Origin: a virus | Lineage: Duplodnaviria; Caudoviricetes | Virus record (IMG/VR): IMGVR_UViG_3300034272_001471 | Span: 1 to 61,028 of that record | Length of the DNA stretch: 61,028 nt | Strand: one strand, 5' to 3' | Shown: piece after piece, positions 1 to 61,028 of the stretch | Position numbering within the stretch: position 1 is the stretch's first letter | Layout of the letters: the number at the start of each line of letters is the position of its first letter | Notes under the pieces: generated by a model | Database searches by the model: none | The model's input: only the letters and a program-made list of their open reading frames with translations | What the model was told of the DNA's origin: nothing | Program-made: the position numbers and the translations under genes

Positions 1-1
1 A

Positions 2-128
2 GTCTCGCAACGGGTTATCCGTTGCCGGCAGTGTACCGATCCCCCTAACGGTTTCGCAAGCATCCCGGGCCGGGCCGGTTTTTCGCCAGCCCGGCCCGGG
101 TGTGCATTGCCCCCTACCCCCTCGCCTT
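2..128. repeat. 127-nt terminal direct repeat, copy 1 (identical to 60902-61028); circular or terminally redundant genome
   Basis: Exact match of 2-128 to the last 127 nt; 127 is a common assembler k-mer, so this is probably a circularisation overlap. Confidence 0.9.
64..100. terminator. GC-rich hairpin downstream of the 114-1028 gene, possible terminator
   Basis: cccgggccgggc (64-75) pairs with gcccggcccggg (89-100); no clear U-tract. Confidence 0.35.
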
Positions 129-1028
129 TGCCGCTGCCTTGGCCAGTTCTGTCGTCAGGTCGAACGGCAACCCCCGCCATTCCGTCCCGTCCCCCGGTGT
201 CGCGGGACATCCTGCGGCCGGGGCGGGCGGCGGATTGAATTGCCGCCGGGTGTCCCGGCCAAGAATCGCCATTCTTGCCGCGGCCGTGCCGATTGCATCT
301 TGGCCTATAGCGGCCGTGCGGCTCTTGCCGATGGCCCGGTTCGGGACGGTGCCGGTATAGGGGACGTGGGGCTTTCCCCGCGGACCCGTTTCCATCGTCG
401 GCGGCAGCGGGATATAGGCTATCCGTGTGGCCGACCCGGGCCAGTAGAGCGGTCGGCCGTTCGGGGCTCTCCCCGCCATCGGGCGGCCCATTGTCCCGAC
501 GACGACGACACGGTAGCGGGTCGGCTCAGGCCGTCCCTTTACGGGCCGGCGGCGGGCCTTGCGTTGCCGGTCGGAAACGTACCGCAGCCCCTCGCGGGTT
601 GCGGTTTCGATGGCCTCTAAAATCCTATCGGGCCGGGGTTGCCGGGCGTCATCCGAAACGCCCCGGAACGGCGATTTGTTCCGCCCCTCTTCACTTTCCC
701 GGCTCCCGGGGTCACGGAGATTTTTCCGGACGGCGGCCCGTTCGCCCCGCTTGCGAATTCGATCCGTTTCGGTATCCCCGGCCCACCCCCTGACCCGCCA
801 TCGTCGGCACGTTCGGAAAATGTAGTGGAGCGGCGTAATTTCGGCCGGGATCGTCCCGGTGATTACGTCAAATATGATCCGGCCGGAAATTTCGTCCCGG
901 TCGGCCGGGGATAGGCTCGCCGGACTGTCCGGGGCGGACCATTTTCCGACATAGCCCCGGACGATTCTAAGGGCCGCGGTGGCGGTATCGTCAGGCCATT
1001 TCAGCGGGTTGCGTTCGTTCGTCTCCAT
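114..1028 (-). CDS. Hypothetical basic protein; N-terminus loosely resembles sigma factor region 2
   Basis: ORF track 114-1115; GGAGG SD before METNERN at 1028; segment LSPADRDEISGRIIFDVI...PLHYIFRTCRRW. Confidence 0.6.
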   Translation of the reverse strand: METNERNPLKWPDDTATAALRIVRGYVGKWSAPDSPASLSPADRDEISGRIIFDVITGTIPAEITPLHYIFRTCRRWRVRGWAGDTETDRIRKRGERAAVRKNLRDPGSRESEEGRNKSPFRGVSDDARQPRPDRILEAIETATREGLRYVSDRQRKARRRPVKGRPEPTRYRVVVVGTMGRPMAGRAPNGRPLYWPGSATRIAYIPLPPTMETGPRGKPHVPYTGTVPNRAIGKSRTAAIGQDAIGTAAARMAILGRDTRRQFNPPPAPAAGCPATPGDGTEWRGLPFDLTTELAKAAAKARG

Positions 1029-1047
1029 TGTTATCCCTCCGTTGTAA

Positions 1048-1311
1048 AGCGGACTGAGCCCGGAACAATTCCGCCGGGAAACATTCCCGACGACACCTAC
1101 ATAGACTATCGGCATTCCACCTTAGGTCAACAATTATTTTCCGGAATTGTTCCTGCCACAGTCCGCTGTATATTGTCGCCACCGACGACGACGAACGGAC
1201 GGTATAAACGTCCCGACGACGACGCCGACGACGATACGCGGACCTGCCCTGTAATATACAGGCAGTCGCGGGGCAAAGATTTTCGGATTTTTGTTCCGCC
1301 GTCAGTCCGCT
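1048..1311. promoter_or_regulatory. Divergent control region with three copies of TTGTTCC-N5-CAGTCCGCT (1048-1068 reverse, 1147-1167, 1291-1311)
   Basis: Motif read directly; each TTGTTC is followed after 16 nt by a -10-like hexamer (TACAAC, TATATT, TCTAAT); also TTGACC-N16-TAGTCT on the minus strand at 1130-1103. Confidence 0.6.
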
Positions 1312-1580
1312 ATCTAATGTCCGATCCATCGGACGCAAGGGAGTAACGGTTTACTCCATGTGTATGCGGGCAGTCAAAGGGAGGTCTTATGATCTGTGCC
1401 GACAGTTTTGACCTGTACATGAACTACAGGCTCCGGGTGCGTCCGTACAACACGGACCCGTGGGATGTGCTGTGGACAGCCTTGTGCTTCGCCCAGCGTT
1501 ACTAGGCCGAAACCTGCCTACGGGCAGGTCCACCCGTGAAGCGGGTGCTGATGAGGCCAGTTGCCTACAGGAGTCTTTCC

Positions 1581-2075
1581 ATGTACCAGCCCGAACGGCT
1601 GGCGCGCTGGAAGATGCCCCGGGATTACTTCGGTGCCGAATGGCCGGAGTACTACTCCTCGGGTGTCGGGCGTTCCAGGGATTCGGACTGCCTGGAAGAA
1701 TCCAACTTCCATGCCATGCTGGCAGCCCTTGGTGGTGAATCGGACACCGTTCGCGTTGTCCGTGAATCACACTGGGCGGTCGGCTGGGTGGAGTGGATTG
1801 CTATCCATGAGTCCGACGAAAAGGCTCTCCGTGAGGCCGATAGGCTGTGCGGCGAGTTGAAAGATTATCCCATCTTGGACGAAGAGGATCACTCTTCCCG
1901 GGAGTGGGAGGAATGCGAGCGCGTCTGGTCGGACTGCTATACGGCCAGGGAGCGTGTTCGGTATCTGCGGCGGGCCCGATGCACGGAGCGATTCCGTGAT
2001 CTACGGGCAGCCGTGAATGGTGACTGGCATGCGGCGGCGAATCTGCTGCCGTGTCCTAGCGACATCATTTACTAG
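1581..2075 (+). CDS. Hypothetical phage protein
   Basis: ORF 1536-2075; GGAG SD before MYQPERL; natural-looking Trp/acidic sequence. Confidence 0.7.
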   Translation: MYQPERLARWKMPRDYFGAEWPEYYSSGVGRSRDSDCLEESNFHAMLAALGGESDTVRVVRESHWAVGWVEWIAIHESDEKALREADRLCGELKDYPILDEEDHSSREWEECERVWSDCYTARERVRYLRRARCTERFRDLRAAVNGDWHAAANLLPCPSDIIY

Positions 2076-2082
2076 ACGGGAT

Positions 2083-2315
2083 CCGGGTCCGGGCAGTGGG
2101 TAATGGGTACAGCCGGGCGTTAGGCCCGTGCCGAGGCCATGCGGCCGTTAGTGCGGCGCTCACTGCCCGGGTTCGGCTGCCGGTGTCCGAATAGCCCCCT
2201 CTGGGCAAAACGCATTCGACGGGGTGCGTAGTCAACGCGGGGAGGACCGCCACGCAAGTGGCCTGCGATCCAACCGTTGGCGCAGAGGGTGCTATTCGGC
2301 TGCCGTTAGCAGTCG
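2083..2315 (+). ncRNA. Candidate structured RNA or leader in the intergenic region
   Basis: Nested stems 2089-2100/2159-2170 and 2187-2203/2283-2299 (16/17); inner hairpins including a GCAA tetraloop at 2249-2262. Confidence 0.45.
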
Positions 2316-2337
2316 GTTTCTCTTCATGGAGGTGCGT

Positions 2338-3156
2338 ATGGTCGCAAGATCACGCACCGCCCGGCCGCTCGGTGTCATTCTGCACCGGGGCCAGTCTGAA
2401 TTCGACGGTGCGCCGTATGTGGTGATCATGCCACTGGGCAAGCCGTCCAAGAATTCCAAGACGGGCAAGATGCTACAGACCTATATCATTAGGTCGCATA
2501 TGCATCCGGTCCAGGCGGTGCGCTCAGGTGGCGATTCGGCCATCTGCGGTGATTGCCCGATGCGTGGGCTGGTGACGTTTCCGAAGCGTACGCCGCGGAA
2601 GAAACGCCAGCGCCACCGGGCCTGTTATGTCAACGTCGGGCAGGGACCGGCCACGGTCTACGGTGCGTTCAAACGTGGACGCTATGTGGACTATGTGCCC
2701 GCCCTGCATGACCAGTTCATCCGGGGCCGAAAGGTGCGATTCGGCACCTACGGCGAGCCGGTGCTGATCCCCTTGGAGCTGGTGGCTCATCTGGCCAGTC
2801 TGTCGGCCGGCTGGACGGGCTACACACACCAGTGGGCGAACCTCGCCTTTCGGGACTACCAGCGGTTTCTCATGGCGTCAGTCCATGGGAAGACCGGGCC
2901 CTGGTCCCGGGAGCATGCGAAGAGTCTCGGCTGGCGAACCTTCCGCACTATGCGGGATGGCGAGCCGGATGATTCTGAGGTTCTCTGCCCGGCATCTGCC
3001 GAGGCGGGGAAGCGGTTGACCTGCGAGCGGTGCAACCTGTGCGACGGTGCCGGAAGGCGCAGGGCCGGGCTGCAACTGGTGGACGTTTACATCCCCGGGC
3101 ACGGTGGCAAGGCGATTATGTCTGCCATCCGCCACCTGCCCATCCTTCAGGCGTGA
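2338..3156 (+). CDS. Cys-rich phage protein (gp88-like, putative Fe-S or metal-binding)
   Basis: GGAGGTG SD; motifs ICGDCP, ACYV, RFGTYGEP, TGYTHQW, CPAS...CERCNLC. Confidence 0.65.
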   Translation: MVARSRTARPLGVILHRGQSEFDGAPYVVIMPLGKPSKNSKTGKMLQTYIIRSHMHPVQAVRSGGDSAICGDCPMRGLVTFPKRTPRKKRQRHRACYVNVGQGPATVYGAFKRGRYVDYVPALHDQFIRGRKVRFGTYGEPVLIPLELVAHLASLSAGWTGYTHQWANLAFRDYQRFLMASVHGKTGPWSREHAKSLGWRTFRTMRDGEPDDSEVLCPASAEAGKRLTCERCNLCDGAGRRRAGLQLVDVYIPGHGGKAIMSAIRHLPILQA

Positions 3157-3204
3157 CGCCGCGTGGCGTTACCTGTACACTTGGACAGTCCTAGGAGGTG
3201 TGAC

Positions 3205-3333
3205 ATGGTCGATGCGTACTACTCCAACGACCTCAAGTGTTGGGTTCGTCTGGAGCGTCAGATAGATGGCGAGTGGTGCCATACGTCTGGGTTTTCTACC
3301 CGAGAAGCGGCCATGCGTGGCCGGGAGGTGTGA
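3205..3333 (+). CDS. Small hypothetical protein (42 aa)
   Basis: Below the ORF-track cutoff; AGGAGG SD; MVDAYYSND...GREV; flanked by junction motifs. Confidence 0.55.
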   Translation: MVDAYYSNDLKCWVRLERQIDGEWCHTSGFSTREAAMRGREV

Positions 3334-3334
3334 C

Positions 3335-3562
3335 ATGACGAGTCTAACGGGCCGCCTAGTGCGGGCGGCCGATGATCTGCGGGAACTGCGGATCGATCTT
3401 CACAACTTGGCAATTCGGCTGCTGGAAGACGACGCGGGCCTATCCGCTGAGTCTTACTGGCTGCTGGATCAGGTGTTTCAGCGGGTCGGCGGGCTGGCTG
3501 CTGTCAATGCCCGGAAGCGTGATGATGGCAGGTTTTATATCCCCCCAATGGCAAAGGTGTGA
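3335..3562 (+). CDS. Hypothetical protein
   Basis: Start in a GGAGGTG-TGA-C-ATG junction; MTSLTGRL. Confidence 0.65.
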   Translation: MTSLTGRLVRAADDLRELRIDLHNLAIRLLEDDAGLSAESYWLLDQVFQRVGGLAAVNARKRDDGRFYIPPMAKV

Positions 3563-3563
3563 C

Positions 3564-3803
3564 ATGGAGTATCTGCATGACCGCTACCCGCAGGCCACAT
3601 ACCTGCGGGTGCCCTATACGGGCCGCAAGGGGTACACGCAATCGGGCTACGGCAAGCGGTTGCCAACCGACTGGGCCGTGCGGATTGGCAAGAGGCTGCA
3701 CCGGGTGCGGTGCATGTGCTGGAGCAACATCGGCACCTTGTGGGTGCGGGTGCGAGGTGAACAACTGATCTTTGTGGACTGCTATCACAAGCAGGAGGTG
3801 TGA
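3564..3803 (+). CDS. Hypothetical protein
   Basis: Coupled start; MEYLHDRY...GYGKRLPT...VRCMCWSNIGTLWV. Confidence 0.65.
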   Translation: MEYLHDRYPQATYLRVPYTGRKGYTQSGYGKRLPTDWAVRIGKRLHRVRCMCWSNIGTLWVRVRGEQLIFVDCYHKQEV

Positions 3804-3804
3804 C

Positions 3805-4056
3805 ATGCGAAGGCTGGACGACGAGCCGCTGCAATGGCGGTACGGGATCACACTGCGTGGCCTGTGGCTTGCATCCAACGGGCAGTGGTTGCGGGATGGC
3901 TCACACCCATCCGTGCAGCACTGGCCGACGATGGAGCAGGCGCGGGCGTGGCGGGAGCGTCACATGCCCGGCGAGTTGGGTGCATGGGCCGAGGCCATCG
4001 GGATTTTCCAAGGCGGCGTCAATGTGACTGCCGCTGTTCATGGCGAGGAGGCGTGA
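3805..4056 (+). CDS. Hypothetical protein
   Basis: Coupled start in junction motif; MRRLDDEP. Confidence 0.6.
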   Translation: MRRLDDEPLQWRYGITLRGLWLASNGQWLRDGSHPSVQHWPTMEQARAWRERHMPGELGAWAEAIGIFQGGVNVTAAVHGEEA

Positions 4057-4057
4057 C

Positions 4058-4228
4058 ATGCGACGAGAGACGATCCTGACACTGCGGATTACCTGGGACA
4101 CCGATGAGGTGGAACGCCCAGGTGCCTGGGACTGGGCCACGCTGATCGATGCCGAGCGTGGGCATGTGGAGATTCTTGCGGACAGCGACTGGCAGTGCCG
4201 CAACCAACTGTTAACCGAGGAGGTGTGA
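4058..4228 (+). CDS. Hypothetical protein
   Basis: Coupled start in junction motif; MRRETILT. Confidence 0.6.
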   Translation: MRRETILTLRITWDTDEVERPGAWDWATLIDAERGHVEILADSDWQCRNQLLTEEV

Positions 4229-4229
4229 C

Positions 4230-4412
4230 ATGCCCGACTACGACTGGCTGGGCTACGGGCTGCTGCTGAAATTCAGCAACGGCACCGTGTTCATGCAGGG
4301 TGACGAGGCGTCGGAACTGTACGACCAACTGGAGGCGTGTGCCACCAGTGAAGAGATCGATCTGCTTCTAGGTGACTACGCCGAAATGGCGGAGGAGGAA
4401 AGCGATGAGTAG
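4230..4412 (+). CDS. Small acidic hypothetical protein
   Basis: Coupled start in junction motif; acidic C-terminus. Confidence 0.65.
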   Translation: MPDYDWLGYGLLLKFSNGTVFMQGDEASELYDQLEACATSEEIDLLLGDYAEMAEEESDE

Positions 4413-5130
4413 CCTGTGTCTCCATGCCGGCGGCAAGCTGGCTGGGCTGGATGAGATCAGGGGTCTGGCAATGCCGGCCCCTACGGATACGTGGACCCCT
4501 GTGCCCCATGATCTGGTCATCGATCATGTGACCAGAACCGTGGAGTCGTCGGGCCTGGCAGTCAGTGAGCGGTCATTCGCCATTGCCAAGGACGGGATGC
4601 GCATGTTCGGCATCCTCACCCTGGCAGGTGGCACGGACTATGCGACGACGATTGGGGTGCGGAACAGCCATGACAAGACCTTCCCTGTCGGGCTGGCACT
4701 GGGGAGTCGGGTGTTCGTCTGCGACAACCTCGCCTTCTCCAGTGAGGTGACGATCAGCACCAAGCACACACGCTATGTGCTGGACAGGTTGCCCCGGCTG
4801 ATCGCAGACGGGGTGGCCCGGCTTGTGCAGAGGCGGGTCCACCAGGAACGCAGGCTGGAGGTCTACAAGGAGACGCCCGTGCAGGGGCTGGCACACCTGC
4901 ATGATCTGGTGCTGCGGACCTATCGGGCCAAGGCCATCCCGGCCCGTGCGATTGCCGAGGTCTTGCAGGAATACGAGGAGCCGAAGCATCCGGAGTTCCG
5001 GCAGCCGACGCTCTGGGCCTACTTCAATGCGGTCACCGAGGTTCTCAAGACCTACGGTGAACTGCAACCCCGGACGCAACGGTTGCACGGGGTGATCGAT
5101 GCGGATTGTCCGAAACTTCTGGCGGTCTAG
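4405..5130 (+). CDS. DUF932-like phage/plasmid protein
   Basis: Motif IGVRNSHDK...GSRVFVCDNLAF and TLWAYFNAVTE; GGAGG SD. Confidence 0.75.
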   Translation: MSSLCLHAGGKLAGLDEIRGLAMPAPTDTWTPVPHDLVIDHVTRTVESSGLAVSERSFAIAKDGMRMFGILTLAGGTDYATTIGVRNSHDKTFPVGLALGSRVFVCDNLAFSSEVTISTKHTRYVLDRLPRLIADGVARLVQRRVHQERRLEVYKETPVQGLAHLHDLVLRTYRAKAIPARAIAEVLQEYEEPKHPEFRQPTLWAYFNAVTEVLKTYGELQPRTQRLHGVIDADCPKLLAV

Positions 5131-5140
5131 GAGGCGAGCA

Positions 5141-5341
5141 ATGGATGACCGACACGTTGTGCATCTGGTCTTGACCGAGGTGCAGCAGGCCCAGTTGCGG
5201 CATGCGGTGGCCTACTGGGCCGACCTCAAGCGATTGTGGCGGGAGGAGGCTGGACTCCCGTACACTGCCCATGAAATCGCCGCCGAACAGGTGGCCGATA
5301 TGGTGTGGAAACTCACCGGGGGGGATTTGCAGCATGCCTAA
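5141..5341 (+). CDS. Hypothetical protein
   Basis: GGAGG SD; MDDRHVVH. Confidence 0.55.
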   Translation: MDDRHVVHLVLTEVQQAQLRHAVAYWADLKRLWREEAGLPYTAHEIAAEQVADMVWKLTGGDLQHA

Positions 5342-5483
5342 AGAGGGGGTGTGGGAGTTCACGTTCATGGCGGTGCAGGCCGGCGAGACACGGCGGCAAG
5401 CCTTGGAGGCCGTGCTGGAGTATCTCGCAGAGCAGGCAGACAAGGGGGAGTTGGAGCCGACGACGGTGGAGCGAATCGAATAA
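5334..5483 (+). CDS. Small hypothetical protein
   Basis: Overlapping start; MPKEGVWEF. Confidence 0.5.
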   Translation: MPKEGVWEFTFMAVQAGETRRQALEAVLEYLAEQADKGELEPTTVERIE

Positions 5484-5502
5484 GGCACCAAGGAGGTGTG
5501 CA

Positions 5503-5631
5503 ATGTGGGCGGTGAGAACCAAGGAGGAAATCCTGGCGGTGTTCAATGACCGCTGGGAGGCAGAAGAGTTTGCCCGGGAGTGGCGTTCACTCCATGGGGT
5601 GAGGTGTAAGGTAGTGCGCACGGAGAACTGA
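5503..5631 (+). CDS. Small hypothetical protein
   Basis: AGGAGGTG SD; MWAVRTKEE. Confidence 0.55.
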   Translation: MWAVRTKEEILAVFNDRWEAEEFAREWRSLHGVRCKVVRTEN

Positions 5632-5632
5632 G

Positions 5633-5854
5633 ATGAAGACCATAGTGCATGTCAACCAGCACATCATCCGCTCCAACTCCAAGACGGGGCAGAGGATGCC
5701 GGTGCTGACGGTCAAGACCTACAAGGACAACACCTACGCCCACTCCGTGCGGATCGATGGGCCATGCGTGGTGGTGTACAGCCCGGACAAGCCGCTGTCA
5801 TGCGGTGCGAAGGTGTGGATCGAAACCCAAGGCAACGTGGAGAGAATCGCATGA
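5633..5854 (+). CDS. Conserved small phage protein
   Basis: MKTIVHVNQH...YSPDKPLSCGAKVWIET, a pattern I recall from aquatic phages. Confidence 0.7.
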   Translation: MKTIVHVNQHIIRSNSKTGQRMPVLTVKTYKDNTYAHSVRIDGPCVVVYSPDKPLSCGAKVWIETQGNVERIA

Positions 5855-6303
5855 GTTATCGACCGATTGGCAAGCGGCTCCGTGAGTGGGTGCAGGCCCG
5901 CATCGATGCGGCGATCCTGCCCCAGGTGCGGAGGTGCGTGGCAGATGTGGCCCAGCCGGTGGACCACCAGCGGCTGGCCTTAGAGGTCGGCTGTTTGCAG
6001 GAGTTCCGCCGGGAGCTGGCCGCTTCCATGCAAAGCGAGGTAAGCGAGACGTTGACAGAGCGGCTGGTGGACGAGATCGACCTGGACGATCTGGCAGACA
6101 AGGTCGCAGCCCGGAGATCGTTTGATATCGATGCGGAGGATGTCGCCCGCCACATGGATGCGGAAGATGTCGCCTCCTATGTGGATGTGGATACGGACAC
6201 CATCGCAGAGAAGGTAGCCGAGGAGATCGATGTGTTTGAGTGCGTGGACTACGACCGACTGGCGGCGGCGCTGGTCAGCAAACTGAAGGAGGTGTTGGCA
6301 TGA
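5851..6303 (+). CDS. Acidic protein with internal D/E-rich repeats
   Basis: ATGA overlap; repeats IDAEDVA/MDAEDVA. Confidence 0.65.
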   Translation: MSYRPIGKRLREWVQARIDAAILPQVRRCVADVAQPVDHQRLALEVGCLQEFRRELAASMQSEVSETLTERLVDEIDLDDLADKVAARRSFDIDAEDVARHMDAEDVASYVDVDTDTIAEKVAEEIDVFECVDYDRLAAALVSKLKEVLA

Positions 6304-6518
6304 GTTATCGACCCATGTTTCTGGTTGGCCGGGAGTGGGCTGGCAATGCCCTGCGATTTGCCACCCAGGCAGAGGCAGAGCAGTCTGCCTTGGAGTTGAT
6401 GGGCCGGTGGTTCATGCCATCGGACTACCGAGTGGACGAGGTGGATGACGAGGTAAACTATGGGTTCGATCCTGTACGCGGGAATGTCCCGCTGGAGGTG
6501 GTCAATGCCAACGATTGA
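6300..6518 (+). CDS. Small phage protein
   Basis: ATGA overlap; WAGNALRFATQAEAE motif. Confidence 0.65.
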   Translation: MSYRPMFLVGREWAGNALRFATQAEAEQSALELMGRWFMPSDYRVDEVDDEVNYGFDPVRGNVPLEVVNAND

Positions 6519-6690
6519 ACTGACCGACGAGCAGGCCGACGAGCTTGAAGATGCCGTGGCCTGCAGGATCGACGACCTGGATCGCAGGCTCCGGGAATCC
6601 GCACGTTCAGACGATGACCCCGGTGTCATTCAGGTCAGGCATGTGCAGTCTGTCCTGTCCGACATCCTGGAACTACTGGAGATTGCGTGA
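6505..6690 (+). CDS. Hypothetical protein
   Basis: GGAGG SD; MPTIELTDEQ. Confidence 0.55.
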   Translation: MPTIELTDEQADELEDAVACRIDDLDRRLRESARSDDDPGVIQVRHVQSVLSDILELLEIA

Positions 6691-7379
6691 TGCGAGTGCT
6701 GGACCTGTACTGCGGGGCAGGGATGGCGGCAGATGGGTACTACGACGCCGGGTTCGATGTGGTCGGGTGGGATGTGAGGCACCAGCCGAGTTACCCCTTC
6801 CAGCTCCATCGGGGCAGTGCCTTGGATGCCCTGGAAGATCGGGCCTACCTGCGGGAGTTCGATCTGATCCATGCCTCCCCGCCATGCCAAGCCCACACTA
6901 GGGCGAAGCACCTACGGGAAGCACAGGGTGGCAAGAGTAAGTACGACGACCTGCTGACCCCCACCCTGGCACTGCTGCGAGACTGCGGCGTGCCGTGGGT
7001 GGTGGAGAATGTGGTCGGTGCGCCCGGCATGGAGGGCGCCGTGGTCGAATGCGGCTCGGCCTACGGGCTGAAGGTCCGCCGGCACCGCCTGTTCCTGGCG
7101 TCCTTCCCCCTAGTGGGATCAGGCTGCAAGCACAAGGAGCAGGGCAAACCAGTGGGTGTGTACCACGTAATGGGCGACACCTGCAAAGGCGTGTGCAAGA
7201 AGACTGGCAAACTGGTGGTCGGCGGGTCCACTGCCAGGACGGTGGAGGAGGGACGCGCAGCCATGGGTGTCAGCCGCATGATCACATGGAACGAATTGAA
7301 GGAGGGCTTCCCGCCTGCGTACACTCGCCACGTTGGCGAGCAGGCGATGGCCTACCTGTTGAGGAGGGAGGTGGCCTGA
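6687..7379 (+). CDS. C5 cytosine-specific DNA methyltransferase
   Basis: Motif I (DLYCGAG), catalytic SPPCQ, ENV, RxRLF. Confidence 0.85.
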   Translation: MMRVLDLYCGAGMAADGYYDAGFDVVGWDVRHQPSYPFQLHRGSALDALEDRAYLREFDLIHASPPCQAHTRAKHLREAQGGKSKYDDLLTPTLALLRDCGVPWVVENVVGAPGMEGAVVECGSAYGLKVRRHRLFLASFPLVGSGCKHKEQGKPVGVYHVMGDTCKGVCKKTGKLVVGGSTARTVEEGRAAMGVSRMITWNELKEGFPPAYTRHVGEQAMAYLLRREVA

Positions 7380-7588
7380 TGTTCGACGTTCTTTCCCCCG
7401 ATGGTTTGTCGATTGAGCAGGACGAGTACTACCCCACGGTGGACGAGGCCCGGGCGGCGGCAGAGTTGTTTGCCCATCGGTTCTCCGCCCAGGGTTTCTA
7501 TTCGACGTTTCGCTGGGAGCGTATCCCAGTGACCGAGATCGTCGGCCGGTGCCGGATTGTGGAAGTGGACCCCGAGGAGGACGAGTGA
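7379..7588 (+). CDS. Hypothetical protein
   Basis: TGATG coupling; MFDVLSPDG. Confidence 0.6.
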   Translation: MFDVLSPDGLSIEQDEYYPTVDEARAAAELFAHRFSAQGFYSTFRWERIPVTEIVGRCRIVEVDPEEDE

Positions 7589-7809
7589 TGCCATACCCGG
7601 ACAGCGAGTACCCGTCTGTGCTGCGGGGGTACGACAAGCGGCAGAGTCAGCGGTTGCTGGCGGCGGCGCCGGCCATGCTTGATCGGTTGAAGTCTCTTGT
7701 CGGAGGGGCTGAGTGCGAGTGCGACAAGGCCGACGACCAGCACCCGCTGTGCGACATCTGCTGGTCCCATCAAGTCATCGCCAAGGCAGAAGGGAGGCCC
7801 GATGCCTGA
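7588..7809 (+). CDS. Hypothetical protein
   Basis: TGATG coupling; RLLAAAPAML...IAKAEG. Confidence 0.55.
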   Translation: MPYPDSEYPSVLRGYDKRQSQRLLAAAPAMLDRLKSLVGGAECECDKADDQHPLCDICWSHQVIAKAEGRPDA

Positions 7810-7928
7810 CATCATTATCCACTCCCTGCTGTTGTATGAACTGGACGACGGCGACGACGCCCAGCAGATTGTTGACGAAGAGGTGCTGTGCGACACGCCG
7901 CTGGTTGTCATCCCTGCGGAGGAACCAC

Positions 7929-8249
7929 ATGCCTGATCACACACCCGGACCATGGTCTGTCATCCCCACCCCATACGACCCGGACCACACCCACAAGATC
8001 ATGTACGACTGCGTCCATGAGGGATGGCGCCGGATCGGGGCTGTGGGGGGAGTGTTCGCCAAGGACAGCGACGAGGCCAAGGCGAATGCCCGGCTCATGG
8101 CAGCGGCCCCTGAACTGCTGGACGCATGCAAGGAGTTGCTGATCTACCTCGGGGACTGGGATGACATGGACAACGAGACATGCCATGCGGCACGGCATGC
8201 CATTTCACTAGCGGAGGGAACCGATGGCAAGGATCGACGGGTGGACTGA
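7929..8249 (+). CDS. Small phage protein (HTPGPW...ANARLMAAAPELL family)
   Basis: Characteristic motifs; GGAGG SD. Confidence 0.7.
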   Translation: MPDHTPGPWSVIPTPYDPDHTHKIMYDCVHEGWRRIGAVGGVFAKDSDEAKANARLMAAAPELLDACKELLIYLGDWDDMDNETCHAARHAISLAEGTDGKDRRVD

Positions 8250-8357
8250 CCGGAAGGTAGACTACGCTATCGCCCTGCTGGTGCAGGCGGAGCAACTGGC
8301 ACGGGACATAGAGCCTGATCTTTACGAGAAGATCAGGCGTTTCCTTTTGGAGGAGGC

Positions 8358-8630
8358 ATGATGCGGGTCACACGCACGCCTGACGCCACGCACTACGACG
8401 GGGAGGGCGAGCATGCTCACCTGCATGCCACCGTCTCTCGCCTCACGGTTTCGCGGTTCGACCGGGACAAGTCGGGCTTTCTCTTACAGTGCATGGAGGA
8501 CTACCCGGATGGCCGGGCCATGGAGTACACCTACGGGAACATCGCTCCGCTTGGCAAACGCATGGCGGAAAGCGCCGCCGAGCGGTGGGTGAATGGAAGA
8601 AAGATACCGATCAAACTGGAATGGAGGTGA
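8358..8630 (+). CDS. Hypothetical protein
   Basis: ORF track; GGAGG SD. Confidence 0.55.
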   Translation: MMRVTRTPDATHYDGEGEHAHLHATVSRLTVSRFDRDKSGFLLQCMEDYPDGRAMEYTYGNIAPLGKRMAESAAERWVNGRKIPIKLEWR

Positions 8631-8633
8631 GCG

Positions 8634-8864
8634 ATGGCTGACATTCAGTTCACATTCGACGAGCTGCTGATCCTGCACCGGGCCTTGCGAGAGGCCATGT
8701 GGCTGGAGCGGGCACGCATCATGTCGTCACTGGACGGCGAGGCTGCCACGCACAGGTTCAATGCCATGAAGATTTTGCTGGATCGGATACACACGCGCGG
8801 CCTGGAGCATGCTGGTAAGGTGCCAGCAGGCGAGGTCGCAGTAGAGGGAGGGGATGATGACTGA
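8634..8864 (+). CDS. Hypothetical protein
   Basis: ORF track; GGAGG SD. Confidence 0.55.
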   Translation: MADIQFTFDELLILHRALREAMWLERARIMSSLDGEAATHRFNAMKILLDRIHTRGLEHAGKVPAGEVAVEGGDDD

Positions 8865-9255
8865 GATTGAGATTGTGCAGGATCTGTTCAACACGCTTGG
8901 CATTCACGGGTCTGTGCATGGCCCGGTCAGCATCGCTGACTTTGTCGCTGGGGCGCACGGGCTGCGGGACATGGGCCGCGACTCCTCCTCTGACCCGCGG
9001 CACATCATGCAATGCATTCGTCGCATGCGTGAAGGAATCGGGTCACGGTACTTCCAGCAGCTCATCGACACGCCCGCCGATGTCGATGACATGTGGGTTC
9101 ACTACTGGTGCCCGCAGCCGGCCGGCGTAGACCTTGCCAAGGCCGACTGCCCAGCCGGCACCATCCCGCTGTGGAGCAACGGCAAGGCCACCGTGTTCAC
9201 CCGCCTGACGAAGGACAAGCACGGGAATGATGTGTTCGATTTCGCTGTCTGCTAG
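8854..9255 (+). CDS. Hypothetical protein
   Basis: ORF track; overlapping start. Confidence 0.55.
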   Translation: MMTEIEIVQDLFNTLGIHGSVHGPVSIADFVAGAHGLRDMGRDSSSDPRHIMQCIRRMREGIGSRYFQQLIDTPADVDDMWVHYWCPQPAGVDLAKADCPAGTIPLWSNGKATVFTRLTKDKHGNDVFDFAVC

Positions 9256-9447
9256 GAGTCTGCCATGTACAAGGATGTACTGCGGATGCTGCAGTTGCTG
9301 TCAACTGCCATCCTGATTCTGTTGGCTGGGAAGTTGCAGGATATTTGCCTGACCATTCTTATGGAGGTTCGCAATGGAGGTCGTTGACTTTCTGGTTGGT
9401 GCGTGCGGTATCATTGCCTTGGGTTACTGGCTGAGTAGAGGTGACTG

Positions 9448-10218
9448 ATGATCCATCTGTACGCCCGTGTATCTACCGACAAGCAGGAGAACGGCCGGGA
9501 GGCCCAGGCCAGCCGGCTCCTGGCCTGGGTGGGGGACAAGGGCTATCAGTTGTGGGTGGATGAGGATGTCTCAGCCTACCGCAACCGCCTGCCTGACCGG
9601 CCGGCTGGGAAGAAGATGTACGACGCCCTGGAGGAAGGCGACACGGTGGTCATCACCAAGATCGACCGTGCCTTCCGCCGGATGTACGACTTCGCCGTCA
9701 CACGCGAGCAGTGGGAGAAGCTGGGCGTGCAGTTGGTGATCCTGGACCTGCCCGACAATCTGTCGGGTCCGCACGGTAGGTTCTTCCTGTCGATGCTCGT
9801 CGCTGCCGGCGAGCTGGAGTCGGAGATGCACGGGCTCCGTAAGCGGGAGGTCTACGCCCACAAGCAGCGGCAGGGCGTGCCCTATGGTACGCTCCGCCCC
9901 TTCGGCTGGTCGGTCAAGACCACCGCCGCAGGTATGGAGTGGGTCCCCAACGACCGAGAGCGGGCCGCATGCCAGCAGGCCATCGCCCTGAAGGAGCAGG
10001 GCAAGAGCCTGTTTGAAATCGCTATCGCCCTGTCTGCGGCCGGCGTGAAGAAGCCTCGCCGGAGGAAGGATTGCTCCGACTTCTATCACGTGAAAGACAT
10101 TCACCTGATGGTCCGGGCGGCGGCAGCCGGATATCCAAAGATTGCGCGAGAATCTTTGCGAGGGCCCGGCTACGAACAGAGGCTAGCCGAAGCGAGATCC
10201 CGTGGTCGGCCGCTATAG
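9448..10218 (+). CDS. Serine recombinase (resolvase/invertase catalytic domain with C-terminal extension)
   Basis: YARVST..Q catalytic Ser, DEDVSA, RP.G, GDTVVITKIDRAFR, PFGW. Confidence 0.88.
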   Translation: MIHLYARVSTDKQENGREAQASRLLAWVGDKGYQLWVDEDVSAYRNRLPDRPAGKKMYDALEEGDTVVITKIDRAFRRMYDFAVTREQWEKLGVQLVILDLPDNLSGPHGRFFLSMLVAAGELESEMHGLRKREVYAHKQRQGVPYGTLRPFGWSVKTTAAGMEWVPNDRERAACQQAIALKEQGKSLFEIAIALSAAGVKKPRRRKDCSDFYHVKDIHLMVRAAAAGYPKIARESLRGPGYEQRLAEARSRGRPL

Positions 10219-10636
10219 TTCGCAGGGTATGCCCCTTCTGGAATCGGTCCTGCGCTAACGAGTGGTGTTCGTCCAGGTCGCGGATCGCCATGCCCAGGTA
10301 GTCCGGAGACTCCACCACATGGACGATCTCGCCGGCTTCCTCCAGGCTGATCTTGCTGGAGCCGGGCTGGCGGCTGGACTTCTTCACCGCCTTGCACATG
10401 GAGTTGAGGACAGCTCGGGCGAAGTACGCCTTGGGGTATGGCAGTCTCTTCTTGTCGTACGTGCGGGCCGCCTTGGTCAGGGCCAGGAACCCTTCCGCCT
10501 CCAGGTCGGGCAGCATGGCTGCCTTCTGCCAACCGGGGCGTGCCTTCAGGAAGAACCTCGCCAACATCCTGGCGAGCGGAACGTACTCAGTGACTAGGTC
10601 TTGTCGATGCTTTGAGAGTCGCGATCTCTGTCTCAT
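10022..10636 (-). CDS. Sigma-70 family RNA polymerase sigma factor
   Basis: LVTEYVPLARMLA...DLEAEGFLALTKAARTYD (region 2); TLRTIAADHGIS (region 4 HTH). Confidence 0.75.
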   Translation of the reverse strand: MRQRSRLSKHRQDLVTEYVPLARMLARFFLKARPGWQKAAMLPDLEAEGFLALTKAARTYDKKRLPYPKAYFARAVLNSMCKAVKKSSRQPGSSKISLEEAGEIVHVVESPDYLGMAIRDLDEHHSLAQDRFQKGHTLRTIAADHGISLRLASVRSRALAKILAQSLDIRLPPPGPSGECLSRDRSRSNPSSGEASSRRPQTGR

Positions 10637-10811
10637 GTTGGTCCAGCCTGGTTTCATGCTCGGCCAGCGCGTCTCGCAACTCCTGCACCATTGCAGGCAG
10701 ATGCTCCACGGCACTGGCAATCACCGCCACCTTGGCATGGATGCTGAAAGCCCACGGCACCACTGCCGCAGAGGCGCTCACCAGCACCAGCCACATCTCA
10801 ATCTCAGTCAT
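10587..10811 (-). CDS. Small membrane protein with coiled coil (holin-like?)
   Basis: N-terminal hydrophobic helix followed by a heptad-like region. Confidence 0.55.
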   Translation of the reverse strand: MTEIEMWLVLVSASAAVVPWAFSIHAKVAVIASAVEHLPAMVQELRDALAEHETRLDQHETEIATLKASTRPSH

Positions 10812-11040
10812 CGCTGGACCTCCGAACCATGCTGACCAGCATCAGCCCTGCGTAGGGGTGAAGCTGTCCCTCCTCAACGTGCAACTTGATCATTTCCTCC
10901 GCCCGGTACGCCTCGTCGGGCGGGAACTGGTAGATGTGGGTGTGCCCATCCAGCGCGGCGACAAGTCGCTTAATGCGTCGAACGCCCCGACCCGTACCGA
11001 CCTCATGTCTGTGCGATTGATAATCCATTTGGCTATCCAA
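10804..11040 (-). CDS. Hypothetical protein
   Basis: ORF track; fits the operon. Confidence 0.5.
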   Translation of the reverse strand: MDSQMDYQSHRHEVGTGRGVRRIKRLVAALDGHTHIYQFPPDEAYRAEEMIKLHVEEGQLHPYAGLMLVSMVRRSSDD

Positions 11041-11270
11041 TTACTGACCAGCGAAATGATGATGGGCAGCACAAAGATCAGGAATATGGAGCCGCACTCC
11101 GGGTTTGCCTGGACGAACGACCGCCTGATCTCACGCCTGTACGCCCGCATGTTGACGGGCGGATCCGGGGCAACCAGCAGGGCAGTGAGCGCGACCGTCT
11201 TGGCGTAGTCGCTGAGTCCGCGGGCACCTGATTCCCTCAAGCACTGGTCGGCTATGTCCGTGGCACGCAT
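10890..11270 (-). CDS. Hypothetical membrane protein
   Basis: Hydrophobic segment IFLIFVLPIIISLVSNWIAKWII. Confidence 0.5.
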   Translation of the reverse strand: MRATDIADQCLRESGARGLSDYAKTVALTALLVAPDPPVNMRAYRREIRRSFVQANPECGSIFLIFVLPIIISLVSNWIAKWIINRTDMRSVRVGAFDALSDLSPRWMGTPTSTSSRPTRRTGRRK

Positions 11271-11596
11271 TGGCCGTTCTCACATTTGGTACTACCAACC
11301 CTACGCGGTGGCTGGATGGGGATCGGGCGCGGCGGCGCCGCAGGTGGCGGGGCCGGTGGAGGTGGGGGTGCAGGCGGAGGGTCAGCCGGCCGCTTGCACT
11401 CGCAGTCAGACGGGCAGGGGCACGGAGTTGTGTGCCCATCGCCGTGGACAATGACGCCGTTCCTGCAGGAGCCGCAGCACTTCTTGGCCACGGGCTCAAC
11501 CGCCGCAGTGTGCAGGGTGTAGGCCGCTTCGACCGCCACCCGCTCAGTGAGGATGGGGGCAGCGAACATCGCCAGGAACCAGAGCAAACTATCCAT
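11252..11596 (-). CDS. Secreted Cys/Pro-rich protein
   Basis: Hydrophobic N-terminus; CCGSC...HGDGHTTPCPCPSDCEC; poly-Pro; C-terminal CENGQC. Confidence 0.6.
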   Translation of the reverse strand: MDSLLWFLAMFAAPILTERVAVEAAYTLHTAAVEPVAKKCCGSCRNGVIVHGDGHTTPCPCPSDCECKRPADPPPAPPPPPAPPPAAPPRPIPIQPPRRVGSTKCENGQCVPRT

Positions 11597-13742
11597 GGCG
11601 GAGCAGTCCTATGGTGCCGTAGTCAGGCAGACGCTGCGGTGGGTAGCCGTCGATGGACCCGTACACCCAGCAGTCGCCGTCCTCCACGCAGACATTGAAG
11701 TCGTCGGCCGATGTCAAGATCATCCCCGGCACCCACTCGCCGTACTCCTTGGGCCAGCCCTTCGGCTTCTGGTTCCAATGCCACCAAGAATTGGGGATCA
11801 TCCACACGCGGAACGGGAAGAACTCCTTGGTGTCGTCGTAGCCGGCGATGGCCATGTCATGTTTCCACCCACCCGGCGTGCGGTAGTGGACGCCCTTGGC
11901 GTTGGAGTCCACTGACCAGGACGCATACTGCCCGGAGTGAGCGGCGTACCCATTGAACAGGGCGTCCATCAGGTCAGCCTGCGACCGGACCTGTGTGATC
12001 ACGCCCACCTTATTCTTGCGGCAAAGCTCGCGGACGCTCTCCGGCACACCCGACCGCCCCCAGCGGGCGCCGATGGAGGAGTCGTACTTCGACAGGTCCA
12101 CCACCCCGTCGTACTTGGTGCGAGCCAGGAAGCCAACGTCCCGCTCAAACCTGGACGCCAAGCCCGGGCTCATGCCCTGGCCGCCATGCCCACGCGCCCC
12201 GTAGGTGGGCTCGGTGGCGCCCATGCGGAACCACTCTTCGGGCTCCTTCTTCACCAGGATCTCAACCGCCCTGGTCATGTCCCGGGCATTGCGACTACCG
12301 TGGCTGACGCAGTTATGCACTGCGTACCCGTTGGCGATGAATGCGTGGTCGCACTCCACCTCCAAGCAATAAACCGTTCCAGCAAACGGCGATACCTCAA
12401 TGCTGGCAACCCGCGCCGAGAATCCGCCATCGACCTTTACGGTCAGCGACCTCCGCCCGCCTTCCAATGCTGGTGGTCGGAGCTTCGCTGGAAACAAAGC
12501 GGCTGCGCTGTCGCCGTAGAAATGCACCTCGGAGGCGACCTTTGACCTGCCCCGCGGTTTGCGAGCGACCTCCGTGCATCGGATGCCGCAGGACATGGAC
12601 AAGTATTTCATGTCCCTGACAAGACCGCGGCATACAGATACGCCGCTGGCTCGGCACATCTTGTACTTGGACTTATGCCTAAGTCCGTTTTGCACATGCC
12701 CATCGCCCTCCATCCAGCCGCGCACGCACGCAAGACGAACGGCCGATGGCGAACCAAGGATTTCTTTAGGGACCCGCTTGGTATAGGTGTTCCCCTCGCC
12801 GCACGCCCGATATATCCACCTTGCAAATGGCGCGCACGGAAACTCAACGAACAGACAATTCGGCTTTGATGGCAGCACCCGAATCTTTGCAGGCACTCCG
12901 AGCTTGTCCTGCAAAATGCTGCGCAAGCACTTGGCGATATGAACCTCGTCGCGGCACAGGTTCCACACAAGGTTGGTAGCCGCGCCGCGTTTCGACTTTC
13001 CTGTTGACCCTTCGGCAAGCCATAGGCCGATGACCCACGCCATGTCGGCGTCCAAGGTTACATGCCTGTTGCACTCGTACTTAGCCCCGGAGATCCGCAC
13101 CTTGCCATCGCCGGCTCGGATTCGTCGGGGCTTGGATGCAACCTGCGCAAACTCATTCGGGTCTTGCGAGCATCCATCCTCATTGGCAAGGTCTATTGTG
13201 TGCAGATGCTCGCTGGCAATGCTTGTCGCCGGCAGCAGCACCCGCGATCCCTGGGCCAGTGCGTCGGCCCGAACCCAAGCCCTCTCTGATTCATTCAGCG
13301 GCGAGACGAACAGGTGGTCGGGAGTTGCTACAACAGCGTCCAAGCACCCCTCTGCACGCACGGAAACGACGCTGCCTGTGTACGGCTTGCTGAATGTCGA
13401 AAGCACTCGCCGCTTCCCGCCGAAAGGCGATGCGATAATGTCTCCACTCAGCACATCTTCAATGGCCTTTTCGGTGCCGTCGCCCATTCGCACAAGGGTG
13501 CCGGCAACGAAGCAGTCTCCAGTCGTTTGCTTCTCAGTAAAACATTTGGAGTCCAGCTTCTGTGCGTACTGCCAAAGGAGCGCACGCTTCCCGATGCCGA
13601 CGCCTTTGATGTTCGGTTCAGAGAAGTACTGGTACTTCTGCGTCTCCAGGAACTCCGAGTTGGCGCGGGCGTTGAACGTCCAGCCGGAGAGGCCGTCTTC
13701 GTACGCCCTTAGCAGGGAGTGCGGGGTGTCGAACTCACTCAC
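11589..13742 (-). CDS. Papain-like (C1-type) cysteine peptidase interrupted by an intein
   Basis: Spliced form reads Q-T-T-G-D-C-V-S-H-G (oxyanion Gln, catalytic Cys); later WKHDMAIAGYDD (His) and NSW (Asn); GTG start. Confidence 0.75.
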   Translation of the reverse strand: MSEFDTPHSLLRAYEDGLSGWTFNARANSEFLETQKYQYFSEPNIKGVGIGKRALLWQYAQKLDSKCFTEKQTTGDCFVAGTLVRMGDGTEKAIEDVLSGDIIASPFGGKRRVLSTFSKPYTGSVVSVRAEGCLDAVVATPDHLFVSPLNESERAWVRADALAQGSRVLLPATSIASEHLHTIDLANEDGCSQDPNEFAQVASKPRRIRAGDGKVRISGAKYECNRHVTLDADMAWVIGLWLAEGSTGKSKRGAATNLVWNLCRDEVHIAKCLRSILQDKLGVPAKIRVLPSKPNCLFVEFPCAPFARWIYRACGEGNTYTKRVPKEILGSPSAVRLACVRGWMEGDGHVQNGLRHKSKYKMCRASGVSVCRGLVRDMKYLSMSCGIRCTEVARKPRGRSKVASEVHFYGDSAAALFPAKLRPPALEGGRRSLTVKVDGGFSARVASIEVSPFAGTVYCLEVECDHAFIANGYAVHNCVSHGSRNARDMTRAVEILVKKEPEEWFRMGATEPTYGARGHGGQGMSPGLASRFERDVGFLARTKYDGVVDLSKYDSSIGARWGRSGVPESVRELCRKNKVGVITQVRSQADLMDALFNGYAAHSGQYASWSVDSNAKGVHYRTPGGWKHDMAIAGYDDTKEFFPFRVWMIPNSWWHWNQKPKGWPKEYGEWVPGMILTSADDFNVCVEDGDCWVYGSIDGYPPQRLPDYGTIGLLRHG
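12312..13514 (-). mobile_element. Intein (401 aa) with LAGLIDADG homing endonuclease
   Basis: Starts CFVAGT; block B ATPDHLF; LAGLIDADG-like VIGLWLAEGS and CVRGWMEGDG; ends VYCLEV...AVHN followed by Cys. Confidence 0.92.
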
Positions 13743-14139
13743 TCTGCCGCTCCACTTCCTTGCAGGCAGCGACGATCTGCCCTGCCACCACCTCATCCAC
13801 AGGCACGTTGTCCTGGGTGTAGTGCTTGGCCAGCACCGCTTCGACTGCCTTGTCTAGGCCGGGGTACTTCCCGACGAGGCCGGTCCCGCCAGCGGCCAGC
13901 CGGAGCGCGTCTTGGTAGACGGCGCGCCACGCTGACGTTGTGGTGATCAGCCGGCCTTTGTCCCTGGCCATCACCTCACCGAGCGCTCGGTACAGGCGGC
14001 CCACTGTGGCTCGGTCGGCATAGGAAGCCGACGCTAGAGCCGTGCGTACGGGACCAGTCGCGGCTGGCCGCTGGGCTCCGACAACAAACGACAACGCCAC
14101 CAACGCAACGGCGAGTGCCAGGGGGATGTGCCTATTCAT
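13735..14139 (-). CDS. Secreted or membrane-anchored hypothetical protein
   Basis: Signal-like MNRHIPLALAVALVALSFVVG. Confidence 0.6.
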   Translation of the reverse strand: MNRHIPLALAVALVALSFVVGAQRPAATGPVRTALASASYADRATVGRLYRALGEVMARDKGRLITTTSAWRAVYQDALRLAAGGTGLVGKYPGLDKAVEAVLAKHYTQDNVPVDEVVAGQIVAACKEVERQSE

Positions 14140-14342
14140 TTGAGCAGCGCCTGAAGAAGGGAGTTGCACGCGGCCTTGACCTCCTCCGACTGAGCGTTGT
14201 CGCGGATCTTGATCACGCTCTCCAGGTGCCGCAGCGTGTTGCTCTTGGCCGGCAGCCGGAATCCAGATACCTGCGGGAGGGCGAACTGCCACAGCACTAC
14301 AACTCCCAGGACGGCGAGCGACAGGATTTGAAAGAGACTCAC
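14136..14342 (-). CDS. Small membrane protein
   Basis: GTG start overlapping the subtilase stop; N-terminal TM helix. Confidence 0.55.
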   Translation of the reverse strand: MSLFQILSLAVLGVVVLWQFALPQVSGFRLPAKSNTLRHLESVIKIRDNAQSEEVKAACNSLLQALLK

Positions 14343-15277
14343 AGTATCTTGGCTCCGGGGATCCACAGCGTCACGCCTCCAACGGAGGACCGCACCTCGT
14401 AGTTCAGCAGCTTGTGGGGATCGACGAGTCCCCACCCATAGATCGAATCCCGGCCCGCCGCCCCGGCATCGCGGCAGGTTTCGGACAGGGCTTTGACGAC
14501 GCCAGCATGGTCTACCTTGCCGCCGGCCTGCTTCTGGGCGCTCACGTACAGGGCGAGCGTGCCGACCACAAACGGCGCTGCCATGCTCGTCCCGCTCACC
14601 GTGGCGTAGCCGTCTCCAAGCCATGTGGATGTAATGTCCTGGCCGGGCGCAGCCACTGCGATCTCCTTGCCACGGCTGCTGAACTCGCACGCATTGCCAT
14701 GCCTGTCCACTGCACCCACAGCCAGCGTTTCCTGGAACGCGGCCGGGTAGTTGACCGAAGCACCGTCGTTTCCGGCGGCGCACACCACCACCACGCCCGC
14801 AGCATGCGCGGCCTTGATCGCAGCATGGAGCTGGGCATCAGGCCGGCTACTGCCGAGCGACATGCAGATGAGGTCTGCCTTCGCCTCAGTCGCATGTCGA
14901 ACCGCCTGGGATACCGCATCGTTGCTGCCCATCCCGGAATGGCCCAGGACTTTGAGCGACAGCAGCTTGGCCTCCGGGGCAATCCCCTTGGCCGCGCCGC
15001 TCTTTGCCCCGATCACGCCAGCCACGTGCGTGCCATGGCCAAGCGTGTCGTAGACGTTGCCGTCGCTGCTGAAGTTGCGGTAGTCCTCAACCTGCAAGGC
15101 CGGGTGGGGAGCGACTCCGCTGTCCACCACTGCCACCGTAACGCCTGCCCCCTTGGTTGTGCGCCAAAGCAGCGGTATGCCGTACGCCTCCAACGACCAG
15201 TCCACCCCATCCGCCATCGACTGCGATGCCTGGACGATGTCAACCCGGTACGGTGGTAGGTGTACGTATCCGCTCAC
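14339..15277 (-). CDS. Subtilisin-like S8 serine protease
   Basis: Triad motifs VAVVDSG, GHGTHVAG, SGTSMAAP; AAGN oxyanion motif. Confidence 0.93.
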   Translation of the reverse strand: MSGYVHLPPYRVDIVQASQSMADGVDWSLEAYGIPLLWRTTKGAGVTVAVVDSGVAPHPALQVEDYRNFSSDGNVYDTLGHGTHVAGVIGAKSGAAKGIAPEAKLLSLKVLGHSGMGSNDAVSQAVRHATEAKADLICMSLGSSRPDAQLHAAIKAAHAAGVVVVCAAGNDGASVNYPAAFQETLAVGAVDRHGNACEFSSRGKEIAVAAPGQDITSTWLGDGYATVSGTSMAAPFVVGTLALYVSAQKQAGGKVDHAGVVKALSETCRDAGAAGRDSIYGWGLVDPHKLLNYEVRSSVGGVTLWIPGAKIL

Positions 15278-15594
15278 TTGCCCGACACCGCCTGGAGGAT
15301 CGCGATCAGGATCGGGATCACCACCTCAACAATCGTCCGCCAGTCCACGCCCAGCGCGGCGTACTCCACCATCAGCGGACGGTACTCGTCGGCAGACAGC
15401 AGGGTCGGCCCGTCGAAGTAGGCCGGCTTGACCATCTCCGCCTCCAGGATCGGCAGGACGATCTTGGCGATCTCGTCCGCGACCGCCCACTTGGCAAGGT
15501 ACGAGGAGTCGCGGTCAAACTTCTTTGCGATTTCGACGACGCGGAGCAGGGCGTCCCGGTGCTTGAGTAACCACTGCAGTACTTTCAGATTCAT
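15274..15594 (-). CDS. Membrane protein (C-terminal TM)
   Basis: IVEVVIPILIAILQAV. Confidence 0.6.
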   Translation of the reverse strand: MNLKVLQWLLKHRDALLRVVEIAKKFDRDSSYLAKWAVADEIAKIVLPILEAEMVKPAYFDGPTLLSADEYRPLMVEYAALGVDWRTIVEVVIPILIAILQAVSGK

Positions 15595-16018
15595 CGTTTC
15601 CCCTTCGGTCTAGGCAGGCAATTGCCACAATGGCGTGGCCGGCGATGTCGGCAAGCGTGTCCCTAATATCAATTGTCCGCAAACGCCCCCGGAGGCGGCG
15701 GCACTTTTCCCCGATTCTGGCGACCTGATATATCCAGGGGTCAATGCCGTCTTCCTGCACGCCCAGGGCGTTTGCCAGGGGGTCGGACTCGCAGCCGTAG
15801 TAGCCCCGCTTCCGGGACAGGAGGCTGTGCAGCTGCTCGCAGATGGGCAGGTACGGGTCACCCCCATTCGACGCCCCGGCTGGCGTGCTGGATCCGGCCG
15901 TACTCGCACCAGAATGTCGGGTGGTGATAGGGGTCGTCACTGGTGTCCTCCTCGTCGTTGAGCCAGACCACCCTGCCGTGAGCCCATTCTTCACAGAGGG
16001 TGTCCAGCATGGCATCAT
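15515..16018 (-). CDS. DUF1599-like nucleotide-modification-associated protein (start uncertain)
   Basis: RKRGYYG..DPLAN...IDPW...RIGEKCRRL...DTLADIAGHA pattern. Confidence 0.5.
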   Translation of the reverse strand: MMPCWTPSVKNGLTAGWSGSTTRRTPVTTPITTRHSGASTAGSSTPAGASNGGDPYLPICEQLHSLLSRKRGYYGCESDPLANALGVQEDGIDPWIYQVARIGEKCRRLRGRLRTIDIRDTLADIAGHAIVAIACLDRRGNDESESTAVVTQAPGRPAPRRRNRKEV

Positions 16019-16205
16019 GCGTCAGATCATTGCGTATCGAAATAATCCCACGGTCCAAGTCGTCGCTGAGACAGAAGTACCCGTAGGCTTCTGGCATCTG
16101 CTTAACGCTGCGAAGGTAGACTCTCACCGGGAATTGCAGGGGCCACCGCTCTGTGGCCCACGCCTTCCACTTCCGCACCAATTGCTTGCGCCAGTCTTGG
16201 GGCAT
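15858..16205 (-). CDS. Hypothetical protein (metallopeptidase-like EEWAH motif)
   Basis: DTLCEEWAH...HHPTF. Confidence 0.5.
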   Translation of the reverse strand: MPQDWRKQLVRKWKAWATERWPLQFPVRVYLRSVKQMPEAYGYFCLSDDLDRGIISIRNDLTHDAMLDTLCEEWAHGRVVWLNDEEDTSDDPYHHPTFWCEYGRIQHASRGVEWG

Positions 16206-16488
16206 CTTCCAGCTCCACTATCAGCAGCCACTTGCGATTGTTGCGCTTGTGCAGGACGACCGGCACCTTGCCGCCGCAGTCGGCCTTGGCTTGGTCCACC
16301 CAGTCGTACGGGTTCCCACGCTCCGTGCGCTTCACCTCAACATGAATGCCGCCGTGGCCGACGACGATGTCCGGACTGTCCTTTGACCCGGAGAATTGCT
16401 GCCCCCGGCGGGCATGCACGCCGAACACGCGGGACCATTCGGCCGCCGCCTCTCGCTCCCCGCGGGCCCCCTTCTGCCGGCTGTTCAT
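16102..16488 (-). CDS. Holliday junction resolvase-like PD-(D/E)XK nuclease
   Basis: NSRQKGARGERE...SPDI...HVEVKR. Confidence 0.8.
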   Translation of the reverse strand: MNSRQKGARGEREAAAEWSRVFGVHARRGQQFSGSKDSPDIVVGHGGIHVEVKRTERGNPYDWVDQAKADCGGKVPVVLHKRNNRKWLLIVELEDAPRLAQAIGAEVEGVGHRAVAPAIPGESLPSQR

Positions 16489-16700
16489 TTGGCCCACCTC
16501 GCCAGCCGGCCCTGGTGATCCCGGGCCTCCACAATCGTCAGCTCCGGGAACTGCTCGGCCACAAGCCGGACGCACTCCGTGACGGACTTCTTGTCCAGCA
16601 CCCGGGCGTTGCTGCCGATCCACGCACCGACCCGGCCGTAGGCGGCGAAGTCCCGCCGGTCACCCTCAGTCGGCCAGAAGCAAGAGAGACGGTGGTTCAT
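16485..16700 (-). CDS. Hypothetical protein
   Basis: ORF track; ATGA overlap. Confidence 0.5.
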   Translation of the reverse strand: MNHRLSCFWPTEGDRRDFAAYGRVGAWIGSNARVLDKKSVTECVRLVAEQFPELTIVEARDHQGRLARWAK

Positions 16701-16720
16701 GGTCTTAACCTCGCTGCCGG

Positions 16721-17101
16721 CTAGCATTCCTCGGGCTCCTGTGAGTGCATCAGGGTCGTCAAGGTTTCCACCCAGTGGTTTGGCCGGGGGGTTGCCACGC
16801 CATGCTCAACGAGGTAGGCGCTCAGGCTCTCGCCGGACTGCAGGTCGCAGAGGTCCCCAAGCACCCGGCCATACTCGTCTCGCAGCCATTCGGCCGTATC
16901 CAGCCGCAGCCGGCAGTGGTCGGCGTGGACCTCCACCCAGTCGCAGACCGCCTGCCGGGCGGCGTCGTCGCAGTCGCAGCCGTGGATTCGCATGTACATC
17001 GAAACCTGGGACTGGAGCTGGGGGCATGCCACCCGCAGGTGGACGGTGTCGGGCCGGGTCACGCGGATGACCTGTGCTGTCAAGGGGTCCGATGTCGCCA
17101 T
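16721..17101 (-). CDS. Thermonuclease (SNase)-like OB-fold protein, degenerate
   Basis: VIRVTRPDT...RIHGCD...RDEYGRVLGDL. Confidence 0.55.
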   Translation of the reverse strand: MATSDPLTAQVIRVTRPDTVHLRVACPQLQSQVSMYMRIHGCDCDDAARQAVCDWVEVHADHCRLRLDTAEWLRDEYGRVLGDLCDLQSGESLSAYLVEHGVATPRPNHWVETLTTLMHSQEPEEC

Positions 17102-17478
17102 CCGGTGGTGTTCTTCTGCCTCTGTTCTTCGTAGGCCGGCGGCAGTGGCTCTGGCTCGTAGCCCAGGTGCTGCTTGTGCCGAAGGCCGGCAAGAAACTGG
17201 GGGTCAAAAAACTCTGGGTCACTCTCACGCTTACAGGCGAGCAGTATACCCTTGTTCAGATCAGGAAGTCCAGTGACTTTGCTGCCGGAATGGAAGACGG
17301 CGTGGCAGTTCTGACACAGGCTCAGAAGGTTGCGGCGATCATGCTTGCGACCGGCCCCCTGGACCAGATGGTGAATCTCCAGGCGGCGCCGCATGTCCAT
17401 CTCCGGCCACCAGCAGACTGCGCAAGACATGTGACTTGCCGCAAACTCTTGTAGAGTCACCTTGTCTGCCCTGTTCAC
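17080..17478 (-). CDS. HNH endonuclease
   Basis: CAVC...LEIHH...NLLSLCQNCH. Confidence 0.75.
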   Translation of the reverse strand: MNRADKVTLQEFAASHMSCAVCWWPEMDMRRRLEIHHLVQGAGRKHDRRNLLSLCQNCHAVFHSGSKVTGLPDLNKGILLACKRESDPEFFDPQFLAGLRHKQHLGYEPEPLPPAYEEQRQKNTTGWRHRTP

Positions 17479-17816
17479 AGACCCTCCCCTTCTTCTTATC
17501 AACCTCTGATCCAGTTCTGCGTCTCGGAGTAGCGGTCCATGTTCACTGACTGAAGGCTCGGTATGGGCGCACGGCGACCAATCCCTGGTGTTGAGCCAGG
17601 GTTGGCCGCCGCCCATGTCCACCGACCGTTAGGACGTATACGGGCGTCTCACAACCGCCGGGGCGTGAGCATGCGACCTGCTTATCGGGCATCCTGGCTG
17701 CCCGTGTGACTTGGCCCTGTCGCTTTCGGCTGGCCTACCCGCTGCGTCACAATCCCTTTTGGTAGCGGGGATAATGCCGGGCGGCCAAAAGGTTGACCCA
17801 AACCCGACCGGCATGA

Positions 17817-18425
17817 TCACTCAAACTCAATCGTCGCATCCCATTCCGGGATGACAGTGCGACATTCTGCCACAGTCGCCCGGCAGAAATCCACTAACTT
17901 TGTGCGCTCGTAGTTCTTCACCGATAAAGTCATTCGGCACAGAGTCCTGGCGTAGCGGGCCATGGTCATGCAGTGCCTGTTCGTTTCCTGGCGGCCCGCG
18001 ATTCCGAGCTCCTGCCGGATCTGAGCGCCGCGCAGGTAGGCGGTCCACTCGTCCAGGATCATGGTCGGCCTGTCGGCCCATGGCCCAGCCTCACCCTGCC
18101 GGCGGTAGGTGGCGTAGATCGTCCCCCGCTCTGGCTCCGGGACGGCGTCGAACACTGCGGCCGTCCGCAGCGGCGGAATGGGAACCCACCGCACCCGCCC
18201 GCCCATGGCGTACAAGCCATGCTCCCGACCGCGGAACCGGGACAGGAAGTGACTGCCCTCATGCCCGTACGTGATCAGGTCTGGCTCCCGGGCGTCCGTA
18301 TCCCTCGGCAGGCGGCCGGCAATGTCCCGCAGCGTCGGGCCAAACCCCTGGGGCGGCGACCAGATCAGTGGCACCTCCGCCCGGCAGACGGCTGAGAGCA
18401 ACAGGAATACCGCAAAAGCCCGCAT
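17817..18425 (-). CDS. Secreted hypothetical protein
   Basis: Signal peptide-like N-terminus; HEGSH (HExxH-like). Confidence 0.6.
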   Translation of the reverse strand: MRAFAVFLLLSAVCRAEVPLIWSPPQGFGPTLRDIAGRLPRDTDAREPDLITYGHEGSHFLSRFRGREHGLYAMGGRVRWVPIPPLRTAAVFDAVPEPERGTIYATYRRQGEAGPWADRPTMILDEWTAYLRGAQIRQELGIAGRQETNRHCMTMARYARTLCRMTLSVKNYERTKLVDFCRATVAECRTVIPEWDATIEFE

Positions 18426-18612
18426 GTAGGACTAATGCCCTGCCAGGGCCCCTGGCGTGCCGCCTAAAGCCCGGCCGCCCTGGGGCGACCTCCCGCCCGG
18501 CCGGCGGCTGAAGTGCCGCCAGAACGCACAGGCGGGGCATCCACCGCCGCCCCGCGCTGCCTAAGAGCATGGAGCCCATCAGCAGACCGCAGGGCGACGA
18601 TGGATGGTGGCA

Positions 18613-18903
18613 TCACTCCTCGCGGACCAGCGACACGCCGAGCTCTCCGGGCTGTGCCGGGGCGATGGTGTCGGTGGCCACAAACTCCACCACGGCCGGC
18701 TGGCTGACGTTGCCTGCGTCGTCAACGTCCACCAGAGTCAAGACGACGGCAGCGTCCTGCGGCACCGTCACCTCACCGAAGGAGGTGGAGTCCGCACTAA
18801 ACGAAGTCGTCGTCGTTTCGCCGCCGACTGTCACCGACAGCCGCCTGGACACCACATCAGAATCCACAGCCGGCCCGGCCGTTACCGCATAGACCAATCC
18901 CAT
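18613..18903 (-). CDS. Beta-rich (Ig/Fn3-like) hypothetical protein
   Basis: GAGG SD; VDVDDAGNVS...DTIAPAQPG. Confidence 0.6.
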   Translation of the reverse strand: MGLVYAVTAGPAVDSDVVSRRLSVTVGGETTTTSFSADSTSFGEVTVPQDAAVVLTLVDVDDAGNVSQPAVVEFVATDTIAPAQPGELGVSLVREE

Positions 18904-19056
18904 AGAAAACCTCGCTCTGCGGATGAGACAAAAACGCACCGCAAAAGGCTGGCGCATCCGAAACGACAGCCTGCGGAGTTCGCTTGCAATAGATCGTCCA
19001 AACCACATCATGTGCGCTCCCGTCAGTCAGTGGGCGCGACGGGCCGTAGGGCGCGC

Positions 19057-19171
19057 TATACGGCTCCGCATAACGCCGGCGTCCGCCGTTACGCCGCAGG
19101 CTGGCGTTGATTCGGCGGGGTGATATACGGCAGAGGGTGCGATATACGGAACCGCATAAATGTGGTTCTGT
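19057..19171 (+). other. attI-like site: core CGCATAA-ATGTG-GTTCTGT with upstream direct repeats
   Basis: GTT at 19165 without an attC left arm; repeats tatacgg(ct/aa)ccgcataa at 19057 and 19143, gatatacgg at 19122 and 19141. Confidence 0.6.
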
Positions 19172-19173
19172 GG

Positions 19174-19476
19174 CTAGTCGGCAAGCGATTGCCTCAACTG
19201 TGATAGCGCCTTATGCGCTTTCCTTCGCTCTGGTGTGTTCATCGCGACAAGGCATTTGTCACTGAACGGGTCTATCTGCGCCAGGCATGCGCCAATATCG
19301 TCTAGCATCGCGTCCACATCAGGATGATTGTTTCGGAATCGCATGCCGTACATGAATGCCGCAAGTGCCGCCGGAGAGTCGCCCCCGTCCACCCCGCATA
19401 GACGGCAGTCGCGCTGAAACTCACGAAAACCCACAGAACCACGCATTGCATCAGACCGCTCATCAACGTCGCTCAT
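19174..19476 (-). CDS. Cassette 1 hypothetical protein
   Basis: AGGAGG SD and ATG inside the attC1 loop; MSDVDERS. Confidence 0.65.
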   Translation of the reverse strand: MSDVDERSDAMRGSVGFREFQRDCRLCGVDGGDSPAALAAFMYGMRFRNNHPDVDAMLDDIGACLAQIDPFSDKCLVAMNTPERRKAHKALSQLRQSLAD

Positions 19477-19522
19477 TGAATCATCCTCCTTTGTTCGCGG
19501 CTGCTGAATGCAGCCGTTCTCG
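19433..19522 (+). repeat. attC-like site 1 (90 bp)
   Basis: acagAAC cacgcattgcatcagacc...ggctgctgaatgcagcc GTTctcg. Confidence 0.75.
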
Positions 19523-19789
19523 CTACCCACCCGCAACGATCCTCTCGCAATGCTTGCATCGCTGGACTCCCTTTGCGAGCAGGCGAGCGGCGTACTCTGT
19601 CTTTGGTTTCTCGTAGCACCACGCGCCGCAAACAGCGCGGCCGGCGTTGTCGGTGCCGCCAGTGTCAGCAATCTTGATGCAGTGCAGGCGGGTCGCGTAC
19701 CAGCCCGCGAACCACGCGAAAGCACCGTCTGCGGCAGGCAGTTTCTCATGTAGCAGTTTTGGCGATTCGGCAACAGGTTTTTCGGTCAT
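19523..19789 (-). CDS. Cassette 2 hypothetical protein (Cys/His, possible Zn-binding)
   Basis: GGAG SD; LHC...VCG...CKHC. Confidence 0.6.
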   Translation of the reverse strand: MTEKPVAESPKLLHEKLPAADGAFAWFAGWYATRLHCIKIADTGGTDNAGRAVCGAWCYEKPKTEYAARLLAKGVQRCKHCERIVAGG

Positions 19790-19818
19790 GTCGTCTCCAG
19801 TAACATTGTGCCACTCAG

Positions 19819-19867
19819 CGAGAACCAAGCGATGCTGCGGACGAGCCGCTGATCGCAAGCGTTCTGT
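19819..19867 (+). repeat. attC-like site 2 (49 bp, minimal)
   Basis: cgagAAC caagcgatgctgcggacgagccgctgatcgcaagc GTTctgt. Confidence 0.8.
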
Positions 19868-19869
19868 GG

Positions 19870-20064
19870 CTACTTGCTCGCCTTTTTCTTCACGCACCGC
19901 AGCAACGCCTTGAGCCAGTGTGCGTCTCGCTCGGATAGCAGTTGCGGGCCTTTCGACGGGAACGCCTCCATCTTGTGAGCGTGCTGCTCCACACGCTTGA
20001 TGGCGTGCTTCAATGCAGACACCAAGTAGTATCGCTCGTCGTCGTCCAGCGTGACCTTCATCAC
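19870..20064 (-). CDS. Cassette 3, gene b, hypothetical
   Basis: ORF track; stop abuts R' of attC2. Confidence 0.55.
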   Translation of the reverse strand: MMKVTLDDDERYYLVSALKHAIKRVEQHAHKMEAFPSKGPQLLSERDAHWLKALLRCVKKKASK

Positions 20065-20303
20065 TTGCCTCCAGCCTGACGCTCCAGTGCCTCAATCCGC
20101 GCCCGAAGGACTTGCGTTTCTTTTATCAAGTCGCACACCACATCCGTGTCTCGGCTGTACGCGCGAGCGATCGTCCAATCAGTGGCGGCGAGTTGCTGAA
20201 TCCTGTAGAGCGCCCATCCAGAAAACAACAGGGCCGCGACGCTCGCCATCAACGCCACAGAACCAAGCGATGCAACGGACGGCCCTGCTACGTCATGTGT
20301 CAT
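20061..20303 (-). CDS. Cassette 3, gene a, membrane-anchored coiled-coil protein
   Basis: Start inside the attC3 loop; TM helix followed by coiled coil. Confidence 0.6.
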   Translation of the reverse strand: MTHDVAGPSVASLGSVALMASVAALLFSGWALYRIQQLAATDWTIARAYSRDTDVVCDLIKETQVLRARIEALERQAGGK

Positions 20304-20345
20304 GGTGAGTCCTCAGGTGGCCGCCGTTGATCTTCCGTGTTCTCA
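20257..20345 (+). repeat. attC-like site 3 (89 bp)
   Basis: acagAAC caagcgatgcaacggacggcc...ggccgccgttgatcttccgt GTTctca. Confidence 0.8.
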
Positions 20346-20702
20346 TTTCGTCCGTTCAAGCAGCCCGCGAAGAGCCACCACTCGGTCAGGCTCTTTCCCG
20401 CCGTACCACTCAGCGTCCAACTCGCGCCGGATAGCCGCCTCAATCGCCTCACGCTCCTTGTCGGTGAGCCCCCCGAAATCCACCGGGTCCATCGCCTCCC
20501 GCTCCGCGTCGGTGAGCGCTGGCAAGCGGTAGAGCGGAACGATGCCGTGATTCCCAGTTACTGCCTCGTCAATCGCTTTGGCCTCTTCTTCGATGCCATA
20601 GACATCGTAGATTCGCTGGCCGTCAGCAAGCACCACAGCCCACGCGCACGGCTCCCCGTGAGAACCACGCGATGGAATGGACTGCTCATTGGCGTCTGTC
20701 AT
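20343..20702 (-). CDS. Cassette 4 hypothetical protein (AWAVV / PLY / LTDxEREA family)
   Basis: Start inside the attC4 loop; stop overlaps R' of attC3. Confidence 0.7.
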   Translation of the reverse strand: MTDANEQSIPSRGSHGEPCAWAVVLADGQRIYDVYGIEEEAKAIDEAVTGNHGIVPLYRLPALTDAEREAMDPVDFGGLTDKEREAIEAAIRRELDAEWYGGKEPDRVVALRGLLERTK

Positions 20703-20747
20703 GTCTCATGCTCCTGTGTTCGCAGCCATTCATCGCTGGCGTTCTCA
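20659..20747 (+). repeat. attC-like site 4 (89 bp)
   Basis: tgagAAC cacgcgatggaatggactgc...gcagccattcatcgctggc GTTctca. Confidence 0.8.
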
Positions 20748-21080
20748 GTGTGTTCGTTCCAGCAGCCCGTCAATGACCGCCGCGACCTCCACGCTGTCGG
20801 CAAAACGCCCCGCGAAGTAGTCCTCTCGCACTCGCCGCAGCACCTTTCGCAACGCCGTCCGCTCCTCGTCGGTGAGCGTGGGATGCGGCTTCTGCACCAG
20901 CCCGAGCCTGAACAGGGCGGTCACAACATTGAAGGCAAATGGCGATACGCCGAGCTGGTCGCACCAGCGTTCCGCCGCAACTGCCATGGATGACCGCTCC
21001 GAAAACATCGCCTGCCCATGCTCCCCGCGAGAACCAGCGGATGCAGGAGACGGCTCGTTGGTGTCGTTTGATTGGCTCAT
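20745..21080 (-). CDS. Cassette 5 hypothetical protein (LTDEER...GLLER)
   Basis: Start inside the attC5 loop; stop overlaps R' of attC4. Confidence 0.7.
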   Translation of the reverse strand: MSQSNDTNEPSPASAGSRGEHGQAMFSERSSMAVAAERWCDQLGVSPFAFNVVTALFRLGLVQKPHPTLTDEERTALRKVLRRVREDYFAGRFADSVEVAAVIDGLLERTH

Positions 21081-21118
21081 GGTTTGTTCCTCGCCGCTCC
21101 TGATCCTGCGTGTTCTGT
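21028..21118 (+). repeat. attC-like site 5 (91 bp)
   Basis: cgagAAC cagcggatgcaggagacggc...gccgctcctgatcctgcgt GTTctgt. Confidence 0.8.
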
Positions 21119-21120
21119 GA

Positions 21121-21396
21121 CTACTCTGCCTTCCAGCCGTTGTTGATGTACGCCAGCACGGCGTGGAATGCAGCCACCTCGCCAGCCGTCCTAGCGGCGT
21201 CTGCGGTCAACGGCTCGCCGCCTGCCTTTGCGATCAGGCCGATAGTGTCTAGCCGCGTCTCGCGCTTCTCAATCTGCCACCGCATCCAGTCGATGAGGCT
21301 GCCATGCTGCCTGTTCATGGCATTGCAAAAAAACTCCTGCGAGTCGCGCAGACCTGAGATAAGGTTGTCTCGCCGTTTGATTGCGTTGTAGAGCAT
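21121..21396 (-). CDS. Cassette 6 hypothetical protein
   Basis: AGGAGG SD; ORF track. Confidence 0.6.
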   Translation of the reverse strand: MLYNAIKRRDNLISGLRDSQEFFCNAMNRQHGSLIDWMRWQIEKRETRLDTIGLIAKAGGEPLTADAARTAGEVAAFHAVLAYINNGWKAE

Positions 21397-21428
21397 TTCA
21401 ATCCTCCTGTTGTGTCATCCAACAAACC

Positions 21429-21477
21429 ACAGAACCAAGCGATGCTGCGGACGAGCCGCAGATCGCAAGCGTTCTGT
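21429..21477 (+). repeat. attC-like site 6 (49 bp, minimal; near-identical to site 2)
   Basis: acagAAC caagcgatgctgcggacgagccgcagatcgcaagc GTTctgt. Confidence 0.8.
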
Positions 21478-21480
21478 GGG

Positions 21481-21747
21481 CTACTTGTCTTCCGTTGGCA
21501 GGGCTGGAAGCGGCACCCAGTGGGTGACTGCCACTTCATTCCCGCGATCAATCCAGCAATGGCGACTGTATAGCGTGGCCGTGTAGCCGACGAACGGTCG
21601 CCCGCCGGCTGTCAGCGCCGCAACGTGCTGCCCAATATCAGGCAGCCGCTCCGACACCGGAATCCAACCGCCAAGGATCGCTTGACGGTTCGCCACAGAA
21701 CCAGCGGATGCAGGAGACGGCTCGGGTGTGTCGTTCGGTGTAGTCAT
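21481..21747 (-). CDS. Cassette 7 DUF551-like phage protein
   Basis: WIPVSERLP...VTHWVPLPALP; start inside the attC7 loop. Confidence 0.75.
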   Translation of the reverse strand: MTTPNDTPEPSPASAGSVANRQAILGGWIPVSERLPDIGQHVAALTAGGRPFVGYTATLYSRHCWIDRGNEVAVTHWVPLPALPTEDK

Positions 21748-21784
21748 GCCTTCTCCTTGCCGCTCCTGATCCTTCACGTTCTGT
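21695..21784 (+). repeat. attC-like site 7 (90 bp)
   Basis: acagAAC cagcggatgcaggagacggc...gccgctcctgatccttcac GTTctgt. Confidence 0.8.
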
Positions 21785-21787
21785 GGG

Positions 21788-22039
21788 CTACTTGCGAGCC
21801 TCGCGGATCGCCTTTGCCATCGCATCTTGGATACGAGGGTGTATCGGCACAGCCTGCGACTGAATCGCCCTCGGCTTCCTGCCGTAGACCAAAGGCCACA
21901 CTCTCCAGTCGGCTCTGGTGTCTGCGATCAGCATTCGCGCAACAGCATCGGCGTCCTCTTCGCAGCGAAATATCTCATGGTGGTGAAAACGCTCGCCAAC
22001 GCGAACCACTGCATACGCAACGGGGGTGCGATCGCTCAT
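21788..22039 (-). CDS. Cassette 8 hypothetical protein
   Basis: GGAG SD; PVAYAVV...VWPLVY. Confidence 0.6.
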   Translation of the reverse strand: MSDRTPVAYAVVRVGERFHHHEIFRCEEDADAVARMLIADTRADWRVWPLVYGRKPRAIQSQAVPIHPRIQDAMAKAIREARK

Positions 22040-22057
22040 GTCTATACTCCGTTCGCC

Positions 22058-22147
22058 ACAGAACCAGCGGATGCAAGAGACGGCTCGGCACCGTCCTGCG
22101 TGTTGTCGTTGCTCATGTCTCGCCGCTCCTGATCCTTCACGTCCCCA
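22058..22147 (+). repeat. attC-like site 8 (R' degenerate, GTC)
   Basis: acagAAC cagcggatgcaagagacggc...gccgctcctgatccttcac GTCccca. Confidence 0.7.
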
Positions 22148-22156
22148 CTCTCCAAC

Positions 22157-22363
22157 TCATGCCCGATCGGGACTATCGCAGCCAATTTCGCCGCTGCGCG
22201 CCGGGATCGTCTCCCATTTTCGCGCCGGATGTGCCCGCTCGGGACAATGCCTAGCGTTCGCTCGCAGCAGACGAATCTCGTCGTGTGCCGCAAACAGCCG
22301 GATCGACTGATACGCTGCCGACATCCAACCAGCGGCGGCCAGTATCCACGGCACCCAACTCAT
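22157..22363 (-). CDS. Small membrane protein
   Basis: N-terminal hydrophobic helix. Confidence 0.45.
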   Translation of the reverse strand: MSWVPWILAAAGWMSAAYQSIRLFAAHDEIRLLRANARHCPERAHPARKWETIPARSGEIGCDSPDRA

Positions 22364-22857
22364 ACCCGTAATCCCTCGCTTTCCGTCGCTTTTTCAATAC
22401 GACCGGCTCGCCCTAGTAGCCTCCGCACCACCTGCTCGGTGCGATCCATCGCCCGGTAGCAGGCGTCGTCCGCTACTCGCCCCAAGATCTCCCGCTCCTC
22501 GTCTGTGAGTGTGGGCTGGCGGTAGAGCGGGACGACCCTGTCGCACCCGGTGGCCCGGGGCCACGCATCTTTGATCCGAAATGCAATGCTTGTGATCTCG
22601 CCGTCAGGCCGCACCACAGCCCACGCCACTGCCCCCTGTGCAAGATGCCCCCGCCCACCCGTCGCTTCTCCCTTTGTATCGGGCCGCGTGTCGTCTAGGG
22701 GCAAGCCTCCATTCTTGTCGCCGGCCGGTGACTGCCGCTCTGGTGCGCTCCCCGACGTTCCGCCGGAGCCAGAGCCGAATAGAGACTGTTCGATTTGCCC
22801 GCCGTGCTGGACGCCAAGACGGTAGGCGGCAAGCAACGCTGCAGAGTGTTCGGTCAT
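22360..22857 (-). CDS. Hypothetical protein sharing modules with cassette genes
   Basis: AVAWAVV...VVPLYRQPTLTDEERE. Confidence 0.6.
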   Translation of the reverse strand: MTEHSAALLAAYRLGVQHGGQIEQSLFGSGSGGTSGSAPERQSPAGDKNGGLPLDDTRPDTKGEATGGRGHLAQGAVAWAVVRPDGEITSIAFRIKDAWPRATGCDRVVPLYRQPTLTDEEREILGRVADDACYRAMDRTEQVVRRLLGRAGRIEKATESEGLRV

Positions 22858-23135
22858 GGCCACCTCGGGTACAGGAGACAACCTTCAGACTGGTAGCCGT
22901 TCATCACCTCAATGGCCGAGATCCGCGGGAACTCCTTGGACATCTCGGTGGCAATGGCTTCCTTTGGCATGGTGTCGATCCTCGCCCGGTGAGCCGCCAC
23001 CCAGTTGTTCATCGCCGCCATGTCCTCCGAGCAGTCAGGGCCGGAGGCTTGGCGGTCAACCCAGGTGCGGATCACGTAGTTGAACGTGCGGAACTTCAGG
23101 ATGTTTTCCCACACCGCCTGCTTGCCGAACATCAT
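22854..23135 (-). CDS. Hypothetical protein
   Basis: ORF track; coupled overlap. Confidence 0.55.
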   Translation of the reverse strand: MMFGKQAVWENILKFRTFNYVIRTWVDRQASGPDCSEDMAAMNNWVAAHRARIDTMPKEAIATEMSKEFPRISAIEVMNGYQSEGCLLYPRWP

Positions 23136-23138
23136 GTG

Positions 23139-23756
23139 TCACCCCATATGCTTACGAGCTTTTGCTGCAGCCGAGCCACTTCGGCCTGGAGCATCTGGAT
23201 TCGTTTTCGCAACGTATCGTTCTCTTTCCTCAGTCTCTCCGCCTCCGGAGCAGAAGGTGTCGGTTTGTCCATCTACGAGGTCCAGGTACAAGTGGGGAAA
23301 CAATAGTCCGACCAGCTCCTCCGCTGGCCGTAGGTGCGCCTTGGGTGCCACCAGAATCGGAACGTCATGCCCCCGCCCGCGGTCGCGTGTGACTGTCTCC
23401 TGCCAGGAGTCGTCCCTGTCCAGGATGGTGAGCCACACCCAATGGCCAGTTGGCTTGGAGAGGTACACGTAGATGAGGTTGCGGTAGCACTCCATCCCCA
23501 TACCGCGGAGGTCGTCCACGTAGACCGTGTCGTAGGGATAAGACTCGGGGCTGTCGAACGACAGACTCCGCTCCTTGATCTCCACGGAAAACAAAGCCAA
23601 CGCATCAGGTGTCTCAACGTGCCCGGTCCTTTTACATCGCTGCTTAACAACCAGCTTCTTCCCGTGAGCCACCGACCGGCCGAGATCGCGGATCGAATCG
23701 ACCCACCTTCGTTCCGCCGCATGTCCATTAGCGAGTGCCGTGGTAAAGGAGCGCAT
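23139..23756 (-). CDS. PD-(D/E)XK nuclease-like protein
   Basis: GHAAE...TPD...VEIK. Confidence 0.55.
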   Translation of the reverse strand: MRSFTTALANGHAAERRWVDSIRDLGRSVAHGKKLVVKQRCKRTGHVETPDALALFSVEIKERSLSFDSPESYPYDTVYVDDLRGMGMECYRNLIYVYLSKPTGHWVWLTILDRDDSWQETVTRDRGRGHDVPILVAPKAHLRPAEELVGLLFPHLYLDLVDGQTDTFCSGGGETEERERYVAKTNPDAPGRSGSAAAKARKHMG

Positions 23757-24303
23757 ACTGGTTCCACCAGGAGAAGGCATTCATGGCCGCAAGCACTTGC
23801 TTGCGATTCACCATGGTGCCGACGATCACACCGTCCGCGCGCAGATCCTCTACGCGCCTGTACAACTCTTCGGGCGAGACATCGTCGGGCTGCAGGCCGC
23901 AGTCCAGGTACTCCAGATCCTCCGGTATCGGGTCCTCGGCCCGGATCTCGTCGGCCTGCTCGCGAACCACACGCGCCCAGCGCACAGACCGGCCGAAGAT
24001 TTCAGCGATGTCCTGGGGCTCCAGCCCCCAGTCCCGTCCGACAACCAGCGCCAGCCTTTCCGGGCTCGGGACACGCCCCACACCCCGCAGCAGGCGAACT
24101 GCACCGCGAGTCTGCTCCGTCTCCAGTTGCAGTTGCTTCGCGGCCGTGATGGCCGGGATCTTGTTGACGACGCACATCCGCCACAGGTCGGGGGCGTACG
24201 CCAAAGCATGCCGCAAGACGACGCCAGAACCTCCTCCAGTAACCATCTTTCTTCTCCTCCTTGAGAAACGACTTCGGAAACACATGCTCCACATCGAACG
24301 CAT
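23728..24303 (-). CDS. Hypothetical protein with HTH-like segment (start uncertain)
   Basis: GLEPQDIAEIFGRSVRWARVV. Confidence 0.5.
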   Translation of the reverse strand: MRSMWSMCFRSRFSRRRRKMVTGGGSGVVLRHALAYAPDLWRMCVVNKIPAITAAKQLQLETEQTRGAVRLLRGVGRVPSPERLALVVGRDWGLEPQDIAEIFGRSVRWARVVREQADEIRAEDPIPEDLEYLDCGLQPDDVSPEELYRRVEDLRADGVIVGTMVNRKQVLAAMNAFSWWNQYALLYHGTR

Positions 24304-24338
24304 TCAGGACCTCTTGGACCGTCCAGTCCAGTAGGTGG

Positions 24339-25841
24339 TCAGGCCGGTTGTCGCTCACGCCTTCTCTCCCTTTCACGCACAAAAAGGTTCCGCACCCAGC
24401 CCTTAGTGGTGGTGGATGCCCATCGCAGATACCAGTCAGGCAGGGTGTTCATCATTCGGCCGGCGAACTTCCCCTTGAGCGGGTTCATATACGTGCCGGC
24501 GTTCCGCCGCCCTTCGCCCGGCTCAAAGAACTCCCCCTGCACCGTGCCCTTAGCCTGCCCACGCATGGCCTTCCGCCGGGCTTCGATCTCCTGGGCAGCC
24601 AGCCGGCGCTCCAGCTCCTGTTGAGCAAGGGCATCCATCGCCTCCGGAGTCAGGGGCTCTTCCGCTTGGGCCGCCGCCTTCTTGACGACCTTCTTAACGT
24701 CCTCGTCGGCCGTGACGAACATGTCCACGGCTGTGACCAATCGGTGGTCAAGGCTTGCATCCGTGCAGTCAACAATTTTGAAACGAGGCTTTCCCGAAGC
24801 TGCGATGCGTGCAATACGACCGGCGGGATCCGAGCCCTCGTAGTCAACAACTCCGGGGAGAGGACGAGTGGCTCGGCCAACGCATTGGAGCCAGAAGGAT
24901 CTGGACTTAGTTGGTCGGCCAAGGATGAGGGTGGCTGTTGGCGGAAAATCGAAACCAACGGCAACAACTTGGCAATTGACAAGAACCTTCGCCTGTCCAT
25001 TCTTGAAACTCCTGAGTGCCTCCTGCCGCTCTTCTTCGGGCTGGGTGCCGTACACGTACACGGCCGGGATCCCGTAGTTGTTGACGAGGTAGTGGCAGAC
25101 GCCCTTGGCTGATGCGACCGATGGTGTAAAGACAACGGTCGGCCCCTCCATCTCCTCCTTGGTGATCAGGGCAATGCGATGAAGGTTGGCCTCCTTCTCA
25201 ACGGCGTGCTGCAGTTGCGCCTGGTTGAAATCCCCGCCGCTGACGCTGACCTCAGACAGATCCAGGTCTGGCACGCGGGCCAACTTCCAGACAGGGGGCG
25301 CGGCCCAGCCATTGGCGATAGCCCACTGCACATCCAGGTTGCAGATCTCGCGCTCGTAGTAGTCCCGCATCGGGGTGCCGTCCATGCGGAACGGCGTGGC
25401 GGTGAACCCGGCCACCATGGCACCGCGGTCATTGAACCAGCGGAACATCTCCAAGCATGCCGGGCTGAACTGCATGTGGGCCTCGTCCACAATCACCAGA
25501 CTGACATCCGTAAACTTCTTGTACCGGCCGCGGATCAGCGTCTGCTTGCAGCCGACGATCACCTTTGGCGACCACCACTCGTTCTCGGTGTATCGGTACT
25601 CGCCCATCTCCAATGCCGGGTCCATGCCGATCACTTCCCGCACCTTGTCTGCGGCCTGCCAGACCAGCTCGCGAAGCGGCGGCATGATCAACGTCTTGCC
25701 CTCCGTTCGATTCGCCATCTCAACAAACATGACGGTCTTGCCGCCGCCCGTGAACACGCCCGTCAGCGTGGACTTGGCGCCTTCGGCCTTGGCCCGCATG
25801 TTCGCTTCAACGATGGTGCTTTGGTAATCGCGTAGTTGCAT
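24339..25841 (-). CDS. SF2 DEAD/DEAH-box helicase (Res-subunit-like)
   Basis: LRDYQ, TGGGKT, IVDEAH, TATPFR, GFDFP, QCVGRATR. Confidence 0.92.
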   Translation of the reverse strand: MQLRDYQSTIVEANMRAKAEGAKSTLTGVFTGGGKTVMFVEMANRTEGKTLIMPPLRELVWQAADKVREVIGMDPALEMGEYRYTENEWWSPKVIVGCKQTLIRGRYKKFTDVSLVIVDEAHMQFSPACLEMFRWFNDRGAMVAGFTATPFRMDGTPMRDYYEREICNLDVQWAIANGWAAPPVWKLARVPDLDLSEVSVSGGDFNQAQLQHAVEKEANLHRIALITKEEMEGPTVVFTPSVASAKGVCHYLVNNYGIPAVYVYGTQPEEERQEALRSFKNGQAKVLVNCQVVAVGFDFPPTATLILGRPTKSRSFWLQCVGRATRPLPGVVDYEGSDPAGRIARIAASGKPRFKIVDCTDASLDHRLVTAVDMFVTADEDVKKVVKKAAAQAEEPLTPEAMDALAQQELERRLAAQEIEARRKAMRGQAKGTVQGEFFEPGEGRRNAGTYMNPLKGKFAGRMMNTLPDWYLRWASTTTKGWVRNLFVRERERRRERQPA

Positions 25842-25918
25842 GTCAGTTCTCCTCCGAGAGGGGCCAGGGGCGGAGTGGAGGGGGCTCCGCCCCTGGCGGC
25901 GCGATACGCGCCTCTCGG

Positions 25919-26245
25919 TCAGGCAAAGTCTCCGGCCATCTCGGGCTTCTTACCGCCGATCAACTGCAGGGAGCGGACCCGCACAATCATCTTGCTCCTC
26001 TGCTGACCGTCCTTCTCCCACCGCTGCGTCTGCAGTTCGCCTTCGACCAGCACCGGCGTGCCCTTGGCCACGTACGCCAGCGCCCCGTTGGGCTTCCACC
26101 ACTCAACGTCGAAGTACTCCACGGAATCCTTGTAGCCATTCACAGCAATGGAAAACTTTGCCACGGCATTGCCAGCCTCAAACTCCCGGATGTCGGGGTC
26201 CTTGGTTACATTGCCCATCGCGATCAACTTCTGAAAACCAGCCAT
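25919..26245 (-). CDS. ssb: Single-stranded DNA-binding protein
   Basis: GNVTKDP, FSIAVN, KGTPVLVEGELQT.RWEKDGQQRS. Confidence 0.9.
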   Translation of the reverse strand: MAGFQKLIAMGNVTKDPDIREFEAGNAVAKFSIAVNGYKDSVEYFDVEWWKPNGALAYVAKGTPVLVEGELQTQRWEKDGQQRSKMIVRVRSLQLIGGKKPEMAGDFA

Positions 26246-26247
26246 AG

Positions 26248-26877
26248 TCACTCCTCCTTCTTCCAGACCTTGTTGAACTCCTGCTCACACCGCTTGTACA
26301 CCTCGGGAGCAACCGCTCGCTCCTTCGCCCTCAGTCGGACGGTGTCCAAGTGTTTCTGCGCCGCCGCAATGTCCGGGGCGGTTGCGATAGCCTTCTTAGC
26401 CTCCGCCTCGTACTGCAGGGTCTTGGCGTGATTGGCCGGCGGGGCTGGCTCGGGCTGCGAGACACTCTGCCCGTCGTCGTCCGCCTCGCCACTAAACCCT
26501 CCAGCCAAGGCCATCAGCAGCGTCCGTTTCGCATATGTCATCGCAGCACCGAAGGACTGCATGTCGGCCTTGCCCATCAACAGCGGAGCGATGGCAGAGA
26601 TCCACTCACCGCTCTGGTGCCGCAGGGTGCCCATGACGATCCACTGATTGCCGATCAGGCCCGGCCGGAAATCCGGCAGACTGATACCCTGCTTCGTCAG
26701 CGGGCCTCGCAGCGCCTCACAGCAGGCCGCATACGAGGCGAACTTGCTGCGAAAGTGCGGGTTGGCACTGTCGTACTTCACGGTCGGGTAGTCGGCCTGG
26801 GCTGCCGCCAGGGCTTTCGTCAACTGGCCGGTGGCGGGCGAGCCGCTCGGCCCCAAGATCATGTTGCTGTCGTTCAT
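26248..26877 (-). CDS. erf: ERF-family single-strand annealing protein
   Basis: NPHFRSKFAS, LRHQSGEWI, QSFGAAMTYAKR, DDDG. Confidence 0.85.
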   Translation of the reverse strand: MNDSNMILGPSGSPATGQLTKALAAAQADYPTVKYDSANPHFRSKFASYAACCEALRGPLTKQGISLPDFRPGLIGNQWIVMGTLRHQSGEWISAIAPLLMGKADMQSFGAAMTYAKRTLLMALAGGFSGEADDDGQSVSQPEPAPPANHAKTLQYEAEAKKAIATAPDIAAAQKHLDTVRLRAKERAVAPEVYKRCEQEFNKVWKKEE

Positions 26878-27731
26878 AGAACCACCACCTCCTCCTGCTT
26901 CCGGGCCCACCGCGGGATCTCCAGCTCCTGAATCTCTCCGCTATCCAGCGGCAGATAGGAGCCGGTCGAACGACGCAGCCGGACCTCCTCCATCACACTG
27001 AGCAAACGCTGCCCAGCCTCCTCAATAAAGGCAGCCGGCAGGCGAAACACCCGGCACTGATACGGCGGGATCGTCTGCACAAAGACGAACGGCATGCTGA
27101 ACTGCGGCCACCCAACCTCCATGGCCCCGCGGCAGTACAGCCACGCCTGCTCTGCGTACCCGTACGAACACACGCTCTTGGGCAAAAGCTCCCACGGCTG
27201 GGAGGTGGTCTTCAGATCCCACCAAAGTTCATCCGTGACAGCGTCGGGCCGAACCTTCAGCTTGTGGCCGTTCTCCTCCTGCCAGAACACCGACATCTGC
27301 GTCTCGGTGGTCGCGTCAAACAGCGACTTGGCCGCCCGGTTATAAAACGCATTGTGCGTCATCTGCCGGTAGACCCACGCCTGATCCTCCGTGCAGCAGA
27401 TCCCAGTCTGCTCGGCAGCCCACTCCTTGTACGCCTTGGTGTTTCTGGAGCCGTTGGCCCCCAGCACGCCCTCCGGTGCAACGCAGACCAGCTCGTCGAA
27501 CAACTGCCCGGCCACCATCCCGGTCAGCAGCCGGTCGAACTCGTCCCCAGTCCTGGTGGCCGAACTGCCGGCAAACATCGACTGGCCATTGTCCATCCAC
27601 AACTGTGCCTCCCCGCCGCCCCTCGCCACCTGACAGAGGTACGACCGGCTGTCAAACGTCTTGTTGCCGTGGTACGCGGCATTGGACATGCCGACGATCT
27701 TGACCGGCCCCTTCGATACATCGATGTTCAT
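26874..27731 (-). CDS. RecE/exonuclease VIII-like PD-(D/E)XK exonuclease
   Basis: MSNAAYH, KVRPD, DLKTT, YGYAEQAWLY, FVFVQT.PPY. Confidence 0.82.
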   Translation of the reverse strand: MNIDVSKGPVKIVGMSNAAYHGNKTFDSRSYLCQVARGGGEAQLWMDNGQSMFAGSSATRTGDEFDRLLTGMVAGQLFDELVCVAPEGVLGANGSRNTKAYKEWAAEQTGICCTEDQAWVYRQMTHNAFYNRAAKSLFDATTETQMSVFWQEENGHKLKVRPDAVTDELWWDLKTTSQPWELLPKSVCSYGYAEQAWLYCRGAMEVGWPQFSMPFVFVQTIPPYQCRVFRLPAAFIEEAGQRLLSVMEEVRLRRSTGSYLPLDSGEIQELEIPRWARKQEEVVVL

Positions 27732-27931
27732 TTGTACACCTCCGCTTGTGAAAAAGCCCATCCGTGGGCACATGCCATCCTTGTGTTTAGCGCCCGCCCC
27801 GGAACGCTTCGCGAAACTGTCCAACGACCAGAAGGCCGAGACAGAGCTCCCACCTGTGCAGCCAGATGCACAGGGTCAGGCCAGCCAGATAGGCGACCTT
27901 TAAGATTGGGGCGGCCGATTCGCAGAGGGCG

Positions 27932-27966
27932 ATGAGGCGGCTGCTAACCAACTGAGCTAGCTGCCC
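27932..27966 (-). pseudogene. tRNA 5'-half remnant (CAT anticodon, Met/Ile2-like); candidate attP
   Basis: Minus strand GGGCAGC-TAGCTCAGTTGGTTAG-CAGCCGCCTCAT; no T-arm. Confidence 0.55.
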
Positions 27967-28047
27967 GGATGTTTGACCGTACCGCTTTTGCGGGGGGTTC
28001 CCACCGTGACGAAGGCTGCTAGAAAAGCCCCTCTCTTGAGGTGCAAC

Positions 28048-28875
28048 ATGACGCTCATCGACTTGGCCCGGCAGTACCACAACAGAGTCGGCGGATCGCC
28101 CGGCTACCTGGAGCAGTTGGAGTGCTTCGTTCGACGGCTTCCATGGAAGGCCGCTGAACTCTCTCCAGACAGGATCGATGCCTACCTGACTGACGCGCTG
28201 CGACATTTGGCTCCCTCCACTGTCTGCAACCACCGAAAAATGCTGCGTTGCCTGCTGCATTTCGCCGCCGAGACGCGGCTTGTGGACGGCAATATACTCC
28301 GGCCTCTGCGAAAGGTCAAGCGAAATCCGCCGAACCCAAGAGCGTGGAGTCACACGGAGATTCGGTGCCTTTTGGATGTCGCCGCCAAATTGGTTGGTGG
28401 TCGGAAGTGCCCGCGGAGCCTGCTCGCTAGGGCATGGATTCTGGTGGGCTACAGCACCGGGCTGCGACTTGATGACTTGCTGTCGATTCGCCATGACCAA
28501 ATCCGTGGCCAGAGGTTGTGCCCAAGCCAACGCAAGGTCGGCCATCCGCATGTCTGCTGGCTGGATGACCTCGCCATGGCAGCCATACGCGAGCTGCCAG
28601 TGCTTGGGCCGCGTATCTTTGGCGATCTGATCTGCCGAGACAAGGCCATGGCCATGATGCGGCAGATTGTCCGGACGGCCGGCCTGCCTGGATCAACGAA
28701 GTTTCTGCGGCGCAGCGGTGCAACCTACTGCGAGATCGCCGGCAAGGACGCCAGTGGACACTTAGGACACCGGACGCCCAACATGAAAGCCTACTACGTT
28801 GACAGGCTCTTGCTGGCCGAAGAAAAGAAGCAGGAGCCGACGACGCTGCCCCTAGTTCTGGCGGACCAGCCCTAG
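28048..28875 (+). CDS. Tyrosine recombinase/integrase
   Basis: TGLR, QRK, KFLRRSGAT (HxxR variant), LGH, YY; GAGG SD. Confidence 0.85.
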   Translation: MTLIDLARQYHNRVGGSPGYLEQLECFVRRLPWKAAELSPDRIDAYLTDALRHLAPSTVCNHRKMLRCLLHFAAETRLVDGNILRPLRKVKRNPPNPRAWSHTEIRCLLDVAAKLVGGRKCPRSLLARAWILVGYSTGLRLDDLLSIRHDQIRGQRLCPSQRKVGHPHVCWLDDLAMAAIRELPVLGPRIFGDLICRDKAMAMMRQIVRTAGLPGSTKFLRRSGATYCEIAGKDASGHLGHRTPNMKAYYVDRLLLAEEKKQEPTTLPLVLADQP

Positions 28876-31800
28876 CGCTTCCAGCGGGTCCATGGCCGCC
28901 TTCTTCTTCTCTCGGGACCGCTTGGCTGCCTCGGACTGGATGATTTTGTACAAGAGGTACAGGTCGCGCTGCTCTTGCGGCATGCCACGCAGAACATCCT
29001 CTGGGACGGTGATGTTCTCGTAGGTTCGCACGCCGGGCGTTGTCTCTAGCATCTGATTCAGCATGTCGCGGGCCGCCTGCCGCCGGGCCTTGTTCTGGTC
29101 GATGTCAGTGATGCTGCCCAGCCCCAAAAGGTTGAACACCGTCTTGGCTGCCTTCTCCCCCGTGGAAAGTCGGTCGTCGGTCGCCTGCCGGTAGAGGCCA
29201 AGGGCCCGCGATCCGCCTGGGACGAAGTTGACTGCGAGTTGCTCAAGCGGTCGTCCGATCTCGCCCAGGTCACGCTCCAGCACGGAGTACAGGTCGTTGA
29301 GCTCGCGGCCGGAATAGAGCTGCTTGCCGGTGAAATACTCAATCGGGGCTTTGATGACCGGGCTGGTCATGCCGAGCAGGTTCGACCCCGTCTTGCGAAT
29401 GGTGTCCGCAACCTTGGCTGTGGTGGTGGCCCCCACGCCTGGAGTGAACATCTGGAAAAACGACCCCCACGGCGGATCCAGATTTGTGAGGTAGCGTTGC
29501 AATTCGGGATTGTCGCCCCCCCAGGCCGCCGGGAGTGGGATCGCCGCCGACCTCCGCATATGCTCGGGGACGAAGTTGTCCTCGCTGGGCTCCGCCAGCC
29601 GGTTCATAGCCCTGATGCCCTGCCCCTGCAACTGGCCTGGGCGGTACAGCAGGTTGTTCATGATGGACGGCACAATGCCCTTCTGGAAACTGTAGAAGGG
29701 GATGGCCTTCTTCAGGCCGCGCTCAAAGCTGGTGAACGCCTGCGGGCTGTAGTCCACCTGACTGAGCCGCACTAGGTCGGCTGCCTCCCCGGGATCCACG
29801 CCCTTGCGGATCTGGTTGAGGAATGTGCCGCCGCGGAGGGCGTCTTCCACCGACGACCCTACGGCGTCGTTGAGGACGAGCATCGGGTTCTTGTTGCGAG
29901 CGGCCGGGCGCTTCCGCCAGCCCACGCCCCGGACGGTTGCGAAGTCGTTGAGGAAGTCCTTCCACTGCTGGCCCGTGGTGCGAGTGCCAGGGGTGCCGGT
30001 GCGGTTTGTATTCCAGAACGCCTGCCCGACACTCGGCCCATCGCCTGCCCCAAGCCAGCCGCCACGGATGGACTGCTCGGGCAGCCCCGCCTCAAAGTCC
30101 GTGAACTGCCCGCCGCCGATGCGGTTGGAGGCTGTGAGGTCCATGAACCGGGCGACCCGCTGCTCTGGCGTCAGGTTGGCAAACCCAGGAGCCGTCGCCA
30201 GCCGGCGGGCTAGGGCGTCGGTGTTCCCCTGGGATGCCCGCCATGCTGCCCACATGTCCAGAGGATTGAAGGCGCCGAACGTGCTGGCGTTGATGGCGCC
30301 GGAGTACGTGTTCCTGGTGTGGAACGCCGGGGCTGCCAGCGCTCCAACCTTCCATGCACTGAGGAACTGGTCGTAGGCGTTCATCGCCCCACGCTCAACG
30401 TCGCCAAGTTGCGAGGAGCGAGCGACCGTAGCCATCTCGTCCACCAGCCGCTCCGGGACGGCCTGTGTCGCGGCGTCCATTCCGTACTGCCGCTGGAACA
30501 TGTCGGCAAAATTGTCTTGGTCAAACTTCAGAGTCTTGGCAGCGTCCAGCAGGCGGACCATGCCATCCACCGGCCCGTCAGGCCCGATGGCCAGTGAGGA
30601 CTCCCGGAGTCTGGGGACAAGCCGGCTGGCATTCGCAAGGGCTCGTCTTTGGCCCCGGTCGTACCGCTGGAAGATATTCCAGCCGGCGGAGTCGAAGATG
30701 CCGGTGTTGGTGCGGGCGAACTGCTGGTCCGACCCACGCAAGAGATTGACGAGCTTGTCCTGCCTCTCGGCCAGCTCATCTTGCAGCGGCTTCATCAACA
30801 CAGCGCGTTCAGCAGGCGACGATGCGAGGTAGGTGGGATCCCGCAGCAGGGCGTCGATCTTCTCGCGGAACGGCAGGTCTACGCCGATCTGCTGGAAGGC
30901 GTCGTCCAAGATGCCCCGTGCCGGAGTATTGCCCGCAGCGATGAGACGGCGCTGCAGATCAGCCGCGTCGAAGTCCGCTCCGCCCAGCAGGCCGCGTTGT
31001 GTGCCCGCATCAAAGTCCATCGCCCGCCCGCCGGTCAGCATGCGGAAGGTCCGCTGCCCGCCGGGAATGTCGGTGTACGCATGTCGGCTGCGATCGAAGT
31101 TGTCTGCCGTATCCAAGACGGTCGATCCGCGTGCCCATGGCTTTTCGACCCGCGGCGAAGCGTTTGGAACAGGGGTTCCGCCCCATGAGGGGAGCGGTGA
31201 TGTCAGCCGCTCTGGGTCTTCAAAGTTGTCCCACCACTTCAATTGGCGAGGGAAGAACGAAGTACCGGACGCCCCCTTCCAGTTGCGATCTGGCAGGCCG
31301 GCGCGAACCGCTTCAGTCCTGAGTGACTGCACACGGTTGACATACTCGTCGCGGATGCCCCGGAACTCCGGGACGTTCTCCAGCACCCAGTCGGCAATGT
31401 CGTTGCCAGAGGTCCGGCCAAGCGGCGATCCTGTCAGCGTCGGCCCTTGGAAGACTGGCGACTCCGCGTAGTCCACCAACGCCCGCTGCGTGTCCTTGCC
31501 GGTGAACCGCCGCAGCGTCTCGGGGATGTTGGTTGGAACCCCAGCCGCCCCTGCCGCACGCAGGGAGGCTGCGACCTCCTCGGCATCGACGTTCGACGCC
31601 TCCCGCTGCAGCCGGCCCAGCAGCAACTGCCTCGCCTCTTCGCCGCGGTCGAAGTCCCTCCTGGCAATCCTCGCATCCCACTGCAAGTCGGGGTTCAGCG
31701 TCCCGCCGGACGGTGCATGAAAGCCGGCATACAGGCGGTTGACCACGGGGGCCGTGTATGGATTGCGCTTGGACGCCTCGCCAAGCGTGTCCAGCTTGTC

Positions 31801-32592
31801 CGCGGCCCAGTCGCCAAACTGCTGGCCGAAGACATCGGTGTTGAACCCAATGTTGGTGCCCGGGATGCGGACATCCATCAGCCCGGCCGCGCGACCAGTC
31901 ATGTCGGTCGGATCGACGCCATACCTCCGGGCCTGCTGTTGATAGCGGGCGAGCGACTCCGACCGAGCGGCGGGGTCAGCGATCTCGGCCAGCGCCTGAT
32001 CGGGAGTCAGTTTCCGCAGGTGGCGACGAATGCCCATCATCGGGGCCCGCCCGGCACCGGCAGTCGTTCCCTCCCACGCAGCCTCGGCCGCATTCCGCAG
32101 CAGGCCGGCGCCCTTCATCGCCTTGCCGGTTGGCGACAATGCCCCCCGGCCCAGGATGGCCAGCGGGTTCATGTAAGTCATAGGGTCCAAAAGGACCTCG
32201 GCCGCCAAAGACCCCGTGAAGTTGCCCCATGTGTCCTTGTCGCCCACCATGCCGTACTGGCGCAGCAGGTCGCGACCGCTCACCCGCTCGTCGCTGGTGC
32301 CCAGGAACGACAGAGGCTTGCCGGCCAGGATGCCGCGGACCAAAGACCCGGGCGTATCCAGGAGCCAGCCGGCAGCGGCAAGGCCAGAGGACCCCACCTG
32401 GGCCAGCGAGTTGAGCATGCTGCTCTTCTGCTCGGCCGGCATGAGGTCGGCAATGGTGGCCTTCTGGCGAGGAAGCTCCGCCAGCCCCAGCAGTGCGATC
32501 TCATCTTCGTCACGCGGCAGCATCCCCATCTCGGCCTGCTGCTGCAGGACGCCGTACGGATCGTACAGATCAAAGAGTGGGGAGCGAGCCAT
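28852..32592 (-). CDS. Large internal virion/ejection protein (putative)
   Basis: 1246 aa at the end of the structural operon; helical/Gly-Ala-rich; FYSFQK-type C-terminal region. Confidence 0.6.
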   Translation of the reverse strand: MARSPLFDLYDPYGVLQQQAEMGMLPRDEDEIALLGLAELPRQKATIADLMPAEQKSSMLNSLAQVGSSGLAAAGWLLDTPGSLVRGILAGKPLSFLGTSDERVSGRDLLRQYGMVGDKDTWGNFTGSLAAEVLLDPMTYMNPLAILGRGALSPTGKAMKGAGLLRNAAEAAWEGTTAGAGRAPMMGIRRHLRKLTPDQALAEIADPAARSESLARYQQQARRYGVDPTDMTGRAAGLMDVRIPGTNIGFNTDVFGQQFGDWAADKLDTLGEASKRNPYTAPVVNRLYAGFHAPSGGTLNPDLQWDARIARRDFDRGEEARQLLLGRLQREASNVDAEEVAASLRAAGAAGVPTNIPETLRRFTGKDTQRALVDYAESPVFQGPTLTGSPLGRTSGNDIADWVLENVPEFRGIRDEYVNRVQSLRTEAVRAGLPDRNWKGASGTSFFPRQLKWWDNFEDPERLTSPLPSWGGTPVPNASPRVEKPWARGSTVLDTADNFDRSRHAYTDIPGGQRTFRMLTGGRAMDFDAGTQRGLLGGADFDAADLQRRLIAAGNTPARGILDDAFQQIGVDLPFREKIDALLRDPTYLASSPAERAVLMKPLQDELAERQDKLVNLLRGSDQQFARTNTGIFDSAGWNIFQRYDRGQRRALANASRLVPRLRESSLAIGPDGPVDGMVRLLDAAKTLKFDQDNFADMFQRQYGMDAATQAVPERLVDEMATVARSSQLGDVERGAMNAYDQFLSAWKVGALAAPAFHTRNTYSGAINASTFGAFNPLDMWAAWRASQGNTDALARRLATAPGFANLTPEQRVARFMDLTASNRIGGGQFTDFEAGLPEQSIRGGWLGAGDGPSVGQAFWNTNRTGTPGTRTTGQQWKDFLNDFATVRGVGWRKRPAARNKNPMLVLNDAVGSSVEDALRGGTFLNQIRKGVDPGEAADLVRLSQVDYSPQAFTSFERGLKKAIPFYSFQKGIVPSIMNNLLYRPGQLQGQGIRAMNRLAEPSEDNFVPEHMRRSAAIPLPAAWGGDNPELQRYLTNLDPPWGSFFQMFTPGVGATTTAKVADTIRKTGSNLLGMTSPVIKAPIEYFTGKQLYSGRELNDLYSVLERDLGEIGRPLEQLAVNFVPGGSRALGLYRQATDDRLSTGEKAAKTVFNLLGLGSITDIDQNKARRQAARDMLNQMLETTPGVRTYENITVPEDVLRGMPQEQRDLYLLYKIIQSEAAKRSREKKKAAMDPLEALGLVRQN

Positions 32593-32595
32593 AGG

Positions 32596-33987
32596 CTAGA
32601 TGGCGCCGCCGGTAGGATTGGGCGGTGCTGCCGGAGCGCCCCTCATGCTGCTTCCGCCCCAAGATTCCGCATTCCGCCTGCGGGCAATTTCGTCAACAAT
32701 CTGCTGCGCCTTCGTTGGGGAGTAGCCTTTGTCTTTGACCAAGTGATCGACAGCCTGCTGCTGCTCTGCAAGCGTAAAGTCGCTAGATGTGCCCCACCCC
32801 TTATCAGCAGAGTACAGGCGGGCCACATAGTCATCGGCGTACTGATACTCCGATGGGTGGACGGCGGCGTCCTTTACGTGACGCGCGGCCTGCTGGTCGG
32901 CCGGCAGTTGATTCTCCAGTGACTGGGCCTGGGCGTTGGCGGCGGCCTCTTGGGCAGGGGTCATCGGCTGGAGCCCCCGCCCAAGCGCACCCTGCCGACC
33001 AGCCTCGGCCAACTGCGCCTGTCCTGCCGCCTGCACGCCCAGCGGGTTGGGTCCGAACTGAATCGGGCCGCCACCACGGTTGGCATTCAACGCGGCGTTC
33101 TGCTGGTTCATAATGACCGAAGCCATGTTCGGATCGCTGCCCGCCAATGTCATGGCACCGGCGAAGTTGCCGGCATTCATCATCATCTGAACTCGCCACA
33201 TGTTTTCGCGCTGCTGCGGCGTCGGCTTGCCCTCATTACGCTTGGCCCTGGCGGCAGCGATCAGGTCGCCTCGCGGCATGGCCATGACTTCAGGATCGTT
33301 CGGGTCCAGCCCGGCCTCCCTCGCCCACTGCGGGTGGTAGGTCTGGGACTGCCGCTCAGTCCGCTGCTGGATCCGCCCCCTGGCCCCGATGCCGCCTTCC
33401 ATCGCCAAGTATTCGTCCTGCCTCGCAGCGTCGGCGCGGTCGATCATGCGTGGCGTCCGCGGGACATGGATCGTCCCTCGCTCGTTGGCCGACCGCCACT
33501 TGTCAGCCTCGCCGGGAGCGTAGTTCTCAGCGATGTTGTCGTAGGTCCGCTGCTGTTCGACTGCCTTCTCTGCCGCCCGCGGGTCAGCCTGCGGGATCCG
33601 TCGCGTCTCATACGAACCAGTCCGTGGGTTCCACACCCGCTGCGTGCCGGGCTGGTCGCCGGGCAGCACATCGAACTGTGCCATATCGTTTGGCGCGGCC
33701 GGCGGCTGAGTCTCGGGGGTTGCGGCAGTCGGGCGGTTCTCCCACTCGTCGCGCAGCCTTTGCTGAACGGTTTCAGCGTAGCCAGTCTGCTCCAGGGCGA
33801 TGCGCACGGCTTCGTCGCGATGCATCCCGCGAGCCACCAAGTCCTCCACCATCCCCCCGACCGCGGCTTCGGCCCGCAGCGGCGGCGCGTTCCTCTTCAG
33901 AACGGCAGCCCGCAGGGCGGGATCCGCGGGGAGCGGCGCGCCCGGAGCGCCAGCGAGATTGCTTTCGGGTACGAAGCGGATCGCCAT
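32596..33987 (-). CDS. Putative virion/ejection protein
   Basis: ORF in tightly packed operon; Q/A-rich. Confidence 0.6.
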   Translation of the reverse strand: MAIRFVPESNLAGAPGAPLPADPALRAAVLKRNAPPLRAEAAVGGMVEDLVARGMHRDEAVRIALEQTGYAETVQQRLRDEWENRPTAATPETQPPAAPNDMAQFDVLPGDQPGTQRVWNPRTGSYETRRIPQADPRAAEKAVEQQRTYDNIAENYAPGEADKWRSANERGTIHVPRTPRMIDRADAARQDEYLAMEGGIGARGRIQQRTERQSQTYHPQWAREAGLDPNDPEVMAMPRGDLIAAARAKRNEGKPTPQQRENMWRVQMMMNAGNFAGAMTLAGSDPNMASVIMNQQNAALNANRGGGPIQFGPNPLGVQAAGQAQLAEAGRQGALGRGLQPMTPAQEAAANAQAQSLENQLPADQQAARHVKDAAVHPSEYQYADDYVARLYSADKGWGTSSDFTLAEQQQAVDHLVKDKGYSPTKAQQIVDEIARRRNAESWGGSSMRGAPAAPPNPTGGAI

Positions 33988-33995
33988 CTAGTGCC

Positions 33996-35441
33996 TCACG
34001 TAGTGCTGGGAGTTGGTCGGCGGCGATACCCGCCCGTTGGTCCAATGACCTGCGGGCCGCCAGTCGGCCTGCCGGGAAGTCTGCCGCGACCCGGAACCTG
34101 TCCCCGGCGTGAGCCTTCCTCTTGGTCAGCCAGGGCGAACAGCTCGTCGATCCTTCGCTTCATGGCGGAGTATTCCGCCTGAGAGATATTGCCCTGCGAG
34201 GAGCGAATGTTGAGCTCCGACATCATTCGCCGGGCCTGCGAGCGGTAGTCAGTTCCCTGGTTGGCCTGGATCTGCTGGTTGGCATCACGCTGGATGGAGC
34301 TGGTCTGGGCGTTCTGCTGCTCCATCGGCATGATCGCCGGCTGAGTGCCTGCCGTCCGGCCCTCCGCAGCCTTGGCGTACAGGGCGTCGGCCTGCTTGAT
34401 CAACGCAATAGATTCTGGCGTCTGCCGGCCAGCCTGCCGCTGGATGTCGTTGGCCCTGGCGATCAACTGCCTCGCCTGTGCCGAGTAGTCGGGAGGGCCT
34501 TGCATGACGGTCGGTTCCGGAACATCCGGAGTCGCCGCCACCTGCGGGGCAGGGCGAGTCTCGTTGACGAGATCGGCCGTGGACGAGCCGAGCTTCGGTG
34601 CAGGCGGATCTCCGCTGGCCGGCGGGGTGGTGTCCTGCCTTGGAATCAGGAACGGGGCCGCGAAGCCCGCGGCCAAAGCGGCAGCGCCTGCGCCCGCACG
34701 CTTGTAGAAGTCGGAGTTGAACGGAGCGGCAGGAGGATCGCGGCGGGCCATGCCAGGGTATGGCCCGTCCACCACATCGTCGGCCATGGAAGCGGCCGGC
34801 ATCGGGCGAGGTGCCGGAAGCGGTGCGTCAACGGCTGGGCCAAGGTCTTCCGGCGAGCGGAAGGCTTGTTCGCCCATGACCGCCGGCTTCCGGCTGGCCC
34901 GCGGCCGAAGGGGAGGCGGCACAACACTGGACACGCCAGCGTCCGGAGCGGGCGGCGGGTTCGCACCGGGGCCATCCACGCCCCTGGCGCCGGGAAGAAG
35001 TTCCCGCACAGCATTGCCGTCCGGATCGACGGGCCTCTGCTTCGGGGCGCTCTTGCGGGGACGCCCCCTTCGGGCGCCCTCCGCCTTGTTGACAGCGTTG
35101 CGGTACGCCTCCATGATTTCTTCTGGAGACGCGGAGTCGATGCGGGCGGCGAACTCCGGGTCCAGCTCTTGGAGGGCGGCGCGGATGTTGCCGTCCGGTC
35201 GCAGGCCAGTGGCCGTGTTCCCGGCAACTCGCTCCTCAACGCCCACTGGACTCCGCGTGGCCGGCTTCTTGGATCCGGCTTGCAGTTGGTCGATGTACCG
35301 CTGCAGGTCCGCAACCGACATCTTCTCATAGCCTGGGATCGACCGCACAAAGGCGTCGATCTGGTCCAGCTCCATGCCGCCCACGTTGGCGGAAGCCCAG
35401 TCCATCAACTTGGCGAAGTTTGCCGCCTTGCCTTTAGCCAT
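33996..35441 (-). CDS. Putative virion protein (Pro/Ala-rich)
   Basis: ORF track; operon packing. Confidence 0.6.
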   Translation of the reverse strand: MAKGKAANFAKLMDWASANVGGMELDQIDAFVRSIPGYEKMSVADLQRYIDQLQAGSKKPATRSPVGVEERVAGNTATGLRPDGNIRAALQELDPEFAARIDSASPEEIMEAYRNAVNKAEGARRGRPRKSAPKQRPVDPDGNAVRELLPGARGVDGPGANPPPAPDAGVSSVVPPPLRPRASRKPAVMGEQAFRSPEDLGPAVDAPLPAPRPMPAASMADDVVDGPYPGMARRDPPAAPFNSDFYKRAGAGAAALAAGFAAPFLIPRQDTTPPASGDPPAPKLGSSTADLVNETRPAPQVAATPDVPEPTVMQGPPDYSAQARQLIARANDIQRQAGRQTPESIALIKQADALYAKAAEGRTAGTQPAIMPMEQQNAQTSSIQRDANQQIQANQGTDYRSQARRMMSELNIRSSQGNISQAEYSAMKRRIDELFALADQEEGSRRGQVPGRGRLPGRPTGGPQVIGPTGGYRRRPTPSTT

Positions 35442-35691
35442 TCTTCTTTTCCTTCTTCTTCGGCAGGTCGGCCAGCTCGCCGTCGCTAGACGGGTCGTCC
35501 TCCTCCACCTTGGGCGTGTTGGGCTTGCCGTGCATCTCCTCGTCTAGGTCTGCGAGGTCGTTCTTCTCAGCCCGCTTCTGGAGCTTGTCCAGAAGGGCCT
35601 TCTCCTCGCCATCCTTGGTAACCAGGAGCTGCTTTACTAGCCGCTCCAGCGCATTGCGGTTGAGGTCGCGGAGATCAAAGTCCATCTTCAT
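35434..35691 (-). CDS. Small charged hypothetical protein
   Basis: ORF track; TAATG coupling. Confidence 0.6.
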   Translation of the reverse strand: MKMDFDLRDLNRNALERLVKQLLVTKDGEEKALLDKLQKRAEKNDLADLDEEMHGKPNTPKVEEDDPSSDGELADLPKKKEKKNG

Positions 35692-36134
35692 TACAAGAGC
35701 CCTGAGAGTAGGTTCTGGACGGTGCCGCCAAGGAAACCAGTGGCGTTGGATTGACGTTGCAGGGCCGCCAGCGCCTGCTGCTGTCGCATCTGCTCTTGGA
35801 GTTGCGACATCTGTAGGGCCATCTGGTCCTGCGAGGCGGCGTGTTGCAGCCCCATATTGGCGTTGGTGGAGGCGTCCTGCATGGGGATCTGTTCGGCCGC
35901 ACCAGCCGCCTGGGCGTACGCATTGGCGGCGGAGGTGGCCGCATACTGCTGCTGCCCCTTGCCGCGTGACATGCCAGCCTTGTCGTAGGCTTTCATGTTC
36001 ATGCGGGGGTCAGCCACAGCCTGGGCCTGCGCTCGCCCCTGGTTGTACGCAGCGTCGGTCTGCTGCTGTGCAAACCCCAGCGGCTTGGCGGGCTGGGTGT
36101 ACGACTGGATCTGGTCGCGTGCAAACGCCGGCAT
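35691..36134 (-). CDS. Q/A-rich putative ejection protein
   Basis: Ends NLLSGLL; TGATG coupling. Confidence 0.6.
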   Translation of the reverse strand: MPAFARDQIQSYTQPAKPLGFAQQQTDAAYNQGRAQAQAVADPRMNMKAYDKAGMSRGKGQQQYAATSAANAYAQAAGAAEQIPMQDASTNANMGLQHAASQDQMALQMSQLQEQMRQQQALAALQRQSNATGFLGGTVQNLLSGLL

Positions 36135-36505
36135 CAGAGCAACCCCCCAAGAAGCCCGGTGGAGCCAGACATGATGTCGTTAAGGAACCCATACCGAATC
36201 CGGTCGGCCTCGGCCTGCTGCTGGTAAGCGTTGGCCTGCCGCTGCGCCATGGCGTTCAGCCCACCCAGCACAGACTGGTCCTGGGCCTTCTGAGCGGTCA
36301 TGTAGTACTGACTCTGGTTCTCCGAAGCAGCCCGACCGAGATCGACCGCGGCCTTCTGTCCCTGGCCGCGGTACACATCTTGGAAATGCTTGTTGGCAGC
36401 CGGAGATCGGAACTGGGCGGCCGGCTGCTGACGCAAGCGAGCCTGACCCTGGGTGGGGTCGAAGACCTGCTTGGAACTGTCGATAGATGTGCGGTAGTCA
36501 AACAT
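36134..36505 (-). CDS. Q/A-rich putative ejection protein
   Basis: Ends GLLGGLL; TAATG coupling. Confidence 0.6.
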   Translation of the reverse strand: MFDYRTSIDSSKQVFDPTQGQARLRQQPAAQFRSPAANKHFQDVYRGQGQKAAVDLGRAASENQSQYYMTAQKAQDQSVLGGLNAMAQRQANAYQQQAEADRIRYGFLNDIMSGSTGLLGGLL

Positions 36506-38277
36506 TACGCATACCCAATGAGTGCTGCCGGAACCCGGCGGGCGCCGCTTGCGATGGCCCGTGCGCGGGCCGCGGTGTAGGCGTCACGCCTGACATCACC
36601 AGCCTCAATGTCGTCGCGAGCCTTATCGGCCTCTGACATGAACTGCCGCGTGCGGCCCAGCGAGTTGTTCCACAGGTTGTTGATGCCGGCGTAGGTCTGC
36701 TGGTAGTTGTTGTTCAGCCCAGCCTGCGTGCCGTCATAGGCGGAGCGAAGACCACTGCCGAACATGCCGTAGGAGCGGCCCATCTGGTCGGCCATGGATG
36801 CGATCTGGCCAGACCCGGCAGCCAGCATCGGATTTATTTCACCGGCTGCAGACCTCATCGCTCCGCCCATCTGAGCCCCGGCATTGCCAAGGAGCCCGCC
36901 AAGCCCGGCCATGCCGGAGGACATGGCCGCCGCAATCGCATTGGCCCCGGAGGCGTTGTTGCCCCCCATGGCACCAAAGACCGAGCCGGCGTCATAGCCC
37001 GACCTCGGCAGGGCCCGGGAGATGTCGCTGACGTTCAATTGGTCGTAGCCTCTGTTCATGTTCGCGGTCAGCGAATCCAGAATGCTGCGGTCGGTGGTTG
37101 CCGCCCGGTTCGCATCGAACTGCCGGCCCAGGTCGGCACGGAGCATCCCGGCCTGCGAGTCGCCGCGATCATTACGATCCAGCAAGGAATCCATGAAGCT
37201 GCGGGTCGTCTGGGCGCCATTGAACTCCGGCAGCGCGGGCGGAGTGAATGACGGCGTGGACATAGCCGGCGCAGAAGACTGCGACGAGGTCGCCCCGCCA
37301 CCAGCGGCAGGCATGTCACCTCCGCCATAGCCGGCAGCGATCAGCCCGCCTGGACCAGACGCCGTGAAGCCGATGTCGCCGCCGTAGCCAGACGACGGCA
37401 GCCCCGTCCGAAGAGTCTCCAAGATCTGCGGAAGGACTCCAGACAAGACGCCGAGCTTGGCGTACTGCGGCCCGGCGGCCTGCTGCGCTGCCGCAGCATT
37501 TCCCCTGGCGGCAGAGTCTGCAGCAGCGGCAGCAGCCAGAGAGTTGCCCAGTTGGCCCTGCATGTTGCTGTTGGCTGCCGCCATCTGCCCGTAGGCGTTG
37601 GCGGCAGCGATAGACTGGTTGGCAAGGCTGGCCGCCTGGGCCGCACCAAGGCCGCCCAAGGCCGACTGATTGGCCGCCCCGAGAGAGGCACGGGCCCCAT
37701 ACAGATTCCCAACGGCATTCCCGGCCGCCGCATCCCGGGCCGACAGACCCTGCATGGCGCTGCCGAAAGCATTGGCCATGGCTGGGTTCGACGAGCCGTA
37801 CATATCCCCCAGAGCAGAAGCCGCGGACGCGCCGAGCTGGCCAGTGGCATTGGCAACAGAGCTGCCAACCGACCCCAGCCCCTGCATGGCTGCCGCTCCC
37901 ATGCCACCCATGGCACCCACGCCCTGCCCGTACAGCCCGGCAGCCGACTGGCCAAGATTGGCTTGGTTGGCGAACAGCGACTGCGTGGCCTGGGAATAGG
38001 GATTGGTGTAGGCGTTTAGGGCCCCGACCTGGGCGCCGGCATTGGCCCCGTACAGCCCGCCCAAGGCGTTCGCAAAACTGGCCGGCTGCTGGTACAGCGT
38101 GGCGTCTCGCTGGGCGTCGGCCTGCTCGCGGGCCGCCATCCAGTTGCCTTGCGCCCCGTACAGGGCAGCATTCTCGGCCCCTTCGGCCTGCCGGTGCGAC
38201 TGGTAGGACTTGGCCGCCAGCGCCTGCGACACGGGGTTCCCCGAGTAGCGGTATGTGGGCAAGGAATTGAACGGCAT
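36505..38277 (-). CDS. Gly/Ala/Gln-rich DNA-transfer (pilot-like) protein
   Basis: AGGAGG SD; periodic GLYG/NAYG repeats. Confidence 0.6.
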   Translation of the reverse strand: MPFNSLPTYRYSGNPVSQALAAKSYQSHRQAEGAENAALYGAQGNWMAAREQADAQRDATLYQQPASFANALGGLYGANAGAQVGALNAYTNPYSQATQSLFANQANLGQSAAGLYGQGVGAMGGMGAAAMQGLGSVGSSVANATGQLGASAASALGDMYGSSNPAMANAFGSAMQGLSARDAAAGNAVGNLYGARASLGAANQSALGGLGAAQAASLANQSIAAANAYGQMAAANSNMQGQLGNSLAAAAAADSAARGNAAAAQQAAGPQYAKLGVLSGVLPQILETLRTGLPSSGYGGDIGFTASGPGGLIAAGYGGGDMPAAGGGATSSQSSAPAMSTPSFTPPALPEFNGAQTTRSFMDSLLDRNDRGDSQAGMLRADLGRQFDANRAATTDRSILDSLTANMNRGYDQLNVSDISRALPRSGYDAGSVFGAMGGNNASGANAIAAAMSSGMAGLGGLLGNAGAQMGGAMRSAAGEINPMLAAGSGQIASMADQMGRSYGMFGSGLRSAYDGTQAGLNNNYQQTYAGINNLWNNSLGRTRQFMSEADKARDDIEAGDVRRDAYTAARARAIASGARRVPAALIGYA

Positions 38278-38314
38278 GCGGGCCTCCTATTTACTTAATG
38301 TCCTGGGGAGGGCG

Positions 38315-39319
38315 TCAGGAGTCAGGGAGGGGGTTGATCTCTGAAATAAGGGTCAATTGCGGCGTTTCGATGCCGACAGTCTCCCGCACCTCGCAGGTGT
38401 CGGTGTCGAAGGTCGCCCCGGCAACGATGACCTCCAGGATCTCGTCGTCGGCCTGCGGAACCACCGGCAGCAGGACCTTCACCCGCGCCCGGGTGGCCAC
38501 CAACTTGTCGTCCACGTACTCCAGTTTGGTGATGACGGTCTGGTCCATGAAGGCCATCAGAATCGGCGGCCCACCTCCCAGCGGTCGGTTGATTGTGATG
38601 CTGTTGTCGAACAAGACAGGGCCGAAGAACGTCGTCGGGCCGTAGTGGAAGGACGATGCGAACTGGTACGACGGCCCACCGTTGAACGTGGGGCCGTTGT
38701 TGGTGACGGTGCTATTGTTGGTGACTGGCCCTCCGGCGAACGTGTTGTTCGCAACGTGCATGTCCCCTTCAACGAACGTGTCCCCTTCAACGAACGTATC
38801 GCCATCCACAAAGGTGTCGCCCGCGTTGTAGATGTTCTCGGTGTAAGCGTCCCCGACATCGATTTGGCCAGCGCTCACCTCACCGGCCTGCACCCCGCCC
38901 GCAAACTGGTGGGGGTGCCCGGGAGCCCATTGGGAGATCAAGGGGTTCCAGTTGGCTGATTGCCCAGGCGTTGGGGCGTACGGGCTGTACGGCCCGCTGC
39001 CTTCAGGGACATCTACAAATGGAATGTTGTCCCACGCCATCGGCTGCCACGCCGGCATGTTGATCGACACACTGCCCGGCGTGATCGGAGGAAACCACGG
39101 GGCGCTCTGCGGGCGGTACGGCTCCACCTGTCCGGGCGGCGGCGAGATCGTCGGGTACAGTCCAGACCACGGGTCTTGGTAGGTGAACTGCATCGGGCCG
39201 CGATGCTCAAGCGTCTGGGCGCAATTGCACAGCGCCTGGGCGAGATCCTGTGCCGACCCCTGATCCTGAAACGCCCCTCGCAATGCCGTCTGAATCTGGT
39301 TGGCTTGGCGGGTGAACAT
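38315..39319 (-). CDS. Putative tail protein
   Basis: GDTFV(D/E) tandem repeats (beta-helix-like). Confidence 0.55.
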   Translation of the reverse strand: MFTRQANQIQTALRGAFQDQGSAQDLAQALCNCAQTLEHRGPMQFTYQDPWSGLYPTISPPPGQVEPYRPQSAPWFPPITPGSVSINMPAWQPMAWDNIPFVDVPEGSGPYSPYAPTPGQSANWNPLISQWAPGHPHQFAGGVQAGEVSAGQIDVGDAYTENIYNAGDTFVDGDTFVEGDTFVEGDMHVANNTFAGGPVTNNSTVTNNGPTFNGGPSYQFASSFHYGPTTFFGPVLFDNSITINRPLGGGPPILMAFMDQTVITKLEYVDDKLVATRARVKVLLPVVPQADDEILEVIVAGATFDTDTCEVRETVGIETPQLTLISEINPLPDS

Positions 39320-41965
39320 CTACTGCCCCACCCCCGACACAGCAATGCCGTGAAGCGTCAGGTCGTTTGCGGCCGTGCGAGTGGCCGACAGGTTGAGGGC
39401 CAGATGCCGGTCAGCGCCGGCCGACTGATCATCGACACGCCCAGAGTACGCGCAAAGCGCATGGCCGGTAGCGTCTCCCAGCGACGACCGCGTCAGCTTC
39501 AGGTTGAGTTTCGCCGCCTCGCCACCCTCGGTGGTGAACCCAGTGCCACGGTCGGTTCGCACAGCAGCCTGCCGGGCAGAGGAGGAGTTGTTGTAGTGAA
39601 GTGCAAGCGACAGCGTGCAGTCGTTGGTCGTCGGCTTGTACAGCAGTCGGATTCCCCGATCTTCGTCTTTCGGGTCGAACGGCAGATTGCCTGTCCGGTA
39701 CGTGCAGGCGATGCCCGTGGCCGCCCCGGCGCTGTTGATGTCTTGCGTGCCGGAGTCCAGGCGATAGATCGACCCCGTCTGCCCGCCGACCAAGACCGTC
39801 TGGCGACTGGAGCTGATCACGCACTCCGCGGCAGCGAAGGTCTGGGCGTAGTTCTCGGCCCACCAACTCTTGGTCATGGGGTGGAAGCACAACGCCCGAT
39901 CTGGCATACCGGCGGATGCGGCGTAGAAGAATCGGACTATGCGGGTCTGCGGATCGACGCGGACGAAGAACCACTTGGACGACGGGAAGTGGATCAGGCC
40001 GTCTGTCCAGAAGGTGTCCACGGCGTCCGACAGCGGCACAGCGATCTGACCGTCGAACATGTACATGCCGATGGAATCGACCACGTACGCAACACCGTCA
40101 TGGATGTCCCAGCATCGCTGGTTGAGGCAGCCGCGGTGCGCCAATAGGGAAATGGAGGCGTCGATCACGGGCTGGGCAGCGTACGAGAGCCGATAGGCTC
40201 GCCGCTGCTGGAAGGCGACCAGCGCCGACCCGAACGGCATCAGAGCCGATATCTTGTCGGTGCCCTTGACGTTCTCTTGGATGACCAGCTCGTTCGTCTC
40301 AGGGACCGACTCTGGCTCGTCCACCTCAGAAAAGTACAGGCTGTTGGGTTCGCTGCCGGAGGTGTCCACGCCGTACCACGCCCGGTCCTGGAACATGACG
40401 ATGGCCGACTTGTTTGTCGGCGGAGGCGTGAACCTCTTGGCATTCGGCTGCCCGTTCGGCAAGACGATGGGCAGGGCTCCAAACCATGGCGTGCGGAACG
40501 TAAAGACAGCCCCTGACGGGGGGTCAAATTCCAAGGCCGCTCCGCCAGCGGTCGCCGCGATCTTAAACGTATCGTTATCCACATCGCGCGCGTAGTATGT
40601 CACGCCCGCCGTGTAGATGAGGTCAGTTGAGGTTGTGAAGACAATAGCCTCATTGTTAGCCAGCCCGTGCGAAGGGCAAGAAAGCGTGTAGGCTGGGCTT
40701 TCAAGGACCGTGGCCGTCTTGGTCCTGTCAGGGTCGATCAGCCCAGCGTCCGACATGACATCGGTGTATGCGGTCGGCAGGTTGTTGGATCCATCCCTGG
40801 GCAGCGATGTTACGCGGTACAGCACCAATGCCTGATCGGAGGTGGTTCGCCACAGCTCCACCCGGCTGGCCCGAGCCTCGGCCCCCGAGTTCGACCAACT
40901 CCACGCCAACGAACCAGCGGGGCCGGTCAGCTCCACCTCCGTGAGGTCCGTGATGGAACTGGCTATCGGGCCGTTGGATGCCTCCGGCGTGTCATCGACA
41001 TAACGCAAAGCGCACCAGTACTTGCCTGTCAGGCACGGCTGGGCGACCGCCGACAACGACGCCGGCCTTGGCAGCAGTCCTGCGGGAGTGACAATGCTGG
41101 CTGTCGGGGCGACGAGATAGGCTCCGCCTTGCCGAACCGTGACGGCGGTGATCTGGCCCGCCGACAAGCCAGTCCCCACCGTGCATTCCGCATACGCCCC
41201 TCCGCCCTCGGACGACTGGAAGGTGAGGCGAGGAATGCCGGAGTACCCAGACCCAGCGGCGCTGACCGACACGCTGGCTACCCGATACTGGATGACCACA
41301 GTCCCGGTAGCGGTGGTGCCTGGGCTGGAGCTGAACGTGACGGTGGGGGCGGATGTGTATCCGCTGCCAGCGTTGACGACCGCCACAGCAACGACAGCGC
41401 CGTTCTCGTCGATGCTTACCCGCAGGAGCGCCCCGCTGCCGCCGCCGCCACTCACGGTAGCCGTTGGAGGCGCGGTGTATCCGGCCCCGATGTTCGTCAT
41501 CTTGATGTCCAGGACGAATCCCGAGATCGTCACCGCAAACGCGGCGCCGCTGCCGGCTGGAGAAGAGCCGTCTGGGGCGGCGACCGACACCGTTGGCGCT
41601 GCGGTGTAGTCCCGGCCGTAGCTCTGCATGACGATCCGGTGGATGCGGCCGTTCAGCACCTCGGCCTTGGCTGCCGCCGCCAAGCCAGATCCGCCAGAGA
41701 ACGTCACCGCCGGGACCTTCTGATAGCAGAACCCACCGTCCACCACATCCACGCTGCGGACAAAATACTTGGGCGTATAGTAGGAGGGGGTGACGGCGGG
41801 CGGCGTCGCTGGGGCAGTCAGCCCAAGTTGCTCCACGGCGGCTGTCACGCCATCCCATCGCAATCCGCGATCAACCCCGTTCACTCCGTAAATGTCCCCA
41901 TGACGACCTCTGGCGAAGGTCATCGGAACCGAAGTGGAGAACGGGGACGACGAGAGCTGCGTCAA
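39320..41965 (-). CDS. Tail protein (nozzle/stabilisation-like) with G.GYT.APTV repeats
   Basis: Repeated GSGYTSAPTVTF; C-terminal PNSLYFSE...PES beta-propeller-like region. Confidence 0.65.
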   Translation of the reverse strand: MTQLSSSPFSTSVPMTFARGRHGDIYGVNGVDRGLRWDGVTAAVEQLGLTAPATPPAVTPSYYTPKYFVRSVDVVDGGFCYQKVPAVTFSGGSGLAAAAKAEVLNGRIHRIVMQSYGRDYTAAPTVSVAAPDGSSPAGSGAAFAVTISGFVLDIKMTNIGAGYTAPPTATVSGGGGSGALLRVSIDENGAVVAVAVVNAGSGYTSAPTVTFSSSPGTTATGTVVIQYRVASVSVSAAGSGYSGIPRLTFQSSEGGGAYAECTVGTGLSAGQITAVTVRQGGAYLVAPTASIVTPAGLLPRPASLSAVAQPCLTGKYWCALRYVDDTPEASNGPIASSITDLTEVELTGPAGSLAWSWSNSGAEARASRVELWRTTSDQALVLYRVTSLPRDGSNNLPTAYTDVMSDAGLIDPDRTKTATVLESPAYTLSCPSHGLANNEAIVFTTSTDLIYTAGVTYYARDVDNDTFKIAATAGGAALEFDPPSGAVFTFRTPWFGALPIVLPNGQPNAKRFTPPPTNKSAIVMFQDRAWYGVDTSGSEPNSLYFSEVDEPESVPETNELVIQENVKGTDKISALMPFGSALVAFQQRRAYRLSYAAQPVIDASISLLAHRGCLNQRCWDIHDGVAYVVDSIGMYMFDGQIAVPLSDAVDTFWTDGLIHFPSSKWFFVRVDPQTRIVRFFYAASAGMPDRALCFHPMTKSWWAENYAQTFAAAECVISSSRQTVLVGGQTGSIYRLDSGTQDINSAGAATGIACTYRTGNLPFDPKDEDRGIRLLYKPTTNDCTLSLALHYNNSSSARQAAVRTDRGTGFTTEGGEAAKLNLKLTRSSLGDATGHALCAYSGRVDDQSAGADRHLALNLSATRTAANDLTLHGIAVSGVGQ

Positions 41966-42231
41966 CTGATGCCCTTTGCGACGAAGATGTGACCGCTGGA
42001 GTTCTGGTAGACCACCGCCTCCACGCCAGCCAGGGGGGCGCGAAACATCTCAACGATGGGGACGGTCGTTCCGGCATGGGTGGCAATCGTCACGCTCGCC
42101 TGCCCGTTGCGGGCCGACAGCTCCCCCGGCCGGCGGCACTGGAAGTTCGACTGCGTGACGGCAGCCCCAATCGGGACAGCGTACGGGCTGGCGTTGGTCA
42201 CCAGCCCCTTCCAGGTGTCGATGATGATCAT
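41962..42231 (-). CDS. Small tail-associated protein
   Basis: WKGLVTNASP; ATGA overlaps. Confidence 0.55.
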   Translation of the reverse strand: MIIIDTWKGLVTNASPYAVPIGAAVTQSNFQCRRPGELSARNGQASVTIATHAGTTVPIVEMFRAPLAGVEAVVYQNSSGHIFVAKGIS

Positions 42232-43367
42232 CCTTGGTCTGGCTTCAGGGGCGTACGCCAGCCTCCATCATGGTAGATTTCCTTGCTGCGACCGGAGAGC
42301 GGGGCTAACTGGTCCTGCTCAAACGCCAGCCGCAGGTCACGCTGGTACAACTGGAACGCCCGGTCCTCACCCTTGCCGCGGATCCGGGCCAGCCAATAGT
42401 CGCAGCAGGAGTCAACAGCCTGCTGCATGTGCGGCGCAACGTCAATCGGATCGGTGATCAGATATTTAGTCGATGAACTAATAGTTCCCGAGTCGGCGGT
42501 CGTCAGGCTGGTGGCCGATGCCACGGCGGTGATTTCGGTTTCCGCCATCCACGGCGTCAGCGCTTCGATAGGCCCGGGGGAATTAGAGGTGTCGCCAACC
42601 CGAAGGATGGAGCCGACCATCGCCGTCGCGAAGGCAGTGCTGGTTCCGGTGACGGTCGCGCTGGTCCGGGCGAGAGTGCCCTGCCGTACGGCCGTCTCAT
42701 GCCCCGAGTAGCGGATCGGCCGAGCCGACCGGCGATAGGTGAAGTCCACCGTCTCCACCTCGGTCGGGTGGCCAATCAACCGAATGGCCCAGCCGGATGA
42801 ATGCGGGTCCTTCACCACGGTCCAGTGGTACGGGCTGCCAGAAGAGTTCGACACACGCTCAATCTTCATCGCCTCGTCCGGCGTGACATAGACGCCCGAC
42901 CACCAATTGAACTCGTCGCTCGGCTCGTCCATGTTGCGGAAGTCGGACGGCAGCGGATACAGCGCGCGGAACAGCGTGTACGAGGTGCCCGCAGTCACAT
43001 TCAGTCCGGAGAACTGAGAGCCCAGAGTTGCGGAGGTCGCGGAGACATAGGCCCCGATTGGATACGAGCGGTCGCCGCACCGCAGCGTCCAGTGCTTGGC
43101 ATTGGCCGCCGTCACGCCGGCCGTGGCAAACGACCCGCCAGTCAGCGCGACCGTGCCAGACGACACCTCAACCGTGCCCGTGGAGTAGGTGGCGTTGGTC
43201 ACCACCCGCCCGTGGACATGGTAGTAGGACCAGTCCCTGATGGTCGTAACCTCGCCATAAGCCTTCTGGACGGCCGTGCGGATATCACGCTGCTCGGCAT
43301 CCTGCGGCCCGCCGTAGGACGAGACGATGAGGGATTCGACAAGGTCAAAGTAGGTGAGGTATGACAT
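42228..43367 (-). CDS. Head-tail adaptor/tail tubular-like protein
   Basis: YPLPSDF motif; position in the module. Confidence 0.55.
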   Translation of the reverse strand: MSYLTYFDLVESLIVSSYGGPQDAEQRDIRTAVQKAYGEVTTIRDWSYYHVHGRVVTNATYSTGTVEVSSGTVALTGGSFATAGVTAANAKHWTLRCGDRSYPIGAYVSATSATLGSQFSGLNVTAGTSYTLFRALYPLPSDFRNMDEPSDEFNWWSGVYVTPDEAMKIERVSNSSGSPYHWTVVKDPHSSGWAIRLIGHPTEVETVDFTYRRSARPIRYSGHETAVRQGTLARTSATVTGTSTAFATAMVGSILRVGDTSNSPGPIEALTPWMAETEITAVASATSLTTADSGTISSSTKYLITDPIDVAPHMQQAVDSCCDYWLARIRGKGEDRAFQLYQRDLRLAFEQDQLAPLSGRSKEIYHDGGWRTPLKPDQG

Positions 43368-43384
43368 GTGTTAGCCCGATGCAG

Positions 43385-43699
43385 TCACGGCTCGGGGGGT
43401 TGCGGTAGCAGGGCGACAGCGTCAGCCCAAGGGATGACTTCGACCGCAGCCCCGAGGGCGACCTTGTCGGCGTGCCCCCACATGGCGTGGAGCAGCCCGC
43501 CTGGTGCGACCTCTGTAAGAACGTCGGCCGAAAGCATGAGCCGTCCATCGGTCAAGACGCTTGGAACCGGGACGCAATTCGTCGATCCGTACTGGGCGTG
43601 CAGTTCACCTAGCCGCCCAGCCAACTGCACCGTGAACACCAGCGCATAACCGCGAGCGGCGGCGTAGGAAATCGGGAGCGTGAGGTCGGCGAGGGTCAT
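43385..43699 (-). CDS. Hypothetical protein
   Basis: ORF track; ATGA overlap. Confidence 0.55.
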   Translation of the reverse strand: MTLADLTLPISYAAARGYALVFTVQLAGRLGELHAQYGSTNCVPVPSVLTDGRLMLSADVLTEVAPGGLLHAMWGHADKVALGAAVEVIPWADAVALLPQPPEP

Positions 43700-44529
43700 A
43701 CGTTTCGCCCGAGTGCGGTTTGGAACGCCTGCATGGCCGCGTCGTATAGCGCAATCTGCGCCGCAGACAGCCCCGCCCCTATGGAGTACGCAGCCAGCGT
43801 CTGATTTGAAAACAGGGCTGGCGTGTACGCATTTGTGTCCGTGGCTTGGTCGTTTCGCGCGAACACGGCGAACGGAATCGAAGTGCCGGTAACAGTTCCG
43901 CTGACAGTGTTCTCTGCGGACAGCACAGTTCTGCGAAACGCAACAATCACAGTGCTTGTTGTACGGGTAGCCCCGATGAACGAATCATGCGGTGTCGGTA
44001 TTGCAAAACTGCCGCCGTTGGCGCCTAGCAAATTGCCGCCCGCGCCTAGTTCCCACGTATTCCCGAGCGCGGTTGACCGCGCACTTAGCAGCACGCCGCT
44101 GTTGACTGAGGTCCGCTTGTAGACGGCGAGGTGTGACTGCACGTTTCCGCCGGTAATCCACGCGGATGACGAAACTCCTGTCTGGAGGTACTTGTTGCTG
44201 CCGTTGCCCGTCAGGCCAGAGGCTAGGGTGTAGTCGCCGCCGACGAAGTTGACGTTGGTGTCCGCGGTGTTGCCGTACTGCGTTCCAGCGCGGCTCGGGC
44301 CTCTGTAGAGCGGAACGAGTGCGGCTAACAGGCCGTCGCCGGCCATCAACGACAAACGGTAGAACCGATCCCGCAGCCCAGCCGAGTCGATACTGCGGCA
44401 GAACGTCGTAACGGCCGCCATGGTTGACGCCGACACGGTGCCACCATTGGCGATGACGGCAGATCGCCACGCCAACGCCTCGGGGTGGCCGCTAGTCTTG
44501 GGTCGCAACAGCGCACCGCTCATGCCCAT
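43696..44529 (-). CDS. Lectin/ConA-like virion protein (putative)
   Basis: ANGGTVS...GLTGNGSNKYLQTG...AFQTALGRNV. Confidence 0.55.
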   Translation of the reverse strand: MGMSGALLRPKTSGHPEALAWRSAVIANGGTVSASTMAAVTTFCRSIDSAGLRDRFYRLSLMAGDGLLAALVPLYRGPSRAGTQYGNTADTNVNFVGGDYTLASGLTGNGSNKYLQTGVSSSAWITGGNVQSHLAVYKRTSVNSGVLLSARSTALGNTWELGAGGNLLGANGGSFAIPTPHDSFIGATRTTSTVIVAFRRTVLSAENTVSGTVTGTSIPFAVFARNDQATDTNAYTPALFSNQTLAAYSIGAGLSAAQIALYDAAMQAFQTALGRNV

Positions 44530-44578
44530 GGCGTCAGTTCCTCGTCGGGTCAGGCTTGCCGTCGTTCGCCAACCGCGG

Positions 44579-44908
44579 TCAGCCCTTGGCCATGACGGTC
44601 ATGGCGCAGGTGGTAGCACCGACCACAACGGGCACCACATGACTCACAGAAAACAAAGCGTCCGGCACCGGATGAATGCCGACCGTCAGGGCCGTGGTTA
44701 CCGCCGCGCCGTCCGCATACACTCGCTGGGGGGCGACCCGTGGGTCAACGGTCCCGAACCAGTTGATCTGCGTGGCCCCATTGGTGTTGGCGATCATCAC
44801 GCACGCCCCACCAAAGACTCCGAACGGAAACATCCCAGAGGTGGTCGCAGCCGAGCTGTTGGCCGTGACCACGGTCCCTGGTGAAAAGTGCCTCGCAATC
44901 TCGTTCAT
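44579..44908 (-). CDS. Hypothetical virion protein
   Basis: ORF track; ATGA overlap. Confidence 0.55.
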   Translation of the reverse strand: MNEIARHFSPGTVVTANSSAATTSGMFPFGVFGGACVMIANTNGATQINWFGTVDPRVAPQRVYADGAAVTTALTVGIHPVPDALFSVSHVVPVVVGATTCAMTVMAKG

Positions 44909-45438
44909 ACCCCTCTCCCCTTTGCCCGGTAGGCGTGTTTCTCAATGATCTTGGCCCGCAGCTCCTTGGCGTTGGCTGTGGGGTTCTTCCGCTTCTGTTT
45001 GTGAACCTCATCCTGAACGATGGATTCCGCTAACAGTTTGCGTTGCGGCGGCGCCGGGCCGGGGTCGTAGTTCACGCTCCCGGCGACGGCCATGCGGCGA
45101 GCCTTGGCGACCTTCAGCACATCGTCGTTGCCGCTCACCCAGGCCGCCGGATCCCGCCAGCCGCGACCGTCAGCGATCCCGGAGCAGTAGTACTTTCCGG
45201 TCGGGTTGATCCCAGCCCGCTTGGCCTCGCGAATCATGTACTGGGCCTGACGCTTCGGCAGCGTGTCGAACTGCTCGTTGTTCTGCCGGCCTTCCAGGAA
45301 CGCCCGGTCAGACCCTCTGGTGCCGGGGGGGCATTGCAGGGCGCACATCTCCGCCCATCGCTCGCCGTAGGGCAGGGCAGCCTTATAGGTAGTGACAGCG
45401 TCAGGGCCAAGCGACAGAACGGAGTCAGGAATGCTCAT
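44905..45438 (-). CDS. Hypothetical protein
   Basis: ORF track; follows portal. Confidence 0.6.
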   Translation of the reverse strand: MSIPDSVLSLGPDAVTTYKAALPYGERWAEMCALQCPPGTRGSDRAFLEGRQNNEQFDTLPKRQAQYMIREAKRAGINPTGKYYCSGIADGRGWRDPAAWVSGNDDVLKVAKARRMAVAGSVNYDPGPAPPQRKLLAESIVQDEVHKQKRKNPTANAKELRAKIIEKHAYRAKGRGV

Positions 45439-45444
45439 ACAGGT

Positions 45445-47439
45445 CTATTGGGCCGGAGGGCCTTCGGGGGGTGCGGGAGGTCCTTCTAGCCCCGGCGGCG
45501 GGCCGGGGGGCGGAGGAGGGACGAGGAACTCCGAAACGTCCATCTGGTTGACCCGGCCCCACGTTGACAGGAGGGCGTTGAAGATCTCGGGCTTGCCGGC
45601 CTGCAACATCCCCTGCGACACCGGAGCCAGGATCTGCATCAGGTTGTTCAGGTTCTCGGTCTTGGTGGCGATGTTCGGCTTGCGTGCCGAGCCGGCCTCC
45701 ACCCGATACGAGTACTCCCGGACGATGTTGTCTGGGAGTTCGTTTTGGACATGCATGCCCCACGCCTGGGCTGCCATCGGCCCAAGGAGAGGCTCCACAT
45801 CCTGCGGGGAGATCAGCCACCGCGCCATCAGGGCCTCCTTGCGGGCGACCTCAGACAGCCGGTCTTCCAGCGTGTTGGCGTAATCGTCGGGCCTGACCGA
45901 GATTTGCTCGCTCTTCACGGCGGCTTCTGCCGCACTTCTGAAGGAGCTTCTGGTCATACCATAAATAAGCTCGGTCAAGCCCACCCGGCGGTCGAACATC
46001 TCCGTGACAGCCTGGACGATGTTGTACATGTCTTGGGTGACGCCGGGCATCTGGAACACCGAGATGACATCGTTCACCGAGCGGCCCACAGCCTCGGAGA
46101 TTTCTACGATGTTGAAGCCGCCTTCGCTCTTCTCCAGGATCTTCGATTTGATGTCCGGGTCCGCGGCCTTCGCCACGCCGATGAGCGTCTGCGAGGAGGT
46201 GGCAATGCGGGTCGCCAGGAACGACATCGCCCAGTTGATGAACCGCAGCTCACCGATGCCGGGCTTGATCAGACTGATCGGCCAGGAGTAGCCGGGCTGG
46301 CGATGCCAATCCAAGAGCGTGAACGGCCACCCGTTCGGCTCTGCCCAGAAGGGGATCGGCCACTGGCAAGACATGAACAGCGTCTGCGGGACGCCCGTCT
46401 CGTCCACCTCCTCTTGGAGCATGGCCGGCGGAGCGTTCAGGGGGAAGTCGATTCCCTCCGCGACGACGATGTAGCAGTTGGGCCCCAAGGCGTCGAACTT
46501 GCCTCGCAGGTCACGGTCGGCGTCCTTCAGCCGGTCGCCAAACCCAGTCTTGCTGTAGACCTCCCAGTAGCAGATCAGGTCGTTGGTCTTGCCAGTCTTC
46601 TTCTTGTGTTCGTAGCCCCGGCTGCCCTGCTCGGCCCGGGTGGAGTAGGACTCAATGTGCCCCTTCAGCTCCGAGCGATCCAGGCCGAACTTGGCCGCAA
46701 CGTCGTCGATGGGCTGCACTCGCCTCCGGGCCGCCCAGCGAATGTCGTCGAACTCGTCCGCGTCCGGGTCCCACACCAAGTTGTCGATGGAGTCATAGAA
46801 CGACCCAGCCAACTTCACGGCAGATCCGGGCGGCTGGTACAGCTCATGCCACCACACCCCAGCACCCTTAATGAACGCCTCGTCCACCACCTTGCGAGTG
46901 TGCCGCTTCAGGTCCAGTTCGTTCGGGGTGTAGTTCAGGTAGTCTTCCAGGAGTTTGGCGATCAACTTGCGCCGCTCGTACATGAACCCCTGCTGCTGGA
47001 CGGCCTGCTGGTAGGCCATCATCATCATGTCTGGCATCATCACCATCTGGCCGTCCGGCCCCATGACCGGCTGGCCATCTGGCCCCATCTGCGGAACCGG
47101 CGGCTGGGGTTGAATCCCCAGCATCGCCGGGCCGATCAGCGGATAGTCCTTGGGGGAGACAGTCCGCTGGGGGTTGCGGTGATGGATGACAGACCCAAAG
47201 AGAGTGACCGCCTCAAAGACGCGGTTCACCACCATCCGGTACGGAGGCGCCGAAATGCCCTTGTTGTAGCCCCGCTCGCCCCGGGAATGCTCGTTGCCCC
47301 ACATGGCGTTGGGGTCCGACGAGTAGAAGCCCATGGCTTCCTTGGCGTCGTCGGTGAAGGCTTTCTTGTGGGCTTCAGCCTGCTTAATGCACTCCAGCCA
47401 GCGCTTGGCTATCGGGCGCAGGGGATTGTCGTCGGGCAT
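45445..47439 (-). CDS. Portal protein
   Basis: 664 aa downstream of terminase; AFIKGAG, LVWDP, GLTELIYG...RSAAEA pattern of podovirus-type portals. Confidence 0.75.
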   Translation of the reverse strand: MPDDNPLRPIAKRWLECIKQAEAHKKAFTDDAKEAMGFYSSDPNAMWGNEHSRGERGYNKGISAPPYRMVVNRVFEAVTLFGSVIHHRNPQRTVSPKDYPLIGPAMLGIQPQPPVPQMGPDGQPVMGPDGQMVMMPDMMMMAYQQAVQQQGFMYERRKLIAKLLEDYLNYTPNELDLKRHTRKVVDEAFIKGAGVWWHELYQPPGSAVKLAGSFYDSIDNLVWDPDADEFDDIRWAARRRVQPIDDVAAKFGLDRSELKGHIESYSTRAEQGSRGYEHKKKTGKTNDLICYWEVYSKTGFGDRLKDADRDLRGKFDALGPNCYIVVAEGIDFPLNAPPAMLQEEVDETGVPQTLFMSCQWPIPFWAEPNGWPFTLLDWHRQPGYSWPISLIKPGIGELRFINWAMSFLATRIATSSQTLIGVAKAADPDIKSKILEKSEGGFNIVEISEAVGRSVNDVISVFQMPGVTQDMYNIVQAVTEMFDRRVGLTELIYGMTRSSFRSAAEAAVKSEQISVRPDDYANTLEDRLSEVARKEALMARWLISPQDVEPLLGPMAAQAWGMHVQNELPDNIVREYSYRVEAGSARKPNIATKTENLNNLMQILAPVSQGMLQAGKPEIFNALLSTWGRVNQMDVSEFLVPPPPPGPPPGLEGPPAPPEGPPAQ

Positions 47440-47463
47440 GGCGTCTCCTACTGACTAATGCCC

Positions 47464-47787
47464 CTACTTGCGACTTTTGGGGTCCAGGGCCTCCAGCTTC
47501 TTCTCCAGGAGGGAAACACGCTCGGAAAGCAGGGTAAACTTGGGGTCCCTGGGCCGATGCTCCCAGAACCCGTACCGCTTCCATTCCGGGAACTCGTTGA
47601 CGCCCTCGTCCGAGATATGGTGGACAGACGGCCGGATAATCACCCCCGACTCCCCCGACATGGCGTACAGGGTCAGGGTGCGGGCCGCCGCCTTGCAGAC
47701 AATCGCCGGCACGTGCGGGGCGCCTTCATGGACCTGGAACAGGACGATCTCGCCAACTTCCGCCTGCGGCATTTCGTAGTTGCTCAT
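47464..47787 (-). CDS. Hypothetical protein
   Basis: ATGA overlap with terminase. Confidence 0.55.
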   Translation of the reverse strand: MSNYEMPQAEVGEIVLFQVHEGAPHVPAIVCKAAARTLTLYAMSGESGVIIRPSVHHISDEGVNEFPEWKRYGFWEHRPRDPKFTLLSERVSLLEKKLEALDPKSRK

Positions 47788-49478
47788 CGACTGATACTCC
47801 CATTGGGGGCTAGGAACACACACGGATCTTCGGACTTGCGCTCACGGGCCAGCCGGGCGGCCCGCCACTTCACCCACCATGGTTCGGGGCCGACCTGAGA
47901 CGGCGGCCGGTGGTATCGCGGCTCGTAGGCACAGAGGTATTCGGCTGTCTGGCAGGCATGGACCTCGCCCCGCGTCTGCGGCTCGTCGGTCACGTACACC
48001 TGCCCGTTGACTGTACTCGTCTTCTTCCGGTATCGCTTCAGCTCCCGGACGAGGTTGGGGCAGCCGCCCTCCAGGATTTTGAACTTGGTCGTCCCGTCGC
48101 CACGGATGTGCATCATCTGCCTGACCATGGCAGTGCGAGACGGGATGTCGTCCGAGCCGGGCAGGAACTGATGGCCCGTCAGGGCGAATTTGACGTTCCG
48201 CTTCTTCAGCTCCTCGGAGTACAGCTCATGCGGGAGCCGGCCGGACCCAAGGTCGCGCAGGGCTCCACCATGCATGTCCATGATCGCCGCGTAGATGTAC
48301 TGGTGCTGGGCCTTGGCGCAGAACTGCTCGCCCCAGATCAGGGCGTTGCAGTTGCGGATGTACAGCTCGTCATAGAAGAGAAGGAACTTCTCGTCTGGGG
48401 GCACGGCTGCAAACAGCGTGGCCATGACGGCGTGCCCGGGGTCAATCGCAACGTACCGCGTCCACTCAGGCGGGATCTGGCCGTCAGGCAATTTCGACCG
48501 GCCCATCATGTGGACCGACGCATTGAACGTCGGGTACATGAGCGTGGAGCCGGTGGTGAACTCGCCCTCGGCGCGCATCTTCAGTTCGTCCGGGCCGAGC
48601 GCCGCCCACCGCTCCAGGTTCTTTTTCTTCTCCTCCTGGTCGATGTGGTCGTTGTCCAAGAATCGGAGGACGAACTTCCGGATGATGGGGTTTTCAATCC
48701 CCTCCTCTTCTGCCTTGTCGGCCCGCTCGCACAGGCCAAGTAGGGCGTCATTCTTGGACCACGGCATGGCCGACCAGACGAAGCGCCCCTTGCGATCCGA
48801 GAGGCGGGCCTGCATTTCCCCCACCCAGCGCTCATTGTTGATGTCTTCGTCGATATGAACGAGGTCGGCCTGGAAGCCCTGCGGAGGCTCTCCCTCTGAC
48901 GAGAAGCAGTAGATGGTCCAGCCGTTGGTCAACTCGGCCTTATTGAGGTAGCCGGCGTTCTTCTGGGTCCACGCCATGTCCTTGATCATGCGCGGCGGGA
49001 TTAGGGGAGGGGCCGGCTTGGACTGGGCCTTCCGTTCGATGTCGCCAAGAAGCGCGGGGTTGAAGGCGCGCCACATCCCAGTCGTCCTGTCCCGGATGAT
49101 CCGGAACGCCCCGGCCTTGAACAACATCGGATACACCACCATGCCGATGTGCTGCCAGTTCTTGCCGATGATGACGAGGTTGCCACCTTCCTTCGGGTAC
49201 TTGTTGTGCGGGTCCTGCCCTGTAGCGGCGCGGGCATCTTCGATGAACGTGCATGCACTCTTGCCGGATCTGTTGCCACCGATTACCAGACGTTCACTGG
49301 CGATGCAGGAATGGAACTCCTCCTGCTTCGGCATGGGCACCCATAGACGCAGTGCCTCCAGACGACGCTCAGTGAGCGCAGCCTGAACGTCCTTCATCTG
49401 CGAAAGGGCGTGTTGCGTCAGCCCGCCGATTGGGCCTTCAGCCTTCGGCGGGGGTGGTATCTTCGGATGCTTTGGCAT
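47784..49478 (-). CDS. terL: Terminase large subunit
   Basis: Walker A GGNRSGKS, Walker B VHIDE, nuclease AIDPG, LVRELKRY. Confidence 0.88.
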   Translation of the reverse strand: MPKHPKIPPPPKAEGPIGGLTQHALSQMKDVQAALTERRLEALRLWVPMPKQEEFHSCIASERLVIGGNRSGKSACTFIEDARAATGQDPHNKYPKEGGNLVIIGKNWQHIGMVVYPMLFKAGAFRIIRDRTTGMWRAFNPALLGDIERKAQSKPAPPLIPPRMIKDMAWTQKNAGYLNKAELTNGWTIYCFSSEGEPPQGFQADLVHIDEDINNERWVGEMQARLSDRKGRFVWSAMPWSKNDALLGLCERADKAEEEGIENPIIRKFVLRFLDNDHIDQEEKKKNLERWAALGPDELKMRAEGEFTTGSTLMYPTFNASVHMMGRSKLPDGQIPPEWTRYVAIDPGHAVMATLFAAVPPDEKFLLFYDELYIRNCNALIWGEQFCAKAQHQYIYAAIMDMHGGALRDLGSGRLPHELYSEELKKRNVKFALTGHQFLPGSDDIPSRTAMVRQMMHIRGDGTTKFKILEGGCPNLVRELKRYRKKTSTVNGQVYVTDEPQTRGEVHACQTAEYLCAYEPRYHRPPSQVGPEPWWVKWRAARLARERKSEDPCVFLAPNGSISR

Positions 49479-49668
49479 GTTTTTTTGCAAGAAAACGTGA
49501 CGCAGGGCTGGGCGTCCATTCGCCGCACTGGTCAGTGGGGCCGGTCAGCGGGAAGGAGTTGTTGTCCGGGCCCGCTATCGGCGGGTATCTCCGGCACTTG
49601 CCGAATGTCTCCGACACTGCCTGCCACCAGCGGCAGGTTTGGCACACTATGTCCATCGACCACCTCAA
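49438..49668 (-). CDS. Small Cys-rich phage protein
   Basis: CQTCRWW...CRRYPP...FP...CGEW. Confidence 0.55.
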   Translation of the reverse strand: MRWSMDIVCQTCRWWQAVSETFGKCRRYPPIAGPDNNSFPLTGPTDQCGEWTPSPASRFLAKKHAKASEDTTPAEG

Positions 49669-50152
49669 CTTTCTGTATGGTCAGCGCCGCCTCCAAGACC
49701 TGTCGTCTCAGTTCGGCCTCCAGCTCTTCCTCGCTCATCAACTCCAGCGGCTTCTTCGATCCACCCATGGCAGTGTTGTCCTTCACCAGTCGGACCACGG
49801 AGTCCAGCATCTTGGTGCGGAATGCCCCGCCAACAGGCGAGTCGTAGAATTGCTTCATGAAGGCGTTCGCGAACCCACGGACGCCGCCGAAGTACTCCAT
49901 GATCACTTCGGTCAGCTCGGACGAGTGCGGGATGTTTGCCCCGCCCAGGCGAGAGGCTTTGATAAAGGAGTCGATAGCCGACTTCTCAATCTTTGCCAGC
50001 CGCCGGTTGCGAACCTGCTTCCGCTCGCCTTTGAGACGAGCGTTCCGGCACTTGCGACAACGGGCGTGATACCCGTCCTTCGACTTGTGGAAGTTCGCAG
50101 TGGTGGCGGGGTAGGATTCCCCGCACTGTATGCACGCCTTATACCCCGACAC
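49532..50152 (-). CDS. Zn-ribbon protein, candidate terminase small subunit
   Basis: CIQC...CRKC; MSEEELEAEL; upstream of terL. Confidence 0.5.
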   Translation of the reverse strand: MSGYKACIQCGESYPATTANFHKSKDGYHARCRKCRNARLKGERKQVRNRRLAKIEKSAIDSFIKASRLGGANIPHSSELTEVIMEYFGGVRGFANAFMKQFYDSPVGGAFRTKMLDSVVRLVKDNTAMGGSKKPLELMSEEELEAELRRQVLEAALTIQKVEVVDGHSVPNLPLVAGSVGDIRQVPEIPADSGPGQQLLPADRPH

Positions 50153-51014
50153 TCTTTAGCCACGCAGGGGGAGGAATGTCGATCAACTTCACGCCGGGGT
50201 CCACATTGCCTTCCCAGCAGGACTTCAGTTTGTTGCTGATGTCCTTGGCCGCCACAACCTGCGGCTTGCCCACGCACTTCGGCTTCCAGTGCCCCGCCCA
50301 GGCGTCCCAGTTGCAGTACACCGGGTTGTACCCCAGCTTCTGCGTGCCCACCAAGGAGAGGTCGCGGGTCATCGTTACGTCTTCTGTGGAAGCCTTCTCG
50401 GCGGCGTACTTGTCCTTCCATTCGTAGTACGCAAACGGCTTGTCTTTCTCGTCCTGCGGTTCGATCAAGTCAAAGACTCTCATGTCAAAAATAATCAGGC
50501 CGGTCGGCAGGGCTGCGCACTCTTGGATTCCAGCCAGCTTTGCTGCTTCGGATCGCTCATACATCTTCAACTGGAAGTCCGGGTTTTGATGTTCGGACTG
50601 CATGCTGTCCCACTTGAACACGTAGACGCACTCCATTGGCGGCGGTCCACAGTAAGGAGCGCCGACCACATGCGGCCCCTTGCCGTAGTTAGAAATCAAG
50701 AAGTCAAGAGAGGACTGAATGAATGGCTTGGCCAAGGGGTCTTGCCCAACGTACATGTCGGGCTTCATGTCCGAATCGACCATCACCAAGAAGTCGGTCT
50801 TGAACTCTCTAGCCTTTTTGATGGCCTGATTGCGGCTCATCGTTATTGGCGTATCAGAGATGTTGAAGATTCTTAGCTCGCCGAATCGCTCGTCGCGCGC
50901 CAGGCCGCAGACCAGCGGCACCTGCCATTCCCTAATGTCTGGAGTTTCGGATGAGATTCCTCCGTTCCCGCCATACGCAAAATGAGCGAAAGCCAAATTA
51001 TACTTCGGGGGCAT
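50139..51014 (-). CDS. Glycosyltransferase family 2-like protein
   Basis: SRNQAIKKA...DFLVMVDSD (DxD), TGLIIFD..VF, TED, GH. Confidence 0.65.
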   Translation of the reverse strand: MPPKYNLAFAHFAYGGNGGISSETPDIREWQVPLVCGLARDERFGELRIFNISDTPITMSRNQAIKKAREFKTDFLVMVDSDMKPDMYVGQDPLAKPFIQSSLDFLISNYGKGPHVVGAPYCGPPPMECVYVFKWDSMQSEHQNPDFQLKMYERSEAAKLAGIQECAALPTGLIIFDMRVFDLIEPQDEKDKPFAYYEWKDKYAAEKASTEDVTMTRDLSLVGTQKLGYNPVYCNWDAWAGHWKPKCVGKPQVVAAKDISNKLKSCWEGNVDPGVKLIDIPPPAWLKSVGV

Positions 51015-51552
51015 TGGTTTCCTTTCTAATGAGGTCGCAGATTTCACTGAAGAGAGATGTAGCTTCCTGAGTCACTGAGCCGCTCTTTGTCCAGTTATCA
51101 ATCGGCCGCGCTGGACGAAGGTTGCGCCAGTTGTTTGCCGCAAGAACTTGGACGCGGTCGCTGGGGTCGATTGCGCAGAGCGGATAGATGTGATCAATGT
51201 GCCAGCCGGCTCTTTCCTCCCATGACATGCCTTCCAAGAACTGCTCCTCCAACTTTTCGCGAAGCTCTTTAGGCGTGCAGCCGCACATCTTGACGGCAGC
51301 AGTCACCAATCGGCCCCGACCAACCGCCTTGGAAAGGCGAGCCTTGAGTTGGCACAGCAGCCGGTAGTCAGGATCGCTGTGATAGCGCTTTCGCTTATAG
51401 TCTCGCTGAGATTGACGAAATCGTTCCGCATTTTTAACGCGGTACTTGAGATTCCACGCCCGCACCTTTTCTGGGTTGGCTAGGCGATAGGCAGCATTGC
51501 TGGCGTTTACCGAAAGCCGTTTTTGTTCTGCCGCCGCTTGCTGCATGATCAC
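50998..51552 (-). CDS. HNH-type homing endonuclease-like protein
   Basis: GCT..ELREKLEEQF.EGMSW...WHIDHIYP...NWRNLRP...NWTKS. Confidence 0.75.
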   Translation of the reverse strand: MIMQQAAAEQKRLSVNASNAAYRLANPEKVRAWNLKYRVKNAERFRQSQRDYKRKRYHSDPDYRLLCQLKARLSKAVGRGRLVTAAVKMCGCTPKELREKLEEQFLEGMSWEERAGWHIDHIYPLCAIDPSDRVQVLAANNWRNLRPARPIDNWTKSGSVTQEATSLFSEICDLIRKETNAPEV

Positions 51553-51600
51553 CTCGGGGGGGTGGTGATAGTCTACCAGACTAATGGACGGCTGTCCACA

Positions 51601-52215
51601 CTACCGAAACCGGCCACTAGCAGGCGGGCTGCTGGGTCGCTGCGGCATTGGGGGCCTGCCAAATGGATTGCCAGACATCGGCTGACCGCCAAACGGCTGG
51701 CCGTACGACTGCTGCGGTGCGCCGTAGGGCTGCGGCCGGTAGCCACCTCCGCCCTCTCCGCCCCCTCGGCGGCCTCCTTCGCCACCTCCACGCATGCCCT
51801 CTCCACCACGGCGGCCTCCCTCACCACCTCCACCACCCTCGCTCCCGCCGGGGCGGTAGTTGCTGAACGGGGCCGGTGATCCGCCATACGGCGTCCCCTG
51901 CGGCGACGGCTGGATGGGCTGGGCATTCCCCATTCGCCACTGCTGCTTGGGCGTCATCGGGGCGGAGGGGGCCGGCGGTGCGGCGGGACCATACATCGGC
52001 ACCGGGCCTTGGGGCTGCGGGGCACGCTGGTAAGGCGAAAACCCGCCCGCGGCCTGCTGCTGTTGCCCCCCGTAGCCCGGCTGGTTGCCATAGGCTGGCG
52101 GGGCGTGCTGCATGGGCGGAGGGCCGTACGGCGTGCCCTGCGGCGGAGAGCCAATGGGCTGGCCCCACGGGTTATAGGGCCTCGTATACGACCCATTGGG
52201 CATAATGAGGCTCAT
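51601..52215 (-). CDS. Low-complexity Pro/Gln/Gly/Tyr-rich protein
   Basis: PQGTPYG x2; GGEGGRR tandem repeats. Confidence 0.5.
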   Translation of the reverse strand: MSLIMPNGSYTRPYNPWGQPIGSPPQGTPYGPPPMQHAPPAYGNQPGYGGQQQQAAGGFSPYQRAPQPQGPVPMYGPAAPPAPSAPMTPKQQWRMGNAQPIQPSPQGTPYGGSPAPFSNYRPGGSEGGGGGEGGRRGGEGMRGGGEGGRRGGGEGGGGYRPQPYGAPQQSYGQPFGGQPMSGNPFGRPPMPQRPSSPPASGRFR

Positions 52216-52380
52216 CAGCTTTCCTCCACGGTGTCGTCTACGCCCATGCCGGTGTCCTGCATCATCCGCAGCCGGAGCATGTCCAGATACGGATCCTCGC
52301 CACGGACCTCGGCTATTAGCTGACGCAGGTAGTCCAGGTTTTGAATGGCCGGATCGTTCATTTCACTTTCCAGAAAATGG

Positions 52381-52415
52381 AAAAGCCTCTGACCAAGTTG
52401 CCCTGGTCAGAGGCT
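52381..52415 (-). terminator. Rho-independent terminator after the capsid genes
   Basis: 12-bp stem agcctctgacca/tggtcagaggct followed by T-run on the minus strand. Confidence 0.7.
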
Positions 52416-52442
52416 CCCCCCTAGCCCCAAACAGGGCATAAC

Positions 52443-53033
52443 TCAATACCGGGTCTGCAGGATCGCCAAGACGTTCGCGCCAGTGGTGGCACCGACGCTG
52501 CACGCGCGGCCCAGGACGCCCACGCCGTTATCGCCGCCGCCAGTCGTCGCAGCCGAGAGCGGCGACACCGTCACGCGACCGGAGGTCGTCGCACCGGAGG
52601 TCACCGCCGTGATGCAACTCAGGCGATTGCCGACCGCAACGTCCGAGCCCGACAGGGCCACGGCCACTTCAGTCGGCCCGCTGACCGTCACCCAGAACAC
52701 ATCCTTGTCAGCCACGCCGCCCGCCGCCAGATGCTCGTCCACCACGCCAACCCGCTCCTCGTTGGTGACAGCCGCATAGCCGTCAACATGAGCGAAGACC
52801 GCCGTGCCGGCCGTGCCGACCGCAAACCGCACCACCCGCTTCGGGAGCAGAGCGGCGCCAGAGGCGTTCCGAACTGCCACGCAGGTCTTGATGCGGTTCG
52901 ACCGCACCTTGCCGGTCGTCGGATCAACGTCCGGGAACTGCTTGACAGCACCCACCCAATTCTTGCCGTCGTCGTTGGAACTGACGCCGAGCGTCTGGCC
53001 AAGGGCGAACGGCGGATCGATCAGAAGACTCAT
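52443..53033 (-). CDS. Capsid decoration/cement-like protein
   Basis: Directly downstream of MCP; AGGAG SD; FWVTVSGP. Confidence 0.55.
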   Translation of the reverse strand: MSLLIDPPFALGQTLGVSSNDDGKNWVGAVKQFPDVDPTTGKVRSNRIKTCVAVRNASGAALLPKRVVRFAVGTAGTAVFAHVDGYAAVTNEERVGVVDEHLAAGGVADKDVFWVTVSGPTEVAVALSGSDVAVGNRLSCITAVTSGATTSGRVTVSPLSAATTGGGDNGVGVLGRACSVGATTGANVLAILQTRY

Positions 53034-53052
53034 TGGTCACTTACTCCTTGGT

Positions 53053-54165
53053 TTAGACGACGAGCTTGAAGAAGTTACGCGGGCTCTTGAACTTGAGGTT
53101 ACCGAGCGTGGACACCACGTAGCGATATTGCTGCGTGATTTCGTCGTAAAACGGTCCCTCGCTGGTCAGCAAGTTCCCTTCCATGCAGAGCAGTTCGATG
53201 TTGCCCGTAGCCAGACCGTAGCCGGTGTTGGCGGGGACACTCACCTCGCTCCCGACCTCCACGCCGTCGAACTCAAACACATCCGTGAAGCCGTAGCTCC
53301 GCAGGCCGTTGGTCCGGCTGACGATCACCCGCTCCTTGGAATCCAGCGTGTTGAGGAAGTCGATGTACAGCCGCCGGTCCAAGAGGACCATGTCGATCTG
53401 GTCCTCCTTCGTATCGTTCCGGCGAGTTTGATGGATCGCCTCACGCAGCGCCTTGGAGCAGTTCTCCTTCCAGGTCGAAGCCCCGAAGTACGAGCTGTCC
53501 GCATTCACAATCACCGGGCTGAAGAAGTCGAACTCAGGATCGACCTCGCCGTCCGGCCAGGTGGCCGTCGCATCGCCCGACCCACCGTACGCACCAAGGA
53601 CGGTCGAAAGACCGGCGTAGGAGTCGTTGGGGTAGTAGAAGCGATCCGCCGTGTTGGCCGTGCGGGCCGTAGCGCCCGCCGCACCTTCCTGGATCGTCTG
53701 AGTGGCGTTCATGAACGACTCAATGCCGTGGAACCGAAGCTCGTTCCCGGAGGCATAGCCGTCCTGGACCCACTCCTTGGCAAGATACTGCTCCATCGAC
53801 GTTTGCAGGCGGCTCGCCAGCTTGCCGGCGACGTTCACCAGAGCCTGGGCGCTCCGATTTTCCAGCATCTCTTTCTTGTAGATGGCGTCCGTAACTTGGG
53901 CACCCCGGTACTCAAGCTCTAGCTTCTTCCACAGGTTCTCGCGGGCGAACGAGCGGGGAGTCTCGCCGTTGTTGCCCGAAGGATTGTGGTTCCTGTACTG
54001 GATCTCCCAGTCGAAGCCACGGCCACTCATGTTGGTGCGGATACGGCCCGCGCCCTCCAAGGCAGCGAAGAACTTAAACTTACGCAACGAAGCGACCTCT
54101 TCCTCCCGAAGGTGGTTGATGATCGTCGTTGCAATGGAACGTGCCCAGTCAGTCGAACTGCTCAT
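53053..54165 (-). CDS. Major capsid protein
   Basis: 370 aa between scaffold-like and decoration-like genes; HGIES, GF..FEFDGVEV. Confidence 0.7.
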   Translation of the reverse strand: MSSSTDWARSIATTIINHLREEEVASLRKFKFFAALEGAGRIRTNMSGRGFDWEIQYRNHNPSGNNGETPRSFARENLWKKLELEYRGAQVTDAIYKKEMLENRSAQALVNVAGKLASRLQTSMEQYLAKEWVQDGYASGNELRFHGIESFMNATQTIQEGAAGATARTANTADRFYYPNDSYAGLSTVLGAYGGSGDATATWPDGEVDPEFDFFSPVIVNADSSYFGASTWKENCSKALREAIHQTRRNDTKEDQIDMVLLDRRLYIDFLNTLDSKERVIVSRTNGLRSYGFTDVFEFDGVEVGSEVSVPANTGYGLATGNIELLCMEGNLLTSEGPFYDEITQQYRYVVSTLGNLKFKSPRNFFKLVV

Positions 54166-55172
54166 CAGATCACTCCATCGTTAACGAGTTGGCCGCGAAG
54201 ACGCTCTTCAAAAGACATCCGCTGGCGGGGTGCCCGCGGCTCTGTGGTTCCTGCACTGCGATTGGGGGTACGGGTGGCGCGCTCCCGAAGGAACTGCATG
54301 TTGCCCTCTGCCACCGGGTCAGACGGCGTGGCGGGAGCAGCCGGCTGCGGCTGATGGGCCTGGGCGCCAAGGGCCTGGCTCTGCATCTGCTGGTAGCGGA
54401 CGTTCAGCAAGTCCCGCTGCAGCATTCCGGTGGCGAACTTCCAGCGGGCCTCGGGGGTTTGGATGCCGTATTCTGCGGCCTGCTGGATGTACGCCTGGAC
54501 GGCCTGACCTTCACGGGTCACGTTCCCCGACTCATCATAGAGCCAGTCGGAGTTCTGCCGCTCAAGGTCCTGCACGTAGTTCTGAGACTGATACTGGCCC
54601 AAGTGCTGTTCGACCAGCTCCTTGGCCTTCTGCATCGCAACGTCTTCGATGAACGGCTTCAGCGTGTTCTCAGGATCCGTGACGAACTTGCGTGCGAAGT
54701 TTGCCGTGTAGTCCTGGTACTTCCGCAGGGCCTGCTGGGCTTCGTACGGGGCGTTGGGGTCAATGACCTCCTTGCCCGTCTGTGGGTCGCGGACGATGTA
54801 GCCCTTGTAGCTCTCATCGACCGAAGGCGGCGACCACCACTTAGCCTTCTCGGCCGGCTTGGGCTGGGCGGCCTCTCGCTGTGAAGCCTGCCAGCGCTCG
54901 TACTCAGCCTTGTTGCGCAGGTACTCGTTGGCCTGCGGGATCAGGTTCTGGTACTGATTCAGAACCCGCTGACTCTCCAGGTAGCCCTGCTTGGAGCGGT
55001 ACAGGTCTTGAGCGATAGCGAGGTCGTCGGCGCCCTGGTATTCCGGAAGGTGGCGGAAAGCCTCGTACGGTGTGGAGAAGCCCTGCGAGGGCTGGCCAGC
55101 GTCAGACGGCGGCGCAGCCTCAGAGACTGGGGCGTCTGCGACCGGCGCTTCGTTGAGAATTTCGTCCGACAT
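54165..55172 (-). CDS. Scaffolding protein (putative)
   Basis: Acidic N-terminus, Q-rich helices, SFEERL tail; coupled to MCP. Confidence 0.6.
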   Translation of the reverse strand: MSDEILNEAPVADAPVSEAAPPSDAGQPSQGFSTPYEAFRHLPEYQGADDLAIAQDLYRSKQGYLESQRVLNQYQNLIPQANEYLRNKAEYERWQASQREAAQPKPAEKAKWWSPPSVDESYKGYIVRDPQTGKEVIDPNAPYEAQQALRKYQDYTANFARKFVTDPENTLKPFIEDVAMQKAKELVEQHLGQYQSQNYVQDLERQNSDWLYDESGNVTREGQAVQAYIQQAAEYGIQTPEARWKFATGMLQRDLLNVRYQQMQSQALGAQAHQPQPAAPATPSDPVAEGNMQFLRERATRTPNRSAGTTEPRAPRQRMSFEERLRGQLVNDGVI

Positions 55173-55241
55173 AAACCTCAGTGCCTCGGGGGGAAGGGCT
55201 CTGAAAGGTTTAATGCCGCTAGAGGGGCGAAAGTGTTACAC

Positions 55242-56096
55242 CTACCGCACTTCCGCCTGCGGCTCACTCGCTGCCCCACCAGCAGCAGCCGCCATTGGTG
55301 GCAGCAGTCCATACTTCCGCAAGATGCGGATGGAGTCTTCGGTGCCAGGGAACATCACGTAGTTGCGGGTGCCTTCTGCTGCTCTGCGTGAGTTGCCATC
55401 GAAGTAGCGAACTCCCGGTATACCACGCTCCAGCAAGACCCTGGAAGCGTCCCTCGCGGATCCACCAAGGTTGTCCTGCGCCCGGGACAGGGCGTTCGAC
55501 CCACGCCATCCCTCTTGGCCGAACGTGAAGTGCGACGGGGCCCGGCCGTAGCTGCCCAGCATGTCCTGGATCGCCCGGGGCTGCTCAACCACGGGGGAGT
55601 CCAAGTCAAGCAACGCATCTTCTGGCACACCCAGCTCCACTTCGTACATGCGCCCACGGCGAACTGGCGGCGGCGGCGTATCCCCAGCACTCCGCAGAAA
55701 CTCCAGCCCCTGTTGCATGAACTCCGGGGGCGTCTCTTTCGGAAACGGAATCCCAGACAGGGCGGACTTCATCGCCTCTTCTATGTCTCGTACTGTAACC
55801 GCTTTCGCCATGGCCGCGTTGCTGGCGTGAATTCCAGAGTTCGTACGCCACCAATTGGCCGCAAATTCCTCTGGAGTCCACGCGGAAAGGGAGCGCATCT
55901 GGCGGTATGAATCTGCGACTGCCTCGTTGCCGGCAAAGTACAACCCGTGCCCGAAAGCCTGCACGCCCTCGCCTGTGCCAATCTTGCTCGCATCAAAACG
56001 GTCGAAGTCATGCGGGCTGCCGTGGTAGGCCCGGATGTACTTAGACTCCGGGGCTGCCCGGCCAACTGCTGAGAGGAGGTCGTCTAGCTTGCCCAT
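55242..56096 (-). CDS. Stand-alone polyvalent-protein domain (ADP-ribosyltransferase-like)
   Basis: AYHGSPHDFDRFD.SKIGTGEG.QAFGHGLYFA...GIPGVRYFDG...NYVMF. Confidence 0.7.
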   Translation of the reverse strand: MGKLDDLLSAVGRAAPESKYIRAYHGSPHDFDRFDASKIGTGEGVQAFGHGLYFAGNEAVADSYRQMRSLSAWTPEEFAANWWRTNSGIHASNAAMAKAVTVRDIEEAMKSALSGIPFPKETPPEFMQQGLEFLRSAGDTPPPPVRRGRMYEVELGVPEDALLDLDSPVVEQPRAIQDMLGSYGRAPSHFTFGQEGWRGSNALSRAQDNLGGSARDASRVLLERGIPGVRYFDGNSRRAAEGTRNYVMFPGTEDSIRILRKYGLLPPMAAAAGGAASEPQAEVR

Positions 56097-57001
56097 CACT
56101 CGCCCCCTTGTCTGCGAGCAGCCGCGCCGGCCCCGACCCACACTGCGGGGTAGGCCGCCTCTTGCCCGACCAGAGCAGCACCGCGCAGGCCGTGGATCGC
56201 CTTGGCTGCTGGCGCGGCTGCACGGAGCCCCTTGGCGAGGTGGCGAATCGCGCCCGATGCCCCACCAATTGGATCGACAACCGCTTCGGCCCCGTAGCCG
56301 ACAACGTCAGTCTTCCAGTTGTCGGCCCATCCAAAGTCGCCCTTCAACACCTGCGGGCCTTCAACCAACTCGTTGTCTTCCGGCGGCGGCATGGCCGCCA
56401 TGGGGTTGCCGCGCGTCTCAAACATGAGCGGATGATCAAACGGAATCGACTGGGCGGCATCACGTTCTTTTGCCCACGCCTCATTCGGCTCCTTGCCATG
56501 AGCGATGTTCCACGCCCCGAACGTGGCCTTGTTCGCCACGCCACCAGACTTCTCGGCCGCCTCGTCCAGATTCCAAAGCGAACGCACAGTGTTTACAACC
56601 GTGGAAGGCGCAGCACTGATGGCGTCCGCGGCGTTGCGAAGGAACATTCCAGGGGCAAGGACAGGACGTTCGCGGTAGGGCGAGGTGTCGGGCGGCTTGA
56701 GGTTCATGTACCGGCCCCGAACCGGGACCATGATCGGTCGCCCCAGTGTCTCCTCGTACACCGGCCGGCGGTAGATTTCAGCATCGTCGAAGGCCGCCCG
56801 GTCCTCCTGCTGGATCTGGGCAAGGCGTGCAATCAAGGCGGCGTGCTTGACCTTCTGCTGGTACTCAGCGTCGGTCAGCACCTGATGGGTCATAAACCCA
56901 GGGTGGTTCACTGCCACGCTCGCCATGGAGGGGTAGGGCTTGTTGGGCTGACTGGAAGTCTCGTCTATCGCCTGCTGGATGCGATCATAGATGTCAGCCA
57001 T
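56096..57001 (-). CDS. Hypothetical virion-associated protein
   Basis: Coupled ORF in operon. Confidence 0.6.
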   Translation of the reverse strand: MADIYDRIQQAIDETSSQPNKPYPSMASVAVNHPGFMTHQVLTDAEYQQKVKHAALIARLAQIQQEDRAAFDDAEIYRRPVYEETLGRPIMVPVRGRYMNLKPPDTSPYRERPVLAPGMFLRNAADAISAAPSTVVNTVRSLWNLDEAAEKSGGVANKATFGAWNIAHGKEPNEAWAKERDAAQSIPFDHPLMFETRGNPMAAMPPPEDNELVEGPQVLKGDFGWADNWKTDVVGYGAEAVVDPIGGASGAIRHLAKGLRAAAPAAKAIHGLRGAALVGQEAAYPAVWVGAGAAARRQGGE

Positions 57002-58584
57002 TACTCATCTCCTGCCGGGGCGAGAAGCGGGGCCAGGAGGGATGCCCCTATGCCTTGCTCAATGATGCGGCGGCGCATTTCGTCGGACATGAGGTAGCGT
57101 CGGCCGGGCGGGGCAGTCTCGGACTGGGCTGCCTCATACCGCCGCGCCGCTGCTCGTTCGACCCTGTCTCGGACGCGGCTCTGCGCGTGAGACATTTCCT
57201 TCATTCGCTGCACATCATGCAGCACCTCGCCAATCCTTTGGTTCGCAATGCGCTCTGCGTCATCAAACGAATGGCCCGCCAATTCCAAGTCCCCCCACAG
57301 CACATCGCGCAGGCGAGTCGCCTCTTCCATTGTGATGCTCGGATCCCATGGAGCATCCATAACGACATGCGCGGCCGTTTCGCCAATGCCGCGCCTGCCA
57401 TGCGGCCGGTTTCTTGGGAACCTGTTGTTAAGGTCTGCTTCTAGTTCCAAGATCCGGTCAAATGTCTGCCGCGCCGCGTAGCCGTCTGGGTCCATGCGCC
57501 ACGCCTCTTCGGCAAAATCCTGCATTGTTTTGGGGGCGGCAGTGTCCTCCACCAGCCCGCCCGTCTTCCTGCCGAGACGCTCCAGCGCACCAGGGACCAC
57601 CTTGCCGTATAGGTGCTGAAGGTGTTCTAAGTCGCCGCCAGAAACTGCTGCCGCGCGCGGGCTGACGACTTCTATGGCGCGGTGTCCCTGCCGGGCGGCC
57701 TCCAGCGCCAGCCGCTTGATCAACAGGTCGCTCCAGGTGTCTTCAATCGCAAAGGGGATCTGCGGTCGGAAAGGCTCGCCAACAATTTCTCCATCATCCC
57801 CAAGATTGAATCGCCACCCTGCGTTCTGCAAAGCCTCTTGATAGTCCGCGTCCGACTCGGTGCGGCCCTGCCGTGGAGCCCTGTCTTTCTGCGACTTAAT
57901 GTTGTGGTTGTTGATGTCGGACTGTATCTCGTTGATTCGCAGCGCATCGCCGTGTGTGTCGTAGCGTGCATGGGCAACTGTTCCGGCAGAGGCCGCTCGG
58001 CGCGTTTCGCGGCTGGCGTCCAGAAAGTCGCCCGGGTAATCAGTGTCGAAGTGATGAGGCTTAGGCAATTCCCGGGCCGGGTTTGCTGGGTCAACAAGCA
58101 ACAGTTCTGAATACTTTTCACCACCTTGGCCATAGGTTTCAAACCGCGGCATGCCGTGGGCAACGCCGCCGGCCAGTGGAGACGGCTCGCCCTGAGTGAC
58201 GGGCAGATCTCTGTATTGACCAGGCGTTACCACCTGCCCAGATGGATCGGTTGTTTCGTAGTGCCACACGCTTTGCGTGGGCGGATTGCCGCCCAGCACC
58301 ACCTCCTTGTGCGTGTACGCCGGGCTGCGTTCCAGGACTCTTGCCAGCAGTTCCGCCCGCGGCACCGTGTCGCGTCCTGCGATAACCGAATCCAGATCGG
58401 TCGCCTTCAGCTCCCAGCCGGGGACGCCGTCCTTGTACCGCTTCAGCAGGCCAGGGAGTTCCTGCGTGCGGACGTTCTCGGGCATGGCCTGGATGGCACG
58501 CTCCAGGCGGGAGTAGATGCCAGGGCCGGGGTTGTAGGTCAGGAGGCCGGCAATCGCGCGGCCGGCGTCGTCCAGTTTGCCCAT
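57001..58584 (-). CDS. Polyvalent-protein-like domain protein
   Basis: IYSRLERAI, YSELLL, HF...AHARY...LRINEIQSD. Confidence 0.65.
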   Translation of the reverse strand: MGKLDDAGRAIAGLLTYNPGPGIYSRLERAIQAMPENVRTQELPGLLKRYKDGVPGWELKATDLDSVIAGRDTVPRAELLARVLERSPAYTHKEVVLGGNPPTQSVWHYETTDPSGQVVTPGQYRDLPVTQGEPSPLAGGVAHGMPRFETYGQGGEKYSELLLVDPANPARELPKPHHFDTDYPGDFLDASRETRRAASAGTVAHARYDTHGDALRINEIQSDINNHNIKSQKDRAPRQGRTESDADYQEALQNAGWRFNLGDDGEIVGEPFRPQIPFAIEDTWSDLLIKRLALEAARQGHRAIEVVSPRAAAVSGGDLEHLQHLYGKVVPGALERLGRKTGGLVEDTAAPKTMQDFAEEAWRMDPDGYAARQTFDRILELEADLNNRFPRNRPHGRRGIGETAAHVVMDAPWDPSITMEEATRLRDVLWGDLELAGHSFDDAERIANQRIGEVLHDVQRMKEMSHAQSRVRDRVERAAARRYEAAQSETAPPGRRYLMSDEMRRRIIEQGIGASLLAPLLAPAGDE

Positions 58585-58860
58585 CTAGCAGTTCCACGCC
58601 CGCAGGGATTTGTTGATGCGGCTGTCGGGATCGTTAGCCGTCTCTTTGCTCGTCAGCTTGTCTTTCATGCCCTGCATGCGGGCGCAGAATGAGTCCCGCC
58701 TGGAGCCCCCTTCTGGCTGCGGGGGCTGGAGATTGGCATCGTTGGCCCGGTTGTATGCGGCCCGCCCTCGGGCATTCAGGCCGCCATCGGGGTCCTGGCC
58801 CTCCTTACGGGTCCAGGCATCCGCCTTCAGCCTACGGATCTTGTCGCCGTCAGCATCCAT
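58585..58860 (-). CDS. Conserved small basic phage protein (DUF6321-like)
   Basis: AWTRKEG..P.GGLNA.GRA...RRDSFCARM.GM...RINKSLRAWNC. Confidence 0.75.
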   Translation of the reverse strand: MDADGDKIRRLKADAWTRKEGQDPDGGLNARGRAAYNRANDANLQPPQPEGGSRRDSFCARMQGMKDKLTSKETANDPDSRINKSLRAWNC

Positions 58861-58899
58861 CGTCGTCCCCCTCCTCCTCAAACAAGAACCAGAAGGGGT

Positions 58900-59112
58900 T
58901 CACATGCTGGCCAGAATCTGCCGGACCATATCGCCTTCACGGTCCTGGCGGGCCTTCTCGGCCTGGATGCGGGCCAACTCCTGCTCATGCTGCATGCGGC
59001 GCATCTCTCGCATCTGGGTCACGCGGGAATCGTTCTCCCGCTGCTGAATCCCCATGTGCTGGCCCGCCATGCCGGCGAGATGGCCAGCCTGCTCGGCTGG
59101 AAAGAGAATCAT
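58900..59112 (-). CDS. Small coiled-coil hypothetical protein
   Basis: AGGAGG SD. Confidence 0.55.
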   Translation of the reverse strand: MILFPAEQAGHLAGMAGQHMGIQQRENDSRVTQMREMRRMQHEQELARIQAEKARQDREGDMVRQILASM

Positions 59113-59121
59113 GTGTGCCTC

Positions 59122-59532
59122 CTACTGACCATTGTCCTTCCGGCGGGCGTTAGCAATTGCCCGCCGCACCAACATCCGGCCTGCCGCATCAACGAACGGC
59201 AGGTGCCTTTTCTGTGCCTCTTCCTGCAGCCAGCCGACGATGGTGTCGATGTTCTGATCGCACCAGTCGCAGCCGCGGATGTCCATTTCGATTGCTCTTG
59301 CGAGGCATTTACAGCCGGGCTTCGGCGTGATGCCGATCTTGGACAGGAGCTTTTTCAATTCCGTTCCCGGGCCCGCTTTCGGCGGCGGGGGCGTATGCTC
59401 AACAACGCGGAGCTGAACCATCCCCCGGCCAGGGCTATCGCCTAGCAGCTTGTCAATCGCCGCCGCGAGCATGGCCGGATCCACGCGCCCAGAGTACGGG
59501 AGGACCATACTGCGCGTATTCATGAACAACAC
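59122..59532 (-). CDS. Hypothetical protein
   Basis: GPGTELKKLL..IGI....CKC..RA.EMD..GCDWC motif. Confidence 0.6.
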   Translation of the reverse strand: MLFMNTRSMVLPYSGRVDPAMLAAAIDKLLGDSPGRGMVQLRVVEHTPPPPKAGPGTELKKLLSKIGITPKPGCKCLARAIEMDIRGCDWCDQNIDTIVGWLQEEAQKRHLPFVDAAGRMLVRRAIANARRKDNGQ

Positions 59533-60644
59533 TCCGGCGGATCACAAGCCCTAGTACACACAGACTCCATGCAGTCTCGCGTGCCGTCAATCGCATGCCT
59601 CACCTGCTTCCACGCATCCCCGACGCACTGGCTGCTTGGCGTACCGCCCAGACAGTTGCTCACGGTGAGGTCGTCGATGCAGTCCTGCTCGCTTGCGTAC
59701 CCGTAGCCGTCGATGACCACCGGGTCCGAGTCCTCGTTGGTAGGGGAGACAACTACGGAGACAAGCGAGCCACACGGGCAGACGGCCAGCACAACCTCAA
59801 ACTCCGTAACGGCAGGCGAGGCCGGCGAGTTTGGCGAACACTGGTTTGTCCGCGTGACCGTGATGGTGACGAGCTTGCAATTCTGCGGCGGGCATAGGCC
59901 CAGCGCGTCGGTAGACGGGTTGCACAGGTCTGTGAACGAGTCTTCTACGGTTACGGTCTTGTCGTAGAAGACTTTGTAGTCCGCGGCTGGATCACAGTCT
60001 GTCTCCAGTTCGGCCGGGTCGCCGCAAGAGGCACAGTCGTCGGCCTCCACCCACCCCTCGGCCGGCAGGTCGTCCTGCGTGCCACGCTCCAGAAGGGCAT
60101 CGACGATCCAGTCGCCAGTGCCGGGGGTGGCAAGGACGAGCTTGCGGATGTCGGGGATGGCACCTGACGATCCGGAAAACTCCTGCACGTACCAGTACCG
60201 AGTGGCGCCAGGCAAACACCAATCCGGTGCCACCGGCGCGCCGTCTGGACACTGCTCCTCCAGCGCTGCCACCGTGGCCACCACGCCGTCGATATACGGC
60301 ACGCTCCAGCCGTACCATGTGGAGCCAGTAAAAAAGATGTCATCCCGGCATTCGCCATCCTCCCAATCCTCCTGGAAAGAATCGCGAATTTGCTGCTCAG
60401 TCCACCCGGGAAGGTCAATTAAAGCCTGCGCCACCTTCGCATCAACGCACGCCTCTTGTGATTCATACAGCCGGCTGATACAGCCAGGCAGCAGGTCAAG
60501 CAGGTCGTCATAGAGACTCAGGGAATACGAATCAGGCGATAGCTCCCGGGCGTCAAATGCCCAGTCCCACGGAGCGCAGGAACAGCACACAGCGTCACAC
60601 GCCGGACAAGTGCAGCCCCCACCGCTACAGCACGCGCAGACCAT
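59520..60644 (-). CDS. Cys-rich acidic protein
   Basis: MVCACCSGGGCTCPAC...PPECCS. Confidence 0.6.
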   Translation of the reverse strand: MVCACCSGGGCTCPACDAVCCSCAPWDWAFDARELSPDSYSLSLYDDLLDLLPGCISRLYESQEACVDAKVAQALIDLPGWTEQQIRDSFQEDWEDGECRDDIFFTGSTWYGWSVPYIDGVVATVAALEEQCPDGAPVAPDWCLPGATRYWYVQEFSGSSGAIPDIRKLVLATPGTGDWIVDALLERGTQDDLPAEGWVEADDCASCGDPAELETDCDPAADYKVFYDKTVTVEDSFTDLCNPSTDALGLCPPQNCKLVTITVTRTNQCSPNSPASPAVTEFEVVLAVCPCGSLVSVVVSPTNEDSDPVVIDGYGYASEQDCIDDLTVSNCLGGTPSSQCVGDAWKQVRHAIDGTRDCMESVCTRACDPPECCS

Positions 60645-60901
60645 AAGAAGCCCAAGGGAAGGTGTCCCTAGACAAGTGCCCCCAAGGGTGCCATCGGCCG
60701 CCTAATCGCAAGCCAGGGGCCTCCAGCGACACACGGCGTCAGGGGAGGGCAGAATGCGTGAAACCCGGGGGAAACACATGGGGGCCATAGGGGTGAAAAA
60801 AGTCAGGAGGTGTATTGACTGATGTATGGTGCTTCGCTGGGGGGGGTCGGGGGGTCGCCGGTCGCGCGGCGAGCCCTCCCTTCCCCCTGCCCCAACTCCT
60901 C

Positions 60902-61028
60902 GTCTCGCAACGGGTTATCCGTTGCCGGCAGTGTACCGATCCCCCTAACGGTTTCGCAAGCATCCCGGGCCGGGCCGGTTTTTCGCCAGCCCGGCCCGGG
61001 TGTGCATTGCCCCCTACCCCCTCGCCTT
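60902..61028. repeat. 127-nt terminal direct repeat, copy 2
   Basis: Identical to 2-128. Confidence 0.9.

What the first reader, a model, noticed from the sequence alone, without database searches (positions are those of the whole stretch)
19057..22147. Phage-borne integron-like cassette array with eight attC-like sites and no integron integrase
Seen: eight imperfect palindromes (19433, 19819, 20257, 20659, 21028, 21429, 21695, 22058) separate small genes. Their form is AAC-N5-(GAT)GCxGxxGAC...GCxGCxGATC-N5-6-GTT, with an unpaired G and A in the left arm. The bases after each GTT are complementary to the R'' at the far end of the same cassette, even where they differ from the site's own left arm: gttctgtgg/ccacagaac, gttctcgct/agcgagaac, gttctgtggc/gccacagaac, gttctca/tgagaac, gttctca/cgagaac (1 mismatch), gttctgtg/cacagaac, and gttctgtgg/ccacagaac twice. 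Established: this architecture and the G/TT crossover define integron attC sites and circular cassettes. Inference: the phage has a shufflable cassette platform in its replication/accessory operon, probably driven in trans by a host IntI.
Basis: partly seen in the sequence, partly recalled or inferred. Interest (0 to 1): 0.95.

Follow-up and report, generated by a model that had tools for sequence, protein, structure and literature searches.

The report
Integrase-less attC cassette array in phage
A lake-water phage carries eight small early genes as integron-style cassettes, each bounded by a folded attC-type recombination site, and the same site type and related cassettes also sit in a genuine bacterial integron, so phages and bacterial integrons appear to trade genes this way.

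Summary
The window is a complete 61-kb uncultivated phage record. At 19165-22148 it holds eight imperfect palindromes plus a lone GTTCT box.

Each site folds on the minus strand, which is the gene-sense strand. The fold has an AGAAC/GTTCT R stem, a 5/4-nt internal loop, and an L stem with two single-base bulges (C, then T) exactly 6 bp apart. The terminal loop is 5-45 nt.

The bases beyond GTTCT pair with the next AGAAC across the gene, not with the site's own partner arm. This holds 8/8 in the window. In 103 pairs from other viral contigs the match is 2.90/4 against 1.61 for shuffled pairs.

The same site family forms arrays in 85 of 138 sources examined. Cassettes 95-100% identical in protein sit in different orders on backbones only 55-82% identical. 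One relative lacks cassettes B-H, with the joint inside CGTTCT.

A conserved attI-like end (19050-19165) abuts at least 5 different first cassettes.

The most telling result is a bacterial chromosomal contig. It carries a true integron integrase (457 bits, cut-off 265) followed by an array that mixes these sites with MazEF cassettes bearing CTCTAAC/GTTAGAG sites. Their joints are precise G|TT.

No integron integrase was found in the window or in 39 related viral records.

Verdict: a real phage CALIN, a cluster of attC sites lacking an integron integrase, and a new variant of a known kind.

The parts
19050..19165 (+). attI-like conserved array end. It holds two palindromes of the form TTATACGG-nn-CCGyATAA plus a half site, then ATGTG and the G of the first G|TT (G19165|T19166).
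   Evidence: Mean column identity is 81% across 8 viral contigs. The same left side abuts at least 5 different first cassettes. Conserved HSPs of 80-92% identity cover this stretch.
19431..19524 (-). attC1, long form. The loop holds the RBS and ATG of gene A. R'' is CCACAGAAC and R' is GTTCTCGCT.
19817..19869 (-). attC2, short form, intergenic. R'' is AGCGAGAAC and R' is GTTCTGTGG.
20255..20345 (-). attC3, long form. The loop holds the start of gene D.
20658..20747 (-). attC4, long form. The loop holds the start of gene E.
21026..21119 (-). attC5, long form. The loop holds the start of gene F.
21427..21479 (-). attC6, short form, intergenic. Its own arms are perfectly paired.
   Evidence: z -5.5 and -6.1.
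21693..21786 (-). attC7, long form. The loop holds the start of gene H.
22056..22148 (-). attC8, long form, the last site on the top strand. Its R' is degenerate (GTCCCCAC, so GAC instead of AAC on the folding strand). The loop encodes a leader-only ORF.
   Evidence: It does not fold as a full site.
19174..19476 (-). Cassette gene A (100 aa, no family match). Cassette A spans 19166-19516.
   Evidence: 95-97% aa identical copies lie in L064 and L065.
19523..19789 (-). Cassette gene B (88 aa). Cassette B spans 19517-19861.
   Evidence: A 98.9% aa identical copy lies in L038.
19870..20303 (-). Cassette genes C (19870-20064) and D (20061-20303). The two-gene cassette spans 19862-20339.
20343..20702 (-). 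Cassette gene E (119 aa), a paralogue of backbone gene 22360-22881. Cassette E spans 20340-20741.
   Evidence: (repeats D8, D9).
20745..21080 (-). Cassette gene F (111 aa). Cassette F spans 20742-21112.
21121..21396 (-). Cassette gene G (91 aa). Cassette G spans 21113-21471.
   Evidence: 93-100% aa identical copies lie in 11 viral loci. Its flanks are compared.
21481..21747 (-). Cassette gene H (88 aa, DUF551). Cassette H spans 21472-21778.
   Evidence: Pfam PF04448, E 2.1e-8. PHROG 60.
21788..22039 (-). Cassette gene I (83 aa). Cassette I spans 21779-22141.
   Evidence: 98-99% aa identical copies lie in 6 viral loci.
22042..22116 (-). Leader-only ORF inside attC8 (24 codons). It reads across the R box and stops 2 nt before the ATG of gene I.
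27973..28875 (+). Context, not part of the array: a divergent Xer-like tyrosine recombinase (P0001, 300 aa).
   Evidence: PF00589 14-15 bits. XerC/XerD models 26-28 bits, far below cut-off. Homologues occur in 11 of 12 array-less relatives and 14 of 24 array-bearing records.

Best explanation
The stretch is a cluster of genuine attC-type recombination sites without an integron integrase (a CALIN), carried in the early operon of a lake-water phage. It is organised like an integron array.

On the + strand, taken as the top strand, the layout is as follows. A conserved attI-like end comes first. Eight cassettes follow. Each cassette begins with TTCT plus variable bases and ends with its own attC.

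The minus strand is the folding (bottom) strand. It forms an R box (xxxxAGAAC/GTTCTxxxx), a 5/4-nt unpaired spacer, an L box with two extrahelical bases (C, then T after a 6-bp stem), and a variable loop.

Unusually, the cassette genes lie on the bottom strand. In the long sites, the loop of the attC carries the ribosome-binding site, the ATG and a short leader. That leader reads across the R box into the cassette body, or stops just before the body's own start.

Shown here:
- the structure and its covariation;
- the strand bias;
- the cassette hallmark;
- cassette shuffling between phages, with joints in the GTTCT box;
- the presence of the same site type, recombined at G|TT with other cassettes, behind a true IntI in a bacterial chromosome.

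Inferred: the cassettes were made, and are still moved, by an integron integrase supplied by the host during infection or during a stay in a host integron. The phage's own homologous recombination system (ERF plus PDDEXK nuclease) adds exchanges inside the conserved parts of the sites.
For: 1. Geometry. A fixed model fits 160 of 164 unique sites from 85 sources at 11 or more of 13 pairs. The model is: 5-nt AGAAC, spacer, 4 bp, a bulge, 6 bp, a bulge, 3 bp. The first bulge is C in 126 of 160 sites and the second is T in 117 of 160. Spacers are 5 and 4 nt in 126 and 127 sites. The passages of Nivina 2016 read give the attC definition: an AAC triplet, extrahelical bases separated by a 6-bp stem with the outer one a conserved T, and a spacer of 5-6 nt.

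2. Selection for pairing. The L-box variable positions pair 8.29 of 9 with their own partner. With shuffled partners the mean is 6.44 (sd 0.08, maximum 6.66 in 1000 shuffles). Several Watson-Crick pair types occur per position.

3. One strand folds. There are 62 G.T pairs on the gene-sense strand against 4 A.C pairs.

4. Cassette hallmark. The four bases after GTTCT are complementary to the four bases before the next AGAAC at 2.90 of 4, in 103 pairs outside the window. Shuffled pairs give 1.61 (sd 0.11), and 0 of 2000 shuffles reach the observed value. A site's own arms score 1.43 against 1.55 for shuffles.

5. Shuffling.
- Cassette proteins A, B, C, G and I are 95-100% identical in other viral contigs. 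Helicase, ERF and PDDEXK reach only 55-82%.
- L068 and L077 carry both on one contig: backbone 56-70%, cassette 97%.
- L064 joins window 19520 to 21777 inside a shared CGTTCT, so it lacks cassettes B-H.
- L065 matches exactly 19165-19519, and L123 matches 21471-21782.
- At least 5 different first cassettes abut the same attI-like end.

6. Bacterial integron, L181 (record title Cyanobium sp. FGCU52 NODE_303).
- Chromosomal genes (lipoyl synthase, ABC, TolC and HlyD types) are followed by IntI at 457 bits, cut-off 265.
- The first joint is G|TTCGAAGG, matched 9 of 9 by CCTTCGAAC at the cassette end.
- Four sites of the phage type come next, then two MazEF cassettes with CTCTCTAAC...GTTAGAGAG sites.
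- The boundary site has the phage-type R'' GTGAGAAC but the R' GTTAGAG, which belongs to the MazEF cassette.
- A sequence-free geometry scan finds 5 sites there, all on one strand. It finds 5 in the window's array plus 1 elsewhere in 122 kb. In 615 kb of 17 array-less relatives it finds 9 scattered hits.
- Cassettes there are 80-93% nt identical to phage cassettes.
- A second locus of the same genome (L189) holds another phage-type site and cassette.

7. Contigs of public lake-water runs. One joint places cassette B directly after attC8, in 3 of the 4 runs laid (side 38). One contig places the attI-like letters directly before cassette I. This is weak support, because contigs only show presence.
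Against: - No integron integrase was found in the window or in any of 39 array-bearing viral records. No enzyme has been shown to act on these sites.
- The extended R-box consensus is not met. ACAGAAC/GTTCTGT fits only 2 of the 4 degenerate positions of RYYYAAC/GTTRRRY.
- The first extrahelical base is C, not the usual G.
- The short sites are about 49-53 nt, below the published 57-141 bp range.
- The genes lie on the bottom strand, the reverse of the usual cassette orientation. The attI-like end is at the distal end of the operon, not beside a promoter.
- The site core does not always travel with its cassette. Body G is preceded by a short core in most loci, but by a long coding core in L151, a 52-nt core in L152 and no site at all in L153. 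Body I keeps only the 3' arm of its upstream core, while the loop and the 5' arm vary.
- Among 15 near-identical body pairs, neither flank was consistently conserved.
- Strict-extension HSP ends cluster only at one boundary.
- The link to a true integron rests on one bacterial genome (two loci).
- A scan of one genome per species found the short form in only 3 records.
- Of the ten loci kept from matches in 201 genomes of that bacterium's family, none held a full site by my pattern. One of them, L189 from the same genome, holds a variant with a CTAAC R box.
Confidence: 0.72

Rival explanations
1. The palindromes are portable linker or regulatory hairpins, like the PeSL cassettes of T4-type phages. 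All shuffling is then homologous recombination between the conserved parts of neighbouring or co-infecting arrays, carried out by the phage's ERF and PDDEXK proteins. The likeness to attC plays no part in how the phage arrays are shuffled.
For: - The phage encodes an ERF-family annealing protein and a PDDEXK nuclease 4-5 kb from the array.
- Body G is flanked by different cores on both sides, and the upstream core of body I is chimeric.
- Neither flank is consistently linked to its body in 15 body pairs.
- No IntI was found in the window or in any of 39 viral records.
- PeSLs show that repeats between small phage genes can drive modular shuffling and make mini-circles (abstract of PMC2839356).
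Against: - Homologous exchange gives no reason for the bases outside the constant boxes to be complementary across each gene while a site's own arms are unrelated.
- It does not explain the two conserved bulges exactly 6 bp apart, or the one-strand wobble bias.
- It does not explain the precise G|TT joints with unrelated MazEF cassettes behind a true IntI.
- No sigma-70-like promoter was found in 18000-24500: 0 found, against 1.4 expected. The defining PeSL parts are therefore absent.
Confidence: 0.12
2. The recombinase is the phage's own divergent Xer-like tyrosine recombinase (27973-28875), acting on the sites or on their R-spacer-L halves, rather than a host IntI.
For: - The protein has the tyrosine recombinase motifs and weak XerC/XerD similarity.
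- 14 of 24 array-bearing records have a homologue or a distant relative of it, and 13 of 24 have a PF00589 match over cut-off.
- IntI itself is a Xer-like enzyme (recalled, not from a call).
Against: - Homologues at 50-69% identity occur in 11 of 12 relatives that have no array.
- 10 of 24 array-bearing records have none. Four of these are rated 92-100% complete.
- BLASTP finds no significant similarity to the IntI of L181, best E 1.6.
- The integron integrase model finds nothing in the window.
Confidence: 0.1
3. The primary role of the hairpins is on the mRNA, for example control of translation starts, translational coupling, or RNase III-type processing of the polycistronic early transcript. 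The DNA recombination is then a by-product.
For: - The folding strand is the mRNA-sense strand, with 62 G.T pairs against 4 A.C pairs.
- The loops of the long sites hold the RBS and the ATG. Leaders read across the R box and are either fused to the body or stop 2 nt before its ATG.
- A passage of PMC8876359 read describes a similar short ORF across the attI1 crossover point that helps translation of the first cassette.
Against: - Some long sites of the same length have no ATG in the loop, and the short sites are intergenic.
- The bias toward one strand is equally expected for a bottom-strand DNA hairpin.
- An RNA role does not explain complementarity across cassettes, or residence in a bacterial integron where these genes are antisense to the array.
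- No Rfam family matches at E up to 1.
Confidence: 0.06

Closest known systems
CALINs (clusters of attC sites lacking an integron integrase) in phage genomes, Qi et al. 2023 (PMC9892861; abstract and section 3.4 read)
   Same: attC sites and gene cassettes sit in phage genomes without an IntI. That paper found 17 CALINs in cultured phages, and IntI1 recombined 5 of 6 tested phage attC sites into attI1.
   Different: - Here the array has 8 sites, and up to 9 in relatives.
- The sites form one homogeneous family, found in 85 of 138 sources examined.
- A conserved attI-like end is present.
- The genes lie on the bottom strand, with translation starts inside the attC loop.
- The R box is GTTCT-type.
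- The same family was found in a chromosomal integron.
- The supplementary tables of that paper were closed, so I could not check whether any listed phage resembles this one. INPHARED holds no nucleotide match to the array region.
Canonical integron attC sites (Nivina et al. 2016, PMC5027507; passages read)
   Same: A bottom-strand hairpin, an R box with the AAC/GTT triplets, an unpaired central spacer, an L box, two extrahelical bases separated by a 6-bp stem with the outer one a T, a variable terminal structure, and a crossover that leaves the distal R' bases on the next cassette.
   Different: - The extended consensus RYYYAAC/GTTRRRY is not met.
- The first extrahelical base is C.
- The spacer is 5/4 nt.
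- The short form is shorter than 57 bp.
- The ORFs are reversed and overlap the site.
Sedentary chromosomal integron of the bacterial contig L181
   Same: The same attC family, the same folding strand and the same cassette families (80-93% nt identity).
   Different: - It has IntI and an attI next to it, with the integrase reading toward the array.
- It also carries MazEF cassettes with CTCTAAC/GTTAGAG sites and an AT-rich 2-kb cassette.
PeSL mobile regulatory cassettes of T4-type phages (PMC2839356, abstract read; PMC4122927, search listing only)
   Same: Conserved repeats with a stem-loop lie between small non-essential early genes. Modular shuffling and circular by-products occur.
   Different: - PeSLs are a promoter plus a terminator and recombine by homology.
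- The sites here have no promoter-like part.
- They carry attC geometry and the cross-cassette complementarity.
ORF-11 of attI1 (PMC8876359, passages read)
   Same: A short ORF encoded in the recombination site crosses the crossover point and can couple translation to the adjacent cassette.
   Different: - Here the leader sits in the attC loop of every long site.
- It is often fused in frame to the cassette protein.
- It is read from the bottom strand.

Membership tests
integron attC site | Imperfect hairpin formed by one (bottom) strand, with an R box and an L box | tested here: met
   - Folds.
- 160 of 164 unique sites fit one fixed model.
- Own pairing is 8.29 of 9 against 6.44 for shuffled partners.
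- G.T pairs number 62 against 4 A.C pairs, favouring the minus strand.
integron attC site | Conserved 5'-AAC-3' in the bottom-strand R' box, paired with GTT | tested here: met
   7 of 8 window sites have AGAAC/GTTCT. attC8 has GAC on the folding strand. My detector required AGAAC and GGTTCT, so the 196 sites outside this reading meet the feature by construction.
integron attC site | Extended consensus RYYYAAC / GTTRRRY | tested here: not met
   The commonest boxes are ACAGAAC/GTTCTGT and TGAGAAC/GTTCTCA. Two of the four degenerate positions disagree. The paper read says only the AAC triplet is conserved among all sites.
integron attC site | [quoted passage not shown] The last is a conserved T and the first is usually G. 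| tested here: met
   There are two bulges on the 3' arm of the folding strand, 6 bp apart. The outer one is T in 117 of 160 sites. The inner one is C in 126 of 160, so its usual identity (G) is not met.
integron attC site | Unpaired central spacer of 5-6 nt on each arm | tested here: inconclusive
   The spacer is 5 nt on the 5' arm (126 of 160) and 4 nt on the 3' arm (127 of 160).
integron attC site | Length 57-141 bp with a variable terminal structure | tested here: inconclusive
   Counting 7-nt boxes, the long sites are 89-91 nt. AGAAC-to-GTTCT lengths cluster at 45-46, 52 and 86 nt. The short form is therefore about 49-53 nt, under the published minimum.
integron gene cassette array | The crossover between G and TT leaves the distal R' bases with the next cassette, so they match that cassette's own R''. 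| tested here: met
   - 8 of 8 in the window.
- 2.90 of 4 against 1.61 in 103 outside pairs, with 0 of 2000 shuffles reaching this.
- Indel and first-cassette joints lie in GTTCT.
integron gene cassette array | Each cassette keeps its own attC when it moves | tested here: inconclusive
   - Held for A (3 of 3 records), for B, and for the 3' arm in I.
- Broken for G in L151, L152 and L153.
- Mixed in 15 body pairs.
integron gene cassette array | Recombination by an integron integrase | not testable with these tools
   Only indirect evidence is available. The same site type lies behind a true IntI, with G|TT joints to other cassettes, in L181.
complete integron | intI gene with an adjacent attI | tested here: not met
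   TIGR02249 gives no match in the window, and 0 of 39 related viral records pass the cut-off. An attI-like conserved end exists, but its function is untested. The array is therefore filed as a CALIN.
PeSL regulatory cassette | A strong sigma-70-like early promoter joined to a terminator stem-loop | tested here: not met
   No promoter-like sites were found in 18000-24500, and none of the 7 terminator-like sites coincides with a whole palindrome.

The most novel reading that the evidence does not exclude
A widespread group of lake-water phages runs an integrase-less integron platform in the early operon, consisting of a conserved attI-like site plus attC arrays. The phages borrow the host's IntI during infection to insert, excise and reorder small early genes, possibly host-takeover or anti-defence genes. 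They also trade these cassettes in both directions with host chromosomal integrons. On the mRNA, the attC hairpin serves a second role as a portable translation-start module that supplies the RBS, the ATG and a leader to whatever cassette lands behind it.
Probability: 0.4. Interest if true: 0.9.

Novelty: new variant of a known kind. Interest (0 to 1): 0.8.

Why it matters
Integrons are regarded as bacterial devices. attC clusters in phages have been reported only recently, in a small number of cultured phages.

Here, one attC family organises the accessory early genes of many uncultivated lake-water phages. Identical cassettes sit on diverged backbones, a conserved entry site is present, and there is a direct sequence link to a bacterial chromosomal integron.

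If the sites are active, three things follow:
- Phage early-gene mosaicism in this group is produced by site-specific cassette exchange rather than only by homologous recombination.
- Phages become a vehicle and a reservoir for integron cassettes.
- The attC type becomes a marker that links phages to hosts that own a matching integrase.

Nesting translation starts inside attC loops is also a design not described in the papers I read.

Tried and rejected
- Nucleotide search of the array region against cultured phages found nothing. The helicase is at most 36% identical to cultured phage proteins, so no named relative or host could be used.
- Rfam gave no match at E up to 1. The promoter and terminator scan was uninformative.
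- Pfam and PHROGs named only cassette gene H, as DUF551.
- I first thought the sites might be RNase III-type processing hairpins, REP-like elements, inverted-repeat mini-transposons, or Xer/dif-type double-stranded sites. I dropped these as main readings. None explains complementarity across cassettes together with the bulge geometry and the integron context. The resemblance of CCGCATAA in the attI-like end to a XerC arm is recalled from memory and untested.
- A test of which flank travels with a cassette body gave mixed results (15 near-identical body pairs). A strict-extension HSP-end histogram (31 HSPs) clustered only at the sense-strand AGAAC boundary. Neither settles the crossover side on its own.
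- A scan of 201 genomes of the family of the integron-bearing bacterium gave 30 matches against 4 for the reversed control. Of the ten loci kept for inspection, none held a full site by my pattern. One, L189 from the same genome, holds a variant with a CTAAC R box. The other matches were not inspected.
- The contig of the Pirellulales MAG that holds two sites looks like a phage contig: one structural-region protein is 38% identical to a window ORF. It gives no firm host.
- Public runs: 24 runs listed, and no RNA holder listed. All four runs laid are Logan contigs that break at the repeats. Most joints had sides under 31 letters or unknown letters between, and I do not count them. Parts without cover are not interpreted.
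- I did not build a covariance model from canonical attC sites.
- IntegronFinder and HattCI are not installed.
- Supplementary files of the papers were not opened. Tables S1 and S2 of PMC9892861 could list a phage with similar sites.

Full report
**What the window is.** The window is a whole IMG/VR virus record of 61,028 bases, rated 100% complete. From about 11.5 kb onward the genes lie on the minus strand.

The array sits downstream, in the direction of transcription, of four annotated or backbone genes:
- a helicase (24339-25841);
- an ERF-family annealing protein (26248-26910);
- a PDDEXK nuclease (26874-27824);
- several small backbone genes.

It sits upstream of an HNH endonuclease gene (17080-17622). 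Portal, terminase and tail-type proteins lie further on.

Nothing similar at the nucleotide level is in the cultured-phage collection. The helicase is at most 36% identical to cultured phage proteins.

**The observation.** All eight palindromes are present, together with a lone GTTCTGTGG at 19165-19173. All 10 window matches to CACAGAAC lie in 19165-22064, against 1.9 expected.

Two forms occur.
- The short form (attC2 and attC6) is about 45 nt from AGAAC to GTTCT and is intergenic.
- The long form (attC1, 3, 4, 5, 7 and 8) is about 86 nt. Its loop holds a ribosome-binding site, an ATG and the first 15-20 codons of a minus-strand gene.

On the minus strand, 7 of 8 sites fold as an outer stem, an internal loop, an inner stem with two single-base bulges, and a loop. 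Folding energy alone is unimpressive except for attC6 (z about -6).

**The cassette hallmark in the window.** Read, the bases after each GTTCT are complementary to the bases before the AGAAC at the far end of the same gene unit. Examples are GTTCTCGCT with AGCGAGAAC, and GTTCTCA with TGAGAAC. This holds in 8 of 8 units. A site's own arms agree in class in only 3 of 7 sites.

**The family outside the window.** Some single hits may be chance.

A detector that requires AGAAC, GGTTCT and a paired inner stem found 196 sites in 85 of 138 sources (137 loci plus the window). They form same-strand arrays of up to 8-9 copies spaced 250-600 bp. Lengths cluster at 45-46, 52 and 86 nt.

The closest backbone relatives found through the helicase (17 loci) lack arrays. 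One of them has a single short site.

A fixed structural model fits 160 of 164 unique sites. The inner bulge is C in 126 and the outer bulge is T in 117, always 6 bp apart. Spacers are 5 and 4 nt in most sites.

The variable L-box positions pair with their own partner far better than with shuffled partners: 8.29 against 6.44 of 9, with no shuffle above 6.66. Several Watson-Crick pair types occur per position.

G.T pairs occur 62 times on the gene-sense strand, against 4 A.C pairs. The structure is therefore selected on that strand.

**Comparison with the attC definition.** The passages of Nivina et al. 2016 that I read describe attC with these features:
- a bottom-strand hairpin with R and L boxes;
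- recombination inside the only universally conserved AAC triplet;
- an unpaired spacer of 5-6 nt;
- a variable terminal structure;
- a length of 57-141 bp.

The sites here meet the hairpin, the triplets, the bulge spacing, the outer T and the variable loop. They do not meet the extended RYYYAAC/GTTRRRY consensus. The inner bulge is C rather than G, one spacer arm is 4 nt, and the short form is under 57 bp.

By the position of the bulges, the minus strand is the bottom strand and the + strand is the top strand. That puts the crossover at G|TT of the + strand. Each cassette then comprises TTCT plus distal bases, the gene in reverse orientation, and its own attC, whose loop holds that gene's start.

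**The hallmark in independent data.** In 103 consecutive site pairs outside the window, the four bases after GTTCT match the four bases before the next AGAAC at 2.90 of 4. Shuffled pairs give 1.61 (sd 0.11), and no shuffle in 2000 reaches the observed value. A site's own two arms show no signal, 1.43 against 1.55.

**Cassette movement between phages.** Proteins of cassettes A, B, C, G and I are 95-100% identical in other viral contigs. Helicase, ERF, PDDEXK and the 23139-23780 gene reach only 55-82%. L068 and L077 show both levels on one contig.

Cassette orders differ between contigs:
- L064 has I next to A. Its two HSPs meet inside a shared CGTTCT (window 19515-19520 and 21777-21782), so it lacks cassettes B-H.
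- L065 has A followed by other units and then B.
- L058 has G twice.

Several HSPs begin or end at the + strand GTTCT boxes: 19165-19519, 21471-21782 and 21778-22142.

The 115 nt to the left of the first G|TT are conserved, with 81% mean column identity in 8 contigs. This stretch contains two palindromes of the form TTATACGG-nn-CCGyATAA. It abuts at least five different first cassettes, and divergence starts right after GTTCT. That is the behaviour expected of an attI-like entry site, although its function is untested.

**Results that do not fit a pure integron model.**
- Body G keeps its distal arms. Its upstream core is a short site in most loci, a long coding site in L151, a 52-nt site in L152 and absent in L153. 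Its downstream neighbour is of five kinds.
- Body I keeps only the 3' arm of its upstream site, while the loop and the 5' arm vary.
- In 15 near-identical body pairs, neither flank is consistently conserved.
- In a strict HSP-end count, only the sense-strand AGAAC boundary is sharp.

I read this as homologous exchange inside the conserved parts of the sites, added on top of site-specific exchange. This is plausible for a phage with its own ERF and nuclease genes.

**The link to a true integron.** A strict pattern for the short form hit only three records in a collection holding one genome per species. One of them is a 15.8-kb contig whose record title names Cyanobium sp. FGCU52.

That contig (L181) carries chromosomal genes: lipoyl synthase at 455 bits, plus ABC, TolC and HlyD types. 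An integron integrase follows at 457 bits against a cut-off of 265.

After the integrase the layout is:
1. a first joint G|TTCGAAGG, matched 9 of 9 by CCTTCGAAC at the end of a 2-kb AT-rich cassette;
2. four sites of the phage type at 13070-13160, 13486-13575, 13780-13832 and 14111-14200;
3. two copies of a MazE/MazF cassette whose sites read CTCTCTAAC...GTTAGAGAG.

The MazEF sites fold on the same strand, with two bulges 6 bp apart. The site at 14111-14200 has a phage-type R'' (GTGAGAAC) but the R' GTTAGAG. That R' is complementary to the R'' of the MazEF cassette that follows. This is a G|TT joint between a phage-type site and an unrelated cassette.

A geometry scan that demands only AAC, GTT, the spacers and the bulged 13-pair stem gave these results:
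- 5 sites in that array, all on one strand;
- 5 of the window's 6 long sites, plus one other hit in 122 kb (the short sites are too small for this model);
- 9 scattered hits in 615 kb of array-less relatives.

The bacterial cassettes are 80-93% nt identical to phage cassettes. A second contig of the same genome holds a non-coding long site with a CTAAC box, a cassette common in the phage arrays, and a further site with the same bulge spacing. That contig also bears an integrase fragment.

This link rests on one genome. Among 201 genomes of its family, the pattern gave 30 matches against 4 for the control. None of the ten loci kept for inspection held a full site by my pattern, apart from the CTAAC-box variant in L189 from that same genome.

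**Recombinases.** The integron integrase model finds nothing in the window, and 0 of 39 array-bearing viral records pass its cut-off.

Several results argue that it is a backbone gene and not an array-specific partner:
- Homologues are present in 11 of 12 array-less relatives.
- A homologue or a distant relative is present in 14 of 24 array-bearing records.
- 10 of 24 array-bearing records have none, and four of those are rated 92-100% complete.
- It has no significant BLASTP similarity to the IntI of L181.

**Public runs.** The stretch or parts of it are held by 24 listed lake-water or freshwater metagenome runs, one of which may be the source. I laid four of them. All are contig sets that break at the repeats.

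Two observations are worth noting, as weak support:
- A joint from 22139 back to 19515 in 3 of the 4 runs laid (side 38) places cassette B directly after attC8.
- One contig carries the attI-like letters directly before cassette I.

**Literature.** Phage-borne attC clusters are known. Qi et al. 2023 found 17 in cultured phages and showed IntI1-dependent recombination of 5 of 6 tested sites. PeSL cassettes of T4-type phages are the closest homology-driven analogue. ORF-11 of attI1 is the closest analogue of the leader that reads across the crossover point. My searches for integron or attC together with cyanophage, virome or viral genomes found no description of this family. Supplementary tables were closed.

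**Verdict.** It is a CALIN-type attC cassette array in a phage. Its unusual features are a homogeneous GTTCT-type site family, genes on the bottom strand, translation starts inside the attC loops, a conserved attI-like end, and a sequence-level link to a chromosomal integron. Which enzyme moves the cassettes, and whether it does so during infection, remains to be tested.

Noticed in passing
window 27973-28875 (+): A divergent Xer-like tyrosine recombinase lies on the strand opposite to all its neighbours. It is overlapped by a probably spurious 254-aa minus-strand ORF (27787-28551) that has no family match. It is conserved at 50-76% identity in the backbone relatives, whether or not they carry an array.
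   Followed up: partly
window 22360-22881 (-) and 20343-20702 (-): The backbone gene just upstream of the array is a paralogue of cassette gene E. The two share DNA repeats of 83-87% identity that encode a VPLYR..LTDEERE stretch. A cassette family therefore also has a fixed, non-cassette copy.
   Followed up: no
L153:2001-2273: A 93% identical homologue of cassette protein G sits in a viral contig with no attC-like site on either side. This is a possible pre-cassette or ex-cassette context.
   Followed up: no
L007:9489-9577 (+): An array-less backbone relative has a single site just upstream of its helicase gene. It has perfect attC geometry (13 of 13 pairs, bulges C and T) and canonical-looking boxes, TTCTAAC...GTTAGGC.
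   Followed up: no
L181:10995-11165: The presumed attI of the bacterial integron holds a palindrome GGTTCACGG-ACC-CGTGAACC and a repeated GGTGGTTCACGGAC. This loosely parallels the TTATACGG-nn-CCGTATAA palindromes and GGTGATATACGG repeats of the phage attI-like end. The integrase reads toward the array.
   Followed up: partly
L181:11165-13154: The first cassette of the bacterial integron is 2 kb and AT-rich (38-45% G+C within a contig of about 60-66%). It has three ORFs, yet ends in a site of the same geometry as the phage type.
   Followed up: no
window 45601-45679 (+): This is the only hit of the sequence-free attC-geometry scan outside the array (12 of 13 pairs, CTGCAAC...GTTCGGC). It lies inside the portal-region gene and is probably a chance match.
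   Followed up: no
record G008 (holds L162 and L166): This 117.8-kb viral record carries two copies of the recombinase homologue, at 68% and 58% identity to P0001. It matches cassette I and the backbone, so it may be two related phage genomes joined in one record.
   Followed up: no

Follow-up and report, generated by a model that had tools for sequence, protein, structure and literature searches.

Positions 19057–19173 of the window (the whole 61,028-nt stretch of viral DNA that was analysed) probably form an attI-type site, homologous to the attI of chromosomal integrons in Planctomycetota, that heads eight attC-bounded cassettes in a lake-water phage without an integron integrase, with a host integrase acting in trans. 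The anatomy of the site, its homology to sites beside intI, its constant position and orientation, the conservation boundary at its GTT, and a one-cassette difference between two relatives were observed, while the identity of the enzyme, its action on the DNA of this phage, and the chemistry at strand level are inferred and recombination has not been demonstrated. A preliminary description of the stretch had proposed an attI-like entry site at this place and, although neither binding nor recombination has been shown, that central proposal is supported by the attC-family hairpins, the kinship of the core to bacterial sites, the boundary, and the one-cassette difference.

Repeats and core of the attI-like unit

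The unit and its parts, with strands given where assigned, are as follows.

19057..19173, plus strand (corresponding to the attC top strand): attI-like unit, a conserved block of about 120 nt as delimited by BLAST and nhmmer
19057..19073, no strand: distal imperfect palindrome, TATACGG nn CCGCATAA, at the left edge of the conserved unit
19122..19130, plus strand: direct repeat gatatacgg, which is core-like and oriented like the GTT box
19141..19159, plus strand: proximal direct repeat gatatacgg (19141–19149), then the inverted 'L' box CCGCATAA (19152–19159), together making up the proximal palindrome
19160..19173, plus strand: spacer ATGTG (5 nt) and 'R' box GTTCTGTGG (19165–19173), with GTT at 19165–19167

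According to the accessible part of PMC3146285, attI1 is a 65-bp simple site of two inverse boxes with upstream direct repeats, the latter being variable in other classes. The simple-site layout is met in the window by CCGCATAA, ATGTG, and GTTCTGTGG at 19152–19173, as a matter of sequence layout only, and recurs in 17 phage copies and 5 bacterial copies of the core. The layout places the putative crossover between G19165 and T19166. The second attI trait, core-like direct repeats upstream, is also present. tatacggctccgcataa at 19057–19073 and tatacggaaccgcataa at 19143–19159 are identical at 15 of 17 positions, and the pair stretches to 26 nt at 85% identity (family D17). Each 17-mer is itself an imperfect palindrome, matching on both strands, and a further copy of gatatacgg lies distally at 19056–19064, besides those at 19122 and 19141.

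The repeats are real and non-random. TTATGCGGNNCCGTATA, with up to three mismatches, has five matches in the window, four of them being the two 17-mers read on both strands and the fifth lying at 52172, against a mean of 0.39 in shuffled sequence (none of 100 shuffles reached five). CCGTATA occurs eight times where 1.27 occurrences are expected (0/100 shuffles reached eight), with three of the eight falling within 19057–19149. The repeats are conserved across aligned copies; in the phage copies the box at 19122–19130 is kept as GATATACGG, GTTATACGG, or GATATGCGG. The letters and coordinates given in the preliminary description (the 15/17 repeat, gatatacgg at 19122 and 19141, and GTT at 19165) are all correct, the limits it set for the unit coincide with the ends of the BLAST matches to 10 other viral loci, and the direct repeats it reported at the site hold up against both the shuffle controls and the aligned copies.

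Two 17-nt palindromes lying 86 nt apart in a non-coding gap of about 160–270 nt before the next gene could also be operators for a dimeric regulator, or could mark a promoter or terminator at the end of an early operon. As an explanation of the unit, such a control region seems very improbable: a promoter and terminator scan found no sigma-70-like promoter or intrinsic-terminator-like site in 18900–19200, which includes the unit, the region folds no better than shuffled sequence (z −1.41, 18 of 200 shuffles as good), an Rfam search returned nothing at E up to 0.1, and the palindrome-plus-GTT core has relatives beside intI in bacteria (see below). A dual role as recombination site and control region is not excluded.

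Two other candidate features were rejected. A large terminal hairpin, pairing CCACAGAACCACAT with ATGTGGTT-TGG near 18994–19007, fails on that same fold statistic, calculated over 18890–19185, and its far partner is not conserved at other loci. A REP/IS200-type origin of the repeats lacks the corresponding enzyme, there being no match to a Y1 transposase.

The cassette array and its attC-like hairpins

To the right of the unit lies an array of small genes and hairpins, the latter located with a covariance model (R1).

18461..22849, no strand: accessory block that takes in the attI-like unit with two small genes to its left, as well as the array; absent from the closest relative, L002
19174..19476, minus strand: cassette 1 gene, 100 aa, with its TAG stop abutting the R box and its start codon inside the next hairpin's loop
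19432..19523, minus (model) strand: attC-like hairpin 1, R1 58.7 bits, E 3.3e-14
19818..19868, minus strand: attC-like hairpin 2, compact (51 nt), R1 42.1 bits, E 2.4e-9
20256..20346, minus strand: attC-like hairpin 3, R1 78.1 bits
20658..20748, minus strand: attC-like hairpin 4, R1 69 bits
21027..21119, minus strand: attC-like hairpin 5, R1 67.7 bits
21428..21478, minus strand: attC-like hairpin 6, compact, R1 54.4 bits
21694..21785, minus strand: attC-like hairpin 7, R1 86.9 bits
22057..22148, minus strand: attC-like hairpin 8, at the far end of the array, with a degenerate outer box, R1 70.8 bits

These eight minus-strand sites, spanning 19432 to 22148, are the full yield of the R1 search of the window; no R1 hairpin lies left of 19432 at E up to 1, in keeping with the earlier claim that no attC hairpin precedes the first GTT.

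The hairpins have the inverted AAC...GTT core boxes, unpaired spacer, and inner stem that define attC. In an alignment of 55 copies, 89.5% of cells pair compared to 77.6% in shuffles, 12 of 20 pairs change on both sides, and none of 500 shuffles attains the covariation score. The inner stem is 96.5% paired (8 of its 12 pairs changed on both sides), AAC/GTT is invariant in 55/55 copies, the unpaired spacer sets 5 nt against 4 nt, and two bulges are conserved at fixed places. The outer box positions pair in only ~55–65% of copies. By bacterial context, the two bulges are C and T on the bottom strand, and the array hairpins do not have G as first extrahelical base on that strand, a base called absolutely conserved in the part of PMC2727003 that was available. 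The bacterial copies beside intI show the same departure, with C and T and not G.

A second attC trait that the phage array does not share is the order of gene and site. A cassette gene is expected to precede its attC on the top strand, while the phage cassette genes are found on the model (bottom) strand with the hairpin before the gene, and those bacterial cassette genes that have Pfam matches are on the opposite strand to the phage genes. The loop of hairpin 7, for example, holds the ribosome site and ATG of a DUF551 gene (21481–21747; DUF551 E 2.1e-8, phrog_60 E 1.8e-14). Since the genes run leftward, as had been described, the attI-like site stands at the downstream, promoter-distal end of the operon. 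With eight R1 hits (not an IntegronFinder call) and no intI, the window meets the definition of a CALIN, a cluster of attC sites without an integrase; a complete integron, intI plus at least one attC, is not present.

Relatives in bacterial and viral genomes

A pattern drawn from a 20-nt hairpin arm matched in 23 genome stretches, of which 14 carry the label of a Planctomycetota lineage, and four of five such pattern-bearing genomes contain a TIGR02249 integron integrase above the cut-off. R1 arrays lie directly 3' of intI in L130 (10 hits), L131 (3), L134 (7), and L133 (3), and the hits beside intI are all on the strand opposite intI. Judged by these model and pattern matches, the array hairpins belong to an attC family that adjoins integron integrase genes in Planctomycetota genomes; a tandem array next to intI, the usual setting of attC, is thus met for the bacterial members of the family and not for the phage array.

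The core of the unit has bacterial relatives of its own. As the entry-site proposal would predict, in 5 of 28 bacterial intI-downstream regions (genome records L123/L132, L160, L149, L120/L130, and L122/L131) core and repeat boxes turn up again ahead of the first cassette, on the intI strand and 189–373 nt past the integrase match; the core is absent from the other 23. L123 is identical to the phage copies L003, L028, and L031 over an 18-nt core, CCGCATAA-ATACTG-GTTC, and a 13-nt stretch of the window, ATATACGGAACCG, is identical in L160, downstream of intI. An nhmmer profile built from the 17 phage copies of the unit and searched against 370 kb of bacterial loci gave as its top places L112 (E 7e-5), L123 (1e-3), L160 (0.25), and L149 (2.2), of which L112 adjoins a serine resolvase and not intI. 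Together the 5/28 regions and the profile search satisfy a further expectation for an attI, kinship to sites between intI and the first cassette. A degenerate core pattern run against 151 genomes was no commoner than its reversed control and is hence uninformative. The assignment of the host to the Planctomycetota is inferred only from this sequence kinship to sites in metagenome-assembled genomes. No cassette was found in common between the phage arrays and the bacterial integron arrays beside intI, which in so small a sample is no evidence either way; nine matches of at least 200 nt link phage-array cassettes to bacterial loci, all of them to L098, L110, and L105, which are short and of uncertain origin.

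Among viruses, this family of arrays occurs widely in uncultivated phages from lakes. This phage lacks a cultured relative: a megablast of 17000–22000 against GenBank phages gave no match, and the terminase protein gave one weak match to them, at 25.9% identity. The pattern GAACCANNATTTATGCGG was found in 14 stretches of viral contigs, with only L028, L031, and L035 relevant; the other 11, with low G+C and unrelated flanks, are likely chance matches. BLAST identified 10 viral loci at 80–92% identity to the unit, with matches running from 19050/19057 to 19169–19179, that carry different cassettes past it, the sequence diverging after GTTC. An attI is expected to show just this, a platform that stays constant up to GTT and a first cassette that varies beyond it. 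Position and orientation are the same in 16 of the 16 viral loci that could be assessed: the hairpin hits all lie to one side of the unit, the side to which its GTT points, and the unit occupies the strand complementary to the model strand.

The boundary is joined by a difference of a single cassette. L005 reads site/cassette 8, L010 reads site/cassette 1/cassette 8, and the window reads site/cassettes 1 to 8. Apart from a 342-nt cassette with GTTCTGTGG at its borders, L010 and L005 are collinear; their identity is 70% to the left of the site and 98.7% in cassette 8. Cassette 1 of the window is common only to L010 (94.7%), where it also adjoins the attI-like unit. The preliminary description had predicted both a conservation boundary and cassette entry at this GTT; the 10 loci bear out the first, and L005 and L010, which differ by one cassette exactly there, are in line with the second. 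The prediction of a boundary in relatives did not extend to the closest whole-genome relative, L002, which is syntenic on both sides of the block (window 27000–22850 and 18460–14003) but has in its place 672 nt with no hairpin and no palindrome; lacking the whole block, it shows no boundary at 19165.

Metagenomic contigs from four lake or freshwater runs in Logan contain further joints, which fall at these same boxes (19519>22155, 19869>21121, and 22139 back to 19515), with the attI letters before 21778 and with another cassette's letters directly behind 19173. Some other joints fall inside hairpins or paralogous genes and not at boxes (19507>21090, 20518>22060). All are drawn from contigs, many with short sides, and may stem from other phages. 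Parts of the array have no contig cover in single Logan runs.

It is unclear from the junctions alone how cassettes were exchanged. As all of them lie inside an identical 9-nt box, site-specific and short-homology recombination cannot be distinguished and the crossover cannot be precisely placed. The phage's general recombination might swap modules at the repeats with no site-specific enzyme, the terminal unit being merely the last repeat, and the phage does encode an exonuclease VIII-like protein (26874–27824, phrog_412 E 1.8e-34) and a RusA-like resolvase (16102–16623); the joints lying away from the boxes would fit as well. This explanation is nonetheless unlikely: homologous recombination has no need of an invariant AAC/GTT, an unpaired spacer, and two fixed bulges kept through compensatory changes, the same hairpins and terminal core adjoin integron integrase genes in bacteria, and the weak pairing of the outer boxes is what exchange at GTT would produce, as opposed to exchange anywhere along the repeat.

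Nor does the unit look like the defunct leftover of a piece of host integron that a phage once acquired and that has since travelled with the array unused, although such a relic would account for the lack of an integrase in cis and for a block that is dispensable in the nearest relative. The unit keeps its identity and sharp ends in the 10 loci while their flanks are unrelated or only ~70% alike, its position and orientation do not vary, and a one-cassette difference occurs at its GTT. Further, the phage-specific cassette design, with reversed genes and start signals in loops, argues for long evolution within phages and not recent capture, and little weight can be given to the relic.

Recombinases, proposed mechanism, and known systems

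An attI would be expected beside its integron integrase gene, and here the window departs from the pattern. No TIGR02249 integron integrase was detected in the window (E up to 1) or in five other array-bearing viral records. The site had been described as the phage's own capture site, a phrase that stands for the site but not for the enzyme, as no integron integrase is encoded. The only tyrosine recombinase gene of the window lies 8.8 kb from the unit.

27973..28875, plus strand: gene for a divergent, Xer-like tyrosine recombinase; matched by XerC/XerD models at E 4e-6 to 1e-6, well short of their cut-offs; PF00589 14 bits

Its product is not an integron integrase and is an alternative catalyst as a candidate only. 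The unit might be a dif-like core for XerCD or for this recombinase, serving integration, dimer resolution, or cassette exchange. The core has a 10-6-10 layout, its arms TTATGCGGTT and TTCTGTGGCT are partly inverted (7/10 by hand count), and PF00589 matches exceed the cut-off in 10 of 10 other array-bearing viral records tested. The likeness to the E. coli XerC arm that had been pointed out is numerically right at 8/11, but does not extend to the site as a whole: against the E. coli dif as printed in the part of PMC2731167 that was available, a hand count gives 8/11, 0/6, and 5/11, or 13/28 overall, with no match in the centre, and the right arm is simply the R box of the array. Like dif/XerCD core sites, the unit has partly inverted arms around a 6-nt centre; its context, in contrast, is a cassette array and not a replication terminus. 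Such likeness is generic, shown by any tyrosine-recombinase core site, and adds nothing specific. L002 keeps the recombinase (78% identical) without site or array, the best relatives of the unit adjoin integron integrases and not chromosome termini, and an integrase is in any case carried by most temperate phages. That the unit is a site for XerCD or for the phage recombinase is improbable.

The phage has a docking site and no integron integrase, and close copies of the site lie beside intI in Planctomycetota, so a host enzyme is probably used to swap small genes. In the attI reading, an integron integrase supplied by the host would bind the boxes of the unit during infection and recombine the site at G19165/T19166 with an attC hairpin folded from one strand of a circular cassette. 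Entire cassettes would be gained or lost next to the site, attC × attC events would reshuffle the remaining array, and a new cassette would land at the downstream end of the leftward operon. Each phage cassette carries its hairpin before its gene, and where the hairpin is of the long type, its loop holds the gene's ribosome site and start codon. A broader proposal, tentative and perhaps not quite an even bet, is that phages of Planctomycetota keep an attI and attC platform without an integrase and borrow the host enzyme to exchange small accessory genes with phages to which they are otherwise unrelated. Under this proposal, the back-to-front phage cassettes, in which the hairpin precedes the gene and supplies its ribosome site and start, would be silent in bacterial integrons, as would bacterial cassettes in phage arrays, and two cassette pools would be kept apart on one enzyme.

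The comparison of bacteria and phages defines a family of attI sites and a phage lineage that keeps a docking site and cassettes without the enzyme, and it provides natural variants in which one cassette is present or absent at the predicted crossover. Should the host enzyme indeed act on the site, phages would be clients of integron integrases and a second cassette reservoir, which would bear on the renewal of phage accessory genes, possibly including counter-defence genes, and the site requirements of a non-proteobacterial integron would become directly testable.

Several known systems resemble parts of this arrangement. Like attI1, the phage site has two inverse boxes, an inferred crossover at GTT, and two upstream core-like repeats, within ~50–120 nt compared to 65 bp; attI1 differs in its place at the promoter-proximal end, with the cassettes on one side and the divergent intI1 on the other, while the phage proximal repeat abuts the L box and forms a palindrome with it. 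The PeSL (promoter-stem-loop) cassettes of T4-type phages contain an early promoter and presumably work by homology. There, too, short conserved intergenic stem-loops flank small accessory genes in a plastic region in which modules are exchanged, but no promoter-like site was found in the window unit, and the window units have bacterial relatives beside integron integrases.

CALIN attC clusters have been reported in virulent phages (PMC4889954, PMC9892861), and published phage attC sites were recombined by IntI1 given in trans (PMC9892861). As described there, these share with the window at least two attC-type sites in a phage genome with no integron integrase nearby. The window array differs in keeping a conserved attI-type site at its head, in having genes on the other strand relative to attC, and in that some attC loops of its family hold a ribosome site, start codon, and conserved N-terminal peptide. 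Overlap of the window family with the phage list of PMC9892861 cannot be excluded. At the level of listings and abstracts, a search of the literature on phage attC and gene cassettes and on Planctomycetes integrons turned up no integrase-less attI-plus-attC platform in Planctomycetota phages.

The attI sites of Planctomycetota chromosomal integrons are a close counterpart. Both have a TATAC(T)GG-type box, an inverted CCGCA-AA box, 5–6 nt, and then GTT, with a common box-to-GTT spacing of 23 nt, although 22 nt in the window; they do not differ in strand with respect to their attC arrays, and in both the first cassette starts at GTT. The bacterial sites lie 189–373 nt downstream of intI, while the phage site has no integrase beside it; bacterial cassette genes read away from the site and phage genes towards it; and the phage site has, in addition, a distal palindrome and a GC-rich hairpin segment.

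Hairpins of the array and their bacterial counterparts

Each small gene of the array follows one plan on the minus strand: a stop codon, then xxxxGAAC, an imperfect hairpin and a closing GGTTCxxxx. The 19-nt hairpin arm recurs exactly in 21 further viral contig stretches, in which the hairpin is retained, both flanks differ and changes in the stem are compensated. In an alignment of 55 hairpins taken from phage as well as bacterial loci, with pairs counted on a 20-pair structure, 89.5% of the cells were paired (77.6% in shuffles), 12 pairs were changed on both sides, and the covariation score (0.316 versus 0.119) was attained by none of 500 shuffles, with slid controls at 0.03–0.09. Neither AAC nor GTT varies among the copies. 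Pairing is 96.5% in the inner stem, only about 55–65% of copies form the three outermost pairs, the spacers beside the boxes are unpaired, the 3' arm carries two bulges (C and T) at fixed places, and loop length varies from 4 nt to about 45 nt. In ten copies the aligned strand contains a G-T pair, where the other strand would have an A-C mismatch. A covariance model of the hairpins (R1) matched the window eight times, always on the minus strand (19432–22148; E 1.9e-22 to 2.4e-9), with no R1 site left of 19432. The outer boxes are unmatched in some hairpins (e.g., CACAGAAC with GTTCTCGC, window 19818–19868, and copies in the viral loci L004 and L006), as expected if the part beyond the GTT derives from the neighbouring cassette.

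A search of a species-representative genome collection with the 20-nt arm pattern returned 23 stretches, 14 labelled as Planctomycetota lineages, and most carry hairpins of about 90 nt from the same family as those of the window. In four of five such genomes an encoded integron integrase passes the curated cut-off of TIGR02249. Tandem R1 hairpins lie directly 3' of integron integrase genes in L130 (10), L131 (3), L134 (7) and L133 (3; weakest match, E 0.89), all on the strand opposite the integrase, while the genes between them are on the integrase strand, where four of ten tested cassette genes had Pfam matches (ParE-like, PemK, DUF2513 and YcxB). Context identifies the hairpins as attC sites belonging to Planctomycetota integrons whose intI is read in the direction of the array, and the strand matched by R1 as the attC bottom strand. 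Other phyla also have integrons with intI in this orientation. Of 151 genomes sampled from the order of one hairpin-bearing genome, 23 encode an integron integrase that passes the cut-off, and PMC2426708 counts Planctomycetes among the phyla that have integrons.

The attI-like site and its relatives

The preliminary description had proposed an attI-like entry site with direct repeats at 19057–19176, and its letters and coordinates were all correct when checked, including the 15/17 agreement between the two 17-mers, a repeat that extends to 26 nt at 85%. Each 17-mer is an imperfect palindrome, TATACGG nn CCGCATAA, a motif with five matches in the window (0.39 expected; five attained in 0/100 shuffles). 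CCGTATA occurs eight times (1.27 expected), three of them within the site, and CCACAGAAC has nine exact copies in the window, all between 19165 and 22064. The perfect palindrome, TTATGCGG nn CCGCATAA, stands at four places in one unrelated 25-kb viral contig (L047, L063 and L046) on which no hairpin array was seen, and may have another use there.

Since R1 matches the minus strand of the window, the attC top strand corresponds to the plus strand, on which 19057–19173 stands at the 5' head of the array and so occupies the position where an attI lies. Seventeen viral loci carry the core and were searched with R1, and one of these (L071) was excluded, its site being at the contig edge; in all 16 assessable loci the site is at one end of the hairpin matches, on the strand opposite them and with its GTT facing them, and no hairpin match lies on its other side. 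The conservation boundary predicted at the GTT was borne out by ten other loci, which match the window from 19050/19057 to 19169–19179 at 80–92% and no further, their sequences diverging after GTTC, so that the unit has sharp ends where it was first delimited. No boundary at 19165 can be read from L002, the closest whole-genome relative (about 74% identical and syntenic on both flanks), because the 672 nt that it has in place of 18461–22849 contain neither hairpin nor palindrome.

Comparison with attI sites beside bacterial intI, also suggested at the outset, covered 28 regions downstream of integron integrase genes on the integrase strand, and a similar core was present in five, 189–373 nt past the integrase match. 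The core in L123, CCGCATAA-ATACTG-GTTC, is identical over 18 nt to the phage copies in L003, L028 and L031, while L160 shares ATATACGGAACCG with the window, followed in L160 by GTTCTG. The other three (L149, L120 and L122) have a TATAC(T)GG box, a CCGCA-AA box and a GTT at the same spacing, with 23 nt from box to GTT compared to 22 in the window. The site in L130 and L131 is followed by the first cassette and the first attC. An nhmmer profile of 17 phage copies, run against 370 kb of bacterial loci, ranked L112 (E 7e-5), L123 (1e-3), L160 (0.25) and L149 (2.2) at the top. In L112 (5950–6950), a metagenome-assembled genome contig labelled Candidatus Kuenenia, the core heads a nine-hairpin array and adjoins a serine resolvase gene (PF00239, E 5.6e-28) rather than intI. 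The layout of attI has been described (PMC3146285), and attI is reported in PMC4889954 to be unknown for most integrons. The site is real, conserved and homologous to bacterial attI sites; comparison supports its role as a point of entry, which remains unproven.

Cassette mosaic and alternative junctions

The cassettes of the window have separate relatives in different loci.

Relatives of window cassettes (identity) and arrangements of three loci
Cassette 1: L010 only, 94.7%
Cassette 2: L006, 92.4%
Cassette 3 (part): L019, 95%
Cassette 4: L014, 90.9%
Cassette 7: L008/L018, 90%
Cassette 8: L005, L010, L012, L021, L022 and L024, 90–95%
Arrangement in L005: site, cassette 8
Arrangement in L010: site, cassette 1, cassette 8
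Arrangement in the window: site, cassettes 1 to 8

The 342-nt cassette 1, which has GTTCTGTGG on both sides, is the only break in collinearity between L010 and L005. Cassette 8 is 98.7% identical between the two, and the sequence left of the site 70%. This is the pattern expected of a cassette inserted into, or excised from, an attI, and it also shows that cassettes move between diverged phages. Four short contigs binned into bacterial genomes (L098, L104, L110 and L105) carry phage-type hairpins and cassettes, with the cassettes reaching 98.7% identity to viral contigs; these four are probably pieces of phages or prophages, and they hint at hosts among the Pirellulales.

Part of 18600–22400 was present in 24 lake or freshwater metagenome runs, of which one may be the source, and Logan contigs from four runs were aligned to it. 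Joints fell at boxes in 19519>22155 (run X2) and 19869>21121 (run X16, depth 391), and a joint leading back, 22139>19515, occurred in X2 and X4. The attI letters stand immediately before 21778 in X16 and X2 contigs, one X4 contig has the first letters of another cassette immediately behind 19173, and other joints lie inside a hairpin or a paralogous gene. All of this comes from contigs that in many cases have sides shorter than 30 letters and that may derive from related phages; it demonstrates the existence of alternative junctions, and recombination within one phage population has not been shown.

Recombinases and comparison with known systems

The window is rated complete by CheckV (61,028 bases, the whole IMG/VR virus record), and beyond about 10 kb the minus strand carries nearly all of its genes. 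Its recognisable products include terminase, P22-like portal, head and tail proteins, a helicase, exonuclease VIII-like, RusA-like and HNH-endonuclease proteins, a subtilase and a protein with an intein. No resembling phage was found in GenBank, where megablast with 17000–22000 gave no match and the terminase had a single match at 25.9% identity.

Individual genes of the window
11589–13796, minus: 735-aa protein split by a LAGLIDADG-domain intein (PF14890, PF14528)
14339–15277, minus: subtilase-family peptidase (PF00082, E 3e-48), within the replication/recombination block
27973–28875, plus: divergent Xer-like tyrosine recombinase, 300 aa (XerC/XerD models, E about 1e-6; PF00589, 14 bits)

No TIGR02249 match was found in the window at E up to 1, or, at E up to 0.001, in five further viral records with arrays, of which four have a completeness of at least 99%. 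The 27973–28875 product scores far below the XerC/XerD model cut-offs and has no BLASTP similarity to a bacterial IntI, and L002 keeps it at 78% identity without an array. The gene is conserved at 59% in the L003 record, runs against all its neighbours and overlaps a spurious-looking minus-strand ORF (27787–28551). A PF00589 match over the cut-off was present in all ten other array-bearing viral records tested (27–53 bits). The simplest reading, an inference, is that 27973–28875 encodes the ordinary integrase of the phage and the array relies on an integron integrase supplied by the host.

The site had also been likened to dif. The 8/11 match of the left arm to E. coli dif (PMC2731167) holds, the other arm matches at 5/11 and the centre at 0/6, and the comparison lends no specific support to Xer because any tyrosine-recombinase core site has such a layout. 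The bulged bases, C and T, differ from the conserved G described for attC in PMC2727003; bacterial hairpins beside intI have C/T bulges as in the phage copies.

Unlike the textbook integron, the phage array lacks intI in cis and its cassette genes are on the bottom strand (e.g., DUF551, 21481–21747; E 2.1e-8; phrog_60), so the hairpin precedes the gene. A further departure is the position of the site at the downstream end of the operon, which agrees with the promoter-distal entry initially inferred; another is that long-type hairpins carry GGAG, ATG and a conserved N-terminal peptide in the loop (window 21027–21119, 21694–21785 and 22057–22148; many loci, e.g., L005, L012 and L013). This peptide, ..NDT.EPS(P/L)ASAGS.., is fused in frame to unrelated genes, so that the hairpin acts as a portable translation-start module; at 22044–22116 it ends as a 24-codon leader just ahead of the real start codon. 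Several cassette genes encode an internal repeat, ..PLYR.P.LTD.ERE.. (20435–20542, 20843–20877 and 22489–22535), and are thus paralogues, of unknown function, located in different cassettes. Clusters of attC without an integrase have been defined as CALIN (PMC4889954), and PMC9892861 reports integron parts, including such clusters, in 21 phages and the recombination of five phage attC sites by IntI1.

Follow-up and report, generated by a model that had tools for sequence, protein, structure and literature searches.

The window, by which the whole stretch of 61,028 bp analysed here is meant, carries an array of integron type, made up of an attI-like site and, after it, eight cassettes (Table 1). 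The array belongs to a tailed phage from lake water, for which a host in the Planctomycetota is probable. According to the ORF list of the window the eight cassettes hold nine ORFs, all nine of which lie on the minus strand as claimed in the original prediction, and these are co-directional with the minus-strand operon of the phage. None of the nine has the canonical placement, with the ORF on the attC top strand between R' and its own attC.

Table 1. Positions of the cassette array, its recombination sites and genes, and the Xer-like recombinase in the window.
Feature	Position	Strand	Remarks
Phage integron-type cassette array	19,052-22,149	+ (attC top strand)	attI-like site, then eight cassettes
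attI-like site	19052..19172	+	left end of array
C1	19174..19476	-	100 aa; starts in U1 loop
attC U1	19431-19524	+	long class; R1 77.9 bits, E 2.3e-19
C2	19523..19789	-	88 aa; start 27 nt beyond short site U2
attC U2	19817-19869	+	short class, 5-nt loop, ATG absent; R1 46.2 bits, E 1.6e-10
C3 (two-gene cassette)	19870..20303	-	C3b and C3a, overlapping by ATGA
C3a	19870-20064	-	second gene of C3 cassette
C3b	20061-20303	-	starts in U3 loop; hydrophobic stretch follows leader
attC U3	20255-20347	+	long class; C3b ATG (20303) in loop; R1 84.2 bits
C4	20343..20702	-	119 aa; starts in U4 loop
attC U4	20657-20749	+	long class; C4 ATG (20702) in loop; R1 83.7 bits
C5	20745..21080	-	111 aa; starts in U5 loop
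attC U5	21026-21120	+	long class; C5 ATG (21080) in loop; R1 76.9 bits
C6	21121..21396	-	91 aa; start 30 nt beyond short site U6
attC U6	21427-21479	+	short class, 98% identity to U2; R1 51 bits
C7	21481..21747	-	88 aa, DUF551; Pfam PF04448 E 2.1e-8; phrog_60
attC U7	21693-21786	+	long class; R1 81.8 bits; fold z -3.1
C8	21788..22039	-	83 aa; own ATG 22039
attC U8	22056-22149	+	last site; R1 64.4 bits, outer-helix mismatches
Xer-like tyrosine recombinase	28048..28872	+	PF00589 14.6 bits; 6 kb from array

Family searches with C1 gave no match. C4 resembles C5 and the ORF at 22360-22881; its leader and the early residues behind it are also matched in members of a cassette family with 28 members in the phage loci. 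The DUF551 domain of C7 begins at residue 27, past the putative attC-encoded leader. In each of the eight cassettes the terminal stop codon begins 1-6 nt past the GTT of the left-hand site, so that the abutment of the stops on the preceding R' box is confirmed; those of C4 and C5 lie within GTTCTCA (20339-20345 and 20741-20747), that of C2 within GTTCTCGCTA (19516-19525) and those of C1, C3a, C6, C7 and C8 within GTTCTGTGG(G)CTA or GTTCTGTGACTA.

The recombination sites were identified with model R1, built from 57 related sites and searched against the 61,028-bp window with filters off. Exactly eight matches were obtained, all on the plus strand (E 4e-21 to 1.6e-10); the next best match in the window had an E-value of 1.8, and no other credible site was found there. 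The same design was observed in 115 IMG/VR loci, which contain 355 further sites. Read on the plus strand, each site consists of an R'' box ending in AAC, a 5-nt unpaired spacer, 3 bp, a bulged base, 6 bp, a second bulged base, about 4 bp, the variable loop, the matching arm, a 6-nt spacer and an R' box starting with GTT. Sites of the attC type are about 57-141 bp long and have a variable terminal structure. Lengths and terminal structures in keeping with this were found here, the sites falling into classes of about 53-62 nt and 89-96 nt, with loops of 5 nt or about 38 nt in the window; example attC lengths of 57-70 and 133 bp are given in PMC5027507.

The AAC and GTT triplets are present at the expected places in 341 of 362 sites and are the only invariant positions of the boxes. 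The remaining bases depart from the GTTRRRY half of the 7-bp consensus (RYYYAAC / GTTRRRY, as given in PMC5027507): the commonest boxes are GTTCTCA (123) and GTTCTGT (77), CTGC follows the GTT in 22 sites, and consensus-like bases form a minority, e.g. ATGC (18) and AGCC (4). In alignment A1 and in seven of the eight folds from the window, the unpaired central spacer appears as a 5 nt / 6 nt internal loop. Two bulges of one base each, 7 nt apart (A1 columns 18 and 25), are located on the 3' arm of the minus strand, opposite the AAC arm, which is the bottom-strand geometry published for the extrahelical bases G16 and T23 of attCaadA7 (PMC5027507). The bottom-strand bulge described as G for attCaadA7 and VCR2 is, however, C here, the phage bulges being C and T.

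Covariation supports the predicted structure. The outer helix columns are invariant in A1, whose sites had been chosen beforehand on AGAAC/GTTCT. In the inner helix, 99.4% of the alignment cells are paired and 12 of 13 pairs show changes on both sides. When the whole tested structure was slid by 1-3 columns, pairing fell from 90% to 33-51%, columns 15-24 having been pre-selected for pairing and columns 26-29 not. Individual folds gave z-scores of -2.8 for U4 as RNA and of -5.0 and -6.5 for U6 as RNA and as DNA, respectively. U1 carries an ATT/AAT variant of the first helix, and U8 has GTC (22141-22143) in place of GTT in its right box, which marks the junction with the phage backbone; array-terminal sites without the GTT occur in four other arrays as well.

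The flanks of the sites pair across the cassettes. The flank after the GTT of one site and the flank before the AAC of the next pair over a mean of 4.69 contiguous nt (3 nt or more in 216 of 236 pairs), as against 2.12 for the two flanks of the same site (3 nt or more in 107 of 341) and 1.85 when one site is skipped. Together with the breakpoints described below, these statistics identify the bases after G|TT as those of the next cassette, i.e. the boxes are hybrid.

At the left end of the array, the attI-like site contains three copies of G(C/T)G(C/A)TATACGG (19052-19063, 19120-19130 and 19138-19149), followed by AACCGCATAAATGTG, a GTT at 19165-19167 and CTGTG. Its likeness to the attI of Planctomycetota integrons suggests that a putative attI heads the array. 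No intI adjoins it and the complete phage record has no TIGR02249 match, i.e. no integron integrase was found; with at least two attC and no nearby intI, the array is a CALIN as defined in PMC9892861.

The attC family is shared with bacterial genomes. Among the genome matches listed, 55 of 80 are titled as Planctomycetota lineages (hand count), and TIGR02249 scores above cut-off in 26 of 38 such genomes. In seven of 12 intI loci the attC sites follow closely after intI in the same direction, and in six of seven Planctomycetota integron loci the attI motif occupies the interval from intI to the first attC. The cassette genes differ in strand and content. Counted as distinct sequences, phage cassette bodies are open on the bottom strand only in 75 cases and on the top strand only in eight, whereas the bacterial bodies are open on the top strand only in 28 and on the bottom strand only in four; a loop ATG with a long ORF is found in 178 of 220 phage sites vs eight of 76 bacterial sites. 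A cassette protein is shared with the phage pool in only six bacterial loci. The proposal of a distinct cassette class is thus strengthened, since bacterial arrays of the same attC family have the opposite ORF strand and mostly empty loops.

Polarity could be assigned from four independent lines of evidence which agree, and the plus strand is therefore taken as the attC top strand, in line with the predicted opposition of attC polarity and gene strand. A left half-site with attI-like repeats heads 50 of 78 arrays of related phage contigs, and a half-site on the right is present in only four of 72. All 15 shared cassettes in non-syntenic positions have their left breakpoint exactly at the GTT of the left site. 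The bulge geometry and the bacterial arrays provide the other two lines. On the right side of the shared bodies, the breakpoint coincides with or interrupts the left arm of the right site in about eight cases vs about seven at the GTT of that site; hence the attC interior is often exchanged, and homologous recombination in the conserved arms could be behind part of the shuffling. In four lake metagenome runs, contigs were found to join window positions at attC boxes, e.g. 19519 to 22155 in two runs and 19865 to 20655 in three, although such contigs are short-read assemblies that break at these repeats and some joints could be chimeric.

An ATG in the variable loop had been predicted for six sites of about 90 bp, and six sites of about 93 nt (U1, U3, U4, U5, U7 and U8) do carry a loop SD and ATG, e.g. 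AAGGAGG with the C1 ATG (19476) in U1 and AAGGAG with the C7 ATG (21747) in U7. Five of them open real genes. The loop ATG of U8 (22116) opens a 24-codon upstream ORF with its stop at 22042-22044, 2 nt before the C8 ATG. All six leader peptides quoted earlier are present, but the sixth, that of U8, is this upstream ORF and not the N-terminus of a cassette protein. The short sites U2 and U6 (53 nt) have a 5-nt loop without ATG, and the associated genes begin 27 and 30 nt beyond them, respectively.

Of 245 long sites in the related phage loci, 200 contain a loop ATG that opens an ORF extending 30 codons or more beyond the site, and in 170 of the 200 GGAG, GAGG or AGGA stands 3-16 nt upstream of the ATG; 31 of the 245 lack a loop ATG and 14 have a short loop ORF only. 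The leaders are similar as expected, most often ..(P)S(P)ASAGS(x), but are not conserved as a peptide, 179 of the 200 being in one frame and 20 in another. In a C5-methyltransferase cassette, the loop ATG is the only ATG, GTG or TTG before motif I, with no further one up to codon 39, which is past motif I, and the domain begins at residue 19. Judged from the sequences, translation is likely to begin at the loop ATG, and the proposal that attC supplies the gene start agrees both with the 200 long sites and with this cassette, which has no alternative start.

Four other explanations were weighed against these observations. The repeats may be relics of a captured bacterial integron fragment, with site-specific recombination having ceased and the arms acting solely as targets for homologous exchange when phages co-infect, and the lack of intI, the arms of about 20 nt conserved in many sites, the ERF and PD-(D/E)XK protein encoded by the phage and the breakpoints inside arms would fit this. 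It is nevertheless considered unlikely, as compensatory changes maintain the structure in the 355 sites of the 115 loci, the flank complementarity across each cassette, required only by a circular cassette intermediate, is kept, and the phage has a cassette pool of its own. Somewhat less weight is given to the possibility that the sites are attC while the real starts lie downstream, with the loop ATGs belonging to upstream ORFs which open the hairpin for translational coupling. U8 and 13 other long sites, in which the loop ORF stops 0-29 codons past the site and a separate start follows, the downstream starts at short-class sites and the use of two leader frames are in its favour, and short attC ORFs and ORF-11 in attI1 are precedents described in PMC8876359. 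In most long sites, however, the loop ORF and the gene form one continuous reading frame, Pfam domains follow the leader at a distance of 2-10 residues, and the C5-methyltransferase cassette offers no start between the loop ATG and motif I.

Reversing the polarity, so that the minus strand is the top strand, the genes are canonical and a cassette comprises the body of one gene and the start of the next, is very improbable. Such an arrangement would suit the symmetry of the AAC...GTT boxes, the position of about eight right-side breakpoints on the AAC side of the right-hand site, and the occurrence of one leader type in front of unrelated proteins and of several leader types within a single protein family. 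Against it, the attI-like half-sites are on the plus strand at the left, the right box and not the left is lost in terminal sites, none of 15 left breakpoints is at the AAC of the left site, the bulges are opposite the AAC arm only on the minus strand, and the bacterial intI and ORFs are on the plus strand of the sites. Least probable of all, with hardly any weight, is that the hairpins act at the RNA level only, as RNase III-type processing sites, mRNA stabilisers or translational operators, with no part in DNA recombination. RNA elements between small phage genes of the T7 early region are the model for this, and the hairpins here do lie between small co-transcribed genes, fold stably as sense-strand RNA (-22 to -40 kcal/mol, z down to -5) and consist of two stems, lower and upper, separated by an internal loop. 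An RNA stem would, however, extend through its own flanks, which instead pair with the neighbouring site; the one-sided attI-like half-site, the cassette homology ending exactly at GTT and the same element flanking true bacterial intI, where the genes are on the other strand, also argue against it, as does the absence of any Rfam family matching the hairpins. An RNA role may exist in addition to the attC function.

Repeated hairpins between small accessory phage genes are also known as the promoter-early stem-loops of T4-type phages and the early RNase III hairpins of T7, which have been linked to gene shuffling or mRNA processing. The present hairpins resemble them in position, but we know of no relation of those elements to an integrase, attI, AAC/GTT boxes or hybrid flanks. 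Reverse-oriented cassettes are a minority in Vibrio chromosomal integrons, where most of them are toxin-antitoxin pairs, each having its own promoter and genes that start outside attC. They share with the phage cassettes an ORF on the bottom strand of the cassette; here, unlike there, this is the rule for the whole array, and the cassettes are promoterless with starts inside attC. The Planctomycetota chromosomal integrons in which intI is co-directional with the array, which we take to be the 'inverted integrase' group, have the same attC family and attI motif with intI directly upstream on the same strand, but differ in having intI, top-strand ORFs, mostly ATG-free loops and a hardly overlapping protein pool. 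Qi et al. 2023 (PMC9892861) described 17 CALINs in cultured phages, with cassettes oriented as in typical bacterial arrays, and IntI1 recombined five of six phage attCs tested. Those too are attC arrays without intI, found in virulent and temperate phages, and DNA methyltransferase cassettes are likewise among their content; section 3.4 of that paper mentions no attI, attC-internal gene starts or Planctomycetota phages, whereas at least 116 contigs with an attI-bearing array and antisense genes were found here. ORF-11 and ORF-17 of attI1 and short attC ORFs are described as aiding translation of the next cassette (PMC8876359), and a recombination site whose SD and ATG help translation is the common element; the U8 loop ORF looks like coupling of this type. 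As described there, those ORFs are separate small peptides on top-strand mRNA, whereas the phage site is read from bottom-strand mRNA and usually provides the N-terminus of the cassette's own protein.

The catalyst of recombination is most likely the host integrase acting during infection, since the same attC and attI types adjoin true intI in Planctomycetota. The Xer-like ORF, the only tyrosine recombinase candidate of the phage, is an alternative candidate catalyst. Aligned with a clear recombinase from another phage that bears such an array, it is 28% identical across 247 aa (E 4.6e-17), and it scores 21-28 bits (relatives up to 55) with the XerC, XerD and XerA models, far below the cut-offs; as an integron integrase it was rejected by score, with no TIGR02249 match.

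With the observed anatomy, covariation, hybrid boxes, array polarity, breakpoints and bacterial contrast taken together, the locus is read, with a probability of about 85%, as an intI-less but attI-bearing phage integron array with antisense genes, in which attC doubles as ribosome-binding site and N-terminal leader. Crossover would occur at GTT as in integrons, and the bases after each GTT would therefore belong to the next cassette. In the mRNA of bottom-strand sense the attC is predicted to fold with the SD and AUG unpaired in the apical loop, and the 3' part of the loop, the L'' arm, the spacer and the R'' box would be translated as a leader of 12-20 residues; the hairpin may also have a regulatory role. 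Each cassette would thus be a complete, promoterless and almost entirely coding unit with its own ribosome-binding site, and the displayed SD and AUG would allow initiation regardless of the identity of the upstream cassette.

The array at 19,052-22,149, with its eight attC sites (U1-U8) and nine minus-strand cassette ORFs (C1-C8, with C3a and C3b), was seen again as originally described when 18,600-22,700 was read by sequence and its ORFs were listed. A repeat scan, together with the folds of every unit on both strands, gave the common architecture set out in the table. In the window, a covariance model trained on 57 related sites matches exactly these eight, every one on the plus strand, the next match having an E-value of 1.8; a search of 18,500-23,000 against Rfam at E <= 1 gave 0 matches. 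Across the alignment, 99.4% of the inner-helix cells are paired, and 12 of the 13 pairs show changes on both sides; the pairs at alignment columns 26-29 played no part in the selection of the sequences. Only the AAC and GTT of the outer boxes are invariant; the bases after GTT differ (CTCA, CTGT, ATGC, AGCC and others) and pairing among the four flank positions within one site is seen in only 47% of cells.

At least 120 IMG/VR contig stretches contain a match to the gapped repeat pattern, and 363 model sites (E <= 0.001) were identified in the window and in 115 loci among the matches listed; a regular-expression detector of our own, which recovered 270 of 362 model hits and 53 extras, was left out of all counts. 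All sites of a source lie on a single strand, except in the numbered locus L059, with a maximum of 15 sites per locus. The cassette products include a DUF551 protein, N6/N4 methyltransferase and C5 methyltransferase. The leader (arm-encoded N-terminus) and early sequence of C4 are common to a 28-member cassette family of the phage loci. The three LTD(A/E)ERE paralogues listed in the table have no Pfam or PHROG match.

Parts of the attC sites and coordinates of features in the window and in related loci
Feature	Position	Strand	Description
attC outer left		+	(CCAC)AGAAC, then 5 unpaired nt
attC stem		+	GAT, bulged G, 6 bp, bulged A, about 4 bp
attC loop			5 nt (U2, U6) or about 38 nt (U1, U3, U4, U5, U7, U8)
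attC outer right		+	complementary arm, 6 unpaired nt, GTTCT(GTGG)
Serine recombinase	9448-10218	+	Resolvase, 95 bits
Sigma-70 region 2-like ORF	10022-10720	-	overlaps the serine recombinase by about 200 nt as listed
735-aa ORF	11589-13796	-	intein splicing domain and LAGLIDADG domain
Two genes in one cassette	19870-20303	-	ATGA overlap; hydrophobic stretch follows the leader of C3b, the first gene
Paralogue 1	20343-20702	-	shared ..LTD(A/E)ERE.. region
Paralogue 2	20745-21080	-	shared ..LTD(A/E)ERE.. region
Paralogue 3	22360-22881	-	shared ..LTD(A/E)ERE.. region; outside the array, just to its right
ORF	27787-28551	-	overlapped by the Xer-like gene
Xer-like gene	28048-28872	+	diverged Xer-like tyrosine recombinase, within the minus-strand gene block
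C5 and N6/N4 DNA methyltransferase cassettes	L087:191-1258, L030:7970-8713		MTHDVAGPSVAS(A/L)GS leader shared with C3b of the window

The flank after the GTT of one site is complementary to the flank before the AAC of the next over a mean of 4.69 contiguous nt, with 216 of 236 neighbouring pairs reaching 3 nt or more in the phage loci among the matches listed. The corresponding mean is 2.12 for the two flanks of one site (3 nt or more in 107 of 341) and 1.85 for sites two apart. Such cross-cassette pairing is the hybrid-site signature of integron arrays, read here from sequence; every cassette brings both halves of an R box, which would complete its attC if the cassette were circular. Where near-identical cassettes stand in different neighbourhoods, the alignment begins exactly at the GTT of the left site, and for the clearest shared cassettes it also ends exactly at the GTT of the right site. 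Among 17 non-syntenic left breakpoints, 15 coincide with the left site's GTT and none with its AAC; 2 are ambiguous. Array words sampled from the window are present at 39-98% in 24 lake or freshwater metagenome runs, none of them an RNA run, and the contigs of four runs carry joints at attC boxes. These join 19519 to 22155 in two runs (the R' box of U1 to a point immediately beyond U8, four unaligned letters separating the two) and 19865 to 20655 in three, and backward joints lead from the right arm of U8 to the GTT of U1, U2 or U3. The lake joints are taken as supporting evidence and not as proof, because short-read contigs break at repeats.

Four lines of evidence agree that the plus strand is the attC top strand, and thus the claim that the sites point one way and the genes the other was borne out by half-sites, breakpoints, bulge geometry and bacterial arrays. 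A left half-site, formed by GTT and the complement of the first site's flank one cassette-length ahead of that site, occurs in 50 of the 78 arrays with enough left sequence among the matches listed; ahead of it stand two or three TTATNCGG-like repeats and a CCGCA(G/T)AAA(C/T)(A/G)(C/T)(T/G)G stretch. Right half-sites occur in only 4 of 72 arrays and look like truncated full sites, and five arrays, the window included, finish with a site missing its GTT. In the account of Nivina et al. 2016 (PMC5027507), the bottom strand is cleaved in the AAC of the R' box, the extrahelical bases are close to L'' and on the other arm from the cleaved triplet, and attCaadA7 has two of them, G16 and T23. The minus strand of the present sites carries AAC on the 5' arm and a bulged T and C, 7 nt apart, on the 3' arm. 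In bacterial arrays of the same family, the plus strand of the sites carries both intI and the ORFs of the cassettes.

The minus-strand stop codons begin 1-6 nt past the GTT of the left-hand site. The original prediction had six leaders starting in the loops; six loops do carry an ATG and five of these open cassette genes (C1, C3b, C4, C5 and C7), while the sixth, in U8, opens only a 24-codon ORF that stops 2 nt ahead of the ATG of C8. Among the matches listed, 245 long sites have enough distance to the contig end, and 200 of these have a minus-strand loop ATG with an ORF running at least 30 codons past the site, 14 a short loop ORF and 31 none. A GGAG, GAGG or AGGA lies 3-16 nt upstream of the ATG in 170 of the 200. 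The R'' box is read in one codon phase, GGT TCT, by 179 of the 200 leaders (..ASAGS..). The attC arm is open in all three frames: a second reading (..RLLHPLVL..; ..LLHPLVL.. at the R'' box) is found in 20 of the 200 loop-started ORFs (loci L004, L039, L055 and others) and the third frame in just one. In the C5 methyltransferase, the Pfam domain starts at residue 19, directly after a 16-residue leader, and no ATG, GTG or TTG occurs from the loop ATG to codon 39, beyond motif I; since no other start codon precedes codon 39, the start of this cassette must lie in the attC. The claim that attC supplies the translation start is thus upheld in predicted form by the 200 long sites and by this cassette.

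A stricter pattern gave 119 or more matching stretches across the genome collection, and 55 of 80 listed titles are Planctomycetota lineages by hand count. The other 25 are MAGs that are untitled or titled Cyanobacteria, Acidobacteriota, Bacteroidota, Proteobacteria and others (loci L139, L154, L158, L165, L184, L201 among them), and may be mis-binned phage contigs or other hosts. An integron integrase scored above the NCBIfam cut-off in 26 of 38 genomes of the Planctomycetota group (top score 465 bits). In 7 of 12 intI loci, intI is followed immediately downstream by model sites on its own strand, and six of these seven loci have, ahead of the first site and after the gene, an attI carrying the phage attI motif. 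It follows that the sites are attCs of Planctomycetota integrons, and that the phage, which has no intI, has its array on an attI of the host type.

Phage loci among the matches listed and 16 bacterial MAG loci were compared on distinct sequences at an equal threshold, with open-frame coverage replacing a longest-ORF strand test (136 vs 100) that is uninformative in 62% G+C DNA. Cassette bodies open on the bottom strand only number 75 in phages and 4 in bacteria, those open on the top strand only 8 and 28, on both strands 103 and 6, and on neither 28 and 26. Long sites with a loop ATG and a long ORF are 178 of 220 in phages and 8 of 76 in bacteria. Thus, the distinct cassette class that had been proposed stands out from same-family bacterial arrays in both ORF strand and loop ATG. 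A short MAG contig (L150) with phage-type behaviour was kept apart from the bacterial set. Only 6 bacterial loci have a cassette protein in common with the phage set, and their best matches resemble phage-type contigs.

The window covers the whole virus record (61,028 bp, CheckV completeness 100%). The encoded portal, large terminase, head and tail proteins mark it as a tailed phage, which also has genes for a helicase, an HNH nuclease, an ERF recombinase and a PD-(D/E)XK protein, and the minus strand holds nearly all genes from 11.5 kb on. The serine recombinase or the overlapping sigma-70 region 2-like ORF probably has a wrong start site. The array had no blastn match in 50,697 cultured phage records, and tblastn with the helicase found only distant relatives (identity at most 36%). 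The integron integrase model TIGR02249 had no match in the phage. The Xer-like gene falls below the Pfam cut-off alone and was identified via homology to the recombinases of other array-bearing phages; genes of this kind occur in 26 of 50 viral records with an array and in 8 of the 10 such records whose completeness is 90% or more, and lie apart from the array in the cases checked. The window recombinase had 0 matches among PDB sequences. Phage recombinases were rejected as integron integrases, the IntI-type test giving only 18.7 bits, in one of nine.

The right-side breakpoints of shared bodies are divided, with about 8 in the right site's left arm or at its edge vs about 7 at GTT (3 passing strict thresholds and 4 more relaxed ones). 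Several leader types occur within one protein family and one leader type precedes unrelated proteins. The attC interior is therefore swapped between gene bodies, either R'' recombination or homologous exchange in the conserved arms being a possible route. On the former, the interior (loop and L''/R'' arm) would act as a transferable unit of initiation signal and leader that any gene body could take up in frame at the R'' box, R' would serve moves of whole cassettes and R'' swaps of modules, and new cassettes and N-terminal fusions would have a natural route. The catalyst of the swaps might be the phage Xer-like recombinase or a host IntI with relaxed strand choice, the latter proposed because the bulged base is C rather than G. 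That the phages keep an antisense cassette economy of their own, with a portable attC interior and recombination at both R' and R'', is put tentatively at about one chance in four.

Integron cassettes are usually regarded as genes that lack a promoter and are read from the side of attI, and attC as their non-coding tail. Earlier literature includes 17 CALINs (at least two attC sites without a nearby intI) in cultured phages, with 5 of 6 phage attCs recombined by IntI1 (Qi et al. 2023, PMC9892861), and ORF-11 and ORF-17 in attI1 along with short ORFs within attC that assist translation of the next cassette (PMC8876359). A full-text search returned no antisense phage cassettes and no genes starting in attC, and the supplementary tables of PMC9892861 may list ORF orientations. 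Phage attC arrays without intI are already known and, within that search, the antisense arrangement is new. The antisense array is a real feature, and translation from the loop, the recombinase and regulation by the hairpin are putative.

A large set of lake phages uses the recombination grammar of integrons in the reverse direction, and attC would have three jobs, as recombination site, ribosome-binding site and N-terminal leader, coding being compatible with its structure. The borrowed attI suggests that these phages exploit the host integrase. The arrays suggest that accessory genes are shuffled within a pool specific to phages, among them genes for DNA methyltransferases, DUF551 proteins and many unknowns, and provide material for two questions, the strand choice of the integrase and the origin of new cassettes.
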